Shown piece by piece: positions 1 to 64,000 of a stretch of DNA of 64,000 nt. The notes under the pieces were generated by a model. It searched no databases and had not been told where the DNA came from. It saw nothing but the letters and a program-made list of their open reading frames with translations. Position numbers and translations under genes: made by a program. The stretch's first letter is position 1, and each line of letters starts with the position of its first letter. Origin of the DNA: Candidatus Latescibacterota bacterium (GTDB lineage Bacteria > Latescibacterota > UBA2968 > GCA-2709665); the NCBI GenBank assembly GCA_963667175.2, contig CAXXXF010000015.1, forward strand, positions 640,001-704,000, given 5' to 3'.

Positions 1-1829
1 TTGACTTCATGAATCGTCTGGAGTTGATCCCGCGTCTCCTGGAACGGAAACGAGGCTTCGAGCGCTCCCTGGAGCGCCGTGTCGTCCGAAAACCTGATGC
101 CGGGCGTTGCCTTTCGCTCCGCGTAAAGGGACAGCAACTCCGCCGCCATTTTGAAGACCTCTTTTTTGGCCTTCTCCTTTACGCGTTCCCAGGTCCCCGT
201 ACCCAGTTTGCTCAATGCCGGGACGACACTGTCCTGTCCCGCGTACTTCTGCACGCGGTCCATCTGGTCCACCGGCACGTACACCCGGTCGCCGCCGCGA
301 TAGAACATCGTCAGACAGTCCTGCCGCACGCCGTCGACCGTAAGGTGCTCGATCCCTTCGTATCGCCCGATGCCGTGGTCCACGTGGACGACGAAATCTC
401 CCGCTCTGAGGCTCGAAATGCTGCGGATCGGCGTCGCGTCCTTGAACCGCCGGTAGCGGCGGCGACGGCGCGCGCGGGTATAAATCTCGTGGTCGTTCAG
501 CACGAGCACCCGCGCCGCTGGAGACGGGTAGGCGAAGCCGCTGCGCAGGGTGCCCACGGCTATCGAGATCAGGTGCTCCTCTTCTTCCAGCAGTTCTTCA
601 AACCGGGCTTTCTGGCCCTGGCTCTCGCACAACAGCACCACCTCGTAATCCGCCTGCCAGTGGCTCCTCAGATCCTCTCTCAGTGTCTCCAGATGCCCCT
701 CGTACCGCCGTCCGCCGACGCCCGAAAAGTGGACGCCATCCTCCGAACGTCCGCCCAGCGGCCAGTTCAGGACCCTGCGCATACCGGCCAGCCGCTTCAG
801 AACCGTCTCCGGACGCCGGGCCACGGCGTCCGCCGGAAGCGGCTCCGGCTCTCCGCGCCTCTTCTTCTGGCGCCGGGCCGCCACCTCCACCCGCGCCCAC
901 GCGTCCACCGCGGCGGTTTCGACGGCGGCGGGGTCGTCCACCACGACGTAACCTTCCGAAACGTGGTCCAGGAGACAGGTCCCGTCTCTGTACAGAACAC
1001 CCAGGTAATGCTCCAGTCCGTCAAATGCGCCCTGGGTCTCCATCAGTTCACGCACGCCTTCCAGGTTCATCCCAAGCCGCTGTTCCGCTTCGGCCAGGTG
1101 CGCCGCGAACACGTCGTCCAGCGTCTCTGCCAGGACGGCCTCGCGGCACGGCAGCACCCGCACCGTCTCGTGCGCGTCCACCGACCGCTGCGTACCCAGA
1201 TCGAACGCTCGAATGGATTCCACCTCATCGCCAAAAAACTCGATTCGGACCGGATGGGCGCTGCCGAACGAGCACACGTCCAGAATTCCGCCCCGCACGC
1301 TGAACTGCCCCACCCCGCCCACCAGCGTCACCCGCTCAAAGCCGATATCCACCAGATGTTCAGCCAGTGAATCCGGCGCAACCTCTTCCCCGACCCGTAG
1401 TTCCCGAATCGCGAGATCATACAGGTCCGGCGGCAACGTGTGGCTCAGCAGGGCCTCCACCGGAACGACCACGACCCCGTTCCGTGCCGCCTGCAGCTGA
1501 TCCAGCGCCTCCAGCCGAAGCCCCATCACGTCGAGATGGGGCGACCGACGGTCGTAAGGCGATCCGCCCCAGGCGGGGAAAATCCCGACGCGGCTCGAAC
1601 CCAGCACGCGCTCCAGATCGTCGCGCACTTCTTCCGCTCGATCCTCGGAAGCGCACACCACCAGCACCGGCGCCGTCGCCTTCTCCTCCACCCACGCAAT
1701 ACCGAACGCCGCAAGCGAACCCGGCAGCCCGCGCACGGGAATCTCAGGCGCGCGGGACTCGATCAGACGCGCCAATTCCTCAAACGGCTGAGACTTGACC
1801 ATCCTGTCGTATATCCGCCTGATCGACAC
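1..1829 (-). CDS. mfd: Transcription-repair coupling factor Mfd, N-terminal part (runs off the window's left edge)
   Basis: Hand translation of the minus strand gives GLPGSLAA...GQFSVRGGILDV...PVRIEFFGDEVESIRAFD...TQRS, the UvrB-homology region of Mfd. Not in the ORF track because the frame has no stop in the window. GTG start at 1829 is a best guess. Confidence 0.92.
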   Translation of the reverse strand, partial: MSIRRIYDRMVKSQPFEELARLIESRAPEIPVRGLPGSLAAFGIAWVEEKATAPVLVVCASEDRAEEVRDDLERVLGSSRVGIFPAWGGSPYDRRSPHLDVMGLRLEALDQLQAARNGVVVVPVEALLSHTLPPDLYDLAIRELRVGEEVAPDSLAEHLVDIGFERVTLVGGVGQFSVRGGILDVCSFGSAHPVRIEFFGDEVESIRAFDLGTQRSVDAHETVRVLPCREAVLAETLDDVFAAHLAEAEQRLGMNLEGVRELMETQGAFDGLEHYLGVLYRDGTCLLDHVSEGYVVVDDPAAVETAAVDAWARVEVAARRQKKRRGEPEPLPADAVARRPETVLKRLAGMRRVLNWPLGGRSEDGVHFSGVGGRRYEGHLETLREDLRSHWQADYEVVLLCESQGQKARFEELLEEEEHLISIAVGTLRSGFAYPSPAARVLVLNDHEIYTRARRRRRYRRFKDATPIRSISSLRAGDFVVHVDHGIGRYEGIEHLTVDGVRQDCLTMFYRGGDRVYVPVDQMDRVQKYAGQDSVVPALSKLGTGTWERVKEKAKKEVFKMAAELLSLYAERKATPGIRFSDDTALQGALEASFPFQETRDQLQTIHEV

Positions 1830-1930
1830 TCAAATCCCCTCACGTGTCCCGTCCGACGCCACCCGTACGCATGATTTTGGCCAAAAAAAGAAATAACCCG
1901 ACCCCATTTGCGGGGATCAGCCAAAACGCC

Positions 1931-1963
1931 AAAACGCCCGACCCTGGTTTGAGTCGGGCATTT
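1931..1963 (-). terminator. Intrinsic terminator downstream of tRNA-Asp
   Basis: GCCCGAC...GTCGGGC hairpin followed by a T-run on the minus strand. Confidence 0.6.
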
Positions 1964-1976
1964 CCTCATGTTTAAA

Positions 1977-2055
1977 TGGCGGGGTAGACGGGACTCGAAC
2001 CCGCGACCTCAGGCTTGACAGGCCTGCACTCTCACCAATACTGAGCTACTACCCC
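1977..2055 (-). tRNA. tRNA-Asp (GTC)
   Basis: Reverse complement GGGGTAG TAGCTCAG...CAGGC CT GTC AA GCCTG...GGTTCGAGTCC...CTACCCC G CCA: acceptor stem, anticodon GTC, T-loop and encoded CCA. Confidence 0.96.
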
Positions 2056-2093
2056 GCATTGTGCTCAAATCTGCTGTCATTTGAGCGGGCGTA

Positions 2094-2122
2094 AAGATAA
2101 CACAGCCCCCTGAAGCTGTCAA
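2094..2122 (-). promoter_or_regulatory. Sigma70-type promoter of tRNA-Asp
   Basis: TTGACA-17 nt-TATCTT on the minus strand. Confidence 0.65.
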
Positions 2123-2298
2123 GTCCTTTCAGGTACATTCTGCTGCGTCAGGGGGTGTCCCTCCTTGCCTCGCTCTCCCCTTTGTCTTATATTGGTCCCT
2201 CGCCTCGGTTCCGTCCATATTTCAGGGTCATTTCCTCCGCGGCGGTAACAACCTCTGGGAATACGCGGCCAACCACTTTCCGGACCATGGATTCCAGC

Positions 2299-3606
2299 AT
2301 GTCCAATCGCCGACCCATCGGTATCGGTCTCATCGGCATGGGCGTCGTCGGCGCCGGCGTCGTCCGTTTACTCAGAGAACGTGCGGGCTATTTCAGGTCC
2401 ATACGCGGCGTGCCGCTTGACCTGAGGCGCATCGCCGTGAAGGATGTCTCCAGGCCGCGCGATCGGGATCTGCCCTCTGATATCCTCACCGGGAACCCCC
2501 GTGAGGTCGTTGAAGATCCCGAAGTCCAGATTGTCGTTGAAGTGATGGGAGGGTTGGATCCTGCCCGGGAACTCTGCCTCAATGCGCTAAAGAACGGAAA
2601 AGACCTGGCAACCGCGAACAAAGCCCTGCTCGCGGAACAGGGCGACGACCTCTTCAGCGCCGCGGCGCGCAACGGCGCAAACATCGGCTTCGAAGCCAGC
2701 GTCTGCGGCGGCATCCCCATCATCCGATCGCTGACGGACGGTCTGGCGGCAAACCGAATTCAGTCCATTTACGGTATTCTCAATGGCACGACCAACTACA
2801 TTCTCACCCGGATGACCGACGATGGAGGAGACTTTCAGGCCATGCTGCGCCGGGCGCAGGAAAAGGGATTTGCCGAGGCGGATCCGACCATGGACGTCGA
2901 CGGCACGGACGTCGCCCAGAAACTCGCCCTTCTGTGCCGCATCGCGTTCCGTGTCGGCCTGGATCCCTCCCACATCCTCAAAGAGGGCATCTCGCACGTT
3001 TCTTCGCTGGATATCGACTTTGCGGGAGAACTCGGATATACCATCAAGCTCCTGGCCATAGCGAAGGCGATCGGAACCCGCATTGAAGCCCGCGTCCACC
3101 CGTGCCTTGTGCCCTCCGGCGCACTGCTGGCGAATATCAAGGACGAATTCAACGCCGTGGAGATCGTGGGCAATGCAGCCGGTCCACAGGTTCTGTATGG
3201 CCGCGGCGCCGGGCAGATGCCCACGGCGAGCGCCGTCGTTTCCGATCTGATCGACCTGGCGGAACGCCGTCTGACGGGCCGCGCCTCGGGTCGCGCCGCT
3301 TTTGCGAACCTGCCCCGTGCCGACGCCATTCCGCCGGAAGAGGTCGAAACCAGCTTCTACTGCCGCTTTACGGTATTTGACCGGCCCGGGGTCCTCGCCA
3401 GGATCGCCCGTATCTTTTCAGAGCAGGACATCAGCATCGCGACCGTTATCCAGCACGGCCGGTCTGAAACCGAACAGGGCGCCGTACCGCTCATCATGAC
3501 GACCCACGAAGCCCGCGAAGCCAGCATGCGCACGGCGGTTCAGCAAATCGACCGGCTTTCCGTAATTACCGAGCCTTCGCAGATCCTTCGCGTCGAAGCG
3601 CTTTAG
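2299..3606 (+). CDS. hom: Homoserine dehydrogenase with C-terminal ACT domain
   Basis: GLIGMGVVG Rossmann motif, TANKAL, FEASVCGGIP, GILNGTTNYIL, GFAEADP, YGRGAG, and ACT motif DRPGVLA. Alternative start at 2287. Confidence 0.95.
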   Translation: MSNRRPIGIGLIGMGVVGAGVVRLLRERAGYFRSIRGVPLDLRRIAVKDVSRPRDRDLPSDILTGNPREVVEDPEVQIVVEVMGGLDPARELCLNALKNGKDLATANKALLAEQGDDLFSAAARNGANIGFEASVCGGIPIIRSLTDGLAANRIQSIYGILNGTTNYILTRMTDDGGDFQAMLRRAQEKGFAEADPTMDVDGTDVAQKLALLCRIAFRVGLDPSHILKEGISHVSSLDIDFAGELGYTIKLLAIAKAIGTRIEARVHPCLVPSGALLANIKDEFNAVEIVGNAAGPQVLYGRGAGQMPTASAVVSDLIDLAERRLTGRASGRAAFANLPRADAIPPEEVETSFYCRFTVFDRPGVLARIARIFSEQDISIATVIQHGRSETEQGAVPLIMTTHEAREASMRTAVQQIDRLSVITEPSQILRVEAL

Positions 3607-3625
3607 AAGAACACCGCCGAAACGT

Positions 3626-6112
3626 CTATTTCGAGTCTCCGTTCGGGCCGGTATCCGGCGGAAGGCCCGCGGACCCGTCCCCGTTGTTCTGGGAAACCAC
3701 GCGGGCAACGTCCATCACCTCGTCGTCCTCGTCGAGATTGATGAGACGCACGCCCTGTGTATTCCTGCCGATCGAACTGATTTCACCGATCGGCTGCCGG
3801 ATCAGGATGCCGTTCAGGGTCACGATCATCAGTTCATCTTCATCCACCACGCCTCTCACAGCTACCACCATGCCGTTGCGCTCGGAGGTCCTGATGTTGA
3901 TCACCCCCTTGCCGCCGCGGCGAGTCAGCCTGTAATCCGAGACCCCTGTCCGTTTGCCGTATCCCTTTGCCGAGACCGTCAGCAGGGTGCTTTCGGCGTC
4001 CTGAACCACCACCATGCACACCACTTCATCGCCTTCGTCAAGGGAGATGCCCCGCACTCCCCGCGTTCCCCGGCCCATGTCGCGCACGTCCTGTTCATGA
4101 AACCGGATGGCCTGCCCATTTCGGGTTGCCAGCACAATTTCCTGTGACCCGCTGGTAACTTCGGCCCCGATCAACCGGTCGTCATCCAAAACGTTCATGG
4201 CTATGATCCCGCCGCGCCTCGGCCGGCTGTACGCGGGCAGGACCGTCTTTTTGACCAGCCCGTTTCGCGTCACTTTCATCAGATGCCGCCCGTCTTCAAA
4301 CGCCTTTACCGGGACGATCGCGGCCACCTTGTGACCCTCGTCGATCTCGATCAGGTTGACCACTGGCCGCCCGCGCGAAACACGCCCGCCTTCGGGAATC
4401 TCGTGGACCTTCAACCCGTGGCAGTGACCCCTATCCGTCAGAAACAGAATGTAGCTGTGGGTGGACGCGATGAACAGATGCTCCACGAAATCCTCTTCCC
4501 TGGTCCGCATTCCCGTCACACCGCGCCCGCCCCTGTGCTGTTGCCGGTAGGTGTCCACCGGAATTCGTTTGATATATCCCTGGTGGGAAATGGTGATGAC
4601 CATGTCCTCGTCGGCGATCAGATCTTCGATGTTGAATTCCGATGCCGATAAAACAACGTCGGTCCGTCGGTCATCTCCGTACTTCGCCTCGACCTCCCGC
4701 AGTTCCGACCTTACAAGTTCCATCCGCTCCGGCCTGCTGTTGAGAATCGACTTGAGCCGTTCGATCTCTTTGACCAGGGCTTCGTATTCCTCTTCGATTT
4801 TACGGTGTTCGAGTCCCGTCAGCCGCTGTATGGTCATCGTCAGAACCGCCTGCGCCTGTTTTTCGGACAGGGACAGCCGTTCCATCAGGATCGTCCGGGC
4901 GGAATCCGGATCCTCGGCCCTCCGGACGATTTGAATCACCTCTTCAATCGCATCCAGCGCAATTCGCAATCCTTCCAGGATATGCGCGCGATCTTCCGCG
5001 ACCCGGAGCTCGTAGGAGGTCCGCCGCACCACGACGTCGTGCCGGTGATCGATATAGTGCTGAAGCAGTTGTTTCAGATTCAACTGCCTGGGCTGCCTGT
5101 CGACCAGTGCGATCATATTCGCGCCGAACGTGCTTTCCAGCTGCGTATGTTTGTAGAGCTGGTTCAGGACCACCTCGCTGTAGGCATCCGGTTTCAACTC
5201 CACCACCACCCGCATCCCCTTGCGGTCGGACTCGTCCCGGATATTCGAAATCCCTTCAACCCGCTTCTCCCGAACCAGATCGGCCATCTTCTCCAGCAAC
5301 GTGGCCTTGGCCACCATATAGGGGATTTCGCTAATGACAATGTTTTCGCGCCCGTTCTTCAAGGACTCCACGGTGGCGGTCGCCCGCACCCGGATCAGCC
5401 CGCGGCCGGTGCGGTAGGCGTCCAGCACGCCGCTCATTCCGTAAATCACCCCGCCGGTGGGAAAATCAGGACACGTAATGTATTCCATGAGATCCATGAC
5501 GTCCAGGTCGGGGTTGTCGATTAACGCCACCAGACCGGCGACCACTTCGCGGAGGTTGTGCGGGGGAATCGCCGTGGCCATGGTTACGGCAATCCCAACC
5601 GCGCCGTTGCAGAGCATATTCGGAAAGCGGGAGGGCAGGACGCCTGGTTCCTCGAGCCGTTCGTCGTAATTCGGGTGGAAATCCACCGTATCCTTGTCGA
5701 GGTCCTGCAACATCTCGCTGCCCGCGCCAGCCATTCTCGCCTCGGTATACCGCATCGCCGCCGGGGGATATCCGTCTATTGAGCCGAAATTGCCCTGTCC
5801 GTCAACGAGCGGATAGCGCAGCTTGAAGTCCTGCGCGAGATTGACCAGCGTCGGGTAGACGATTTCCTCGCCGTGAGGATGGTAGTTGCCGGATGTATGC
5901 CCGGCAATGTTGGCGCACTTCCTGTGCTGCCGGGCGGGACCCAGGCCCAGGTCGTTCATGGCGATGAGGATGCGCCGTTGCGAGGGCTTGAGCCCGTCGC
6001 GCACGTCCGGCAACGCGCGATTCACCAGCGTGCTCATGGAGTAGTCCAGCATGGACTTCTTCAGTTCGTCGCCGACGTCCATCGGGACAATCCGCTGCCG
6101 CGCGCTCAACAT
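3626..6112 (-). CDS. gyrA: DNA gyrase subunit A
   Basis: RALPDVRDGLKP, YHPHG, AAMRYTEAR catalytic Tyr, GyrA-box QHRGGRG, C-terminal beta-pinwheel repeats. Confidence 0.98.
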   Translation of the reverse strand: MLSARQRIVPMDVGDELKKSMLDYSMSTLVNRALPDVRDGLKPSQRRILIAMNDLGLGPARQHRKCANIAGHTSGNYHPHGEEIVYPTLVNLAQDFKLRYPLVDGQGNFGSIDGYPPAAMRYTEARMAGAGSEMLQDLDKDTVDFHPNYDERLEEPGVLPSRFPNMLCNGAVGIAVTMATAIPPHNLREVVAGLVALIDNPDLDVMDLMEYITCPDFPTGGVIYGMSGVLDAYRTGRGLIRVRATATVESLKNGRENIVISEIPYMVAKATLLEKMADLVREKRVEGISNIRDESDRKGMRVVVELKPDAYSEVVLNQLYKHTQLESTFGANMIALVDRQPRQLNLKQLLQHYIDHRHDVVVRRTSYELRVAEDRAHILEGLRIALDAIEEVIQIVRRAEDPDSARTILMERLSLSEKQAQAVLTMTIQRLTGLEHRKIEEEYEALVKEIERLKSILNSRPERMELVRSELREVEAKYGDDRRTDVVLSASEFNIEDLIADEDMVITISHQGYIKRIPVDTYRQQHRGGRGVTGMRTREEDFVEHLFIASTHSYILFLTDRGHCHGLKVHEIPEGGRVSRGRPVVNLIEIDEGHKVAAIVPVKAFEDGRHLMKVTRNGLVKKTVLPAYSRPRRGGIIAMNVLDDDRLIGAEVTSGSQEIVLATRNGQAIRFHEQDVRDMGRGTRGVRGISLDEGDEVVCMVVVQDAESTLLTVSAKGYGKRTGVSDYRLTRRGGKGVINIRTSERNGMVVAVRGVVDEDELMIVTLNGILIRQPIGEISSIGRNTQGVRLINLDEDDEVMDVARVVSQNNGDGSAGLPPDTGPNGDSK

Positions 6113-6183
6113 GCTCCGTATCCCCCGTGTTTGTCAGTTCGCTGCCCGATCCCGCGAGGCGGCAGGACAGCATGCATACGACG

Positions 6184-8127
<1,944 letters not shown>

Positions 8128-8196
8128 TCAACTCCTTGTTCGGATCGTTGTGAATCCCGGCTGTTGCAAACAAACCGCTACCGCGGCGGCAGTCGT

Positions 8197-8544
8197 TCAT
8201 CTCCCGAAGCGAATCGAGGTTACGACGTCGCGCCCCAGCGCCTCGTTCAATCCGGCCTGTATCCGATGCCGCTCGAACAGCAGACGGTGCCGTACGGCGT
8301 GCTGGCCGATCCAGATGACCAACTCGCCCCGGTGAATCTCTGCCGGACGCGCCATCGCATCCGGCAGACCGGTGATTTCGTCGATCATCTCCGGCAACAG
8401 CATCAGCGCACGCTGCTCCAGGAGCTTCGCGTCAATGCCGAGCCCCCGTATGCCGGCCTCCAGGGCCGCTCCCAGGGCAACGACGCCGGCATCTGTGCGA
8501 CCGGACAGACGCGGCCGGCTTCCGGATTCCTCGACGCGTCGCAA
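8197..8544 (-). CDS. DUF721/DciA family protein
   Basis: Conserved position between recF and gyrB, 115 aa, DciA-like pattern; AGGAG RBS before a TTG start. Confidence 0.75.
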   Translation of the reverse strand: MRRVEESGSRPRLSGRTDAGVVALGAALEAGIRGLGIDAKLLEQRALMLLPEMIDEITGLPDAMARPAEIHRGELVIWIGQHAVRHRLLFERHRIQAGLNEALGRDVVTSIRFGR

Positions 8545-8571
8545 TTCTCACTCCTGGCGGCGCCATCCCGA

Positions 8572-9654
8572 TTACAGCGACAACAGTTGAAATCCCCGGT
8601 CCTTGAAATTCACATCCGGTTCGCGCGCGGACGTTATGAGGACCTGTCCGAACGACGCAACAAGATCCATGGCCGCCTCTGCCCTGTGTTGATCCAGTTC
8701 GGCGAAAACGTCGTCCATCAGCAGCACCGGCGAACGGCCGGTGTGCGACGCAAGATAGACTGCTTCGGCGAGTTTCCAGGACAGCAGAATGCTCTTGAGC
8801 TGGCCTTTCGAGGCAAACTTGTGCGCGCTTCGGCCATCCAGCGTGAAAACCAGATTGTCCCTGTGCGGGCCGACCAGCGTATAACCCAGACCCGCTTCAT
8901 CTCCCCGCCGACGCCTGAGTTCCGCCTCCAGTATCTCCTGCCCGCGTTCTCGTTCGTCGGCCTTTACGGGACTCTGGTAGACGGATGCGATCTGCTCTCT
9001 GCTTCGCGAAATCTGTTGGTAAACCGCATCGATCGTGGGCCGCATCGCGTCCAGCGCGTCCATCCTGTCTCGAATAATCCGGCCGCCAAGCTCCGCCAGC
9101 TGTACGTCCCAGGGGACCAGATGACGCACATCCAGCGCATGCTCCCGGCCTTCTTTCAGCAACCGGTTCCTCTGGGCCAGCACACGCCGGTACTGATCCA
9201 GATCGGACAGATAGGAGGTCTGGCACTGAGAAACAAGGATGTCCAGGAGACGGCGGCGTTGGGGGGGGTCCCGCAAGACCAGGTCCACGTCTTCCGGGAA
9301 GAACAGAACAGCGTTAAAGGCGCCGATCAGACTCGAAAGTCGGGGGAGTGGGGATGCATCCAGAAGCGCTCTTTTTTTGCCGACGCGCCGGTCGAAGGCG
9401 ATTCGAATCGATCTCGCGCGGTCTTCGAAGGCAACCGACGCATCGATGCTGAAATAATCCGTCCCCCACCGAACGACGTCCCTGTCTCTCGATCCGCGCC
9501 CGGACCTGGCTATGGCAAGGAAATAGATGGCTTCCAGCAGGTTCGACTTGCCCGCGCCGTTTTCCGCGCAAACCGCTGTCTTCCGGGCCGGAAATTCAAA
9601 ATCGGCGGCATCGAAATTTCGATAGTTGACAAGCTTGAGCGCCGTAAGGTACAA
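8572..9654 (-). CDS. recF: DNA replication/repair protein RecF
   Basis: YRNF, Walker A ENGAGKSNLLEAI, GPHRD, ASKGQ, LLMDDVFAELD. Confidence 0.96.
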   Translation of the reverse strand: MYLTALKLVNYRNFDAADFEFPARKTAVCAENGAGKSNLLEAIYFLAIARSGRGSRDRDVVRWGTDYFSIDASVAFEDRARSIRIAFDRRVGKKRALLDASPLPRLSSLIGAFNAVLFFPEDVDLVLRDPPQRRRLLDILVSQCQTSYLSDLDQYRRVLAQRNRLLKEGREHALDVRHLVPWDVQLAELGGRIIRDRMDALDAMRPTIDAVYQQISRSREQIASVYQSPVKADERERGQEILEAELRRRRGDEAGLGYTLVGPHRDNLVFTLDGRSAHKFASKGQLKSILLSWKLAEAVYLASHTGRSPVLLMDDVFAELDQHRAEAAMDLVASFGQVLITSAREPDVNFKDRGFQLLSL

Positions 9655-9667
9655 AACCCGTTGCCCA

Positions 9668-10867
9668 TCAGTCGTTTATCCGAAGCGGCATCAGCAGACA
9701 CAGGTAGTCTTCGCCTTCCGGCTGCTCCGCCGGTCGTATGATCCCAGCAGCCATAGGACCGTCCAGTTCGAACATTACTTCCTCGGAGTCGATACGTCTG
9801 ATAATATCCAGGAGATAATTCGAATTGTAACCGACCACCATTTCGTCGCCGCTGTATTCGGCTTCGAGCTCCTCACGGGCCTCGCCGCCAATTTCCTGGC
9901 TTGAGGCCGAGAGTACGACGCGGTTGTCGTTCATTTCCAGGCGAACCTGGTGGGTCTGCGCGCTTGAAAGAATGGAAACCCGCCGGACAGCCGGCATGAA
10001 TTGGACGTTGGCAACCTTCATTGTTGTTCCGTTGTCCTGGGGGATTACCTGCTCGTAGTCGACGTATGGGCCCTCCACCACGCGGGAAAACAGACGGATG
10101 GACCCGCGGGCGCTTGTTTCGGCGCCGTTGGCCGCCTGCAGGTCGAACACCACGTGGTTCTGGCCGAACTGCACGCGGCCCAGGCTGCAGCCGGCGGAAG
10201 CCAGCTTGACCACGTGGTTCAGCGCCCGGGTGGGAACGATGGCCTCCGTTGAGACGTCATGTCCCTCCGATCGAGAAAGTGTCCTGGAGTATCTGACCAG
10301 TCTTGCGCCGTCCGTGGCGACCATCGTCATCCGGCCGTCGCCAACCTTCCAGAACACGCCGTTCAGGACAGGCCTGGTCTCATCTCTGGACACGGCAAAT
10401 GCCGTCTTTGAAATCATATCCCGCATTATCCGGCCCTCGCCGCCATCTTCAGGGGACTCGTCCTGCGACTCGAAGACCATCTCGGGACCGTCGACTTCCG
10501 CGGGCAACTCAGGGAAGTCTTCCGCGGGCGCCGCCATAAGCGCATACGTTCCTTCCAGACCCGATTCGCACTGGAGTGTCACGCGCCCTGAATCTTCGGT
10601 CAGAACAAGGGGGCCTTCGGGCAGTTCCCGCACGATCTCGGCGAATTTTCGGGCGGGGACCGTGGTCGACCCGGGAGACTCCACCGTGCCGGAAAGCATA
10701 CAGTTGATGGAAATATCGAGATCCGTGGCCGTCAGACACACTTCACCGGTCTCGTTGGTTCCGACGAGTATATTTGACAGCACAGGCAAGGCTGTCTTCG
10801 ACGGGACGATATCCAGCACCGAATTGATGCCCCAGATGAGCAGATCCTGCTCAATAACCACCTTCAT
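9668..10867 (-). CDS. dnaN: DNA polymerase III beta sliding clamp
   Basis: ATDLDI, VPARKF, SRDETRPVLNG, VATDG, C-terminal LLMPLR. Start placed at MKVVIEQ (GGGAG RBS); the ORF is open to 10948. Confidence 0.96.
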   Translation of the reverse strand: MKVVIEQDLLIWGINSVLDIVPSKTALPVLSNILVGTNETGEVCLTATDLDISINCMLSGTVESPGSTTVPARKFAEIVRELPEGPLVLTEDSGRVTLQCESGLEGTYALMAAPAEDFPELPAEVDGPEMVFESQDESPEDGGEGRIMRDMISKTAFAVSRDETRPVLNGVFWKVGDGRMTMVATDGARLVRYSRTLSRSEGHDVSTEAIVPTRALNHVVKLASAGCSLGRVQFGQNHVVFDLQAANGAETSARGSIRLFSRVVEGPYVDYEQVIPQDNGTTMKVANVQFMPAVRRVSILSSAQTHQVRLEMNDNRVVLSASSQEIGGEAREELEAEYSGDEMVVGYNSNYLLDIIRRIDSEEVMFELDGPMAAGIIRPAEQPEGEDYLCLLMPLRIND

Positions 10868-10985
10868 TTCACTGTCTCCCGGTAACACGTGCTTCAACGA
10901 CGTCGTTCCACCAGATTCCGGTTGAAATTTCGGGATCGTATTCGTCAATTAAAACGGCCTGTTCGGCCGTTGTGGACCATGACGT

Positions 10986-11014
10986 AATATACTGATTTTT
11001 ATCGAATTTGTCAA
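10986..11014 (-). promoter_or_regulatory. Sigma70-type promoter of dnaN
   Basis: TTGACA-17 nt-TATATT. Confidence 0.65.
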
Positions 11015-11294
11015 CGACTATTGTCTCTTTCCCGGTCCTGCGAAAGACCCCTCCGGAAGCGCCATTTACGGGTTCCCGGGAACGGCGGATTCAACGGCCT
11101 CGATCACACCTTCCAGGCGCCGCGAAAAGCGACTGCCGTCTTCAATAATTATCGGAAGCGCTCTCGGTCGCCTCGACGTCGTTTCCCCCGGCTCGGACGC
11201 TCGCAAAAAGCGCGTGTCGGACGCGCATGACACGCATCGCCGTATGTCCGCAATATTCGTGGTCCTGCCCGGGAGCTGCGGCATCTGTCAACAT

Positions 11295-11675
11295 TCCCGA
11301 TTGTGAATAACTCTTGCGAACTCCCGACGGATTTCGCGCGAACGACGTCCTTAACTATCCATTCATGTGACAGATACGTGGATCCGTCGTGCCTGCGCTC
11401 CGGAGAAGTCGAATTGTGGGTTATTTTCCGAAAAACACGTGGACAAAGTCTGGCGAGCGCTACCTTGCCCGGGCGGAGGTGAATAAGCCTTGGGTTACGC
11501 ACAGGTTATCCATAGCGAAACGACAATTCCAGGATCCCGTTTTCGCTTCCAGTTTGCGGTCCACTGCCGTTTTTCCACCTTTCCACCGGGCTTATTGTTA
11601 TTGTTTCTTAATTCATCATTCCTGAAAGAATAAATGTACAAATAATGCCGGGCCGCATTTCCTGTGGATAATTTG
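11295..11675. other. Probable chromosomal replication origin oriC (dnaA-dnaN intergenic)
   Basis: Perfect DnaA box TGTGGATAA at 11663-11671; near-boxes TGTGAATAA (11302), GGTGAATAA (11478), TTATCCATA (11506); AT-rich putative unwinding element at ~11592-11646; gene orientation switches nearby. Confidence 0.8.
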
Positions 11676-11709
11676 CATACTCCGAAAGAAACGACCGCGG
11701 AAGAAGGGT

Positions 11710-13137
11710 TCAGGCCGACGAGAACTGCTGGACCGTGTTCTGGATGCGGCTGACAAGCGCCTCGAAATCGGGATCGGCAGAAAGCCTGGTGGCGATATTT
11801 TTGCATGCGTGAATGACGGTTGTGTGATCACGATTTCCGAATTCAGTGCCGATTGACTTGAGGGGCGCCTCCGTAAGCCGTCTGCAAAGGTACATGCAGA
11901 TGTGCCGAGCCGTGGCGATATCCTGCTTTCGGGTGGAACCCGTCAGCATTGCCACGGGGATGTTAAAGAAGCCGGCCGTTCCCTTCTGGATCTCCTCGAT
12001 GCTGATTGCGGGTGACGCGATGGCATTGGCGCGACCCATACTCTTTATGGTATGTCTGGCGATATCGAGGGAAACGGGAGCGCCTTTATATACCGAAAAA
12101 GTAATGAGATGGGTCAGGGCGCCTTCCAGTTCCCGGATATTCGAATCTACCTGTTCGGCCATGAAACGCGCGACGTCGGGGGGGATCCTGACGCCATGGC
12201 TTCCCGCCTTCTGATTGACGATTGCCATTCGGGTTTCCAGATCCGGTCGGTCGATATCCGAAACAAGCCCCCACTGAAACCTTGAAATCAGTCTGTCTTC
12301 AAATCCTTTCAGGGTTGACGGCGGCCGGTCGGAACTCAGGACGATCTGTTTGTTGAGTTGATACAGTGCGTTGAAGGTGTGAATGAGCTGGCGCTGGCAG
12401 GCTTCGGTCGTTGCGTGGAACTGAATGTCGTCGATGAGAAGAATGTCGGCGTTTCGATAAATCTCGGTAAATGCGGATGAATCCTTTTTTTGGATGGCTT
12501 TCAAATAGTCGGTAAAAAACCTCTCGCCCGTCGTATACACAACGCGCCCGGCCGTGTTGTTGCGAACGCAATGGTCGGCGATCGCCTGGAGCAAGTGCGT
12601 TTTCCCGAGGCCCACGCCGCTATAGATGAACAGCGGGTTGTAGGACGTTGTGCCGGGCGACTCCGCGACGGATTTCGCCGCAGTGTATGAGAACTGATTG
12701 CTCTCGCCAACGACGAAGTCTTCAAACCGATATCTGGGATTCAGCGGAAAAACGGCTTCGGATACAACGGCGGGAACGGGGTCTTCCCTGTTTGGCTGAA
12801 GATTCGGCGGAGGCGGGGAAGCGTCGGCCATGGTGAAGTCGGGTGGCGACCCCGATGCGGACCGGATGTCTTTCTTGATGGCAAACCGAATTTCCGGCGT
12901 CCAGGAAGTGATTTCTTCTATTACAGACTTGATTAAATGGAGCCAATGTTCTTCAAGCCAGTCTCCGAAAAAGGAAGTTGGCGCTTCAATAACCGCCAAC
13001 TCCGCGTCCAGTCGTGGTGACAATGTCTCGGCGAACCATGTACTGTAGGCATCCGCCTCGATTTTCCCCTCGATTTTCCGCAGACACCTGCCCCAGAGGA
13101 CGGAAGGATTTTCAACCATAAAGACAAAGCCACCCAT
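11710..13137 (-). CDS. dnaA: Chromosomal replication initiator DnaA
   Basis: LNPRYRFEDFVVG, YNPLFIYSGVGLGKTHL, LLIDDIQ, RLISRF, NIRELEGAL, domain IV IGTEFGNRDHTTV. Alternative start at 13119. Confidence 0.98.
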   Translation of the reverse strand: MGGFVFMVENPSVLWGRCLRKIEGKIEADAYSTWFAETLSPRLDAELAVIEAPTSFFGDWLEEHWLHLIKSVIEEITSWTPEIRFAIKKDIRSASGSPPDFTMADASPPPPNLQPNREDPVPAVVSEAVFPLNPRYRFEDFVVGESNQFSYTAAKSVAESPGTTSYNPLFIYSGVGLGKTHLLQAIADHCVRNNTAGRVVYTTGERFFTDYLKAIQKKDSSAFTEIYRNADILLIDDIQFHATTEACQRQLIHTFNALYQLNKQIVLSSDRPPSTLKGFEDRLISRFQWGLVSDIDRPDLETRMAIVNQKAGSHGVRIPPDVARFMAEQVDSNIRELEGALTHLITFSVYKGAPVSLDIARHTIKSMGRANAIASPAISIEEIQKGTAGFFNIPVAMLTGSTRKQDIATARHICMYLCRRLTEAPLKSIGTEFGNRDHTTVIHACKNIATRLSADPDFEALVSRIQNTVQQFSSA

Positions 13138-13603
13138 ACGTTAGCGAGGGACGTGCGCCGTCGCTAAGCTCTATTTGCAATAATAAAAGAGAATTGGCGG
13201 GGAAGAATGCCGAGCCCTGCCAGAAGCCAGAAGATCATCTATGGAGGGAGTGTTGCAGAAGATATTCTGGGGGGATGGAATTCACGGCGGAGAAAGAGGT
13301 GAATTCCTTGCAAACGGACAATACAAAGGCCTGCCGGTTGCAGACCGGTCTTTGGAAAAAGCGGGAACAAGAAAATCAATCATTAGGATGCGGGGGAGTC
13401 CGCCGAAGGTACTGCCTCGGCAAAAACGACGGCGCCAAACTAAAGAAGAGATCTGCAAAAGTCAAGCCCTTTCTGGCAGAAAATTCTCCCTGATTTTCGG
13501 CCATCGACCTGCGACATCGATATACCAATTATTGTATATTCATTCCATTAAATACACCATGTAGTGGATTTTTTCGTGATCGCATGGAGACCTATGAAAT
13601 CCC

Positions 13604-13632
13604 TTGACAAAGGTTCCTTCCCCATCTATATT
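13604..13632 (+). promoter_or_regulatory. Sigma70-type promoter of the rpmH operon
   Basis: TTGACA-17 nt-TATATT. Confidence 0.7.
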
Positions 13633-13699
13633 CATAAGTTCCTACAATTCATTTAGATACAACAACGGCTGTTCTCTGCGCAACGCACGGACAAGGGTC

Positions 13700-13834
13700 A
13701 TGAAGCGGACGTTCCAGCCCAGCAACCGGAAACGAAAAAACAAACACGGCTTTCGCCACCGCATGCGAACCCCGGGCGGGCGTCAGATATTCTCCAGGCG
13801 TCGGCGCAAGGGCCGCGTACGGATCTCACTCTAG
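13700..13834 (+). CDS. rpmH: 50S ribosomal protein L34
   Basis: [28 protein letters not shown]...RRRRKGR. Confidence 0.98.
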
Positions 13835-13838
13835 AACG

Positions 13839-14198
13839 ATGAGGCCAGGCGCCGGATTGCGCAGCGAGGTTCACAATCTCCGGCGGATCGGATCGTTGTT
13901 CCGGGGTCGCTGGTTGCATGTCCGTTCGGGTAAGTCCTCAGAAGATCGCATTATCATCTCCGTGCGCAAGCGGTTTGGCAAGGCCGTCGCGCGGAATCGC
14001 GCACGGCGGCGAATTCGCGCCATCTGCAGGGAAATGGCGCCTCACCTCAGCACGGGTCATCTGGTCCTCATATCCGTCGGCGACGGATCGGCCGCTGCAG
14101 GGTTCCGGGATCTGCGCAGAGACTTGATCGCTGCGTTTGGAAGACTGGGTCTTCTCCACGGGTCGGCCATCCCGCCGTTGGGATTGCGTCCTCGTTGA
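13839..14198 (+). CDS. rnpA: Ribonuclease P protein component
   Basis: SVRKRFGKAVARNRARRRIR (RNR motif); follows rpmH. Confidence 0.92.
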   Translation: MRPGAGLRSEVHNLRRIGSLFRGRWLHVRSGKSSEDRIIISVRKRFGKAVARNRARRRIRAICREMAPHLSTGHLVLISVGDGSAAAGFRDLRRDLIAAFGRLGLLHGSAIPPLGLRPR

Positions 14199-14381
14199 AT
14201 CGCCCTCCGCTTTTTCTTCGGATGCGTGTTGCCCCCCGTACCATGCCCCCGTCAGTGTTCCGACCCGGAAACAGATTGCGGAAATCCGGTCGATGAGTCG
14301 CCCGGCTCTCATAGCGGGCACTTCCGCAGACTCACGTTCCCGTCTGCATCCTGCAGGCCCGCGACATCACAGGTCTGACGA

Positions 14382-16079
14382 ATGGACAAGCGTACTATCC
14401 TCGCCTTTATCTTGATCGGTCTGATCATCATTCTCTATCCCCATTACATGGAGTGGATCATGGGCGATCCGCCACCGGTCCCACCCCCGGAACGGATCCC
14501 CTCCGAAAGCCTGAGAACGCCCCCCATTCCGCCGCCTGAACAACCCGTCCGCCAACGCGGGAGCCGGCAGCCCGAGATCGCGCGGGAGACCTTGGACGAC
14601 GTCTCCTCCGGAGAGCGGCGCGGCCGGAGTTCCCCAGAAGTATTCACCCCGAAAGACGTCGTCATAGAGACCGACCTGTTTAGTGCCACGTTCAGTACGC
14701 GGGGCGGGGTACTGACCCGCCTTCGGCTGAAGGCGTATGAACATCCGGACGGCGGAGAGTTGGATCTGATCGCGCCCGGGAGCGCCGCGCTGGGCCTTTC
14801 TCTGGCCGGCGAATCACTGGACGCATACGAGTTTGCCACGGACACGCCAGGGCTCACGTTGGTCGGGGCGGAACAGGCCGAGTTAATCTTCAGGGGTCAG
14901 GCGGAAACGCGCACGATTGAAAAGCGGGTCCGCTTTCAGGGCAACCGGTACCGGATGGACGTGGCGGTGGCCGTTTCCAACCTGGATCCGCAGGAGAAGC
15001 TGGGCGTGACATGGTCGGGCAGTCTGGCCGATACGGAGAACAACCCTGAAGAGAACGCAGCCTATATGTCGGTGGTCACGCGCGCGGGCGGCGAAGTCGA
15101 GACCTGGAACGTGGAGGACCTTGGACCCGACGGCGACCCCCCGCCCGGCGGCAGGATCTCCTGGGTCGGGATAAGGAATAAATATTTCCTGGTTGCGCTG
15201 ATTCCTCCGGAAGGCAGTTATGGCCTGAATCTGGGTGGCGAGAAGCCCGATATCGCCGAATGGTACGACGTCGAAATCCAGGCAAAGGACATCGATCCGG
15301 GTCAACGGTACGGTGTTTATTTCGGTCCGATTTCCTACGATCGCCTCCGGCGGCAGAATCAGGACTTGTCAGGCAATTACCGGGAACTCGAGATGGAAGA
15401 GTTCATGGAATATGGCTTCGCCATCTTCCGGCCGATCATCAAGCCCATCACCAATCTGAATCTCCGGGCGTTCCTGGCGCTTCATCCCCTCATCCCGAAC
15501 TACGGCCTGGTGATCATCGTATTCTCCGTACTGATCAAAATCGTGGTGTTTCCACTGACGCACAAGAGTCTCGAGGCTGCCGCGAAGATGCAGCAGTTTC
15601 AGCCCAGGATCGCCGCGCTGCGCGAGAAATACCCGGACGACCAGCAAAAAGTCCAGCGGGAGATGATGAAGCTCTATAAGGAGGAGGGGGTAAACCCGCT
15701 GGGCGGCTGCCTTCCAATGGTCGTCCAGATGCCCATCCTCTTTTCGCTGTTCAATGTGTTCCGCGGCGCGATCGAACTCCGGCAGTCCGAGTTCGTGTTC
15801 TGGATCACGGACCTGTCCCAGCCTGACCGATTGTACATCGGGGGATTTGAAGTCCACCTCCTGCCGCTGCTGATGGCCGTCTCGACGTTCGTGCAGTCGA
15901 AAATGACGATGAAAGACCCAAAGCAGGCGTTCATGGTCTACATCATGCCCGTATTTATGATCTGGATATTCTGGAGTATGTCCTCGGGCCTGGTGCTATA
16001 CTGGACCATGTTCAACGTGCTCACCATTTTACAGCAGCAAGTCATGGAACGTGTGAAACGCGTGCTGGGCACGCGCTGA
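14382..16079 (+). CDS. yidC: Membrane protein insertase YidC
   Basis: N-terminal TM, periplasmic domain, NYGLVII, GVNPLGGCLPM, WITDLSQPD, SGLVLYW. Confidence 0.97.
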   Translation: MDKRTILAFILIGLIIILYPHYMEWIMGDPPPVPPPERIPSESLRTPPIPPPEQPVRQRGSRQPEIARETLDDVSSGERRGRSSPEVFTPKDVVIETDLFSATFSTRGGVLTRLRLKAYEHPDGGELDLIAPGSAALGLSLAGESLDAYEFATDTPGLTLVGAEQAELIFRGQAETRTIEKRVRFQGNRYRMDVAVAVSNLDPQEKLGVTWSGSLADTENNPEENAAYMSVVTRAGGEVETWNVEDLGPDGDPPPGGRISWVGIRNKYFLVALIPPEGSYGLNLGGEKPDIAEWYDVEIQAKDIDPGQRYGVYFGPISYDRLRRQNQDLSGNYRELEMEEFMEYGFAIFRPIIKPITNLNLRAFLALHPLIPNYGLVIIVFSVLIKIVVFPLTHKSLEAAAKMQQFQPRIAALREKYPDDQQKVQREMMKLYKEEGVNPLGGCLPMVVQMPILFSLFNVFRGAIELRQSEFVFWITDLSQPDRLYIGGFEVHLLPLLMAVSTFVQSKMTMKDPKQAFMVYIMPVFMIWIFWSMSSGLVLYWTMFNVLTILQQQVMERVKRVLGTR

Positions 16080-16091
16080 GGATTTGCCCCG

Positions 16092-17447
16092 ATGAGGCCA
16101 TCGGACCGCGATACCATTGTCGCAATCGCCACCGGTCCCGGCGAGGCAGCGATCGGCATCGTGCGGCTTACAGGACCGGAGGCGGTGGAAATCGCCTCCG
16201 GTTTCTTTTGTGGATCCCTTGCATTAAACCGCGTTGAGGACCGCCGCCTGACGTATGGAAGGTTTGTGGTCGGTGACGAGGTCCTGGACGAGGTCCTGGT
16301 CGCCGTCATGAGGGGTTCCCGGTCGTTTACGGGCGAAGACACGGTCGAGTTCAACTGCCACGGCGGCCCTCTTCTTCTGCGGCGGGCGATGGAGGCGATG
16401 GTCTCGGCGGGCGCGCGTCCCGCCGAGCCGGGCGAATTCACGCGGCGGGCGTTTCTCAACGGCCGAATCGACCTCACCCAGGCGGAAGCGATTTCTGATT
16501 TGATCACCGCCCGGGCCGACCGGGGTCTTCGGTCGGCCTATTTCCAGTTGCGCGGCGGGTTGAGGGCCCGGTTCGAAGATCTGGCGGAGGCCCTGCGGGA
16601 TTCGCTGACGTTGCTTGAGGCGGGACTGGATTTTTACGAAGACGCGGACGTCGAGCAGGACGCCGTACGTCCGTCGATTGTGCGGGCGGCGGAGGAAATC
16701 GAGCGGCTGATCGCCTCCTATCAACACGGAAAAATCATACGCGAGGGTGCCCTCGTGGCCCTCGCCGGCCCCCCGAACGCCGGCAAATCGAGCCTGCTCA
16801 ACCGGCTGCTGGAAGAGGACCGCGCCATCGTCTCGCCGGTTTCCGGCACCACGCGGGATACGATCGAAGAGTCGATCACGCTGGACGGCATTCGCGTCAC
16901 GCTGGTCGACACGGCCGGGATTGCGAAGCCGCGTGACGACGTTGAGCGAGAAGGCGCGCGACGGTCGCGAAGGGCGATTGCCCGGGCCGGCCTTGTGCTC
17001 CTGATCGTGGACGGGTCCGTCCCCGCGGCCGCCGGGCTGGAGGCGATGGTTGAGGGCGTGACGCCCGGAAACGTGCTTCTCGTCAAGAACAAGAAGGACC
17101 TCGGCCTCCACGCCGACTGGCGGAGGGGCCACGTGTTTCAGGATCTCTCCACCTCCGCCCTCACGGGGGAGGGCCTCGACAGCCTCAGGAAACGGATCCG
17201 CGGGCGCGTGATTGCGGCATCCGATCCCGAACCCGGCGTGGTAACGCACGCGCGGCACGTGGAGGCGTTGCGGCGGGCGGGAGACGCGCTCGGCCGGGCA
17301 ACCGGGGCGCTTGGCGAGCGACTTCCCGGAGAGGTGGTGGCGATGGAACTGCGCGAGGCAACCGCCGCGCTGGGCGAGATTGTCGGCGAGACCACGTCGG
17401 AGGACATCCTGGACCGGATTTTCAGTACTTTCTGTATAGGCAAATAG
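16092..17447 (+). CDS. mnmE: tRNA modification GTPase MnmE
   Basis: DTIVAIAT, SFTGED, CHGG, GEFTRRAFLNG, GPPNAGKSS, GTTRD, DTAG, C-terminal FCIGK. Confidence 0.97.
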   Translation: MRPSDRDTIVAIATGPGEAAIGIVRLTGPEAVEIASGFFCGSLALNRVEDRRLTYGRFVVGDEVLDEVLVAVMRGSRSFTGEDTVEFNCHGGPLLLRRAMEAMVSAGARPAEPGEFTRRAFLNGRIDLTQAEAISDLITARADRGLRSAYFQLRGGLRARFEDLAEALRDSLTLLEAGLDFYEDADVEQDAVRPSIVRAAEEIERLIASYQHGKIIREGALVALAGPPNAGKSSLLNRLLEEDRAIVSPVSGTTRDTIEESITLDGIRVTLVDTAGIAKPRDDVEREGARRSRRAIARAGLVLLIVDGSVPAAAGLEAMVEGVTPGNVLLVKNKKDLGLHADWRRGHVFQDLSTSALTGEGLDSLRKRIRGRVIAASDPEPGVVTHARHVEALRRAGDALGRATGALGERLPGEVVAMELREATAALGEIVGETTSEDILDRIFSTFCIGK

Positions 17448-17450
17448 CCA

Positions 17451-17925
17451 AAAGGCGGTGAGACGTGAGACGGTAGACGAGTTGGTACGCCTGCGGTTTA
17501 TCCATTGCGTCCTGAGAGGTCGCCTGTCGGTGGAAAAACACCCACTGGAACAGCGTTCCGGGCGGTCCCAAACTTCACATCTCTAATTTACTTTTTTCTT
17601 CTTCGTCCTTATTTCTTATCCGCCGTAAGAAAAAGGACCAAAAAGAAGCGCGCCTGTCTGCCGGCCAGGCAGGCCGCTCAAACGCCGCGGGCTGCTTTTC
17701 CGCGAATCGCCTTTGTGGAAGGAACGAGAGCCGTTGGCCTGAAACCCTTGCAGGCGTTCCCGGACGACGTTGCTGGACGGACTCGCGCGGAAAAGCCCCT
17801 TCACCACCACCATTCGCTTGATAGGATCCCGCGGAGATCCGATAGAGATGTCCTTATACGACGGAGCGCTTACAGCCCCCCAACACCCCCACCAACCTAC
17901 CCCCTATCCCCCTTCCCGGGGGGAA
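17451..17925 (+). repeat. Long intergenic repeat, copy 1 (copy 2 at ~21470-21985)
   Basis: Near-identical core CGCCTGTCGGTGGAAAAACACCCACTGG...CTCAAACGCCGCGGG (17521-17690 vs 21550-21742) and shared downstream blocks GTTGCTGGACGGACT and CAACCTACCCCCTATCCCCCTTCCCGGGGGGA. Confidence 0.9.
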
Positions 17926-18123
17926 GGGGGAACGGCGAGGGGTCGATGGACTGGGCATGCAGATGTGCCGGGCTGGCGATTTCCTGTCAATCAGAAGTAT
18001 CTATAGATGACCGGCACGCGATGCCTGTCTTTTCTCCCCCTCTCCTCACAGGAGAGGGGGCAGGGGGGAGAGGTCTGCGGGGCTGGGGGTGGTTCGCTCC
18101 TGGCTGACTGCTGGTTTGGTTTT

Positions 18124-18319
18124 CTTTGTGTCTTCGTGTCTTTGTGTGAGCTGATTTTCGCTTCAAGCTGACGGCTGAAAGCTGATCGCTGCTTGTCGAC
18201 GGCAGGGAATTTGGGGCGATGTGGATGTGGAAGTTGATTTTAGCTGATTGCTTTGGTTTTCTTTGTGTCTTCGTGTCTTCGTGTGAGCGGTTTTCATTTT
18301 TGCTATAAGCTGACAGCTG
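18124..18319 (+). repeat. Two tandem copies of the CTTTGTGTCTTCGTGTC...GCTGACGGCTGA composite repeat
   Basis: Same module recurs at 22267, 24008 and 28252. Confidence 0.85.
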
Positions 18320-18320
18320 G

Positions 18321-18336
18321 TGTTCCACGTGAAACA
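18321..18336. promoter_or_regulatory. parS centromere-like site
   Basis: TGTTCCACGTGAAACA matches the widespread ParB-binding consensus; near the origin. Confidence 0.88.
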
Positions 18337-18393
18337 TGGCATCCAATACAAGGAATCGGCGCGTTGCTTCCGGCGGACGCGTACGGAGGAACG

Positions 18394-19038
18394 GTGACGG
18401 ATCGGGAATTCCTGACGGCCGCTGAAGCGCTGTCCGTCCCTCTGTCTGAAGAACAGGCCTCGCTGTTTGTTCGATATGAGGCGTTGCTCCGGTCGTGGGC
18501 CGAACGGGTGAGACTGGTGTCCCGGGGAGACCGGGACAGGATCAGGGAGCGCCACTTTATCGAGAGTCTGCGGGTGGTTCGCTTTCTTCCGGGAGGGCCG
18601 ATTTCGCTCCTGGACCTGGGATCGGGCGCGGGTTTTCCCGGTGTTCCGGTCAAAATCGCCCGGCCGGAAGTGGACATCGTGCTCCTGGAATCGACAAGAA
18701 TGAAGGCGCTCTTCCTGAAACGCCTGGTCGGTGAACTCGAAATGGACGGGCTGTCCGTTTTGCCCGAGCGTGCGGAGGTTGCCTGCGAACGCGACGAACT
18801 TCGCGGGAGGTTCGATATTGTAACTGCGCGAGCCGTGGGTTCGCTGCGGGACCTGTGGCGCCTGTCGTCAGGCTTCCTCAGGAAGGGTGGCGAGCTGTTT
18901 GCGATCAAGGGCCCCGGCGCACGCCGGGAGGCGGATGGATTCGGCGCCGATGGCCCGGTCGTGACCATCGAAGCCGGGGCGTCAGGTGTCCGGCGAAGGG
19001 ACACGGTTCTTGTCAGGGCTTCCGCCCGGCGCGAGTGA
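18394..19038 (+). CDS. rsmG: 16S rRNA m7G527 methyltransferase RsmG (GidB)
   Basis: RHFIESL, LDLGSGAGFPG, ERAE, FDIVTARAV, KG; GGAGGA RBS before a GTG start. Confidence 0.95.
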   Translation: MTDREFLTAAEALSVPLSEEQASLFVRYEALLRSWAERVRLVSRGDRDRIRERHFIESLRVVRFLPGGPISLLDLGSGAGFPGVPVKIARPEVDIVLLESTRMKALFLKRLVGELEMDGLSVLPERAEVACERDELRGRFDIVTARAVGSLRDLWRLSSGFLRKGGELFAIKGPGARREADGFGADGPVVTIEAGASGVRRRDTVLVRASARRE

Positions 19039-19437
19039 TCAATCGGTCTGAACGAGTTCGATCAGGACGCCCGATGCGCTCCGGGGATGGACGAAAGCCA
19101 CCCGCCGGCCGAGCGCGCCCGTCCGGATTCCGCCGGCGATCGCGAGCCCCTGGTTCTTACAGGCTGAGACGGCGGCATCGATATCCGGTACGCGGACGGC
19201 GATATGGTGAAGACCCTGGCCCTTTCCGGAGAGGAACCGTGCCAGAGAACTCCCTTCGTGCGTTGGTTCCAGGAGTTCGAGCCGGGTCAGGCCGGTTCCG
19301 CCAAGAAATACCACCCGGACGCCTTCCGCTTCCACGGTTTCTTCTTCCATTGTTTCAAACCCGAGCATCGCATAGACGGCCAGTGCCCGGTCGACCCTCT
19401 CCACCGCGATGCCCACATGGTCCACGTGTCCGTCCAC
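19039..19437 (-). CDS. mce: Methylmalonyl-CoA epimerase
   Basis: DHVGIAV, LELLEP, GLHHIA, FVHPRSASGVLIELVQ; immediately downstream of the mutase. Confidence 0.93.
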   Translation of the reverse strand: MDGHVDHVGIAVERVDRALAVYAMLGFETMEEETVEAEGVRVVFLGGTGLTRLELLEPTHEGSSLARFLSGKGQGLHHIAVRVPDIDAAVSACKNQGLAIAGGIRTGALGRRVAFVHPRSASGVLIELVQTD

Positions 19438-19439
19438 GG

Positions 19440-21296
19440 TTACCCTCCCGGCCTGTAGGATCCAAAAGCCGAACGCAGCCTGTCCGATATCTCGCCAACC
19501 GTGGCGCCGGCCAATCCGGCCGCCACGACCGCTTCCGTAATCGACCCCGCGCGCCGCGCCCGCCGTTCGACGTTGTCCAGCGCAGCCTGCAGGGCGTCGG
19601 AATCCCGCAGGCCCCGCGCCCGCGCCAGGCCCAGTTTCTGATTGTGTTCCGAGTCCTGTGTGGGCTGGAACGTCGAAACCGGCGCGTCCGGATCGCCCCG
19701 AAACCGGTTCACCCCCACCACGACGGTCTCGCCGGATTCGATCTTCTTTTGCGCATCGTATGCCGAGTCCGCGATACAGGCCGCCGTAAAGCCGTTTGCG
19801 GCCGCCTGCCCCGCCCCGCCCTCCCGGTCCACCGCCTCCAGTACGGCCATGGCTTCCTCCTCCAGCCTATCGGTCATTTTTTCGACCGCGTACGACCCCC
19901 CCATGGGATCGACGGTATCCGGGATGCCGCTTTCGTAGGCCAGGATTTGCTGGGTGCGTACCGCGAGTTGCGCTCCGGTATCCGACGGCAGGCCCAGCGC
20001 TTCATCGTACGCGTTGACGTGCAATGACTGGGCGCCGCCCAGAACGGCGGCCAACGCCTGCAGGGTGGTCCGCGCGCAGTTGTTCATCGGCTGCTGGGCC
20101 GTGAGGGTCGAGCCGGCGGTCTGGGCGTGGAATCTCAGGCGCCTGCAGCGCGGGTCTCCCACGCCCAGGCGTTCCTGTACGAGGCGGCTCCAGAGTCGCC
20201 TGGCCGCGCGGAATTTGGCGATTTCCTCCAGAAAATGGTTGTGAACGCCGTAAAAAAAGGAGAATTTCGGGAGGAATCGCTCGGGCTCGAGGCCGGCCGC
20301 GCTGGCGGCGTCGGCATACGACAGGGCGTGGGCGAGCGTAAAGCCAAGTTCCTGTGCGGCGGTTGCGCCGGCCTCCCTCATGTGGTAACCGCTGACGCTG
20401 ATTGGATTCCATTTTGGCGCCTCCCTGAGACAATAGTCCATCAGATCGACCACGAGACGCATCGAGTCGGCAATTGGAAAGACATATGTTCCACGTGAAA
20501 CATACTCCTTGAGAATATCATTCTGGACCGTTCCGGTAAGCGCCCGCGCAGGCAGTCCGCGCTTCTTTCCGAGGCCCGCGTAGAACGCGAACAGGATGCA
20601 GGCCGTCGCGTTGATCGTCATCGATGTGCTGATGCGGTCCAGCGGGATTCCATCGAACAGGGCATCCAGGTCCCAGAGGCCGTCTACCGCCACGCCCACC
20701 CGGCCCACCTCGCCGTCGGCGTCGGGATGGTCCGAGTCGTAACCCATCTGGGTGGGCAGGTCGAACGCCACGCTCAAGCCGGTCTGACCCCGGGCAAGCA
20801 GATCGCGAAACCGGGCGTTGGTTTCCGCGGGGGTGGAAAATCCCGCGTACTGGCGGAAGGTCCAGAGGCGGCCGCGATACATGGAGGGATAGGCGCCGCG
20901 GGTGAAAGGGGGTTCGCCCGCGCGTCCGATCCGGTCGGGGACGTCGTCGCCGTTTCCGCCTCCCCTGACCCCTGACCCCACGGAACGTTGTTCGCTATCG
21001 ACGTCGCCGTTGCGCTTTTCCGCGCTTTCGGCGGGGTCGGCAAGTAGTCCCGTCATCCGGTCGAACAGGCGCCTGGCTTCTGCCGAAGTGGCGCGCTGCC
21101 TGTAGGCCTGTAACAGGAGCGTATTGGAGTCCAGGTCAAGGGCGGCCGCCAGGTCCAGGCATCGCTTGTCCGAAGGAATTCGCTTTCCACTCTCGATCTG
21201 TCCGATATAGGTACCCCAGACACCGATCTTTTCACCCAGCCCATGCTGGCTGAACCTGCCCTGGCGCGCCTCCCTGATCAAATCGCCGAAATCCAT
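19440..21296 (-). CDS. Methylmalonyl-CoA mutase substrate-binding subunit with N-terminal XRE-family HTH
   Basis: PFTRGAYPSMYRGRLWTFRQYAGF, GLSVAFDLPT, QNDILKEY, SGYHMREAG, HAQTAG. No B12-binding DxHxxG domain. N-terminus SQHGLGEKIGV...YIGQIESGKRIPS is HTH_XRE-like; AAGGAGG RBS. Confidence 0.9.
   Translation of the reverse strand: MDFGDLIREARQGRFSQHGLGEKIGVWGTYIGQIESGKRIPSDKRCLDLAAALDLDSNTLLLQAYRQRATSAEARRLFDRMTGLLADPAESAEKRNGDVDSEQRSVGSGVRGGGNGDDVPDRIGRAGEPPFTRGAYPSMYRGRLWTFRQYAGFSTPAETNARFRDLLARGQTGLSVAFDLPTQMGYDSDHPDADGEVGRVGVAVDGLWDLDALFDGIPLDRISTSMTINATACILFAFYAGLGKKRGLPARALTGTVQNDILKEYVSRGTYVFPIADSMRLVVDLMDYCLREAPKWNPISVSGYHMREAGATAAQELGFTLAHALSYADAASAAGLEPERFLPKFSFFYGVHNHFLEEIAKFRAARRLWSRLVQERLGVGDPRCRRLRFHAQTAGSTLTAQQPMNNCARTTLQALAAVLGGAQSLHVNAYDEALGLPSDTGAQLAVRTQQILAYESGIPDTVDPMGGSYAVEKMTDRLEEEAMAVLEAVDREGGAGQAAANGFTAACIADSAYDAQKKIESGETVVVGVNRFRGDPDAPVSTFQPTQDSEHNQKLGLARARGLRDSDALQAALDNVERRARRAGSITEAVVAAGLAGATVGEISDRLRSAFGSYRPGG
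20487..20502. promoter_or_regulatory. parS site inside the mutase CDS
   Basis: Exact copy of TGTTCCACGTGAAACA. Confidence 0.8.
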
Positions 21297-21469
21297 CACC
21301 GAAGCCTCCTTCCGGAATCGCGGGACCGGATAATGCGAGCGCAACGCCGCAACCGGATCCACACACGCTTGTGTGTGTGGAGACAAAACATAAAAACCTG
21401 TTTTTAAATCCGCTTATAAAATCCGAAAAGCGGGGAGGCGTGAGACGCAAGACGGTAGAGAAAAACCCT

Positions 21470-21985
21470 GAAAGCGGTGAGACGGGAGAGGCCAGTCGGT
21501 AGACGAAACGACCCGCTGGTTCCGGTCTGCCTATAGCATCCTGACAGGGCGCCTGTCGGTGGAAAAACACCCACTGGAACGGCGTTCCGGGCGGTCCCAA
21601 ACTTCACATCTCTAATTTACTTTTTTTCTTCTTCGTCCTTATTTCTTGTCCGCGTAAGAAAAAGGACCAAAAAGAAGCGCGCCTGCCTGCCGAGCAGGCT
21701 TCGGCCTGTCTGCCGGCCAGGCAGGCCGCTCAAACGCCGCGGGGCCGGTTTTTCCGTGAACCACCTCAGTGGTAACAATGGAAATATGCTGCCCTGTCAC
21801 CGGACCAGCCCTGCCGGAACTATGTTGCTGGACGGACTTGCACGGAAAAACCCCCAGCCACACCACAGTACGCTTGATGGGGCCTCACAAGAAACCGTAC
21901 GCGGATGTTCCTGCGCGCTGGAGCGTTTAAAGACTCACCAACACCCCAACCAACCTACCCCCTATCCCCCTTCCCGGGGGGAGAG
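21470..21985 (+). repeat. Long intergenic repeat, copy 2
   Basis: Direct repeat of 17451-17925 with an extra CCTGCCTGCCGAGCAGGCTTCGG segment. Confidence 0.9.
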
Positions 21986-22217
21986 GTCTGCGTAAAACCG
22001 GTGAGACGTGAGACGCAAGACGGTAGAGGAAAACGTCACCACAGTGTTTTCACATTAACCGTTCCTGTTTTTTCCTTTATCGTAACGACGAGAAAAACTA
22101 TCGGGCACTCATATCGTCTCCCGTCTCCCCTCTCACCGCCTTTAGGGAATTTGGGGAGATGTGGACGTTGAATTTTATTCTTGGTTTTGATTCTAACTGA
22201 CGGCTGAATTCCGGTTT

Positions 22218-22242
22218 GTTGGGGCAACCCTTGTGGTTGCCC
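22218..22242 (+). repeat. REP-like palindrome
   Basis: GTTG-GGGCAACC-CTTGT-GGTTGCCC hairpin of the GTAG-REP type. Confidence 0.6.
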
Positions 22243-22345
22243 TCCTTTCGCGTGTTTCCGGGTTTCCTTTGTGTCTTTGTGTCTCCGTGTGAGCTGATTT
22301 TCGCTTCAAGCCGACTGCTGAACGCCGATGGCTGAAAGCTGCCTT

Positions 22346-23203
22346 TCAACCCGAAACGACCGGATTCTCGAGCCGGCCGATGCCGTCGACTTCGCATACG
22401 ACGCTGTCGCCTGCCTTGAGCCAGAGTTGGGGCTCCCGGGCCATGCCGACTCCCGGCGGCGTGCCCGTAAAGATCAGGTCTCCGGGCTGGAGGGTGACAA
22501 CCCGGGACAGGTACGCGATCAGCTGGTCGACCTTGAAAATCAACTGCGCGGTATTCGAGTCCTGTACGGTCTCGCCGTTCAGGATACAGCGAATGTCCAG
22601 GTTATGGGGATCGCCCGCCTCGTCGGGGGTGACAAGTTCCGGGCCCAGCGGCGCGAAGGTCTCGAAGGTTTTGCCCAGCAGCCATTGGCCGCCGGGTTTT
22701 TCCAGCTGAAAGTCGCGCGCGCTCACGTCGTGGCCCACCGTATAGCCCGCGACGTGGCGCATCGCGTCGGATTCCGGGATATCTTTTCCCGCCGTTCCGA
22801 TGACAACGACCAGTTCGACCTCATAGTCGATCGAACGGGTGATCGACGGCAGGCGGATCGCGTCGCCGGGTCCGATGATCGCAGAAGAGAACTTGGAAAA
22901 CACTACGGGCTCGGACGGGATGGGCATATTGCTTTCCGCGGCGTGGTCCGCGTAGTTGAGGCCGATGCAGAGGATCTTTTCCGGGTTCTGGATGGGCGCC
23001 ACCACGCGAACGGCGCCGGCATCGATGCCCTCGCCCCGCACTGCCGCCGCACCCGCTGCGGTCAGAGCAGCCGGCCCCGCCTCCAGCAGAGCGACCATGT
23101 CCGAAGGAACGCCGGGATCGACGCGGCTCACGTCCACGATCGTGTCTCCCGACCGGACGCCAACGCGTCGCGATCCCCGGTGTTCGAAAGTGAGCAATCG
23201 CAT
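22346..23203 (-). CDS. Fumarylacetoacetate hydrolase family protein
   Basis: KILCIGLNYADH, DYEVEL, HDVSARD, GKTFETFAPLGP, PGDLIFTGTP. Confidence 0.95.
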   Translation of the reverse strand: MRLLTFEHRGSRRVGVRSGDTIVDVSRVDPGVPSDMVALLEAGPAALTAAGAAAVRGEGIDAGAVRVVAPIQNPEKILCIGLNYADHAAESNMPIPSEPVVFSKFSSAIIGPGDAIRLPSITRSIDYEVELVVVIGTAGKDIPESDAMRHVAGYTVGHDVSARDFQLEKPGGQWLLGKTFETFAPLGPELVTPDEAGDPHNLDIRCILNGETVQDSNTAQLIFKVDQLIAYLSRVVTLQPGDLIFTGTPPGVGMAREPQLWLKAGDSVVCEVDGIGRLENPVVSG

Positions 23204-24275
23204 ATGACGGTTACCTTTCCTGAGTGGGATGGCGTTGTCCTGCGGGACAGCGCGCGAAGGATAACATGCCGGCCGAAACCTGTCAAGGGATAACAGTCCG
23301 TTGGAAAAGTCGCTCCGTTGGCGAGGCCACATGGGCCGGACGCCTGTCTGGGTGCGAACGCACAGGCAGGCAGCCCGGATGGACTTTATTGACGTGCTGA
23401 CAGGCGCGACGAGACGGGCCGTATCCGGTGTCCGAACGATAAGCAATCCACAATGTTGAAAACTCGAATGAAAACGACGTGGAGAGTTTAACGATTGTTT
23501 TTATTTTTGTTAAATGAAACAACCCACAGAATTTCACCACGTATGGTTGAGGTCTGTGGAAAACATGTGGAAGAATCCGGAGGCATTTCCAACCATCAGG
23601 CAAGGCACGGCCTTTCGCAAGTGACACGAGCCCGCGGCCCACGACGATCGTGAGCGGACCTGAAAGCGGTGAGACGTCAGACGTGAGACGGTAGATGACA
23701 TCCTTGCCTGGTTGGTTTCTCCTTTATGCCTGCGGCAAGAGATGATACCGAACATGGCAATAAAAGCAGTGAGACCTAAGACGGTAGATGAAAGACCTTG
23801 TCACCCAATGCGGCGCGAAGTCAAAAAGGGAAAGCGCCGGAACGCCATGTTAGACCATGTGGCCATGATCTTGAGATTTACACAACAGTGTTTCGAGGTT
23901 ACCCGTGCCGAGTTTTTCGCCCTCTTCGTTACGGCCAGGAAACCTGGCGGGCACTCATGTCCTCTACCCTCTCCCGTCTCACCGCCTTTCGGTTGTTTCC
24001 GGGACTCCTTTGTGTCTTCGTGTCTCCGTGTGAGCCGATTGTCGCTCTTGTTTCAAGCTGACCGCTGACGGCTGAATGCTGACAGCTGTTTTTTGCTGCT
24101 TCCCGACGCGCCCGCATTCCCTGTCAACCCGCGGGACCCGCTCCCTCCGAACCGGGTCCCGCGAACCAAATTTCCCTTGCTCCCCCCCTGCGATTATTCT
24201 ATATTTCGGAACATCTGCGATGGGCGTTTTCGCACCCTGAAAGGCAACAATCCGGGCAATGGAGAGTGCTGGCAC

Positions 24276-24857
24276 GTGATCGAGAAGGTAAAGGAAGACG
24301 TCGCCGAACTGCTCGAACCCTCCGCGCAGTTTCTGGTGAAAAAACGGTTCCGGCCGAACGCGCTGACCTTGGTCGGGTTTCTCCTGAACCTGGTCGCCGC
24401 GCTGCTCTTCGGGTTCGATTATATCCGGTGGGCAGGTCTTGTCGTGCTGCTCGCCGGCGTGTTCGATTTTCTGGATGGACAGGTGGCCCGCGTGGGGCGG
24501 AGCGAAACCACGTTCGGCGCCCTTCTCGACTCTACGGTAGACCGTTATTCAGAGATTTTCATCTGGTTTGGCATGGCGGTCAGCTTCATCAGGTCGGACT
24601 CCCTTTGGACCACGTCCGCCGTGTTTTTCGCGCTTGCCGGCTCGTTGATGGTGAGCTATATCCGGGCGCGCGTAGAGGGTCTGGGCGAAGAATGCAAGGT
24701 CGGTTTCATGCAACGGCCCGAAAGGGTAATCGCCATTGGCGTGGGGGCGCTGGTGGGCGAAATCGGGCTTACGGTAGCGATCTGGGCGATTGCGTTTCTG
24801 GCGAACTACACCGCGTTGCACAGGGTTTTGTATTTCCGCAAGCGGTCCCGGAATTGA
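24276..24857 (+). CDS. CDP-alcohol phosphatidyltransferase family protein
   Basis: PNALT and the family signature DFLDGQVAR...FGALLDSTVDR; SYIRAR. Confidence 0.93.
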   Translation: MIEKVKEDVAELLEPSAQFLVKKRFRPNALTLVGFLLNLVAALLFGFDYIRWAGLVVLLAGVFDFLDGQVARVGRSETTFGALLDSTVDRYSEIFIWFGMAVSFIRSDSLWTTSAVFFALAGSLMVSYIRARVEGLGEECKVGFMQRPERVIAIGVGALVGEIGLTVAIWAIAFLANYTALHRVLYFRKRSRN

Positions 24858-24914
24858 ACCAATGGCCGGCAGGACTCGCCTGAACTGAAAGCAAGCCAGA
24901 GGAGCCGCGAGGAT

Positions 24915-24941
24915 AAGGGCGCACAGGGGTGCGCCTTTTTT
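24915..24941 (+). terminator. Intrinsic terminator
   Basis: GGCGCAC-AGGG-GTGCGCC followed by TTTTTT. Confidence 0.7.
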
Positions 24942-24972
24942 GTGGACGTCTGCCAGGGGATGGAGGCACGGG

Positions 24973-25836
24973 TTGGCGCCGCTGGACGAACGAAGGAACC
25001 TTGCTTTCTTTACTGACCTGGACGGGACGCTGCTGCAAAGCGATCGAAGGGCAAGCGCCAGAAGCCTTGACGCGCTGAATACGCTGGGGAGAAAGAAAAT
25101 CTGCCGGGTCGTGGTCACCGGCCGATCGCACATGTCCGCAAGCACCGTCTTGCCCGATACCTTTCCGATCGATTATCTGATTACCTCGTCGGGGGTCGGT
25201 ATATTCGATTTCCGGGATCAGACGCTGGTGGAGTCCCACTCCCTTTCGAACGGCGTTGTGCGCCGCGTGACGGGATATCTCATCGACAGGGGATTCGACT
25301 TCATGGTTCACGCGCCGGTTCCGGAGAACCATACCTTCGAGTACTGGGAACAGAACGAAGACAATCCCGATTTCTTGCGACGGCGTCAAAACAACGCTGA
25401 ACACTGTCGCCCCTTGAATCCCGGCCTCCCGGGAAACGGCCGGGCCTCTCAATTTCTGGTGGTCTGTCCCGTTGAAGCGGACCCCTGGCGCACGCATAAC
25501 GGGCTCTGTAACGACCTGAAAGACCTGTCTGTGATTCGGACCACGTCGCCTTCGGACCATCGGTCCACGTGGTTCGAGATCTTTCCGCGGCAGGTTTCCA
25601 AGGCCCGGTCCGCCGCCCGGTTGTGCGAGCGGCTGGGTGCGGACGCGGCACGTTCCGCGGCTGTGGGCAACGACTACAACGACCTGGATATGTTACAATG
25701 GTGCGGGTTTCCGTATGTCGTCCGGAACGCGCCGGAACCCTTGAGAACACGGTTCCCGGTGGTTTCCAACCACAACGCGGACGGGTTTTCCGAGGCGGTC
25801 CGGAGGTGGCTCCGAGAGATTGAGACGTCCACATAG
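24973..25836 (+). CDS. Cof-type HAD-IIB family hydrolase
   Basis: TDLDGTLL, VTGR, SK, GNDYNDLDML; GGAGG RBS before a TTG start. Confidence 0.9.
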   Translation: MAPLDERRNLAFFTDLDGTLLQSDRRASARSLDALNTLGRKKICRVVVTGRSHMSASTVLPDTFPIDYLITSSGVGIFDFRDQTLVESHSLSNGVVRRVTGYLIDRGFDFMVHAPVPENHTFEYWEQNEDNPDFLRRRQNNAEHCRPLNPGLPGNGRASQFLVVCPVEADPWRTHNGLCNDLKDLSVIRTTSPSDHRSTWFEIFPRQVSKARSAARLCERLGADAARSAAVGNDYNDLDMLQWCGFPYVVRNAPEPLRTRFPVVSNHNADGFSEAVRRWLREIETST

Positions 25837-25849
25837 AAGAGGACGTACC

Positions 25850-28183
25850 ATGCCTTTAGAACTTACCGAAGCCGACCTGGCCGACGCATTGCCGGATGTG
25901 ACCGCCACGCTGCGCCTGCCCGGCCTGATCGACAGCGTCGCCATCTATCGCGACCGGTGGGGCATTCCCCACGTCCAGGCGGAGAACGAGCACGATCTCT
26001 TCTTTGCCCAGGGTTTCGCCACGGCCCAGGACCGGCTCTGGCAGATGGACTACGACCGGCGCCGGGCCCAGGGGCGCTGGGCGGAAATCGCCGGCCCGGA
26101 TGGCGTGGATCAGGACCGGCTGTTGCGAGCCGCGGGAATGGGACGCACGGCCAGGCTGGACTACGAGGCGGCCGGCGCGGAGGCGAGGGCGATGGTGGAT
26201 GCGTATACAGCGGGCGTGAACGCGTTCATGGACACGTCGCCGGCGTACCCGGTCGAATATAAGCTCCTGGACAGTACCCCCGAACGCTGGGAGAACTGGC
26301 ACTGTATTGCCGTCTACAAGATGCGCAATACGTTGTTGGGGACGTTCGAGCCGAAACTCTTCCGAACCCGCCTGGCGCTCACCATCGGTCCCGAGAACGC
26401 GGCGCGCCTGATCAAAGGGTATCCCGGCGGCCACCTGCTCACCGTGCCCCCCGGCGAGGTGTATCGGGGACCCGGTGTCGACGGCCTGGAGGATCTCGGC
26501 AGGGCGCTCGATGACCTCAACTGGCTGAAGGAGGCGGACGCGGGTTCCAACGCATGGTCGGTATCGGGCGCGCTGACCCGGTCCGGGTTGCCGCTGATGG
26601 GGGGAGACTCCCACCGGGCGCTGGATACGCCGAGCGTCTACTATCAGGCCCATCTTACCTGTCCCGACCTTTCGATTATCGGCTACTCGGTTCCCGGGAT
26701 GCCTGGAATCCTGCACTTCTGCCACAACGCGCACGTGGGCTGGGGGATGACCTATGGAAATGCGGATACACAGGACCTGTTCGTGGAGCGATTCCGCGAC
26801 AGCGACGGCGGACGGGAGTATGCGTTCGGGGACACGTGGAGAAAGGCCGAAGTCCTGCACGAGACGATCGCGGTCCGGAACGCGGAGCCGGTTGGGATCG
26901 AAGTCACCATCACGCATCATGGCCCGGTCATCACGGGCGATCCCTCCGCGGGGTATGGAATCGCAATCAGCGATCCGGGTCTGATTCAGGGCACGCCATG
27001 GCTGGACGCCGCCCGCGACGCGATGCGCGCGGCCAGCGTTCAGGAACTGCACGATGCATTCAGGAACTGGACCGACCGCGTCAACAACTATGCAGTTGTG
27101 GACGTCCATGGAGACTTCGGATATCTGCACGAGGGCAAGATTCCCATTCGCGCGGAGGCCAACGGATGGCGGGTTGTGCCGGGGTGGACCGGGGAATACG
27201 AGTGGCAGGGTTATATCCCTCAGGACGACCTGCCCCGGGCGATCCGTCCGCGGGCCGGGTACGCGGTGACGTGCAACCAGCGCGTTGCCGGACATGACTA
27301 TCCGTATTACGTGGGGCTGTGCTTCAGCCCTGAATATCGGGCACGGCGGATTCAACTGGATATTCTGGACCTGGATCCGGGGACGGCGACCGTGGACGAT
27401 ATGGCAAGCATGCACGCCGACCGGACCTCCATTCCCGCGCGTATTTTCACAGAAGCGCTCCTCAAGATAAGGGCGCCGGACGAAGCGTCCGGCCGGGCCC
27501 TGGCGCTCCTGCGCGGGTGGGACCATCGCATGGATCGCGACCTTCCGCAGCCGACGATCTACTCGCAGACCCGTCTGCGCGCCACCCGGGCGCTGGCGGA
27601 ACACCTGCTGGGCGATATGGCGGCGCCGGCGCTGGAGGGGGCTTCAGGAGCGGAAGCGCACCTCCGTCTGATCGTTCTGGAGATGACCCTGGGGCTCGAG
27701 CGCGGCGACGAATCGATGTTGCCGGTCGGGTGCGCCTGGGACGATCTGTTGGCGGAGAGCCTGAAGCGGGCCGTCGCGGACCTCGAGGACCGGCTCGGCG
27801 GAGACATGGCGGAATGGCGGTGGGGCCGCGTCCACCATACACGGCCGAGACACCCTCTCTCTCGCGTTTTTCCGGAATGCGCAAGGCTTCTGGATCCGCC
27901 AGGCCTGCCGACGCACGGAGACGGAGACGTGCCGCTTGCCGGCGGCTATGACGTAAGTGAGCCCTTCGTCGCGACGGGCATGTCGGTCAACCGATACATT
28001 CACGACCCGTCGGACTGGAGCAACTCCCGGTGGATTGTGCCGCTTGGGGCTTCGGGGCATCCCGGCAGCGCTCATTATGCGGACCAGGCGCAACTCTGGG
28101 CCGACGTGGGGTATATCCCGCAACTGTGGGACTGGGAGACCATCGTCTCTGAGGCGGAGACACGACAGCGCCTGGAGCCGTAG
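25850..28183 (+). CDS. Penicillin acylase family (Ntn) hydrolase
   Basis: RDRWGIPH, QGFATAQDRLWQMD, GSNAW nucleophile, HGPVI, GASGHPGSAHYADQ. No signal peptide evident. Confidence 0.93.
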   Translation: MPLELTEADLADALPDVTATLRLPGLIDSVAIYRDRWGIPHVQAENEHDLFFAQGFATAQDRLWQMDYDRRRAQGRWAEIAGPDGVDQDRLLRAAGMGRTARLDYEAAGAEARAMVDAYTAGVNAFMDTSPAYPVEYKLLDSTPERWENWHCIAVYKMRNTLLGTFEPKLFRTRLALTIGPENAARLIKGYPGGHLLTVPPGEVYRGPGVDGLEDLGRALDDLNWLKEADAGSNAWSVSGALTRSGLPLMGGDSHRALDTPSVYYQAHLTCPDLSIIGYSVPGMPGILHFCHNAHVGWGMTYGNADTQDLFVERFRDSDGGREYAFGDTWRKAEVLHETIAVRNAEPVGIEVTITHHGPVITGDPSAGYGIAISDPGLIQGTPWLDAARDAMRAASVQELHDAFRNWTDRVNNYAVVDVHGDFGYLHEGKIPIRAEANGWRVVPGWTGEYEWQGYIPQDDLPRAIRPRAGYAVTCNQRVAGHDYPYYVGLCFSPEYRARRIQLDILDLDPGTATVDDMASMHADRTSIPARIFTEALLKIRAPDEASGRALALLRGWDHRMDRDLPQPTIYSQTRLRATRALAEHLLGDMAAPALEGASGAEAHLRLIVLEMTLGLERGDESMLPVGCAWDDLLAESLKRAVADLEDRLGGDMAEWRWGRVHHTRPRHPLSRVFPECARLLDPPGLPTHGDGDVPLAGGYDVSEPFVATGMSVNRYIHDPSDWSNSRWIVPLGASGHPGSAHYADQAQLWADVGYIPQLWDWETIVSEAETRQRLEP

Positions 28184-28361
28184 GCCGGTGTCATCACCGC
28201 TGGTCGGGGCCGGGGGGAGAGGTTGCTTCTGCCTGATTGCAGCCAGGTTCTCTTTGTGTCTTCGTGTCTTTGTGTGAGCCGATTGTGATTTTCGCTCTGC
28301 GCTGACGGCTGATAGCTGACAGCTGTTTTGGCTGATGACTGCCCGCGAGAGGAGAGTTGGA

Positions 28362-28697
28362 ATGGTACAGATTGTCAAACCCGACCAGAGGGACATGAAA
28401 CGGTACGATGCGCCGGGCGCAAAGGTACAGGTGTCCGACCCCATTCTTGGGAAGGACGACTGCCTTGCGGCGGGATTCACGGAATATCTCGCACCCAGCC
28501 GTCTGGAGTGGACGTTCGATTACAACGAGGTCTTCTTCATGCTGGAAGGCGCGCTGGAAGTTCACGCGGAGGGACAGGCGCCGGTGTCTTTCGAGGTCGG
28601 CGATCTGGGCTATATCGAAAAGGACACGACCACGCTAATAACGGTATCGGAGGGTGCGCTGCTGTTGCACGTGACGCAGCCGGCGTGGCGGGAATGA
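28362..28697 (+). CDS. EutQ-like cupin domain protein
   Basis: LAAGF...WTFDYNEVFFMLEG...GDLGYI...TQPAW. Confidence 0.8.
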   Translation: MVQIVKPDQRDMKRYDAPGAKVQVSDPILGKDDCLAAGFTEYLAPSRLEWTFDYNEVFFMLEGALEVHAEGQAPVSFEVGDLGYIEKDTTTLITVSEGALLLHVTQPAWRE

Positions 28698-28724
28698 AGG
28701 AGGACCGGACGCCGCGGGAAGAGT

Positions 28725-29786
28725 TCAATTGAACGCGGGCGCGACGTGTTCGGAGAACATGCGCAGAGACCTGCAGACCAGGTCGGGATGCAGGTCGCCG
28801 ATGCGGGTCCACCCCATAAAGTTCTGCAGTCCCGTGTGTTTCCGGATCCAACTGATTTTGTCGGCGGCAAAGTCGGGATCGCCCACGATGGCGTGTTCCG
28901 CCAGGATTTCGTCGAAGCTGATGTTGGAGAACTTCTGTTTCAGCTCCTGATAGAATTCCATCTGTCCGGGTGGCGCGATTTCCGGCGGGGGCGCGATCAC
29001 CTCGGCCAGCAGGGTGCGGAAGTACCACATGAGCTGGTCGTGACATTCCTCGCGGGCCTTTTCGGTCGTTTCGGCAACGTACAGAAACCTCGCCAGGGGG
29101 AAGTCCAGCTTGCCCGACATCCCGCACGCATCGGCCGTTTTGTGGTACGCCTCGTAGAGTTCAAACACCTGCTCGTAGGGGTGCAGGAACGAAGTCAGGA
29201 CGTTATAGCCGTTCTTGATGACCCACTCATAGGTCGAAGGACTCACCGCCGCCACGTAAACCGGCGGGTGCGGCTGTTGTATGGGTTTCGGGATCACGTT
29301 GACCTTTCGGACCTTGTGGAACTTGCCGTCGTATTCCACGGGTCCCGTCCAGGCCTTCAGGATGATTTCGAGCTCTTCCTGAAAGCGGTCCCGGCTTTCC
29401 TCCAAGTCGATTCCCCAGTTGTGAAATTCCTCGAGCTGATAGCCTCGCCCCACGCCGAAGAGGAGCCTTCCCCTTGACATGATATCCACGGTGGCGAAAT
29501 CTTCCGCCACAATGACCGGGTTGTGGAAGGGCAGCACGACGACCGCGGTGCCGATTTTAATGCGTTCGGTAATGGCCGACGCGTACGCGGCCATCGTATG
29601 GATGGACGGGGTGATCGAGTAATAATTCGCGCCCGGCGATTTGTGGTCGAAGTGATGCTCGGCCAGCCAGATGGCGTCCCAGCCGGTCTCGTCCATGAGC
29701 TTGAACTGTTCGAATGCTTCGTGGTAGACTTGGGCGTGATTCTTGCCGGGCGGGGTCTCCAGCAGATAGAATTGGCCGAATTGCAT
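28725..29786 (-). CDS. Luciferase-like (LLM class) flavin-dependent oxidoreductase
   Basis: WLAEHHF, AEDFATVDIMSRGRL, GVGRGY, PKPIQQPHPP. Confidence 0.93.
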   Translation of the reverse strand: MQFGQFYLLETPPGKNHAQVYHEAFEQFKLMDETGWDAIWLAEHHFDHKSPGANYYSITPSIHTMAAYASAITERIKIGTAVVVLPFHNPVIVAEDFATVDIMSRGRLLFGVGRGYQLEEFHNWGIDLEESRDRFQEELEIILKAWTGPVEYDGKFHKVRKVNVIPKPIQQPHPPVYVAAVSPSTYEWVIKNGYNVLTSFLHPYEQVFELYEAYHKTADACGMSGKLDFPLARFLYVAETTEKAREECHDQLMWYFRTLLAEVIAPPPEIAPPGQMEFYQELKQKFSNISFDEILAEHAIVGDPDFAADKISWIRKHTGLQNFMGWTRIGDLHPDLVCRSLRMFSEHVAPAFN

Positions 29787-30062
29787 CGGGAGTCTCCTGA
29801 ATGTATGGAACGAGGCGCCGTTTTCGGGCTGTTAAGGTATGGATCGAAGGGATGATGTCAAGCGGTTTTGCGGGTCGACGTCGCGGGCGGAATCGCCATT
29901 GGCGGAAGCGCCGCCGACTCCGTGTCCGCCGGCTGCGGAGGGATTCCACAATGGACCACGGAGGATCGGGAAATGACGCCCAATCGAATTGAACGCTGCC
30001 TGCCGTCGCGGCTATTCCGGGAGATCTCCCGGTATGCCCGCCTCCGCATCGCGACACGGGAC

Positions 30063-30091
30063 TTGAAAACCGGGTCCTTCTTTGCTATCTT
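30063..30091 (+). promoter_or_regulatory. Sigma70-type promoter
   Basis: TTGAAA-17 nt-TATCTT with an extended -10 TG. Confidence 0.5.
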
Positions 30092-30218
30092 GGGATACGG
30101 CGAGATGGAAATGGTCAGACGTATGAAACAGCGGCGGTCCCCTCGCCCGAACCTGTCGTTTCTCCCCCCGGGGCGAAGAGAGAAGGCGACCGCAGACCGC
30201 CGATCGCCGGTTTGAATT

Positions 30219-31199
30219 ATGGACATCAAGAGCGACCCACCGGCCGGACCCGGCACATCAACGCGTGGAACGGTTGACGTTTCCCTCGTGATTCCGCTAC
30301 TGAACGAAGCGGACAGCCTTCGGCCGCTGATGGAAAAGATCGGAAAGACCCTGGCCGCAACCGGGCTCCGTTTCGAAGTGATTTTCGTAGACGATGGCAG
30401 TACCGATGGCTCGATCGCGGTACTGGAGGAACTCCACGGCGTCCACGACGAAGTCCGGATCATTCAGTTTCGCCGCAACTTCGGCAAAGCCGCGGCGTAC
30501 GCCGCGGGATTCGACGTGGCGGCGGGCCGGACGATCATCACGATGGATGCCGACCTTCAGGACGATCCGGCGGAAATCCCTCGTCTGATCGAAGAAATCG
30601 AAAGTGGTCTCGACCTGGTTACCGGGTGGAAGAAGAAGCGCTTCGATCCCCTCAGCAAGACCATCCCGTCCAGGTTCTTCAACTGGGTCACCGGCCGGAT
30701 TTCGGGCATTCCGATACACGATTTCAATTGCGGCCTGAAAGCGTTCCGCCGTGAGGTCGTGGGCGACATCAAGATATACGGCGAACTCCATCGATACATT
30801 CCAGTCCTTGCCCACGTGGAAGGCTATCGCATCGGAGAAGTCGTCGTACAGCATCGCCCCCGCCGCTTCGGCGTCACCAAATACGGATGGACGCGTCTGC
30901 TGAAGGGCTTCTTCGATCTGCTTACCGTCATGTACCTGGGGCGGTACATCGGACGTCCGTTACACCTGTTCGGCACGATAGGCGTCATTCTGAGCGCGTT
31001 GGGCGTTGTGATCAACGCCTTTATCGCATATCTGTGGTTCAGCACCGGAAGCATTCAGAACCGCCACCCGCTTCTTTTCCTTGGAATCCTGCTTTCCGTG
31101 CTGGGTGTGCAGTTCGTGTGTACCGGCCTCCTGGCCGATATGATCACGCGGCAGACGCTTCTCCACGAGAAATACAACATCCGAAGAATTCTCAAGTAG
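30219..31199 (+). CDS. Glycosyltransferase family 2 (ArnC/polyprenol-phosphate glycosyltransferase type)
   Basis: VDDGSTD, RNFGK, MDADLQDDP, DFNCGLK, ELHRYIP, two C-terminal TMs. Confidence 0.93.
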   Translation: MDIKSDPPAGPGTSTRGTVDVSLVIPLLNEADSLRPLMEKIGKTLAATGLRFEVIFVDDGSTDGSIAVLEELHGVHDEVRIIQFRRNFGKAAAYAAGFDVAAGRTIITMDADLQDDPAEIPRLIEEIESGLDLVTGWKKKRFDPLSKTIPSRFFNWVTGRISGIPIHDFNCGLKAFRREVVGDIKIYGELHRYIPVLAHVEGYRIGEVVVQHRPRRFGVTKYGWTRLLKGFFDLLTVMYLGRYIGRPLHLFGTIGVILSALGVVINAFIAYLWFSTGSIQNRHPLLFLGILLSVLGVQFVCTGLLADMITRQTLLHEKYNIRRILK

Positions 31200-31242
31200 C
31201 GCCTCCGTTCTCGCCCGGAACTCCAGGGCATGGAGACAGGCA

Positions 31243-31278
31243 CAAAAAAGCGACAGACCCCATTTGATGATCTGTCGC
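31243..31278 (-). terminator. Intrinsic terminator downstream of a small ORF
   Basis: GCGACAGA...TCTGTCGC hairpin followed by TTTTTT on the minus strand. Confidence 0.6.
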
Positions 31279-31324
31279 GAACGCACAAACGAAGTCGTCA
31301 CGTCACGGGTGTTGGCGCCGTGGC

Positions 31325-31495
31325 TCAAAAGGCCATCGGCATTCCGCGGACCTGCGGGCGGCCCAACACGGCCTGATCGTGCCGGCGTACCACGCGCCTG
31401 AGCTGCTCGGAGCGCGTCTCGTTTCCCTTGATCGCATAATAAAGCGCCAGAAACGCCAGGCGATCGCGCGGATTCAGTGCTGTTTTGAGAGCCAT
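31325..31495 (-). CDS. Small hypothetical protein (56 aa)
   Basis: MALKTALNPRDRLAFLALYYAIKGNETRSEQLRRVV...; GAGG RBS, AT-rich upstream region, downstream terminator. Confidence 0.5.
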   Translation of the reverse strand: MALKTALNPRDRLAFLALYYAIKGNETRSEQLRRVVRRHDQAVLGRPQVRGMPMAF

Positions 31496-31825
31496 TTGGC
31501 GGCCTCGTAAGTGAAGGGGTGACAGAAACACATCGGTCATTATCAATACCTATGGAATATATAGCGAATACTGTGCCAGAAATAACAATCGGCCCGTCAA
31601 TGTTCGTTTTTTTGGGTGATTGCGGGCGTTTTTCGGGCACAAGCTGAACGCTGGACGCGGTCAAGTGCGGTAAAATGTGTTCAAATCCACCACACCGTGT
31701 GAAAAATCAGGTGAAATTCGCCCGCTCGCCGGACGGGGTCGGATGAATCCTGACCATCCGTTCCGGCGGCACGATCTCACCGGACCCACGCCGAAGCATT
31801 ACAGATCGCGGGAGGCGGTAGCCAT

Positions 31826-33112
31826 ATGCTGGATCTGAACCGGATTCGGGAGGATCCCGGGGGCGTCAGGCAGGCGCTGTTGAAACGCATGGACGCGGTG
31901 GATTTTGCGGACTTGCTCCAGTGGGACCGGGACCGGAGAGCACTCATTGCCAGAATCGGGGGCCTGCGCGAACGTCGAAACAAGGTCTCCGCGCAGATCC
32001 CGCAGATGAAAAAGGCGGGCCGGGACACGACCGAAATCCAGAATGAAATGAAGGCGGTTTCCGGGAACATCAGGACGCTTGAGGCGGAACTGTCGGAATT
32101 TGAACGCCGTATCCGATGCTTTCTGGAGGAACTGCCCAATGTTCCGGCAAACGACGTGCCCCCGGGAGGGAAGGAGAACAACGAGGTCGTTCGAACCTGG
32201 GGTGATATGCCGGAACTGGCGGAAGGGGGCAAAGACCACGTCGAGCTTGTTACCTCGCTGGGGCTGATCGACTACGAGCGGGGCGTGAAAATGGGCGGCG
32301 CCGGCTTCTGGCTCTACCGGGGCGACGGCGCCCGCCTGGAATGGGCGCTCCTGAACTACTTCGTCGAAGCGCACCTCCGCGACGGCTACGAATTTGTGCT
32401 GCCGCCGCACCTGCTCACCTACGACTGCGGTTACACCGCCGGGCAGTTTCCCAAGTTTGCTGACGACGTGTTTCTTCTGAAGCGGGAAAGCGAAAAGGAG
32501 TCGCGGTTCCTTTTGCCAACGTCCGAGACCGCCCTGATCAACTTCCATCGGGACGAAATCCTGCCCGAAGCGGACCTGCCCCGGAGATACTTCTCCTATA
32601 CGCCCTGCTACCGGAGAGAGGCCGGCAGCTATCGGGCCCAGGAACGCGGCATGATTCGCGGACACCAGTTCAACAAGGTCGAGATTTTCCAGTTCACGCG
32701 CCCGGAAGACTCCGATCGTGCCCTGGAAGAGCTGATTGCCAAGGCCGAAGGCCTGGTTCAGGGTCTGGAGTTGCACCACCGCGTTTCCATGCTGGCCGCC
32801 CAGGATGCCAGCGCGGTGATGGCCAAGACCTACGACGTGGAGATCTGGATTCCGAGCATGGGAGAATACAAGGAGGTCAGTTCCGCATCCAACGCGAGCG
32901 ACTACCAGGCCCGGCGCGGCCGTATCCGGTTCAAACGCGCCGAGACGGGGCGGAATGAATTCGTGCACACGCTCAACGCCTCAGGCCTGGCGACCAGCCG
33001 CCTGATTCCAGCCATTGTCGAGCAGACCCAGCGACCTGACGGCTCGGCAGTCATTCCGAGAGTCCTTCGCCCGTATATGGGCGGGCAGGAAGTCCTGGAA
33101 CCCGCGGCCTGA
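31826..33112 (+). CDS. serS: Serine--tRNA ligase
   Basis: N-terminal coiled coil, GQFPKF, PTSE, CYRREAGS, RGHQFNKVE, KTYDVE, HTLNASGLA. Confidence 0.97.
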   Translation: MLDLNRIREDPGGVRQALLKRMDAVDFADLLQWDRDRRALIARIGGLRERRNKVSAQIPQMKKAGRDTTEIQNEMKAVSGNIRTLEAELSEFERRIRCFLEELPNVPANDVPPGGKENNEVVRTWGDMPELAEGGKDHVELVTSLGLIDYERGVKMGGAGFWLYRGDGARLEWALLNYFVEAHLRDGYEFVLPPHLLTYDCGYTAGQFPKFADDVFLLKRESEKESRFLLPTSETALINFHRDEILPEADLPRRYFSYTPCYRREAGSYRAQERGMIRGHQFNKVEIFQFTRPEDSDRALEELIAKAEGLVQGLELHHRVSMLAAQDASAVMAKTYDVEIWIPSMGEYKEVSSASNASDYQARRGRIRFKRAETGRNEFVHTLNASGLATSRLIPAIVEQTQRPDGSAVIPRVLRPYMGGQEVLEPAA

Positions 33113-33131
33113 AACGCAAATGCGCCGGGCG

Positions 33132-34526
33132 TTACAGGCCAAGAATGCGGTTTGCGGTCTGTATCGCCTGTCTGACGCAGTCGGGCACGGAGGAGCCCCG
33201 GTATGCGCTGCCGGTGAGATACAGGCCCGGTTGTTCCGACAGGTGCGATTCCAACTTCGCAACCCGGTCCAGGTGTCCCAAGTCGAACTGGGGCCTTCCC
33301 TTCCGCCAGCGGTGAATCCGGGAAAACAACGGCTTCGCGGTCAGGCCCATCACGCGAGCAAGATCTTCTCTGACGGCACGCACGAGCATTTCGTCGGACA
33401 TCTCAATCACGTCTTCCTGCGCGTCCCTGCCGACAAATCCCCTGAGCAACACCCCGTCGTCCGGCGCCCGGTGGTCCAGCTTGGACGACACCCAGGTGCA
33501 TCCCGTGATTCGGAGACCCTCCGATCGCGGAACCAGGAATCCGAATCCGTCGAGGTTATGCTGGTCGAGAACGTCGGCCTTCCGCCACGCCAGCGCCACG
33601 GTACCGGAGGAGACGTACCGGACCTGCCGCAGCCGAGCCGACAGCGATGGCGCGATCCCGTCCAGCAGACCGGCCGCTGCATACGCCGGCGCGGCCAGTA
33701 CCACGGCATCGGTTTGCAGAGAGTCCCCGCCAAGCGACACCTCAAATCCACGCTTGCGCCTCGCCAGGCCCGTTACCCGGCAGTTTGTGCGCAGGTCGCC
33801 GCGGAGCCGGTCCACAATCGACTCGACGAGTTCTCCGAGACCTCCGATCAGGGTCTGGAACATCGGTTGCGACGGTCCGCCGCCTCCTGAAGACGCATGG
33901 TGTTTCCGTACGGCCCGCACGGCCCTGACCAGGCTGCCGTATTTGCGCTCCATTTCAGCAAACTGGGGAAAGGTTGCCAGCAGGCTCAGCTTTTCCGGAT
34001 CCGCACCGTGGATGCCCGCAAGCATCGGCCCCCCGATCTTATCCAGGGCCTCCTGCCCCAGGCGCCGCCGGACAAACGACGCCAAGCTCTCGTCGTCCGC
34101 GGCTTTGCGGGGCGGGACAAAACGCTCCAGACCCATCCGCAGCTTGCCTCGAATGGAGAAGAGCGGGGAGCGGACGATCGGCAGGAACCGGGACGGTACC
34201 AGGGCGAAGTCTTCGGGAAACGGCGCCAATTCACCCGCCTGCACCAGGAAGGTCTTCCGCCGTTCCTCGTTCGGCGCAATCAGCCGGTCCTCGAGCCCCA
34301 GGTCCAGACAGAGCCCGACGCCCCACGGCTTTCGCGTCAAAAGCAAATCGGGTCCACCCTCTATGGTGAACCCGTTGATCCGCTCGGTCAGGATTTCCCC
34401 GCCCCATCGCCCCGAGGCCTCAACCAGCGTGTAATCGACCTCCTTGCCGTGGGCTTCGGCCTTTTCCTGGAGATAATAGGCCGTTGCCAGCCCGGCGATT
34501 CCTCCGCCAGCGATGGTCACATGCAT
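33132..34526 (-). CDS. hemG: HemY-type (copro/proto)porphyrinogen oxidase
   Basis: GGGIAGL FAD motif, [25 protein letters not shown], in a hemE-hemH operon. Confidence 0.93.
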
Positions 34527-34574
34527 TTCGGCACCTCAACACGGCGTCGGCACGCGGACCGGAGGCGTCCGGAT

Positions 34575-35513
34575 TCAGGGGCAGGACGTTTCAATCAGCT
34601 TCTCTTCGACAGCATCGGCCACGGCTTCGATGAACGTGGGATCGCTATTCATGGACGCAATGCGCCTCACGTCGATCCCCCTCGGTCTGGCGATCTCCTG
34701 AAGGCCGATATCGATATCGTACAGGATTTCCACGTGGTCGCATACGAATCCGATGGGCGCCACGAGCACCTTCCGGTATCCCTGTTCAGCAAGGTCCGGG
34801 ATCACGTCTTCGATCTGAGGGCCCAGCCACGGTTCTCCCGTATGAGCGGCGCTCTGATAGGAAAACATCCAGTCCACGTCTCCAAGGCGTTCCGCCACCG
34901 CGTTCGCATTTCCCATCAGTTCGTCGTCGTAGGGATCGCCCATCTTCAGCAGGCGCGCCGGGAGGCTGTGCGCCGTAAAAACGACCTTCACCGCATTCAG
35001 CCGCGACCCGGAGAACGACGCCAGTCCCGCGCGAACGTGTGCGACCTGAGCATCGAGCAACGCCGGTTGCCGCCACCAGGAATCCACGAACGAGAACCGT
35101 ATCCGGCTTCCCGCCGTTTTCGCGGACGCATCGACCGCCTCCCGGTACCGTCCGATGCTCAGGCGGGAGTAGTGCGGGGCCATGACAATGGCCACCCCCT
35201 CCTCCACGCCATCCTCGCTCATCCGGCGCACGGTGTCCCCAATCCAGGGCGACCAGTGCCGCATGCCCACGTAAACGCGCACGTCGTGCCCGCGGGCCCG
35301 CAACGTCCGTTCGGTGCAGGCCGCCTGTCCAAACGTGTTTTCGTCGAGCGGCGACCTGCCGCCGATCCGCGCGTACCGGCGCCTGAATTCGGCCACGAAT
35401 TCGCGGGACATCGGACGCCCGCCCCGGATATCGTTCAGGTACGCCTCCACGTCGTCCAGGGAATCCGGACTGCCGTACGCGAGCATCAGCACAGCATTTC
35501 TTGCCATGGTCAC
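34575..35513 (-). CDS. hemH: Ferrochelatase
   Basis: AYGSP, IGGRSPL, GMRHW, FTAHSLP, SYQS, WLGP, GFVCDHVEILYDID. Confidence 0.95.
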   Translation of the reverse strand: MTMARNAVLMLAYGSPDSLDDVEAYLNDIRGGRPMSREFVAEFRRRYARIGGRSPLDENTFGQAACTERTLRARGHDVRVYVGMRHWSPWIGDTVRRMSEDGVEEGVAIVMAPHYSRLSIGRYREAVDASAKTAGSRIRFSFVDSWWRQPALLDAQVAHVRAGLASFSGSRLNAVKVVFTAHSLPARLLKMGDPYDDELMGNANAVAERLGDVDWMFSYQSAAHTGEPWLGPQIEDVIPDLAEQGYRKVLVAPIGFVCDHVEILYDIDIGLQEIARPRGIDVRRIASMNSDPTFIEAVADAVEEKLIETSCP

Positions 35514-36545
35514 CTATCCATACGCGTGCACGAAGTCGACCAGCGCGGCCACGTGCTCGACCGGCGTGTGCTGCAGGATACCGTGGCCGAGGTTGAAGAT
35601 GTGTCCCGGCCGCCCCCGGACGCTGTCCAGGATCCGGGCGGCGCGCCGTTCGATCACGGGCGCCGGCGCAAAGAGCACCGTGGGATCCAGATTCCCCTGC
35701 ACGGCCACGCCCCCCCCCAACCGGTCCCATGCTTCGTCGAGTTCGATGCGCCAGTCCACCCCGATCACGTCGCCGCCCGCGCGCTTCAGGAGCGGCAGCA
35801 TACCGGATGTTCCCGTTCCGAAATGGATCACCGGCGCGTCGCACGTATCGGCGACCATCTGTATTGCCCGCCGCGTGTGCGGCAGAACGTATTCCGCGTA
35901 ATCCGCGGGGCTCAACGCGCCCGCCCAACTGTCGAACAGCTGCAGCGCCTGCGCCCCGGCCGCCGCCTGGGCCTGAAGATAGTCTCCGACGGCCGTAGAC
36001 ATCTTCTCCATCAGGCGCCGCCATGTCTCCGGCTGCTCGTACATGAGGCCCTTGGCAAGCCGGTAGTCGCGCGAAGCGCCGCCTTCCACCGCGTAACAAA
36101 CCAGCGTGAACGGCGCGCCGGAAAACCCGATCAGCGGAACCCTGTCGTCCAGTGCGCGGCGGACCTCGCGGATGGCCGCCGCGGCGAAGTCCATGGCGTC
36201 TGCCGCGGGACGAACGGTGAGGGCTTCCACGTCCGCGGCCGTCCGGACCGGGTTGTGGATCACGGGCCCCGCGCCCCCGATGTACTCCAGTTCCAGGCCC
36301 ATCGGCTCCAGGAGCGGCAGGATATCCTGGAAGATAATGGCCGCGTCCACGTTAAACGCATTCACGGGCTGCAACGTGATCTCGGTGGCGATCTCAGGCG
36401 TCTTCACCATCTCCAGAAAGGCGTGCCGCTCCTTCAAATTCCGGTATTCGCGCATATACCGGCCGGCCTGGCGCATCAGCCAGACGGGCGTCGCGTCCAC
36501 CGCCTCTCGGCGGCATGCTTTCAGGAAACGGTCGGCTCGGGACAT
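35514..36545 (-). CDS. hemE: Uroporphyrinogen decarboxylase
   Basis: [40 protein letters not shown]. Confidence 0.97.
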
Positions 36546-36631
36546 AGGCAGGGGATCGCGTCGGAAGCTAACAGGCGCAAAACCAGAAACTTGGGCGTCA
36601 GCCTGGCTATGCGACGGGTTTCATCATGATT

Positions 36632-36667
36632 CAAACAAAGCAGGGGCACGACGTTCCGTGCCCCTGC
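36632..36667 (-). terminator. Intrinsic terminator after clpP
   Basis: GCAGGGGCACG...CGTGCCCCTGC 11-bp stem followed by TTTGTTTG on the minus strand. Confidence 0.7.
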
Positions 36668-36690
36668 CGAATCGCAAAATCAGCGCGCTG

Positions 36691-37308
36691 CTACGCTTCA
36701 AGTTCGTTGAAATGCGTGACCACTTTGCTGATCAGACCGTATTTGACCGCTTCCTGTGCGGACATCCAGTAGTCCCGGTCCGTATCTTCCACGACTTTGT
36801 CCAGCGGCTGGCCGGTCTCCTGGGCATACAGTTCGTTGATCCGCTCGCGAAGGATGAGAATCTGTTCCGCCGTGCGTTTGACGTCTTCCGCGGTGCCCAC
36901 CATCCGCATGGAGGGCTGATGGATCATGATTCGCGCGTTCGGCAGGGCGAACCGGTTCCCTTTTTCCGCGGCCAGCATGATCACCGTGGCCGCGCTGGCG
37001 GACAACCCCACGCTGACGATTCTCACCGGCGGGCGGATGAAGCGAATCAGGTCGTATATGGCGAAGCCGTCGTCCGCGCTGCCCCCCGGCGAGTTGATCA
37101 GAATCGTAATCGGTTTTTCCGGATCGTCGCTGTCCATCAGCAACAACTGGGCGATCACCCGCGTTGTCAACTTATGGTCGATCGGGTCGGATATCAGAAT
37201 GGTTCGCGCCTTGATCAGGCTCCTGACGACGAACTCGCCCTGACCCCCGGGCTGCGCTTCCTCCTCTTCTTCCTCTGCCGGATCTTCGTTCAATGGGTAC
37301 TCGTGCAT
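36691..37308 (-). CDS. clpP: ATP-dependent Clp protease proteolytic subunit
   Basis: INSPGG, catalytic Ser in GLSASAA, IMIHQP, DTDRDYWM; TTGACA-17-TAAATT promoter at 37377-37405. Confidence 0.95.
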   Translation of the reverse strand: MHEYPLNEDPAEEEEEEAQPGGQGEFVVRSLIKARTILISDPIDHKLTTRVIAQLLLMDSDDPEKPITILINSPGGSADDGFAIYDLIRFIRPPVRIVSVGLSASAATVIMLAAEKGNRFALPNARIMIHQPSMRMVGTAEDVKRTAEQILILRERINELYAQETGQPLDKVVEDTDRDYWMSAQEAVKYGLISKVVTHFNELEA

Positions 37309-37471
37309 CGCAACCCCTTCTTCCCACAAAAAACGCGTGATATGACGACCGGTTTGCCGGCTTTTGAAGCCCGCTCAATTTATCCTATAACCCCAGCATT
37401 GTCAAGGCCATTCCCCGGAATTGAACGCCTGCGCGAATGGAGCGGAAGAACGCGGGCGCTTCCACCGGAAC

Positions 37472-38731
37472 TCAGCCTCCCGCCATCGCCGCGCTGAGAA
37501 TCCGTGAGGTGCCGGGCCGCATGATGCGCGGGTCCACCGCCTCCCCCTTCAGCAGCATCTCCCGCACCTGTTTTCCTGAGATGAACACGGGCTGCTCGTC
37601 CGGATGGCTTTCCATCAGGTCCACCCGTCCCAGCGATTCGTAGAACGCGGCGAAGCCCACGTTCAGGGGGCGGATCTCCAGGTTGCCGTTCAGGCGATCG
37701 AACACCTCCTGCGCGTCGAAATCTCCCCAGATCGGGCTGCCGTCGTGATAGGGCGCGTCGGCGTGTTTGCGACCGATGATGATGTCGGTAAAGCCGAAGT
37801 TCTGGCGGTAGATCGCATGCATCACCGCCTCTTTCGGGCCAGCGTAGAACATCTTGATATCCAGCCCGATGAGAATCACCCGGTCGGGCACGGCCTCGCC
37901 CCTGGGCTCCCACAATCCGGCATCGCTGTCCCCCTCCCCCAGACCGCGGGACTCGATCAGCGCCTCGTAGGTCCGCATCCGGATTTCCGCGTTGACGTCG
38001 TCGGACTTGGTTTCTCCCACGAGGGGGTTCAGGCAGGCCCCGGCGTCGATCCCCTTCCGAATCAGGGTTTCCAGTCCGTGGACCAGGGCGTACTCGTGGG
38101 CCCGGTGCAGCGGGTTACGGGTCTGAAACGCGACCACCCGATCCCAGCCCGTTTCGGAGAGGCGCCTTCGGACCTCCGCGGGCGTGTGCATGTATTGACC
38201 GAACGCGGGATGCTTCGGTTGCGGCAATACCCTGATCGTTCCGCCCGCAAGGTGGGTCTTGTCCGCGTCTCCGTTCAGAACCATATCCGCGCCGGGATGG
38301 TCCTTTCGCTCGGTGAGGTAGACGCTTTTGAGATACGCGTGCTTGTCCCAGGGATACACGTCGCTGATCTCGAGAGTACCCGCAAGCTCGCCGTCCGGCC
38401 GCTCAAGGGCGGCCGTCTGCCCCACCTCCAGTTGTCCGGCCAGGTCGCTCGAAACCGGAAGCGCCAGCGGAATGGTCCACGCGTACAGCTTCCCGCGGGA
38501 ATCGATGACACATTCGTCAAGCACTCTGTGGTACGTCTCAGCGTCCATCGGACCGGTGAGCGGACTCAGCCCGCCGTCTCCGAATCGGTATACCGTGGAC
38601 AGATCTGCGTCGCTGACCGGAACGCGGGTCAGCTTCGCTGCATTCTCTCGAAACTCGTCCTGCCCGTCGTCCGGAACCATGCGGCAAACCGGCGCCGGCA
38701 GCCCACCATGCGGCGGTATCAAATCGGACAT
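37472..38731 (-). CDS. sat: Sulfate adenylyltransferase
   Basis: [44 protein letters not shown]. Confidence 0.95.
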
Positions 38732-39057
38732 AGGTGAGACATTCCTCCAAATCTTCCCAGCGCGGCTTCACCTTGCTCGGCCGCAACTGATCTCAATTGA
38801 CTACGATGGGCGCCTCTGAATCATCCGGGAAACGCATCCATCGCACGCGCTTAACCTCTCAAAAAGGCGGTGTGAACGTGGGGCCTGCCTGCAGCGCAGT
38901 TCGCTGCGCAGGCAGGCGGACATTCCTGTCTGCACGCGTCACACTGGCCGTGAGCCGAGAAAATGGACGACCTCTACGCGCCGTTTTGCAGCCATGCCCT
39001 TTGTGCCTTTTGTGCTTTTTGTGGCCGATTTTTCGGTTGTCTTTTTTCGAACTGCGG

Positions 39058-39537
39058 TTAGATGATCAACCAAACCGCCATAGACAGGATCTGAAAGATA
39101 AACAGGATGATGGCCCAGAAGCCAAAGAGTTGTCTATGGTAGAGGGCTCTCTGATTGCGTATCGAGTACTCCCCGATTCGTTTGATCATCGTTGTTTTGA
39201 ATTCCAGCGTACTCAAGGTTTCGGTCGTGTTCTCTATGAACTCCTTGTAGAGGCCGTAGGGCGTGAACATCTCAAGTCGAATGCCGACTCGTCCGTAAAT
39301 ACACAGGATGAGTCCGGCAATAAAGAACAGTCCTGTGAAATAGATCGGGTAAGCAATTAGGGATTTCTCGAATGTTTTCGCCAACAGGCCCACGGAAACG
39401 ATGGTGGAGCCGTATAACGGGAGAATCCGGTGAAATAACCTGTTTAGCGTATCCCTGCTTTCATAGTGACTGAAAAAGGTCTGCAGGGTCAAACCATACA
39501 GCAAATCTACATTAGATTGTTCTGAATTGTCGGACAT
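39058..39537 (-). CDS. Hypothetical membrane protein (3 hydrophobic segments)
   Basis: AAGGAGA RBS, 159-aa ORF, AT-richer than its neighbours. Confidence 0.7.
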   Translation of the reverse strand: MSDNSEQSNVDLLYGLTLQTFFSHYESRDTLNRLFHRILPLYGSTIVSVGLLAKTFEKSLIAYPIYFTGLFFIAGLILCIYGRVGIRLEMFTPYGLYKEFIENTTETLSTLEFKTTMIKRIGEYSIRNQRALYHRQLFGFWAIILFIFQILSMAVWLII

Positions 39538-40224
39538 CCGGGTTCTCCTTTCTCGACCTCTCTGATTCACCAAAACGAAATTTACTTGGATGGACGGGAT
39601 GAAAACCAGACAGGCGGAAGAATGCGTCCTGTTCCCGATGGTCGCCCCATGGGGCGCATGACGTCAGAAATTGCAACACCGATACACCCGCTCCAAATCT
39701 ACGGCTTCTTATATGACTTGCCAATAGGTAACTTAATCAGGGTTTCCTGGCGCGCCTCCGCTATGCTCAGCCCTGCCTGCGCCGTGTCCGGCACGGCAGG
39801 CAGGCGCAATCCAATACGCGCAAGTGAATGCGTGCGCCCGGCAAACGGTCAAATCACTCCCCCCTTGAGGGGAGTCGTAGAAGCCGAGCCGGCGCCAGAG
39901 CCGGCGCCCTGAGCCTGTCGAAGGGTCGAAGGGCCGGCGACGGCTGATGCGGAGGGGGGATTTCAATGCCTTTCGTTAGCCGGGAGCATGAATAAAACAT
40001 GCACGCACTTTGCGTTGAAGTCTTACTGCAAGACTCTAAGCCCCCGCGCAGGGCAAAGAAAACCCCCTGAAAACAGGGGTGCGAGGGTTTCTCCGGCGAA
40101 CGAGCAGGCGGAGGTCGGATTGTACTCGGGCTACCGGTATGCATCGTGGCAATGCAATGTAGCTTGCGTCTCGAATCAGAAAGAGTTATATTTCGTCCAT
40201 AGATTTACCAATAGCGATAGAAAA

Positions 40225-40290
40225 GGTACCCCCCCGATGACAAGCGCCCAAGGGGCTCTCTCTGGCGACGGAGTAGTCGGGGGGGTCGTC
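40225..40290 (-). ncRNA. Candidate DUF3800-associated structured RNA
   Basis: CCCCCCCGA/TCGGGGGGG closing stem with an internal GCCC-CTT-GGGC hairpin, ~20 nt after the stop of a DUF3800-like gene. Confidence 0.45.
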
Positions 40291-40308
40291 TGTTTGTGGC
40301 ATAGGTAT

Positions 40309-40740
40309 TCAATAATAATTCGTGGCTTGATTCCGAAAGATGTCACTCTCGCTGCGAACTGCACTTTGGATCCGATCGTAGTAGGTCGTGTCGCCTCTTT
40401 GCCATTTTCGGAATATCGCCCAGCAACCATAGTCCGCAATCTGCAGACCATAATGTGAGCGTGATTCGTGATGTAATATGCGGTACTTCATCTTTTTCGG
40501 TAGAAACTCAGCCAACGCAAGTTGAACGCCTTTTTCGACTGCTCGTCGCCTCTTGTTTACTGGAATTTTATCGGTAATGACGATGAACTCTTCAGCATCA
40601 GTCGCCAACTCCTTGGGCGGCACATCCGCCAGCAGGCGGCCCAGCATTTCCGGGTAGAATCGTCTGTCTTCCCAAAGCGTCGGCGCTGTTTTCCTCTTCT
40701 CGATGACCAGGCTATCTATGCGCATACCATTGTGATACAT
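40309..40740 (-). pseudogene. DUF3800-like protein, 5'-truncated
   Basis: C-terminal S..HYGLQIADY.CWAIFRKW motif is present. The N-terminal acidic DESG-type motif is absent, and the upstream frame runs into the divergent antitoxin gene. Confidence 0.65.
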
Positions 40741-40762
40741 TTGAACAAAGAAGAGGGTGCGC

Positions 40763-41020
40763 ATGGCAAAGACGGAATTCATCCGAGCCCGAATAGAACC
40801 TGAGTTGAAGACCCAGGCCGAAGAGATATTTTCGAAGCTCGGATTGTCCCCCACCGATGCGATCACGCTGTTCTATGTGCGGGTCACCCTCCACGGAGGC
40901 TTGCCCTTCGCGGTGAGGATTCCTAACAACGAGACCATTGAGGCAATGCGGCAGGCTGGTACACGGGAGGGCCTAATCGAATACGCCGACCTGGATGCGC
41001 TCAAGGCGGAGCATGGTTGA
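40763..41020 (+). CDS. Type II antitoxin, RelB/DinJ family
   Basis: IRARIEPELK..AEEIF..LGL...AI..F......GLPF.V.IPN.ETIEAM; no intact toxin follows. Confidence 0.92.
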   Translation: MAKTEFIRARIEPELKTQAEEIFSKLGLSPTDAITLFYVRVTLHGGLPFAVRIPNNETIEAMRQAGTREGLIEYADLDALKAEHG

Positions 41021-41140
41021 TCCGGGTGCTTTCACCACAGATCGATTCGGTAAGGTTGCCAGCTCCTCTGCTACGCAGTGAATCTCAATCGTTGCGGTGT
41101 CGGAGGGCACGACTTTCAGACCAACAATATGAAGGCAAAG

Positions 41141-41172
41141 ACAAACCCCCGAGAGCGGAATTTTCGGGGGTT
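41141..41172. terminator. Hairpin terminator downstream of the cysteine desulfurase
   Basis: AACCCCCGAGA...TTTCGGGGGTT. Confidence 0.55.
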
Positions 41173-41260
41173 CTATGTTGTGTGCGGCCGACAGTCTGAT
41201 GCGCCGACAAATTCCCGCCTGGTCAGAACGATGTAACGAGGTGGGGGTAGGATTTGCGAT

Positions 41261-42439
41261 CTACAATATAGCAGTTTCGACCGTAACGGTCGCAAGGGCC
41301 TCGTTTAGCAGTCGGGCCGCGGTTTCGATTTCTTCGGTCGTCGTGAATCGGCCAAAACTGAAGCGGATGGACGCCTCGCTTTGTGCGTCCGATACGCCGA
41401 GGGCCCGGAGCACGTGCGACGGCTCGGGGATGCCCGTTGTACATGCCGCGCCGGTGGATGCGGCGAGGCGAGGCTGAAGGACGCCAAGGACGTCCTGCGC
41501 ATCGTGGCCGTCAAAGCAGATGTTCGCGTTGCCAGGATGGCGCCTGTCGCCGATTGGTCCGTTGACCGTGATTGGACATTCTCCTTTTTCCAACAGACCA
41601 ATGAAAGTATCGCGCAGGCCAGCCACACGTTTCCGTTCCTCCTCGGCGTCGCCGCTCGCAATAATCTCGGCGGCGGCCCCAAAACCCACGCAGAGTGGCA
41701 TCGGGACCGTGCCCGAACGGAGGCCCTCCTGCTGTCCGCCGCCATAGACCATCGGCTCGACTGAGTCCTTTAGATCACGGCGAATGTACAGCGCCCCGAT
41801 ACCCTGTGGGCCGTACATCTTATGAGCCGAAAGGCTGATCAGGTCGGCATGTGCGGCGAGATCGCTGATATCCATCGCGCACGGCGCCTGCGCCGCGTCG
41901 CAATGAAATACAATGCCGTGCGGTTCGAGCAATTCGGCAATCCGCGGGACGTCCTGAATGGTCCCCACTTCATTGTTGACAGCCATCACCGATGTAAGGA
42001 GAACGCGGTCGTCGACGAGCTTCTCCAATGCATCGAATTCCACAAACCCGTCGCTGTCAACCGGAATGGTCTCAACGGAGATGCCATGATTCTCGGCAAT
42101 CGCCCTGGCGGCCGCGATAACACACTTGTGTTCGATTGCGCTGAACAGTACTCGGTCCCGGTCGTCACTCCCGCGGCGCGCAAGACCTAGAATCGCCAGG
42201 TTGTTTGCTTCCGTCGCCCCTGACGTGAAGATAACCTCATCTCCGTCTGCGCCAATCAGAGTCGCGACCCATTCTGCCGCCTCGCGAACCGCCTCGCCTG
42301 CTCTCCACCCCACAATGTGGTCGCTGGAGTGCGGGTTTCCGAACGATTGGCTCCAATACGGGGCCATCTTGTCCAATACCCGTGCATCAACGGGTGTAGT
42401 CGCCTGATAATCGGCGTAGATGGTGTCAGGATGGTTCAT
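41261..42439 (-). CDS. dndA: Cysteine desulfurase, IscS/DndA/SspA type
   Basis: YADYQATTP, FGNPHS, FTSGATEANN, NNEVG, PLP-Lys SAHKMYGPQG, RSGT, catalytic Cys in STGAACTTG; divergent from DUF4007. Confidence 0.9.
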   Translation of the reverse strand: MNHPDTIYADYQATTPVDARVLDKMAPYWSQSFGNPHSSDHIVGWRAGEAVREAAEWVATLIGADGDEVIFTSGATEANNLAILGLARRGSDDRDRVLFSAIEHKCVIAAARAIAENHGISVETIPVDSDGFVEFDALEKLVDDRVLLTSVMAVNNEVGTIQDVPRIAELLEPHGIVFHCDAAQAPCAMDISDLAAHADLISLSAHKMYGPQGIGALYIRRDLKDSVEPMVYGGGQQEGLRSGTVPMPLCVGFGAAAEIIASGDAEEERKRVAGLRDTFIGLLEKGECPITVNGPIGDRRHPGNANICFDGHDAQDVLGVLQPRLAASTGAACTTGIPEPSHVLRALGVSDAQSEASIRFSFGRFTTTEEIETAARLLNEALATVTVETAIL

Positions 42440-42612
42440 TGTTTGCTCATCATGTTCTATCTGCAGAAATTACACAATGACTGTCATTGGCGCACGTACA
42501 CTCCCAAGCAATTTTTTATAATAAAAACAAATAGTTATACTAGGGAATGAGGACTATTGGTTAGGCTCTTAATCGAAGAATCCCTGAGAGAAAATCTGAA
42601 ACTCTTTTGCAA

Positions 42613-42644
42613 TTGACAATACTTCGTTTTGTTACTATTGTCAA
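42613..42644. promoter_or_regulatory. Palindromic bidirectional promoter/operator
   Basis: TTGACAATA-N14-TATTGTCAA gives TTGACA-17-TATTGT on both strands. Confidence 0.6.
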
Positions 42645-42673
42645 GCTGGACGTTCCATCCAGTGGGAGCTATT

Positions 42674-43633
42674 ATGGGTCGAGGTCCCTTATACGAAGAC
42701 GGCTACCAACCGCAACTATCCGGGCACGAGACATTTCCTCTCAGATACGGGTGGCTTAAGAAGGCTTTCGATGCCGTGCGGGAAGCCGAGAGCGACGAGA
42801 ATGGCGGATCGGTCTTCTCGTCGGATGGGGCCATCGCCCGTTTTGGCGTCGGCAAGAACATGGTCGCGTCAATTCGGCATTGGGCGACCGCCGCGGGTGT
42901 CATCAGAGAAGCGTCGCGGAAGCCAAGAACCACGTTACTTGCACGGCGACTATTTGCGAGAAATGGTCTCGACCCCTACATGGAAAACCCTGCGACAGCG
43001 TGGCTGATTCATTGGCAGCTTTGCGGCAACCCCATTAAAACCACATGGTTTTGGACGTTCAATCATTTTCCGGCTCCTTTCTTCGAACGGGATTTGCTTG
43101 TACGTAGCCTGGAGAAACTTCCGGATGAGTGTGGTTGGAAGCCGGTGTCTTCCGCGACAATCAGGAAGGATGTGGCCTGTTTTGTCCGTACGTACGTTTC
43201 GCGGCCCCCGACGGGAAGGGCAAGTCGTGAAGATACGCTGGAGTCCCCGCTCACGGAACTCGGGCTGATTAGACCGATCGGAAAGCGGGATGGATTCCGC
43301 TTCGTGCGTGGTCCTAAACCTTCGCTGGGTCAGGGTGTATTCTGTTACGCGGTCACGAATTTCTGGCGCAACCACCTCCCCGATGTTCGTACGATCTCTT
43401 TCGAAGCACTAGCACATGAACCCGGATCGCCGGGAAAGGTATTCCTGTTAGACGAGAACGACCTGGCGGATCGTCTAACAGACCTGGAAGATGTGAGCAA
43501 CGGCCTCTATCGCTGGTCGGAAACGACAGGGCTGAAGCAGTTGACCCGGAACCGGGAATTAGAAAGTGGCGAAGAGATCGAATTCGTCGAGTTTGACTAC
43601 GGTGGCAAGTTGACGGACAAGGAAATGTCCTGA
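42674..43633 (+). CDS. sspB: DUF4007 family protein (SspB-like)
   Basis: SGHETFPLRYGWLKK, FGVGKNMV.SIRHW, DPYME...WLIHW, ESPLTELGLI, SPGKVF. Confidence 0.88.
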   Translation: MGRGPLYEDGYQPQLSGHETFPLRYGWLKKAFDAVREAESDENGGSVFSSDGAIARFGVGKNMVASIRHWATAAGVIREASRKPRTTLLARRLFARNGLDPYMENPATAWLIHWQLCGNPIKTTWFWTFNHFPAPFFERDLLVRSLEKLPDECGWKPVSSATIRKDVACFVRTYVSRPPTGRASREDTLESPLTELGLIRPIGKRDGFRFVRGPKPSLGQGVFCYAVTNFWRNHLPDVRTISFEALAHEPGSPGKVFLLDENDLADRLTDLEDVSNGLYRWSETTGLKQLTRNRELESGEEIEFVEFDYGGKLTDKEMS

Positions 43634-46600
43634 TGGGGCTGGCCGATCGAATAACGATCGCACGGAGGTTTCAGCGTGCGATACGCATCGATAGTGATCT
43701 CAATGATCCGGCTGCATTGGATGGCTTCATTTGTCCAAGATCTTCAGCCGAGGTACTCGAAACAATGGCCCGGCATCTGATCGAAACCGGGCAGGGTGCA
43801 TTCACGTGGACGGGTCCTTACGGCAGCGGAAAGTCGAGCCTCGTAATCGCCCTCAGCGCGGCATTGAAAAATAACGGCGGGCGTGCACGCAATGCGGAGT
43901 CGATACTGGGTCGAAAAACGACATCGATCATTTGGGAAGCGTTGCCCCCTCGCACGAAGGGCTGGCGCATCCTACCCGTGGTTGGTCGAAGGGAACGTCC
44001 GGCTCAAGTCATTGGCGAAGCAATTGCGGCTAATGAATACATTAAAACCCATCCACAGGAGTCGTGGTCCGACAAACGCGTATTGGATACCCTCGAAGAG
44101 ATTGCGTCTAGAAATCCGCGGTCACACGGCGGTCTGGTGATCTTTATCGACGAGTTGGGCAAGTTCCTTGAGGCGGCAGCCAAGGACGGGTCCGATATCT
44201 ACCTGTTTCAGGAACTTGCGGAGAGGGCTTCCCGCAGCAAGAAACGGCTTATTGTTGTCGGTATTCTCCATCAAGCATTCGACGAGTACTCCCACCGCCT
44301 GTCGCGTGAGATGCGGGACGAATGGTCGAAAATACAGGGCCGTTTCTTGGATCTCGTGGTCAACACCCACGGAGACGAGCAAATCGACCTGCTAGGCCGC
44401 GCTATTGAAAGCGATTATCGTCCGCAGACAGCGCGCCCGCTAGCTACGGATGTAGCATCGCAGATACGGCGGCAGACACCTCCCTATTTTGCGGACATGC
44501 TGGAGGATTGTTGGCCTCTTCATCCCGTCGTAGCATGTTTGCTTGGACCTATCTCCCGGCGCCGGTTCGGGCAGAATCAGCGGAGTATTTTCGGTTTCCT
44601 GAATTCCGCCGAAGCTCAAGGGTTTCAGGACTTTATTCGTTTTGCCGGCGATAACGACATCTACGGTCCCGACCGCCTCTGGGATTACCTTCGGATCAAC
44701 CTTGAACCAACGATTCTGGCTTCACCGGACGGACACCGCCTGGCGCTGGCTATCGACGCCCTGGAACGTTGTGAGGCAGTAGGCGGTGACCAATTGCATC
44801 AACGGCTATTGAAGGTAATCGCAACCGTCAACATGTTCAGGGACCGCTCGGGACTCGGCGCGAGCCGACGTCTATTGGAACTTGCACTACCCGACTATGA
44901 CTCAGGCGACGTCGAAAACGCGCTGAGAGATTTGAAAGGTTGGTCGTTCGTCATCTTCCGCAAATTTGACGACGCGTACTCCATATTCGAGGGTAGCGAT
45001 TTCGATGTCGATGATGCAGTAAGACGCGCACAGGATAGCACGGGCGAGGTGGACTTTACCGCGCTCAATGCGCTTGCCGGCCTGCAACCGATCGTTGCAA
45101 AACGCCACTACCACGAAACCGGGGCTCTACGCTGGTTCGACGTTGTCGTGGTTCCTCTGGCGGAGGTAAAGCATGCGGCTGCCGAGTACGCACCGCGACA
45201 AGGCGCTATTGGCGGATTCTTTCTAGCGATTCCGACTCAAAATGAGAGTGAAGCGGTGGCATGGAAGATTTGTCACCAGGCTTCAGCGGAACGACTACAA
45301 TGTGACGTCGTAGTCGGTCTCTCTCAGAGGGCATGGGGCATTCCCTCCTTGGCAGTTGAGCTGTTGGCGCTGGAGCACGTGCGCGACGAGACGCCGGAGC
45401 TTCTAGGGGACAGGGTCGCGCGTATCGAGGTCGAGGCCCGTGTCAGTGCGTTACAGGGGCATCTGGAAGGCGAACTCGCCGGTGCCTTCGATAGCGTGTC
45501 GTGGAGCTATCGAGGCGCGACCTCAGATTCTCTTCGTTACGCCGAAGTCAATAGTTTCGCTTCCGATCTCGCCGACGCCCGTTTCAAAAAGGCTCCTCGA
45601 ATCCACAATGAATTGTTGGGCCGGATGAAACCGTCGAGCAACGCCGTCGCCGCACGAAACACGCTTCTTAGACGCATGGCTCTGCATGAAGGCGAGGCGC
45701 GGTTAGGCATCCAGGGCTTCCCTGCAGAGGGCGGGCTGTTTGCTTCGCTTCTGGATGCAACGAGGCTCTACTCTGAAACCAATGGTGTATGGAGATTTGT
45801 GGAGCCCTTGGACGGCGACAAAGATCCGCACAACCTGGCGCCAACCTGGCAAGCGGCAAAGGAATTCCTCGAATCCAAAGCTGACCGTTCGGTGCCGTTA
45901 TCCGAGATTTACGAAATCTGGCGGCGACCTCCATTTGGCATAAAGGACGGTCTCCTGCCCGTATTGGCAGCGGCTTTCTTGCTCTCGCAGCGAACCACAT
46001 TGGCATTCTATCGTGACGGGATCTTTCAAGCGCGCGTTTCAGAACTGGATATGGACTTTCTTGCCAGAGATGCATCTGATATTCAGGTGCGATGGATGGA
46101 CATTTCAGAAATGTCACGTCGGCTCTTATCCGAAATGGCGGACATCGTGCGTGACCTTGACGAAGAGAACACGTTGACTCATCTTGAACCGATAGACGTA
46201 GCGAAGGGATTGGTCGCCATATATGACCGTTTGCACCCGTGGGTCGGCAGAACCCAGAGACTTTCGCGCAATGCCAGACGCATCCGGCAACTCTTCAAGC
46301 AGGCCAATGACCCAAACAAGCTGATTTTTGACGATATTCCCGGCGTATTACCGAACGTGCAAGAGGTTGAACTCAAAGACGCTTCCGAAGAGATCGCGGA
46401 TCGTGTCCGGAACGGTTTGACGGAGTTGATCCAAGCCTATCCGAATATGCTCAATCGTATCCGTGAAACACTTCTGACGGAGCTTCAGGTGCCGAATGCG
46501 TCACCCTCAATGCTTGCTGAACTACGTGCTCGCGCTGACAATATACGGGAACTTGGCGGCGACCACCGTCAGGAGGCATTTATCGTACGCCTTGCGGAGT

Positions 46601-47016
46601 TCGAAGGTGGCGACGACGACATGGCAGGTCTCGCAGGCATGGCGGTAAACAAACCCGTCCAGAATTGGGTGGACCCGGATATCGATCGTGCGACAGTCGA
46701 ACTTGCAACGATGGCGCAGCGGTTTATTCGTGCAGAAGCCTTTGCACGAGTCAAGGGTCGCAAGGACAAGAGGAACGCAATGGCGGTAATTGTGGGGATG
46801 GGCGGACAGCCGAAGCTGGCTCACAAAGAATTCGAGATTACGGAGCGGGATCAAACTGCAGTTAGAGAGTTAATTAATCGCTTGGACGGAACACTGAGAA
46901 GCAACGGCCAGGAAAGACGCAACTTAATTCTCGCCGCCCTGGCGGAGTTAAGCGCTCGGTATCTGGATCCCGATGTATCGACGAAATCAAGTGGGACGAG
47001 GAGATCCGACTCGTGA
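43633..47016 (+). CDS. sspC: Large P-loop ATPase (SspC-like)
   Basis: Walker A GPYGSGKS, Walker B IFIDELGKFLE, EWSKIQGRF, WPLHP, FGQNQRSIFGFL, PPFGIKDG; start overlaps the DUF4007 stop. Confidence 0.85.
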   Translation: MGLADRITIARRFQRAIRIDSDLNDPAALDGFICPRSSAEVLETMARHLIETGQGAFTWTGPYGSGKSSLVIALSAALKNNGGRARNAESILGRKTTSIIWEALPPRTKGWRILPVVGRRERPAQVIGEAIAANEYIKTHPQESWSDKRVLDTLEEIASRNPRSHGGLVIFIDELGKFLEAAAKDGSDIYLFQELAERASRSKKRLIVVGILHQAFDEYSHRLSREMRDEWSKIQGRFLDLVVNTHGDEQIDLLGRAIESDYRPQTARPLATDVASQIRRQTPPYFADMLEDCWPLHPVVACLLGPISRRRFGQNQRSIFGFLNSAEAQGFQDFIRFAGDNDIYGPDRLWDYLRINLEPTILASPDGHRLALAIDALERCEAVGGDQLHQRLLKVIATVNMFRDRSGLGASRRLLELALPDYDSGDVENALRDLKGWSFVIFRKFDDAYSIFEGSDFDVDDAVRRAQDSTGEVDFTALNALAGLQPIVAKRHYHETGALRWFDVVVVPLAEVKHAAAEYAPRQGAIGGFFLAIPTQNESEAVAWKICHQASAERLQCDVVVGLSQRAWGIPSLAVELLALEHVRDETPELLGDRVARIEVEARVSALQGHLEGELAGAFDSVSWSYRGATSDSLRYAEVNSFASDLADARFKKAPRIHNELLGRMKPSSNAVAARNTLLRRMALHEGEARLGIQGFPAEGGLFASLLDATRLYSETNGVWRFVEPLDGDKDPHNLAPTWQAAKEFLESKADRSVPLSEIYEIWRRPPFGIKDGLLPVLAAAFLLSQRTTLAFYRDGIFQARVSELDMDFLARDASDIQVRWMDISEMSRRLLSEMADIVRDLDEENTLTHLEPIDVAKGLVAIYDRLHPWVGRTQRLSRNARRIRQLFKQANDPNKLIFDDIPGVLPNVQEVELKDASEEIADRVRNGLTELIQAYPNMLNRIRETLLTELQVPNASPSMLAELRARADNIRELGGDHRQEAFIVRLAEFEGGDDDMAGLAGMAVNKPVQNWVDPDIDRATVELATMAQRFIRAEAFARVKGRKDKRNAMAVIVGMGGQPKLAHKEFEITERDQTAVRELINRLDGTLRSNGQERRNLILAALAELSARYLDPDVSTKSSGTRRSDS

Positions 47017-47855
47017 AAGACACAAGAAAGGAAAAACACGTTCTGGGTCTGTCGGGTGGCCGCGATAGCGCGGCGCTTGCCGTATACATGCGCCAAAACT
47101 ACCCCGAACTTGACATCGAATATTTCTTTACCGATACTGGCAAAGAATTACCTGAAGTTTACGAGTTTCTGGTCAAGCTAGAAGGCTTTCTGGGAAAGTC
47201 AATCGAACGGTTGAATCCAGATCGCGATTTCGACTTCTGGTTAAAGCAATACAACAACTTTCTGCCGTCGGCCCAAAGCCGATGGTGCACGCGGCAACTC
47301 AAACTGCGGCCTTTCGAGCGGTGGATTCGTCCGATTCTGGACAGTGGCGTAACGGTTTATAGCTACGTCGCGATTCGTGCGGACGAGGAATATCGCGAAG
47401 GCTACACCTCGAAACGCGGCAATTTGGTCGTGAAGCTCCCGCTGAAGGATGACGGGATTGACAAAGCGGGAGTGCTGGAGATCCTTGAAGGCGCGGGGCT
47501 TGGGTTGCCGCACTACTACGAGTGGCGGACGCGTAGTGGCTGCACGTTCTGTTTTTTCCAGCAGAAAATCGAATGGGTGCGATTGATGGACCGACATCCT
47601 GAGTACTTCGAGGAAGCCAAGCGCTACGAGAAAACCGCCATAGGTCACGGGTCACCCTTCACCTGGAGCCAGGGAGAATCGCTTCACGATCTCGCCAAAC
47701 CAGAACGCGTGGCGCAGATCGAGGCGGAACACACTCGACGACTCGAAAGAATGCACAACAAACGTCAGGTCAACCCGCTTCGACCAGATGCGGAACCTAT
47801 AGACGTAGATGACCTATATGGTAAAGCAAAGGTATGTCTTGCATGTCACAAATGA
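47013..47855 (+). CDS. sspD: PAPS-reductase family ATP pyrophosphatase (SspD-like)
   Basis: PP-loop LSGGRDS, FTDTG, RWCT, RSGCTFCF, terminal CLACHK; GTGA overlap with the ATPase. Confidence 0.88.
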   Translation: MKDTRKEKHVLGLSGGRDSAALAVYMRQNYPELDIEYFFTDTGKELPEVYEFLVKLEGFLGKSIERLNPDRDFDFWLKQYNNFLPSAQSRWCTRQLKLRPFERWIRPILDSGVTVYSYVAIRADEEYREGYTSKRGNLVVKLPLKDDGIDKAGVLEILEGAGLGLPHYYEWRTRSGCTFCFFQQKIEWVRLMDRHPEYFEEAKRYEKTAIGHGSPFTWSQGESLHDLAKPERVAQIEAEHTRRLERMHNKRQVNPLRPDAEPIDVDDLYGKAKVCLACHK

Positions 47856-48094
47856 CGACGAGCGCGAAGGACCTAATGTCATTGCCACGAGGGAGGTCTC
47901 GTGGGCGCAAGAAAATGGACATTCCGATCAGTTTCGTTGGAAGGAAAACAGGTTGTTGCGACTGCGGAAATTTAGATGTCCATGGTAGCAATCGACGAGG
48001 ATGACGATAGGTCGGGCTAGATGGTGTGTGCATTGAACATCGCGACGCCTTTCGGCCTGAAGTGATTGACGTGTTCAACCCTGGTAACGAACCA

Positions 48095-48562
48095 ATGGAG
48101 TCACCTGCGGATCTTGTTGCTTCTCAGGACGATTACAATAGGCACGTTTGGCCTTTTTGCCTTTGGCCGAATCAATGGAAGACGTGCAATGTGAATCTAA
48201 GGTGGCACAACGTAGTATTAGACGACAATGGCAAGTCTAACGTACCCGACACAACCGGGGTCTATTCTCTAGTAATTCAACCCGGGATTGCAAACCACCC
48301 GGGATGCTCTTATCTGATGTACGTCGGTAAGGCCAAGGATCTTCGAAAACGCTTTGGTGACTATTTGTCCAGAGAGAGAACCAAGCGTCCCAAAGTTGTG
48401 CGACTTCTTGAAATGTACCGAGGCCACATAAAGTTTTTCTATTCAACGGTCGACATAGAAACTCTTGACAATACAGAAGAGGAATTGATCAACACCTTCA
48501 TTCCTCCTTGCAATTCAAGATTTAAAGGGGTAGTACGACGGGTGTCAGGGGCATTTCGATGA
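48095..48562 (+). CDS. GIY-YIG nuclease family protein
   Basis: P.TTGVY...YVGKAKDLRKRF..Y...EEELI....PPCN. Confidence 0.85.
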   Translation: MESPADLVASQDDYNRHVWPFCLWPNQWKTCNVNLRWHNVVLDDNGKSNVPDTTGVYSLVIQPGIANHPGCSYLMYVGKAKDLRKRFGDYLSRERTKRPKVVRLLEMYRGHIKFFYSTVDIETLDNTEEELINTFIPPCNSRFKGVVRRVSGAFR

Positions 48563-49836
48563 ATGACAAACAAGATCGACTCTTTCTTCCTGCCCTTCGG
48601 GCCACGATGGGCGATTGGGTGTATTACATATCCTATATGAGCATGGATGATATCGCTGCTCGCGTTAGCATAGTTGACGATATCCATTCAAGCAGATCAT
48701 TGAAGGATTGGCTACAAAGGGGGCTAACCAACAACTCAGTAAAAATCACAGAGTACTTGGTTGCCCAGAAACAAAGACTATTCAACGCGATAGTGGTTGG
48801 AACCTACGGAGGAAGTCCGAATTGGCATGAGATTACCGTCTCCGGACGAAATCTAGACGAAGTACCGGAAATCGTTGATGGAACTATGGGACTACTGGAA
48901 CTTAACGGGGAAGAAACTCTGTTTGCAATAGACGGTCAGCATCGCGTGAAAGGCATCAAGGAGGCTATCAAAGATAAAGAAACCTTAAAGGAGGAGCAAG
49001 TATGCACGATCTTCATACCAGGAGTTATCGCAAGCAGGCGTGACTCTGACCCAGATGGTTTTCAGCGGACGAGACGCCTCTTTTCGACACTAAACCGATA
49101 CGCTAAACCTGTTCAAAAGCGGGATATTATCGCACTTGATGAAGATGATGTGGTTGCAATAGTCACGCGGAAGCTATTGGAAGAGCACGATTTGTTGATC
49201 GACAAGGTGGATTTAGGCCTTACGAAATCGATAAGAGCTACCGACCACACGAACCTTACCACGATCGTTACGTTGTACGACGTTGTGGACATCGTATTGC
49301 GTGACCGTAAGAGGGGGTGGCAGGACTATAAGCGTCGTCGACCGCCAGAGCCGGAAGTCGACGATTTCTACCGAAAGGCAACGGAATTTTGGGACGAGCT
49401 ATGCTGTCAATTTAGCTCGCTAAACGAGTTTCGTGACAGTTCAACAGAAGATAGCGTCGCTGGCAAATTCAGGAGTCCGAACGGAGGGAATCTTCTATTT
49501 CGTCCCGTTGGCTTGATGTTGATCGGACGTGTTGTCGTTGATTTACGTACGATAGAGGACATGAGCCTAAAAGAGGCGATTGAGGCTGTTGGACGTACTC
49601 CGACCGACCTTACTGATGATCCGTGGCCCGGACTGCTTTGGGACAATGCAAACAAACGTATGCTGACCGCGAAGGAGAATCAGAAGGTCGCTCGTCAATT
49701 GCTTTTCAACGCACTGGGAGGCGATCTAAAACTCGCACCTTTCAAGACATCTAGAGACAAGGTGCGAGAAGAATTGGCAGGATTGCTGAATCGAGATCCC
49801 GAGAAGGTCGGTCTTCCCGTCTACATTTCACACTGA
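48559..49836 (+). CDS. dndB: DGQHR-domain / DndB-like protein
   Basis: LQR, FNAIVV, AIDGQHR, RRLFSTLNRYAKPV; ATGA overlap with the GIY-YIG gene. Confidence 0.82.
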   Translation: MNDKQDRLFLPALRATMGDWVYYISYMSMDDIAARVSIVDDIHSSRSLKDWLQRGLTNNSVKITEYLVAQKQRLFNAIVVGTYGGSPNWHEITVSGRNLDEVPEIVDGTMGLLELNGEETLFAIDGQHRVKGIKEAIKDKETLKEEQVCTIFIPGVIASRRDSDPDGFQRTRRLFSTLNRYAKPVQKRDIIALDEDDVVAIVTRKLLEEHDLLIDKVDLGLTKSIRATDHTNLTTIVTLYDVVDIVLRDRKRGWQDYKRRRPPEPEVDDFYRKATEFWDELCCQFSSLNEFRDSSTEDSVAGKFRSPNGGNLLFRPVGLMLIGRVVVDLRTIEDMSLKEAIEAVGRTPTDLTDDPWPGLLWDNANKRMLTAKENQKVARQLLFNALGGDLKLAPFKTSRDKVREELAGLLNRDPEKVGLPVYISH

Positions 49837-50015
49837 GTGGTTAAACCGATGTCGGACAACACCCTTTATTGGAATTTAAGGAAGTTCGATAGCACGGTTT
49901 TGGAAGTGACCCTTTTTCTGTAGTCGCTGTCAGACCTTGATCTCCGCCCGTTGTTCGATTCCAATGTCCTTGCGGTATTGGATGTCACATTTGGCGGAAC
50001 CATTGTGGGTCACAC

Positions 50016-50297
50016 CTGTCCAAAATCGGTTTCAGTCTTGGACAGCATCTGGTTCACTTCCGCGAAGCAATCCCTCGACCAAGATTGCCTGAGATTCACA
50101 AAGTGCTTATTTCACGGGCTTATTGAGACGGAAACAGCACAATTATGGCCGCTGGAAACGTCACCTTGTTCTTGGACAGCATTGCGCAGACGATGGCAAA
50201 CCTGTTTTTCATTATCCGGGTCAAACCCGTCCAAAATCGCCTATTGTAGCCATTTTTCGAACCTTATCTCTGGGAATCCGACGGTTCTTGGACAGCA
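50016..50297. repeat. Cluster of repeated TCTTGGACAGCA and inverted GTCCAAAATCG sites
   Basis: Exact 12-mer at 50036, 50170 and 50286; GTCCAAAATCG at 50018 and 50229. Confidence 0.75.
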
Positions 50298-50356
50298 GTG
50301 ATTGTGGGTGATGTATTCTAGTTGGATTCAGCCTGAGAGGTTTCGGAGATTTGACA

Positions 50357-52804
50357 ATGAAAGCGACTATGAGGCAGCTTTTTAATGATCTGTACATTGC
50401 AGCGGGCGAAAGCGACGTTGATAAAGTCATCAACAATCGCCCGGAAGTATTCGATAGGAAAAATTGGTATCCCCTTGGAGGTAACGAGAACAACTTTGGC
50501 GTGATTGAAAACCAACAGTCGAATCCGACTGCCGCATTGATAGAGAAGATCACTAATTCAATAGATGCCGTTCTGATGAAGAAGTGCTTGGAGTCAGGTG
50601 TCGACCCCAAATCTAAACAGGCACCACGTACCATGGAGGAGGCAAAGGCTAGGTTTTTCGAAGATCACAAGAACTGGGATCTGGTACGTTCAAGAAAAAA
50701 ACAAGCCGAAGACATACAGATTATCGCCGACGGACCAAGACTCAAGACGTCGCTGACTGTATATGATAATGGGGAAGGACAACACCCGGAAGACTTCGAG
50801 AAGACGTTCCTATCGTTGCTAGAGGGCAATAAGATTGAAATTCACTTTGTTCAGGGCAAATACAACATGGGCGGCAGTGGCGCTATTGTATTTTGCGGCA
50901 AAAGGCGGTATCAGTTAATCGGCTCAAAGAGATTCGACAACAAAGGTAGATTCGGGTTTACGTTAATTAGAGAACATCCTATGAGCCAAAGTGATGAGAT
51001 AGCTCGAAAGGATACGTGGTACGAATATTTAAAGATAGGCGGCGATATTCCTGCGTATGATGCGGCACAACAGGATTTTGGTTTGCATAACAGAAAGTTC
51101 ACTACAGGCACAATAATCAAACTGTACTCATATGATTTGTCAGTGGGTAGCCGTTCCGTAATCTCAAGGGATCTGAATCAGAGTATCAATGAATATTTGT
51201 TCGAACCAATTTTGCCCGTGATTACGGTTGACAAAAAGGAACGGTATCCACATGACCGAAATTTGGAAAGAGATTTGTACGGTTTAAAGCGAAGATTGGA
51301 GCAGGATGATAGCCGCTATGTGGAAACATACTTTTCGGAAGATTTCGATAACGCGCCGTTCGGAAAATTGAAGGCGACATGTTATGTATTCAGGACGAAG
51401 ATGGACGATAGAACGGTAAAAGAGACCAAGCAGACAATTCGCAATGAATTCTTCAAAAACAACATGTCCGTGCTGTTTTCCGTTAATGGACAGGTACACG
51501 GGAACTATACAAGTGAATTCATCACCCGTTCGCTAAAACTGAACCTACTCAAGGACCACCTCCTTATTCACGTCGATTGCACCAATATGGACTATGGATT
51601 CCGCAAACATTTGTTCATGGCGTCCCGAGATCGACTAAAGGATGGCGAGGAAACAAGAAAGTTAAGGCACTTCTTGGCTGAAAAACTCGGCGCAAAAAAC
51701 AGCCGGTTAGCTGAAATCCAAAGACAGAGAAAAGACTCTATATCGGTAGAAAGTGGTGATGCGAAAAAACTCCTGGGGTCACTGACGCAGAATCTAAGGA
51801 TGCAAAGTGACTTGATGAGGTTGTTGTCTCAAACACTAGAATTGGATAAACCTATTGACGGCAGATCGAAAAAACACAAACGCAAGTCGAAAATGAAAAA
51901 GCATGAGGAAACGCAACCCTTTAACCCCAAGCGATTTCCGACGTTCTTTAAGAGGCGCGTGAAGGGTTCAAATGGAAACGGTGTGGTGACAATTCCAATG
52001 GACGGCGAGAAAACTATCCATTTTGACACAGATGTCGAAGACCACTATTTCGATCGTGTTGAGGAACCTGGTGAACTCAAACTTGCTCTGCTAGGTTTCA
52101 AGAGGAATGAATCCTCGGGCGGGGTATCACCCGGCCAAATTGATGAAATCGAAGATGTATTAAATGTGCGTAAGAGTAGCCCACAAGAAGGTACCATCAA
52201 AGTTCATTTAAACCCAAAAGAAGAGGTATCTGTCGGAGACGCAGCCAAGATCGAGGCTGACCTCACTTCTCCAAACGGAGCCTTTGAAGCGGAAGTATTC
52301 TGGGTGAAAATAGGTGAACCGAAGGCGCCTAAGCAGAATTCAAAAAAGAACAACGAGGCCAATTTCCCGAATTTAGGACTTCCTGAATATATCCTTACCT
52401 ACCAAAACCCAATGGAGAATGCTGTAACTTGGAGCGATTTCGAGGAAACGACCGGCCAATCTATGGACTATGACGTTGTGATGCATCCCTCACTAGAAGG
52501 CGACCAGTTAGAGAAAATCTATATTAATATGGACAGCACGACATTCAAAAATTACAAGCCTAAGAACCCGAACGATGAGCAGTTAGAGTTGGCAAATGGT
52601 AGATACATCGCGTCGGTGTACCTGCATACTCTGTTTCTCTATACGATAACAAAGAACCTGAAATACAGAATCAAGAGAGAATCCGAAAACGGTCCCGTCG
52701 ACGAGGAAATAGACACGTACCTTAGGGAGTTATTCGGTAGCTATTACGCAGAATTTATCCTGAACTTTGGTGCAGATCGAATAATGCAATTGCTCGCGGA
52801 CTAA
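50357..52804 (+). CDS. Large protein with N-terminal GHKL (HATPase-like) domain
   Basis: ALIEKITNSIDA (N-box), VYDNGEGQ (G1), QGKYNMGGSG (G2-like), TGTII; C-terminal half not recognised. Confidence 0.8.
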   Translation: MKATMRQLFNDLYIAAGESDVDKVINNRPEVFDRKNWYPLGGNENNFGVIENQQSNPTAALIEKITNSIDAVLMKKCLESGVDPKSKQAPRTMEEAKARFFEDHKNWDLVRSRKKQAEDIQIIADGPRLKTSLTVYDNGEGQHPEDFEKTFLSLLEGNKIEIHFVQGKYNMGGSGAIVFCGKRRYQLIGSKRFDNKGRFGFTLIREHPMSQSDEIARKDTWYEYLKIGGDIPAYDAAQQDFGLHNRKFTTGTIIKLYSYDLSVGSRSVISRDLNQSINEYLFEPILPVITVDKKERYPHDRNLERDLYGLKRRLEQDDSRYVETYFSEDFDNAPFGKLKATCYVFRTKMDDRTVKETKQTIRNEFFKNNMSVLFSVNGQVHGNYTSEFITRSLKLNLLKDHLLIHVDCTNMDYGFRKHLFMASRDRLKDGEETRKLRHFLAEKLGAKNSRLAEIQRQRKDSISVESGDAKKLLGSLTQNLRMQSDLMRLLSQTLELDKPIDGRSKKHKRKSKMKKHEETQPFNPKRFPTFFKRRVKGSNGNGVVTIPMDGEKTIHFDTDVEDHYFDRVEEPGELKLALLGFKRNESSGGVSPGQIDEIEDVLNVRKSSPQEGTIKVHLNPKEEVSVGDAAKIEADLTSPNGAFEAEVFWVKIGEPKAPKQNSKKNNEANFPNLGLPEYILTYQNPMENAVTWSDFEETTGQSMDYDVVMHPSLEGDQLEKIYINMDSTTFKNYKPKNPNDEQLELANGRYIASVYLHTLFLYTITKNLKYRIKRESENGPVDEEIDTYLRELFGSYYAEFILNFGADRIMQLLAD

Positions 52805-52869
52805 TCCTCGTATCGAGTAGATAGTGCGGATAAGATAGCCAACAAATGAAGTGAAGGTTTTCACACGGG

Positions 52870-52977
52870 GATGAGAATTCCGAATGCCCAGGTCCGTACG
52901 CGCGTCTGCAAGTGCGCGCTGGATCGGGTCACAACGAGTACGCCGATCTGGACGCGTTCAAGGCGGTGCATGTTTGA
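52870..52977 (+). pseudogene. Degenerate 3' fragment of a second RelB/DinJ antitoxin gene
   Basis: MRIPN...EYADLDAFKAVHV* parallels VRIPN...EYADLDALKAEHG* of 40763-41020. Confidence 0.7.
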
Positions 52978-53062
52978 TCGGCGCACCTTGTCGCCTCGTA
53001 TCGCCTTGAGCGACGGCTAAGGCACGCCGGAAGAAATTGACAAATTAACGAATTGCAAGAGA

Positions 53063-53100
53063 AGACCTCCGGAGACCGACATCTCAGGGGGTCTGCTTTT
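53063..53100. terminator. Hairpin terminator
   Basis: AGACCTCC.GAGA...TCTC.GGGGGTCT followed by GCTTTT. Confidence 0.5.
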
Positions 53101-53145
53101 GGTCAGGCGTCGACCGGAGGGCGATTGCGACCTCTCTGCCTCGTC

Positions 53146-56100
53146 TCAAAACGACATGCCGAGCTGGAGGTGGGGGACGGCGCCTTTGGGTTCGGTGAAG
53201 CCGTATGCCGCGCCGATGCGGAAGCGGAACGGCACAAAGAGCATGCCGGCGGAGTACACGATCTCGGCGCCGGCGGCCAGGAGCGGCTGCGGCCTGGCTG
53301 ACTGGGAGTCATTGCGGCCCCATGCGTTTCCGGCATCGGCGAAGAGCGTGAGAAACGCGCGGTCGAAGTGCAGCAGGTCCGTCCGAAAGGCGCGGTTCGC
53401 CAGGGTAGCCGGCAGGCGGAGTTCGAGCGACGCAGTCCAGGCGCGCCATCCCGAGCGGGGGGTCCCTTCGTATCCCCGAACAGGAAACACGCGTCGGCCC
53501 GAGCCGCCAATGCTGAAATGCCCCCTGCCGCTGCCCGGCCCGCGCGCGATGCCCGCGCTTGCCCGGAGCGCCAGCACCGGCGCCGCGAATCCGCCTCCTG
53601 GCAGCATCATGTATGCCCTGACGTCGCCGGTCGCGTCGTCCAGCGACCGGTCATCCGATGAACCCCGGTCCAGGTCGATGCGCCGCCTGGCCAGGACGGA
53701 GAGTGACGCGCCCGCCGCCTGCCCGATTTGAAACGCGTGGGACCGGGCGGTCGAGGCGCGGAAGCGGGCTGCCACTTCGCCCAGCGTGCTGCTGGGGGTC
53801 TCGAATTCAGGCAGTTCCTCTGGCTTGAGCGTGGAATCCAGCGCCTCCCGGCGCTCTCTCAGAAGTCCGCCCGTGAGCGAGAATGAAAGCTTGCTCCACG
53901 CCCTGGGACGCGCTACTCCCACTGAGAGTCCCGCATAGCGTGTCCGTTCGAGAACATACGTGGTGTCGACCGGTGCGTCGCCGTTCTCCTTCCTCACCCT
54001 GACGCGTTCCTCGTCCCAGTTCTGCGACACGGACAGTCCCAGCGCGGGATTGCCGAGCCCGGCATACCGGTACGTCAGAAAACCCGCCGCTCTGCCGCCC
54101 GAATATCCTCCAGTCGGGAGAAAGGCGCGCGCAGTCAGGGCATACGTATGTCGTCCCACGAGGTCCACCCCGGAGGTAAAGGCGCCAACGGAGGCGCCGA
54201 GGACCTTTGTACGTGGCGTTGTCCCGCTCCCCGCGCCCGAGAAGGAAACCGACCCGATGGGTATCCAATAGCGCGGCAGCAGGGTCTGCAGTGGCGAATA
54301 TGCGCGTATTTGACCGCCGGCAGGGGCCCGGGAGTCACTCTCTCTGGCTGCGACCTCACGAGCGGTTCTGCCCGCGGCCGTGTCTGTCGAATCGTGAAGG
54401 TGTTCAGGCGCCAGGGGGGCGTGGTCCGGATTGAACGGAATGCGTTCGACCTCCCATCCGTCCACGTGGTACCCGGAGACATAGAGCCACTTCCCCGACG
54501 GATCCACGCTCGGCATGGCGGCGCCCGTACGGACGTTCGTGAGCATGACCGGCGTTGCGGCCTTCGCGCCTTCGAAACGCGCCGCGAGGACGTTCAGAAT
54601 GCCGGTCCGGTCGGACGCCCACACCAGCCACCGCCCGTCGGGGCTCCATGCGGGCGCGAAATCCAGCGCGCGGTCCCGGGTGACCTGGCTCACGAGGCCG
54701 CCGCGTTCGTCGAGGACGACAACGTCCTGATTCCCGCCCGCCCAGCGGGACGCGGCAATCCGCCGGCCGTCGGGTGAGACCGCGGGCAATGCCCAGTAGA
54801 CGCCGTCTTCCGGGTGAACCAGCGTATCGATGGCGCCGCTATTGATATTGACGCGGACCAGGCCGTTCGTCCCCTCTCCTTCGGCAACGGCGACAACACG
54901 GTTTCCCGGGCCGGCCGACGGGGCGCTCAGGCGGGCGGCGGTGGTCAATCGTTGCACCGCGCCGTCCGGAGTCACCCGGTAGAGATCTCTGAACCGCCGG
55001 TACCGCCCGGAGAATTCCAGCTGGTCGACGACAATGTCGCCGTTCGGCGCGAACGTGAACCGGCGTCCGCGGATCCGCGCGAACGTCGATTCGCCGCCGC
55101 CGTTCGGGCTTGCCGAAACGAGCCTGGTATCGGATCGGCCATCGGAGCGGATGTAGATCAGGGTCGAACCATCCGGCGACACCTTCGGATGGTCCGCATA
55201 GCGGGCGCCATCGGTAAGTCTTTCAGCTTCGGTGATCGCGCCGAATCCGGCGAGCCGGGCGCCCAGCACCGCCACAGAGTCCCGCCACGCGTCCGCCCAC
55301 GCGGCCCATTCGTCCGACAGGCTGACGCCGAAGGCGCTTCTTCCTGCCGCGTTCAGCCGATAGGGTATCCACTGGTTCTCCACGGCCTCGACAAAGGCCG
55401 CCATCCGGTCCCGCCCGTGCTTCCGCAGGAGGTATTCGAAGAACATCGGCCCGTACGTGTACGCGCGGTTTCCGCCAGGCCATTGCGGCGAGGAACCTCC
55501 CGCCTGGCCGATGGACTCGAAACGGCCTTCCAGCGCTGCCGTCCGCAGCACCATGTCGTTGAAGGTTCCCAGCACGCGGCCCCTGCCCGTGAGTGCGGAT
55601 TCGTACCACGTCCCGATGCCTTCGATGACCCACCGAGGCGTCGTGAAGGCAGGAAAACCGAAAACCGGAAACGGAATCCGGCCGAAGAGTCCCCGAACGC
55701 TGTAACGGCCCGGCCGGTCGAGGTGAAAAATGTGCGTCAGTTCGTGCACGATCAATAGTTGCTGCCAGTCGTCGAAATAGCCGAGCGGGAAACTGTCGAC
55801 GGGCGGACGCGCGAACAGGACAATGCGGTTCGAAGGGAATGGGGTCGCGTACCCGTTGGAGACGTCGGTATGATCGGTGAGGACGACGTCGATCGGTCCT
55901 TTCGGCCCATGGACGAAATGTTCGGACAGCCGCGCGTAAGCCCACTCCGCCTGCCCGCCCGCCCGGCGGGCAAGCGACTCGAGATGCCCGGGGAAGGTAA
56001 CGCGGAAGTGTTCCGTTTCGAGAGTGCGCCAGGGTTCGTCCGGCGGGACAGGCTGCGCCACAGCCGGCGTTGCGCAATAGGCGATGAACGCCAGCAGGAC

Positions 56101-56160
56101 CGGCAGCGTCCGCCGGACACGGGAAGCCGGACTGCGTGACGTGAAGAGAGAGGGTTTCAA
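53146..56160 (-). CDS. Outer-membrane protein: HExxH peptidase-like domain + PD40/TolB propeller + Omp85-type barrel
   Basis: Signal peptide, VHELTH...PRWVIEG, SPDG repeats, VRGY motif, terminal Phe. Confidence 0.82.
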   Translation of the reverse strand: MKPSLFTSRSPASRVRRTLPVLLAFIAYCATPAVAQPVPPDEPWRTLETEHFRVTFPGHLESLARRAGGQAEWAYARLSEHFVHGPKGPIDVVLTDHTDVSNGYATPFPSNRIVLFARPPVDSFPLGYFDDWQQLLIVHELTHIFHLDRPGRYSVRGLFGRIPFPVFGFPAFTTPRWVIEGIGTWYESALTGRGRVLGTFNDMVLRTAALEGRFESIGQAGGSSPQWPGGNRAYTYGPMFFEYLLRKHGRDRMAAFVEAVENQWIPYRLNAAGRSAFGVSLSDEWAAWADAWRDSVAVLGARLAGFGAITEAERLTDGARYADHPKVSPDGSTLIYIRSDGRSDTRLVSASPNGGGESTFARIRGRRFTFAPNGDIVVDQLEFSGRYRRFRDLYRVTPDGAVQRLTTAARLSAPSAGPGNRVVAVAEGEGTNGLVRVNINSGAIDTLVHPEDGVYWALPAVSPDGRRIAASRWAGGNQDVVVLDERGGLVSQVTRDRALDFAPAWSPDGRWLVWASDRTGILNVLAARFEGAKAATPVMLTNVRTGAAMPSVDPSGKWLYVSGYHVDGWEVERIPFNPDHAPLAPEHLHDSTDTAAGRTAREVAARESDSRAPAGGQIRAYSPLQTLLPRYWIPIGSVSFSGAGSGTTPRTKVLGASVGAFTSGVDLVGRHTYALTARAFLPTGGYSGGRAAGFLTYRYAGLGNPALGLSVSQNWDEERVRVRKENGDAPVDTTYVLERTRYAGLSVGVARPRAWSKLSFSLTGGLLRERREALDSTLKPEELPEFETPSSTLGEVAARFRASTARSHAFQIGQAAGASLSVLARRRIDLDRGSSDDRSLDDATGDVRAYMMLPGGGFAAPVLALRASAGIARGPGSGRGHFSIGGSGRRVFPVRGYEGTPRSGWRAWTASLELRLPATLANRAFRTDLLHFDRAFLTLFADAGNAWGRNDSQSARPQPLLAAGAEIVYSAGMLFVPFRFRIGAAYGFTEPKGAVPHLQLGMSF

Positions 56161-56161
56161 A

Positions 56162-57436
56162 TCAGTTTCCGAAATCCCGGGTTTCCGACGTCGACGCCTC
56201 CTCCTCGGGCCTGGCGTCGTGGAGGGCGCCGAAACGTCTCAATCCGGGCACACCGGCCGCGGCGCCGAGGACCACCAGGAGAGTCCCGATGCCGCCGCTG
56301 ACCACCGAGATAACCGGTCCGAACCTGTGGGCGACAAGGCCCGATTCCAGGCCGCCGAGTTCATTGGAAGCGCCGATAAAGACGTAGTTTACGGCCAGCA
56401 CGCGGCCGCGCATCCGGTTGGTCGTGAGCAACTGGACGAGCGTGTGCCGGACGACCATGCTGACGTTGTCGAAGGCGCCGGTGAGGAAGAGCATCGCCAG
56501 CGAGAGCCAGAACGATCGGGAACAGCCGAAGACGATGGTGGCCGCCCCGAAGCCCGCCACGGCCGCCAGGAGGTTCCTGCCCGCGCGCCGCATGGGAGGC
56601 AGGTAGGCCAGGAGGATGGCCATGCAGAAGGCGCCGACGCCGGGGGCGGCCCGAAGCCAGCCGAAGCCCTGTGGGCCGACGCGAAGGATATCCTCCGCAT
56701 AGATCGGCAGCAGGTAGACGGCGCCGCCCAGCAGCACGGCGAACATATCCAGCGCCATCAGGGAAAGGATCAGGCGGGTTCGCCAGACGTAGCGGATGCC
56801 CGCCAGCAGGGTTGTGAGCGAAGGGGCTTCCGCACGTTCGGGCTCCGCGCGGAAGGCCACGCGGGTAAGCAGAACGACGAAGACGAGGGTGCTCGCCGCA
56901 CTGAGCGCGTAGGCGGCGGGAACGCTGAACATCACGACAAAACCGCCGAGGGCCGGGCCGACCACCCAGGCCATCTGCATCAGGCTCGTGTTCCACGTCA
57001 CGGCGATCGGAAAGATCTCGCGCGGGACGAGCAGGGGTACCAGGGCGGTCCTGGCGGGGCGTCCCAGACACGTCGCCGTCGCATCCAGCGCAAGCAACGC
57101 GTACATCAGGAAGATCGGCCCCTTCCCGATGGAGAGCGCCAGGAGCGCCAGCGACGTCAGGGTCGTGCCCAGCATGCTGAAGATGACCACCCGGCGGCGG
57201 TCGAATCTGTCCGCCAGGTAGCCCGCGGGCAGGGCCAGGAGGATGGCGGGCAGGGCCTGCGCGAGCCCGACCAGGCCCAGGGAGAGCGCCTGTCCGGTGC
57301 GCTGGTAAATCTCCCATCCGATGGCGATGCTCTGGATCTGGTTCCCCACGATGGCGAAGAACCAGCCGAGGATGTAACGCCGGTAGTTGGCAATGCGGAA
57401 GGCCGCGTAGGGATCGTGCTTCCCGGATACAGGGAT
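56162..57436 (-). CDS. MFS transporter
   Basis: GYLADRFDRRR motif A, MRGRV, many TMs. The family-like N-terminus HDPYAAFRIANYRRY lies upstream of the first GTG (57349), so the start is uncertain. Confidence 0.88.
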   Translation of the reverse strand: MPVSGKHDPYAAFRIANYRRYILGWFFAIVGNQIQSIAIGWEIYQRTGQALSLGLVGLAQALPAILLALPAGYLADRFDRRRVVIFSMLGTTLTSLALLALSIGKGPIFLMYALLALDATATCLGRPARTALVPLLVPREIFPIAVTWNTSLMQMAWVVGPALGGFVVMFSVPAAYALSAASTLVFVVLLTRVAFRAEPERAEAPSLTTLLAGIRYVWRTRLILSLMALDMFAVLLGGAVYLLPIYAEDILRVGPQGFGWLRAAPGVGAFCMAILLAYLPPMRRAGRNLLAAVAGFGAATIVFGCSRSFWLSLAMLFLTGAFDNVSMVVRHTLVQLLTTNRMRGRVLAVNYVFIGASNELGGLESGLVAHRFGPVISVVSGGIGTLLVVLGAAAGVPGLRRFGALHDARPEEEASTSETRDFGN

Positions 57437-57439
57437 CGC

Positions 57440-58804
57440 CTATTTCTCCCGGTTCTTGACAGCGTCGCGGATTTCGCGGATGCCGCCTTCCAGCCTGTCC
57501 AGGCGTTCATTGGCGCTGTTCATCTCTTCCTGAATCTTTGCGACCATACCGGCCTGTTCTTCAAGTTCCTCCGTCTGAATGGCTTCTTCTTCCTTGACGA
57601 GGATGCTCGTCAGCGTTGCCGTGAAGACGCCCACCAGAACCATTCCCGTAATCACCAGAAAAACGGTGAGGATTCTCCCGGTCGCAGTCGCGGGGTTGTG
57701 GATGTCGGCATAGCCGCCGGTGACAAGCGTGGTAAAGCTCCACCAGAGGCTTTCCCAGAATCCGGAACCGGCCTCCATGTGTTCCAGAAACATGAAGACG
57801 CATGCGCCGAAAACCAGCGACATGAGGCCGTAGAGAAGCGACCGTTTGAGAAGCCGCACGTCCAGCGAGGTGCTGAGGTGGTCCATGCCCCGCCAGAAGA
57901 ACAGTCCGATGCGAATCAACCGCAGCGCCCGCAGAATCCGCACGGCCCGCAAGAGTCGCCCGATTCGCACGATGCCGACGTCTCCGGAGGCGGCAATGAC
58001 CTGCACCGGCGGCAGTGGGATCGAAGTGATAAAGTCGATCCAGTTGTGCTTCCAGTACCACGTTTTTGATGCGGCAAGCCTGTGTTCGAAGACGAAGTTG
58101 GCCATGAACAGGGTGCAGCACACAACATCGATGATCCAGAAGATCCACAGCGTGCCAACCGAGAAGTGGGGGTGGACCTCGACGATCGGGTTCTTGTACT
58201 TTTCACCGCCGTCGATAACGTCCACGCCTGTCAGTCGTCCTTCGGTCACGTGGCCGAAAACGAGTGCGCCGGCGCCCGACGTATCCAAAATGTGTATGTT
58301 CACCCGCTCATATCCGGCGCCCGCTTTCGTGATCACGATCTTGCTGATCTTACCCTCTTCCACTTCCGCCGTTGCCGCCGCGCCGCCGCCGTTGGCGCCG
58401 ATGCCCAGCAGGTCCACGACAAGGATCGAGATCAGAAACAGAATGAGAAAGAAGATGGCGACGTCCTTCACGTAAACGCTCCGGACACTGCCCAATACGC
58501 TGGCTTGCCTGTCCAACAGGTGTTTCTTCTGGAAGGCCTGTTCGATGACCCGGGCCTTGTCCGCCAGTTCCTGTTTTTCCTCGTTCAACGTTGAAATCCG
58601 CGAATCGGCCGCGTCCAGGTCCAGTTCGTAGCGGCCGTGCCTCTTGCTCAGGGCCACCGTGTCCGCGTTCTCTGCCATACGGCCGATTTTCTCCTCTTCC
58701 TCGGCCAGTCGACAATCAATCTTCTCGATCTCCCCCGCGACCAGGTCTCTCATCGTCCTGATGCGGTCCAGGGAACAGGATTCGATACGCTTTAGATTTG
58801 ACAT
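57440..58804 (-). CDS. Voltage-gated ion (K+-type) channel / ion transporter
   Basis: NWIDFITSIP, S4 RIGRLLRAVRILRALRLIR, pore WWSFTTLVTGGYAD, N- and C-terminal coiled coils. Confidence 0.85.
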   Translation of the reverse strand: MSNLKRIESCSLDRIRTMRDLVAGEIEKIDCRLAEEEEKIGRMAENADTVALSKRHGRYELDLDAADSRISTLNEEKQELADKARVIEQAFQKKHLLDRQASVLGSVRSVYVKDVAIFFLILFLISILVVDLLGIGANGGGAAATAEVEEGKISKIVITKAGAGYERVNIHILDTSGAGALVFGHVTEGRLTGVDVIDGGEKYKNPIVEVHPHFSVGTLWIFWIIDVVCCTLFMANFVFEHRLAASKTWYWKHNWIDFITSIPLPPVQVIAASGDVGIVRIGRLLRAVRILRALRLIRIGLFFWRGMDHLSTSLDVRLLKRSLLYGLMSLVFGACVFMFLEHMEAGSGFWESLWWSFTTLVTGGYADIHNPATATGRILTVFLVITGMVLVGVFTATLTSILVKEEEAIQTEELEEQAGMVAKIQEEMNSANERLDRLEGGIREIRDAVKNREK

Positions 58805-58912
58805 CGCGACGCCTGTAATCTCCGGTTCAGGTTGTCTTTGAAAAGATGGCAATAATGATGCTGTGTCGGCCCCTTTCGACTTCACCGGCTTCCGCGGATG
58901 TATCGAAGGGAA

Positions 58913-58937
58913 GGGCAGGTTTGAAACCTGCCCCTAC
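58913..58937 (-). repeat. GTAG-type REP
   Basis: GTAG-GGGCAGGTTT-C-AAACCTGCCC. Confidence 0.8.
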
Positions 58938-59007
58938 GGCAGGAATCCCGGATCGGTTGCGTCAGGTCGAAAGCGTGCGCGTAGACGCTGGCGTCGACAA
59001 CGATCAT
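58938..59007 (-). pseudogene. Truncated PIN/VapC toxin (N-terminal ~24 codons)
   Basis: MIVVDASVYAHAFDLTQPIRDSC starts with an ATGA overlap on the upstream ORF and breaks off at the REP. Confidence 0.6.
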
Positions 59008-59216
59008 GTGCTGGATATACCCTTACTCCGGGACTTCTCGATGACTGCCAGGTGCTCATGCCATTCAGGTTCCTCTGCGGGACCATTCAACTCGTCGCAG
59101 GCGCGGAAGAACGCCTCGACGTCCGCCGGCGTCCGGAAGGGCCGGCTCCCCTGCTGCTGCTCCAGCCGTCGCCGGGCTGCGGTTCTATTCCGCGTGTTCA
59201 TGATCTTTCCCCTCAT
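59004..59216 (-). CDS. Putative antitoxin (possibly N-terminally truncated)
   Basis: Short ORF ...DVEAFFRACD...EPEWHEHLAVIEKSR, coupled to the PIN remnant. Confidence 0.55.
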   Translation of the reverse strand: MRGKIMNTRNRTAARRRLEQQQGSRPFRTPADVEAFFRACDELNGPAEEPEWHEHLAVIEKSRSKGISST

Positions 59217-59407
59217 CGTCTCCGGAAAACGAGATAGCCACAAGTTATTTGCGTTTGCGAAAAAAGCAGGCTTCTTATTAGCGGAATCGATCCAAATCGA
59301 TAATAATGTTGTGGGATCCGCCGACTTTCGAGTCGGGGCGATCATTGCCCAATGCAGTCTGGCGAAGTCGGCCGGCTGTGCGTTTCATTCGCTGCAAACT
59401 TCAGAGA

Positions 59408-62400
59408 TTACTCCGAATCCGAACCGCCGAAGCGGGTCCGGATATATTCCCGGGTACTTTCTGCCGAGAGCTTAACGGTTCCCGGGCCGCTGCGAATGAA
59501 AAAGTCGCCGCCGTCTTCCTTTTCAAGATCCTTCCACGAGAGGAACACCGGTTCCGGGCTCCGCTGGCAACTCACCACGCAGACTTCCTTGCCGTCGACA
59601 ATCTGTACTTCCGGATCGATGCAGGCGCCGGCGCGATCGCCGAGACCGTTTCGCACAACCTGTGCGAGATGGAGCATGAACTTGTCTCGCGTGTCGAGCC
59701 GGTCACGTTCTATGCCAACGGCCGTACCGTCGTCGGCAACGCCGATCAGCAGGTCTCCGCCCTCCGTGTTGAGGAAGGCAGCGATCGTCTTGATCGCCGC
59801 GTGGGTGACGCGTTTGTCGTCTTTCCGGTCTTCTTTCAGGTTCCAGCGCAGCGTGGACTTGAACTCCAGGGTCTTCGACTCGCCCTGTTTGATGAGGTCC
59901 TCGGCGCTACGGTGGGTGCGGACGTATTGATCGAACAGAATGTCCTTGATAACCTCGCCAAAAGCACGGTCATCGGTGATGCGCTTGTACAGATCGAAGT
60001 TGGAATCTACGATCTCCTGGATAACCTCCTCAACCTTGTGATCGAAGGTCAATCGGACGTTCTCGCGGGTATTCAAGCGCGCGGCGGCGCCAAGCGCCGC
60101 GTCGTCCGAGAGCCTGTCCATCATCTGACCGAGCGTGGCGCGGTGCTCCGGTCCCAGTTCGGCCCCGAAGCGTTCGTTCAGTTCGGCGATGATCCGCGAC
60201 AGGGTCTCCATTTCTTCTTCCTGTAACCCGTGTGTGTCCTTTGTGCCGACAGGCTCGAGATTCGTTGTCCCTTGATGGAGATTGATTCGGCCTTTACGGG
60301 TTTCCTGGATTCGGTACGACTCCATGTCGATGTTCTGCTGAACCTCAAGCGGCAGCACGGCCCGGACCATTGGCAACAGGCGGCGCAAGTGTCTCGAAAA
60401 GACGTACAGCTTCTCCAGATCAACGTCGTTGAACGGCAATATCTGCGCGAGAAACGCGTAGAGCCGCACATAGTCGACGAGCCGGCCCCGGAAGTCCATT
60501 TTTTCGGGTTCATCCAGGTCCGAAAAACGGTCGACAACGGGCTTGAGCACGGCATGAAGCCGGTCCTGTTTCGCGTTGCTGTCGAAGAAGACTCTGGCGA
60601 ATTCGTCCACGTCGCCCTGATCGTATACCGGATAGTCGGCCAGGCGAGTCTGGATCTCGTAGAGCAGGTTGGGATCGGTCGCCTCCGACAGCAGGGTCGT
60701 TTCGAAATAGGGCATGAAGGACTCTTTAATGTCATCGGCATCGTTGGCGAAATCGAGCACCATTGTGCCGTCTTTACCCGGTTCTGTGCGGTTAATCCGG
60801 GAAAGCGTCTGCACCGCGTTCACGCCGCCCAGTTTCTTGTCGACGTACATGGTGTGCAGAAGCGGCTGGTCGAAACCGGTCTGGAATTTGTTCGCACAGA
60901 TCAGGAATCGATATTCCGGCGCCTTGAACGTCCTGGCGGTCTGCGCCTCGGAAACGCCGTTCATGCCCGGCTCGGTATAAGACTGACCGCCGTCCTCGAC
61001 GGCGCCGGAGAACGCAACCAGCGCTTTAAACGGGTACCCCAGCTCGGTGAGATAATTCTCCACTGCGAGTTTGAACCGCACGGCGTGCAATCGGGAGCGG
61101 GTGACGATCATCGCCTTCGCCTTGCCGTGGATCCGGCTTTGCGCGTGGTCGGCGAAGTGGTCGACCATGATTCGGACCTTCTGTTCAATGGCATGCGGGT
61201 GCAGATCGACAAATGATTTGAGCAGATACGTCGCCTTCTGCCTGTCGTAGCGAGGATCGTCTTCTACCGTCTTCAACAGCCGCCAATACGATCTGTACGT
61301 GGTGTAGTTCTCCAGGACGTCGAGGATGAACCCCTCTTCGATCGCCTGGCGCATGCTGTACAGATGAAACGGTTCGAACGATCCGTCCGGACGGCGTGTG
61401 CCGAACAGCTCCAGCGTCCTGGATTTCGGGGTCGCGGTGAAGGCAAAGGTCGATAGATTGGGCAGGTACCCGCGCTTCTCCATTTCCTCAAGGATCGCGT
61501 TTTCAAGTTCCTCTTCCGGTGTTTCGGCTCCTGATTCCTCATCCTCCGCCTCCTTGAGAGAATCGGAAGCCAGTACCGCCTTCAGGCTCTTCGTACTCTC
61601 CCCCGACTGCGACGAATGCGCTTCGTCGACAATCAGGGCGAACCGCTTGCCGGGCAACTGACCGATTTCCTCAGCGATCACCGGAAATTTCTGCAACGTG
61701 GTGACGATGATTGTCTTCCCGGATTCAAGCGCCTCTTTGAGCTGGCGCGAGGTCGTATCGATGTTTTCCACAACCCCCAGGGTCTGCTCGAACTGGCGCA
61801 TTGCGGCCTGGAGGGCGCGGTCGAGCACGCGCCGGTCCGTGATCACCACAATCGAATCGAAAGCGCGCCGGTCTTCCACGTCGTGCAACGTGGACAGCTG
61901 GTGGGCGAGCCAGGCGATGGTGAACGTCTTGCCGCTTCCGGCCGAGTGCTGGATGAGATAGCGCTGTCCGGCGCCCGCCCGTCGAGCATGAGAAATGAGC
62001 TTACGCACACAATCGAGTTGCTGGTAGCGCGGGAAGATCAGCGACTTTCTGCCGGTCTTGCGGCCGTTCTCGTCTTCCTCCTCGACTTCGTGGATGAACT
62101 GACGCACCAGGTCCAGCACGCTGTCCCGCGACCAGGTCTCCTCCCAGAGGTACGACGTGGCATAGCCGGATTGCGTGGGCGGCACGGGTGGGTTGCCCGC
62201 TCCGCCGTTGTTGCCCTGGTTAAACGGAAGAAAGCGTGTCTTTGCGCCGGCAAGTCGGGTGGTTACGTAGACGAGTTCCGGATCGACCGCGAAATGCGCC
62301 AGGCAGCGGCCATAGCCCAACAGCGGCTCCCCGCGGGGGTCGCGGTCCGTCTTGTACTGGCGGATTGCGTCCTCGACGGATTGACCGCTGAGCAGGTTTT

Positions 62401-62944
62401 TGAGTTCGGCGGTGAAAATGGGGATGCCGTTCAGGAACAGGACCAGATCCAGGCTCTTCTCATTCTTCGCGCTGTAACGTATCTGGCGGACAACCGTGAA
62501 AAAGTTGGCCATATACAGTTGGCGCGTCTCCTCGTTGAGCCCGCTGGCCGGCCGGAAGTATGCCAGTCGGAACGTGCAGCCCATATCCTTGATGCCGTTC
62601 CGAAGGACGTGGAGAACGCCGCGGCGGTCGATTTCCGACGCCAGGCGTCTGAGAAAGCGATCTCTGACTTCGGCGCCGTAGTGATGGGACAGCTTCTTCC
62701 ATTCCTTCGGCTGAGTTGCGATAATGAAATTGAGAACGTCTCTGGGCAGAAGGCAGAGTGTGCGGTCGTAGTCCTCTGGCTTTCCCTTGAAGTAGCCGCC
62801 GGGTTCCATTCCCTGGCCGCCGATAGGCAACCGGCCTTCACGCACACCGGATGGAAAACCTCCTGACCCATCCTTACCGTGGCCGAGCAATGTCGCCTCA
62901 ATGGCGTCTTCGAACGCTTTTTCAGAAACAACGGGACTCATCAT
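59408..62944 (-). CDS. hsdR: Type I restriction endonuclease subunit R fused to a C-terminal Schlafen/AlbA_2 domain
   Basis: Nuclease DLVLFLNGIPIFTAELKN, QHSAGSGKT, IVDEAHSSQ, FTATP, KFQTGFDQP, VQTLSRINR; C-terminal GESKTLEFKS...AAFLNTEGG.LLIGVADDG. Confidence 0.95.
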   Translation of the reverse strand: MMSPVVSEKAFEDAIEATLLGHGKDGSGGFPSGVREGRLPIGGQGMEPGGYFKGKPEDYDRTLCLLPRDVLNFIIATQPKEWKKLSHHYGAEVRDRFLRRLASEIDRRGVLHVLRNGIKDMGCTFRLAYFRPASGLNEETRQLYMANFFTVVRQIRYSAKNEKSLDLVLFLNGIPIFTAELKNLLSGQSVEDAIRQYKTDRDPRGEPLLGYGRCLAHFAVDPELVYVTTRLAGAKTRFLPFNQGNNGGAGNPPVPPTQSGYATSYLWEETWSRDSVLDLVRQFIHEVEEEDENGRKTGRKSLIFPRYQQLDCVRKLISHARRAGAGQRYLIQHSAGSGKTFTIAWLAHQLSTLHDVEDRRAFDSIVVITDRRVLDRALQAAMRQFEQTLGVVENIDTTSRQLKEALESGKTIIVTTLQKFPVIAEEIGQLPGKRFALIVDEAHSSQSGESTKSLKAVLASDSLKEAEDEESGAETPEEELENAILEEMEKRGYLPNLSTFAFTATPKSRTLELFGTRRPDGSFEPFHLYSMRQAIEEGFILDVLENYTTYRSYWRLLKTVEDDPRYDRQKATYLLKSFVDLHPHAIEQKVRIMVDHFADHAQSRIHGKAKAMIVTRSRLHAVRFKLAVENYLTELGYPFKALVAFSGAVEDGGQSYTEPGMNGVSEAQTARTFKAPEYRFLICANKFQTGFDQPLLHTMYVDKKLGGVNAVQTLSRINRTEPGKDGTMVLDFANDADDIKESFMPYFETTLLSEATDPNLLYEIQTRLADYPVYDQGDVDEFARVFFDSNAKQDRLHAVLKPVVDRFSDLDEPEKMDFRGRLVDYVRLYAFLAQILPFNDVDLEKLYVFSRHLRRLLPMVRAVLPLEVQQNIDMESYRIQETRKGRINLHQGTTNLEPVGTKDTHGLQEEEMETLSRIIAELNERFGAELGPEHRATLGQMMDRLSDDAALGAAARLNTRENVRLTFDHKVEEVIQEIVDSNFDLYKRITDDRAFGEVIKDILFDQYVRTHRSAEDLIKQGESKTLEFKSTLRWNLKEDRKDDKRVTHAAIKTIAAFLNTEGGDLLIGVADDGTAVGIERDRLDTRDKFMLHLAQVVRNGLGDRAGACIDPEVQIVDGKEVCVVSCQRSPEPVFLSWKDLEKEDGGDFFIRSGPGTVKLSAESTREYIRTRFGGSDSE

Positions 62945-64000
62945 GCGACTCGTGAAGGCATTGTGGTTTTCGTTTCGTCCTCTTCCGCGGCAGCCGGCGC
63001 ATCAAGGATATCGAGCACCGCGTCCGCACAATATACACGGTTTCGCTTTGCGTCGCCAAACGGCGTGACAATTCCTGCCGATCGCAACCGGTCGACGGCG
63101 CGCCGGGCCGTCGTATACGCCACCCCCAGCTTCGATGCGAGCATGGGGACGTTCCAGAACGGGAATTCGACGAACAGTTCCAGAACCTTCTCCAGATTCG
63201 CCGATCTGGCGCCGGCGAACTGATCCGACCAGAGGCGGAACAATTCGTCGATGCGTCGGATCCGAAGAATGGCGTCTTCGGCCTGCTCTGCAACACCGCG
63301 CAGAAAGTACACCAGCCACGCCTCCAACGCTCCGTCCCGGGTCACCCTTAGCAGGTGTTCATAGTACTCCTGACGCGTCGATTCAAAGTACGGGCTCAGG
63401 TAAAGCACCGGTGCGGGCAGGACCCGTCGCGCGACAAGTAGCATGGAAATGAGCATGCGCCCGACGCGCCCATTCCCGTCGAGGAACGGATGGATGGCCT
63501 CGAACTGCGAGTGCATCAGGGCGGCGTGGACGAGAGGAGGGAGTGATTCGTCGTGAAGAAAGCGCTCCCACGCGCCCAGGCATCCCATCAGTTCATCCGG
63601 AGGCGGCGGCACGTACGTGGCATTGGTCAGCACCGCCCCGGGCGGGCCAATCCAGTTCTGGCCGCGGCGAAACTCACCAGGAGTTGCCCTTTCGCCACGC
63701 ACACCGTGCATAAGGCGCTCGTGCAATTCCCGAACCAGCCGTAACGAAAGCGGAAGCGTTTCCAGACGAGCGATACCGTAGTCCAACGCCACGATATAGT
63801 TCGCCACCTCTTCCAACTCTTCCGCGCTTCGTTCTACCCTCGCTCCGGCATCTACAGCGAACAATTCGCCCAGAGAAACCTGCGTCCCCTCGATGCGGCT
63901 GGAGAGCACGGCTTCCTTGAACAGGAACGACCGGGTCAAGAGATATGGAACCGGCATCCGCCTGCCTTCGCCCTGCCTCGCCGGCCGACAGGCCGCAAGA
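62941..64000 (-). CDS. Fic family protein (start lies beyond the window)
   Basis: EAVLSSRIEGT, PGEFR, HPFLDGNGRVGR Fic motif, C-terminal HTH; frame open to the window edge; ATGA overlap with hsdR. Confidence 0.92.
   Translation of the reverse strand, partial: LAACRPARQGEGRRMPVPYLLTRSFLFKEAVLSSRIEGTQVSLGELFAVDAGARVERSAEELEEVANYIVALDYGIARLETLPLSLRLVRELHERLMHGVRGERATPGEFRRGQNWIGPPGAVLTNATYVPPPPDELMGCLGAWERFLHDESLPPLVHAALMHSQFEAIHPFLDGNGRVGRMLISMLLVARRVLPAPVLYLSPYFESTRQEYYEHLLRVTRDGALEAWLVYFLRGVAEQAEDAILRIRRIDELFRLWSDQFAGARSANLEKVLELFVEFPFWNVPMLASKLGVAYTTARRAVDRLRSAGIVTPFGDAKRNRVYCADAVLDILDAPAAAEEDETKTTMPSRVA

Follow-up and report, generated by a model that had tools for sequence, protein, structure and literature searches.

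In the described Ssp systems of DNA phosphorothioate (PT) modification, the effector position is held by SspE or by SspFGH. SspE combines a sensor NTPase and an HNH nickase in one fused protein, and in a different setting MutL links a sensor to the nickase MutH. The accessible part of PMC8092258 describes a Walker A motif in SspF and an FtsK-like C-terminus in SspH, and excerpts of two further papers term SspE the equivalent of DndB (PMC4619093, PMC10853773). The locus considered here lies in a 64,000-nucleotide stretch of a Candidatus Latescibacterota genome, called the window below, and carries an Ssp writer followed by genes of another kind.

By gene content, positions 41261–47855 are predicted to hold a complete SspABCD PT writer, with PADLOC E-values from 1e-105 to 0 across the four genes (Table 1). 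All seven ORFs listed in an earlier note on this DNA were confirmed at the coordinates it gave, and the SspABCD-like writer that it had proposed is borne out by full-length PADLOC matches for SspA–D. The translational coupling that it had described for the DUF4007, ATPase and PAPS-reductase genes corresponds to a 1-nt overlap at the sspB/sspC junction (TGATG) and a 4-nt overlap at the sspC/sspD junction (GTGA). Three co-oriented genes lie 3' of sspD and encode a GIY-YIG-type nuclease, a DGQHR protein and a GHKL ATPase. The first two are joined by an ATGA overlap, as the note had said, and the length of 815 aa that it had given for the GHKL ATPase holds for the ATG start in the table.

Table 1. 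Features of the island and its borders (positions in the window)
Feature	Position	Strand	Evidence and remarks
Left copy of 45-bp direct repeat; 3' end of relB/dinJ-like ORF (40757-41020, 87 aa)	40978-41022		BLAST
sspA, cysteine desulfurase, divergent from sspB	41261-42439	-	Aminotran_5 4.8e-80; PADLOC SspA 3.6e-127, DndA 5.3e-124
sspB, DUF4007 DNA-binding/nicking subunit	42629-43633	+	DUF4007 6.9e-86; PADLOC SspB 4.3e-105
sspC, BrxC-like AAA+ ATPase, 1127 aa	43633-47016	+	PADLOC SspC E=0, 1297 bits, model positions 1-1044 of 1045
sspD, PAPS-reductase-type ATP pyrophosphatase	47013-47855	+	PADLOC SspD 1e-135, model positions 1-277 of 277; PAPS_reduct 5.6e-7
GIY-YIG-type nuclease	48026-48562	+	Longest ORF 178 aa; likely start ATG 48095 (155 aa)
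DGQHR (ParB/Srx-fold, DndB-like) protein, 425 aa	48559-49836	+	TIGR03187 above cut-off; Pfam DndB 4.8e-26
MITE-like insertion, 290 bp, between DGQHR and GHKL genes	50011-50300		At least 20 further copies in the same genome, 91-100% identity
GHKL ATPase, 815 aa from ATG 50357	50351-52804	+	Invariant ATP-binding motifs; Foldseek MORC/Hsp90; linked to sspB/C/D
Right copy of 45-bp direct repeat; degenerate second 3' end of relB/dinJ-like gene	52935-52979		BLAST

None of SspE, SspF, SspG, SspH, PglZ, BrxL or DndD/E was found among the seven island proteins by PADLOC. This agrees with the note, which had recognised no SspE, DndD/E, PglZ or BrxL, and answers its question whether the downstream genes match SspFGH, since the SspF/G/H models gave no match. 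The sole PADLOC match of the three downstream proteins was to DndB (1.7e-13, for the DGQHR protein). The models for SspF/G/H, BrxP/BrxC/PglZ/BrxL and DndC/DndD do match proteins in other loci examined, the same library identifying SspF/G/H in locus L096 and SspF/G in L057. In the host genome, SspE gave weak partial matches only, on other contigs. Six GmrSD-like genes, unlinked to the island, are in principle possible SspE-like partners and count against the reading we favour.

Compared with SspABCD-SspE, the locus has the same writer genes and, downstream of sspD, a ParB/Srx-fold DGQxR protein next to a nuclease; however, the putative sensor is of the DGQHR/DndB type rather than DUF262, the nuclease is a GIY-YIG protein on a separate polypeptide rather than HNH (the DUF1524 part of SspE), and there is an extra GHKL ATPase, with no PADLOC SspE match in the three proteins. 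As in SspABCD-SspFGH, a multi-gene set follows sspD, where the same-phylum locus L057 has SspF and SspG, but the SspF/G/H models match none of the window's proteins. The DGQHR domain and the association with a PT writer recall DndB of DndABCDE, whereas the failure to reach the DndB equivalog cut-off, the coupling to a GIY-YIG nuclease and the occurrence of the pair not only with DndC/DndD but also with Ssp and BREX type 4 writers set it apart; the 'Ssp/Dnd hybrid' of the note was thus an overstatement. BREX type 4 is approached by SspC (BrxC, 1.5e-104) and SspD (BrxP, 7.8e-10), and the same pair follows brxL in seven metagenome loci and precedes brxP in one, but the island has no PglZ or BrxL match in its seven proteins and its SspB and SspD are separate, unlike the BrxP fusion. 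GmrSD, Menshen NsnA and other ParB-DUF262 systems share the scheme of a ParB-fold, NTP-gated sensor that would control a linked effector; the window differs in that its putative sensor belongs to the DGQHR branch and is partnered by a GIY-YIG nuclease, and it has no NsnB/NsnC-like genes.

The reading we favour, with a probability of about 0.55, is an SspABCD writer with two accessory modules that are tied to PT writers and stand at the effector position. Their effector role is one that we infer, along with PT production, DNA binding by the pair, the direction of discrimination and an anti-phage effect. The DGQHR protein would read the PT state of DNA and gate its GIY-YIG partner, which would nick or cut DNA; together they would amount to an analogue of SspE split over two genes. 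The GHKL protein may act as a dimeric clamp or matchmaker on DNA that is driven by ATP, similar to MutL, and connect the Ssp marks to whichever sensor/effector cassette adjoins. Discrimination could be either PT-stimulated, as for SspE, or an attack on unmarked DNA, as for SspFGH. In our reading, the pair and an Ssp-specific MORC/MutL-like clamp occupy the place of SspF and SspG in the same-phylum relative. Two unnamed gene modules recur beside sulfur-marking genes in many distant bacteria, and our literature search found no paper describing an association of the pair with a PT writer or of the GHKL protein with Ssp.

The start chosen for the nuclease is likely because its homologues begin near M24. 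The protein scores 19.7 bits against Pfam GIY-YIG, under the 22.6 cut-off, and matches the UvrC N-terminal model (NCBIfam, 1.2e-5); the three best matches of a 13-sequence profile in the PDB were GIY-YIG domains of UvrC (best E 0.0099). All 13 homologues aligned retain G78, Y80, Y99, G101, R109, Y113 and E151. The DGQHR protein exceeds the TIGR03187 cut-off (101.6 bits versus 58.85), and its D125-G-Q-H-R129 motif is invariant in 14 homologues. It appears to be a ParB/Srx-fold NTPase with DndB and SspE's sensor domain, DUF262, as its relatives: hhalign against the DUF262 proteins of other cassettes aligned the DGQ(H/Q)R and F..LN motifs (E 2.7e-4, probability 42%), consistent with the published equation of SspE with DndB.

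Linkage was assessed in 80 metagenome loci with the pair and in 54 genome loci with a homologue of the GHKL protein (47–71% identity); both sets are the nearest relatives of the queries, a biased and phylogenetically non-independent sample, and their genes were called by a crude longest-ORF rule. Of the 63 metagenome loci whose upstream sequence extends for 600 bp or more, 58 have the nuclease gene immediately before the DGQHR gene and in the same orientation, most commonly with a 4-nt overlap (21/58). A PT writer is present in all 23 pair loci with at least 8 kb upstream: Ssp in 13, BREX type 4 with BrxP/BrxC/PglZ/BrxL in 9 and a Dnd-like writer (DndC/DndD) in 1. The pair can also lie inside ssp operons, in the order SspD...GHKL-GIY-DGQHR-SspB-SspC (L002 and L034) or SspC-SspD-GIY-DGQHR-SspA (L072 and L076).

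The same distribution bears on an alternative that we consider unlikely, yet the best placed of those considered, namely that the pair serves the writer. The DGQHR protein would then be a DndB-like regulator or quality control of PT density, acting either through DNA binding that ATP modulates or by controlling the ssp promoter, and the nuclease would make or process nicks during modification, neither being an anti-phage effector. The pair tracks three kinds of PAPS-reductase writers and adjoins the PAPS-reductase gene in Ssp loci. It also coexists with full effector sets, lying between sspD and sspFGH in L096 and L116, where it is no replacement for SspFGH, beside an SspF-sized gene in L102 and with PglZ/BrxL in BREX type 4, which speaks against an effector reading. 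Since the pair tracks the writer rather than a particular effector set, a DndB-like writer-side role would fit equally well. Canonical DndB, however, is not known to be coupled to a nuclease, whereas this DGQHR protein almost always is, with catalytic residues intact (58/63), and it fails the DndB equivalog TIGR03233 (51.8 bits versus 328). In loci L103, L121 and L146, nothing else over the stretch examined was labelled as a candidate effector. Excerpts of PMC4507180 and PMC12839542 report DndB as a regulator, the former as no restriction factor, which again counts against effectors, and in the latter DpdB, another ParB-like ATPase, works in DNA modification.

For the second module of the favoured reading, the GHKL protein, Pfam HATPase_c_3 gives 22.1 bits, under its cut-off of 25, while its ATP-binding motifs do not vary among 26 homologues. 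Foldseek with an AlphaFold model (pLDDT 74) retrieved the ATPase and middle domains of Hsp90 and MORC3 (E 6e-9 to 3e-7), giving a predicted layout of a MORC/Hsp90-like ATPase and middle domain, a linker, an Ig-like beta-sandwich and a C-terminal alpha/beta domain. No nuclease domain is recognisable in the protein, whose C-terminal part matches generic Ig-like sandwiches only, and this weighs against an effector reading. The MORC/paraMORC GHKL proteins of restriction-modification (R-M) systems and GHKL-Shedu (VcSduA) are alike in their GHKL and, by the model, S5-like middle domains, in a tie to DNA modification and in frequent pairing with a second GHKL; they differ in that the window's partner is PT (Ssp) rather than a methylase, with no fused nuclease recognised. 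A 37%-identical relative shares its operon with genes for a C5-methylase, a MutH-like protein, a phosphoesterase and another GHKL protein. Iyer, Abhiman and Aravind 2008 (PMC2292703) predicted that the MORC/paraMORC ATPases of prokaryotes are parts of R-M systems; in their consulted text 'dnd' and 'paps' have 0 occurrences and there is no PT/Dnd context.

Genes for SspB/C/D are present in 45 of the 54 GHKL loci, the remaining nine each having less than 1.1 kb on at least one side, and in 34/34 of those flanked by 8 kb or more on each side. With the 23/23 for the pair, this answers positively whether the downstream genes recur beside PT writers elsewhere. The labels of the loci include Poribacteria, Bacteroidota, Nitrospirota, Alphaproteobacteria, Binatia and Syntrophales. 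In the window's phylum, where SspD occurs in 44 of 168 genomes, all five strong GHKL matches lie within 3.3 kb of an SspD match; in 401 sampled Bacteroidota genomes, three of four E=0 matches lie within 3 kb of SspD, and for the fourth both genes are at contig ends. Hymenobacter and Ensifer RefSeq plasmids show the same neighbourhood, with the GHKL protein annotated 'hypothetical protein'. Among the loci examined, the 815-aa protein in this form thus appears to occur beside sspBCD only.

The three downstream genes are two separable modules, the pair and the GHKL gene, and not the one module proposed in the earlier note. The GHKL gene is present in only 4 of the 80 pair loci, many of these being short contigs, and the pair adjoins Ssp in genome G060, which has no GHKL match at E <= 1e-20. 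Conversely, the GHKL gene mostly stands with other cassettes, the pair or the DGQHR gene being found in 11 of the 45 Ssp-bearing GHKL loci. The slot beside GHKL/ssp varies, and the adjacent cassette is often a ParB-superfamily protein (28/45 by our tally) with an effector: DUF262 with a Ser/Thr kinase, DUF262 with SIR2, ParB_N with a PD-(D/E)xK-like nuclease or DGQHR with GIY-YIG; a double-GHKL set also occurs. The DUF262 proteins match NsnA (2.4e-28) and GmrSD_N. In the same genus and hot spot, beside SspD proteins 91–94% identical to the window's, three sets are seen: GIY-like, DGQHR and GHKL (G054), GHKL with the double-GHKL set (G048), and helicase, GHKL and PLD (G051). In the same phylum, G136 (L057) has an 86%-identical SspD followed by SspF and SspG. 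A Roseibium genome (L017) has the same architecture as the window, and because of this recurrence the arrangement is not a chance one.

Such turnover is also what would be expected if the pair and the GHKL gene were self-contained, PT-independent systems gathered near ssp by island dynamics, which we regard as improbable. The cargo at this hot spot changes, the slot is also occupied by genes for PDC-M62 and an Mrr-type nuclease, which are unrelated defence genes, and GC content is 43–49% over 48–53 kb versus 53–59% over the ssp genes. Each module moves independently of the other and of sspBCD, as in a plain defence island, which tells against the favoured reading: relative to the window, L061/L062 have SspD 93–94% identical and GHKL just 53–54%, whereas L001/L002/L034 have GHKL 70–71% identical and SspD 51–53%. 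However, the linkage of 34/34 and 23/23, which spans phyla, is much tighter than co-location in islands usually is, genes of both modules lie within ssp operons with short gaps (L002, L034, L072, L076), and only distant GHKL relatives (29–37% identity) occur away from ssp. A GHKL ATPase that in some Ssp systems is part of the machinery of modification, for instance clamping or looping DNA for SspB/SspC scanning, with the pair alone as effector, is very improbable: in many Bacteroidota loci the GHKL gene directly follows sspA on the same strand, which may point to the writer side, and GHKL identities correlate moderately with those of SspB/C/D (Spearman 0.55–0.61, related sequences), but SspB/C/D correlate far better among themselves (0.79–0.89), the window's GHKL gene is missing beside SspD proteins 83–91% identical (G051, G128, G136, G059, G060, G037), and the accessible part of PMC8092258 describes characterised SspABCD systems without such a gene.

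The earlier note had called the island repeat-bounded, which is right in part. A repeat scan of the window found no repeat bounding it, but BLAST between the two flanks gave a 45-bp direct repeat of 87% identity, and the empty sites of relatives locate the insertion between the two copies. The empty sites in G052 and G046 align with a single copy, and homology with that of the closest relative resumes at 52915. The gene bearing the repeat we take to be relB/dinJ-like, judging by the C-terminal pattern of that family. The 514-bp gap preceding the GHKL gene contains the MITE-like insertion, which is outside the system; its ends and its 9-bp target duplication, ATTGTGGGT, were set by aligning six copies.

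The island at 41261–52804 represents a real and recurrent locus architecture, a variant of phosphorothioate (PT)-based defence and not a separate kind. Seven ORFs fill it, and the first four form a full Ssp writer gene set. The PADLOC matches of SspA, SspB, SspC and SspD were all near full length, sspB and sspC share 1 base (TGATG) and sspC and sspD share four (GTGA), which bears out the earlier note's description of a translationally coupled SspABCD-like writer. Judged by gene content, with the cysteine desulfurase also present, this is a predicted SspABCD module. The G+C content is 53–59% over 41–48 kb and 43–49% over 48–53 kb, against 63–68% outside; the stretch with lower G+C than its flanks spans ∼39–53 kb of the window.

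Features of the island and its insertion site
Feature	Position	Strand	Evidence and remarks
ATP-sulfurylase gene	37472-38731		flank of the hot spot
Integration hot spot	38755-53146		between the ATP-sulfurylase and PD40-propeller genes
Dispersed repeat	39801-40039		∼240 bp
ORF upstream of island	40309-40866	-	partial DUF3800 match, 1.9e-5, C-terminal profile part only
sspA	41261-42439	-	PADLOC SspA 3.6e-127; Pfam Aminotran_5
sspB	42629-43633	+	PADLOC SspB 4.3e-105; Pfam DUF4007
sspC (BrxC-like ATPase)	43633-47016	+	PADLOC SspC E=0
sspD	47013-47855	+	PADLOC SspD 1e-135; Pfam PAPS_reduct
GIY-YIG-type nuclease	48026-48562	+	likelier start 48095, since homologues begin near M24
DGQHR-domain protein	48559-49836	+	ATGA overlap with nuclease gene; TIGR03187, Pfam DndB
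MITE-like element	50011-50300		290 bp, between DGQHR and GHKL genes; imperfect terminal inverted repeats
GHKL ATPase	50351-52804	+	815 aa from ATG 50357; ATP-binding motifs, AlphaFold/Foldseek fold
PD40-propeller gene	53146-56160		flank of the hot spot

Most of the 514-bp gap that precedes the GHKL gene is taken up by the 290-bp MITE-like insertion, which is flanked by a 9-bp target duplication, ATTGTGGGT. Since this genome carries at least 20 more copies with 91–100% identity, and relatives have copies too, the element looks recently active. The dispersed repeat upstream of the island belongs to another family, with many copies (72–91% identity) across the genus genomes, and the ORF at 40309–40866 may be a gene remnant. 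A promoter and terminator scan of 41000–53300 gave counts not above shuffled controls (5 versus 10.0 expected; 11 versus 13.9). The sequencing-run search for 47900–52900 returned only four runs sharing words with it, all from one study, with small shares (0.09–0.19) and of the kind 'DNA?'; there was no RNA run among those listed.

The putative nuclease scored 19.7 bits against Pfam GIY-YIG, under the cut-off of 22.6, and 1.2e-5 against the UvrC N-terminus, and the top three PDB matches of a 13-sequence profile were UvrC GIY-YIG domains (best E 0.0099). Conservation is complete at G78, Y80, Y99, G101, R109, Y113 and E151 across 13 homologues. The superfamily is defined by its GIY and YIG motifs, with a conserved Arg and a conserved Glu after them (bioRxiv 10.1101/2024.10.26.620412); G78-x-Y80, Y99-x-G101, R109 and E151 fit this definition and place the protein, as judged from its motifs, in the superfamily, with weak family scores. 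The nuclease and DGQHR genes are coupled by the ATGA overlap, as the earlier note described. The DGQHR protein scored 101.6 bits against TIGR03187, over the cut-off of 58.85, and 4.8e-26 against Pfam DndB, and all 14 homologues compared keep the DGQHR motif unchanged. It does not have DndB equivalog status (TIGR03233, 51.8 bits versus a cut-off of 328), and its profile found only a chance-level match in the PDB. A complex prediction for the two proteins scored 0.02 against a mark of 0.32 and was counted neither way.

In the GHKL protein, E63, N67, D70, D137-x-G139-x-G141 and G167...G175 are invariant across 26 sequences, and we take these residues to be the N, G1 and G2 boxes. The Pfam HATPase_c_3 score was 22.1 bits, under the cut-off of 25, and a profile search of PDB sequences returned nothing at E ≤ 1. 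The AlphaFold model (pLDDT 74) matched the ATPase plus middle domains of Hsp90 and MORC3 in Foldseek (E 6e-9 to 3e-7; Hsp90 5.9e-9 and MORC3 1.6e-7, over ∼420 columns). Motifs and predicted fold together assign the protein to the MORC/Hsp90-like GHKL (Bergerat-fold) ATPases. Its C-terminal 296 residues (pLDDT 80.5) combine an Ig-like sandwich with an alpha/beta domain in the model, and for this part Foldseek returned generic Ig-like sandwiches only and recognised no nuclease fold. NCBI returned no names for five homologues, and the protein atlas clusters are labelled only 'hypothetical protein' or 'putative HATPase'.

None of the known Ssp, Dnd or BREX partners accounts for these downstream genes. 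PADLOC gave no match for the nuclease and GHKL proteins, and the sole match of the DGQHR protein was DndB (1.7e-13). This negative is meaningful because the SspE, SspF, SspG, SspH, BrxP, BrxC, PglZ, BrxL, DndC and DndD models match other fetched loci strongly. The earlier note had recognised no SspE, DndD/E, PglZ or BrxL, and PADLOC likewise detected none among the seven island proteins. SspE (DUF262 plus DUF1524) was without a match among the three downstream proteins, the SspE model PDLC02783 gave only partial matches on other contigs of the genome, with E no better than 6e-7, and none of the six GmrSD_N genes of the genome lies on the window's contig. DndD and DndE had no match among the seven proteins, and SspD matched DndC only weakly (9e-5). 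PglZ and BrxL likewise had no match among the seven, with models that work on a BREX type 4 cluster (L125). The SspF, SspG and SspH models matched none of the window proteins scanned; they detect locus L096 (E 2e-208, 1.5e-195 and 0) and also L057. SspF carries a Walker A motif and SspH an FtsK-like C-terminus in the accessible text of PMC8092258, and the window's downstream proteins do not fit this description.

The GHKL family shows a close association with Ssp. The window protein has many close relatives: when 8,000 candidates were scored, at least 2,984 database clusters matched, and identity is at least 66% within the top 120. A scan with one genome per species gave 54 GHKL loci (47–71% identity), and sspB/C/D were found in 45 of them and in all 34 that have 8 kb or more of sequence on each side, the loci here and in the pair set below being nearest relatives of the queries and not phylogenetically independent (gene calls in fetched loci followed a longest non-overlapping ORF rule). 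The remaining nine all have one or both flanks shorter than 1.1 kb. Among 168 genomes of the window's phylum, SspD was present in 44 and GHKL in seven; all five strong GHKL matches lie within 3.3 kb of SspD, and two weak ones (36% and 27% identity) are not near it. The Bacteroidota sample of 401 genomes had SspD in 17 and an E=0 GHKL match in four, three of these within 3 kb of SspD and the fourth with both genes at contig ends; two 29%-identical relatives occurred in genomes without an SspD match. RefSeq plasmids of Hymenobacter and Ensifer carry the same Ssp neighbourhood, with the GHKL gene annotated 'hypothetical protein'. In the Bacteroidota sample, a 37%-identical relative (L147:5015-15205, genome G388) is instead part of an operon that also encodes a C5 cytosine methylase, a MutH-like protein, a metallophosphoesterase and another GHKL protein; this is the methylation-based counterpart to the layout seen with Ssp.

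The GIY-YIG and DGQHR genes are a separate, writer-associated module. A DGQHR profile (14 homologues) found 422 relatives on metagenome contigs, of which the best 80 were analysed. Of the 63 loci whose upstream sequence extends 600 bp or more, 58 have the nuclease gene immediately before the DGQHR gene in the same orientation, and the most frequent spacing is a 4-nt overlap (21/58). Where at least 8 kb of upstream sequence was available (23 loci), the writers were Ssp (13), BREX type 4 (9) and DndC/DndD (1), and no locus was writer-less. The 817-aa GHKL was seen in only 4 of the 80, many contigs being short. The recurrence beside sspBCD that the earlier note proposed to test was found, and the gene order of locus L017 (Roseibium) is exactly that of the window; the small share of pair loci with GHKL argues against a single module. 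Two loci (L096 and L116) have the pair between sspD and sspFGH, and a genome of the window's family (G060) has Ssp followed by the pair and no GHKL match at E ≤ 1e-20. In BREX type 4 clusters (BrxP, BrxC, PglZ, BrxL; loci L125, L108, L126, L132, L139, L141, L144 and L140), the pair lies directly after brxL or before brxP; no mention of it was found in the portions of the BREX literature searched. Since the pair tracks writers rather than effectors, the main rival to an effector role, a DndB-like function on the writer side, stays live.

The cassettes around the GHKL gene and sspBCD differ among the 45 Ssp-bearing GHKL loci. A GIY-YIG+DGQHR pair or a lone DGQHR gene occurs in 11, a double-GHKL protein of ∼780 aa accompanied by one or two unknown proteins in nine, at least one gene family of an unknown three-gene set in six, and a ParB_N plus PD-(D/E)xK-like protein in one; unrelated systems (PDC-M62, a Mrr-type nuclease) appear occasionally. 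A DUF262-only protein (∼360 aa; PADLOC NsnA 2.4e-28) with a Ser/Thr kinase or SIR2 lies between sspD and GHKL in 18 loci (examples, among L005–L049, are L007:12464-14441 and L019:8019-9967), cassettes that may give PT sensing an output other than a nuclease. An SspFGH identity was considered for the cluster-C1 double-GHKL sets and for the C3/C13/C5 gene set and was rejected, as neither gave a PADLOC Ssp match. In two loci labelled Poribacteria (L002 and L034) the order is SspD-x-x-GHKL-GIY-DGQHR-SspB-SspC, with the accessory genes inside the ssp cluster.

The hot spot is empty, with flanks 1.75–5.5 kb apart, in 10 of the 14 other genus genomes, holds Ssp with other downstream sets in three (G048, G051 and G054), and in one has its flanks on different contigs. 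A repeat-bounded island, as earlier described, finds partial support: BLAST and comparison with empty sites gave a bounding 45-bp direct repeat of 87% identity, but a repeat search at seed 11 gave none. Of the genes examined, none was recognised as an integrase, and the only tRNA found is at 1977–2055, so the island is without a tRNA attachment site. The window SspD is 93–94% identical to those of G048 and G054, whose GHKL proteins are 53–54% identical to that of the window. The window GHKL (70–71%), DGQHR (47–48%) and nuclease (42%) are closest to L002 and L034, in which SspD is 51–52% identical. Exchange of the accessory block has therefore taken place independently of the writer, which is consistent with its lower G+C.

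In the accessible text of the papers cited, the DGQHR and DUF262 domains are relatives that share the ParB/Srx fold (PMC4619093, PMC3632139, PMC12065111), the DUF262 domain of SspE senses PT and gates an HNH nickase (PMC12065111, PMC12137116), MORC/paraMORC ATPases have a restriction–modification context (PMC2292703), URI/GIY-YIG nucleases lie at the edges of Dnd neighbourhoods (PMC10853773), and among 2,678 sspBCD clusters SspE was counted in 199 (∼7%) and SspFGH in 196 (∼7%) (PMC8092258). Here, hhalign of DGQHR against DUF262 gave E 2.7e-4. As cassettes of a ParB-fold protein plus an effector recur in the SspE/SspFGH position, a split sensor–effector arrangement would be their most economical reading, and the pair would be one such cassette, with DGQHR as the sensor and GIY-YIG as the nuclease. 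From its predicted fold and the MORC/paraMORC context, GHKL is best read as a possible ATP-driven clamp or matchmaker.

More broadly, and tentatively (a probability of roughly 0.3), this unnamed large Ssp branch could be a plug-in immune hub in which a MORC/MutL-like GHKL clamp, specific to Ssp-marked genomes, couples the PT mark to swappable ParB-fold sensor cassettes. The outputs would be DNA damage by a nuclease (GIY-YIG or PD-(D/E)xK), NAD+ depletion by SIR2, or signalling or abortive infection through a Ser/Thr kinase, and the pair would be a universal PT reader plus nuclease common to Dnd, Ssp and BREX type 4, which are among the PT-writer families that the cited papers name. The literature searched, as far as its main text was accessible, yielded no description of the GHKL–Ssp link or the GIY-YIG+DGQHR pair and no paper with sspBCD and GHKL together; SspBCD and GIY-YIG were co-mentioned once, without a link. 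The analysis adds two widespread candidate Ssp partners, the Ssp-specific GHKL family and the pair, the latter found with Ssp, BREX type 4 and Dnd-type writers. PT-based immunity, if these are effectors, would be more modular than described and would comprise, beyond nucleases, kinase and SIR2 outputs as well as a MutL-like coupling step.

The window's end is followed by another, divergent Ssp system, whose last gene is ∼0.5 kb away and which reaches to ∼11 kb beyond it (G000:C15 ∼704.5–715.1 kb, in the window's own genome; L055:4496-15097). Its SspA-B-C-D proteins are 26–51% identical to those of the first system and are followed by a 784-aa double-GHKL protein (HATPase_c_3 plus HATPase_c) and a 640-aa unknown protein. 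The double-GHKL and 640-aa pair also comes after sspD in L065 and L066, and is found with the 817-aa GHKL in L020, L045, L051 and L061.
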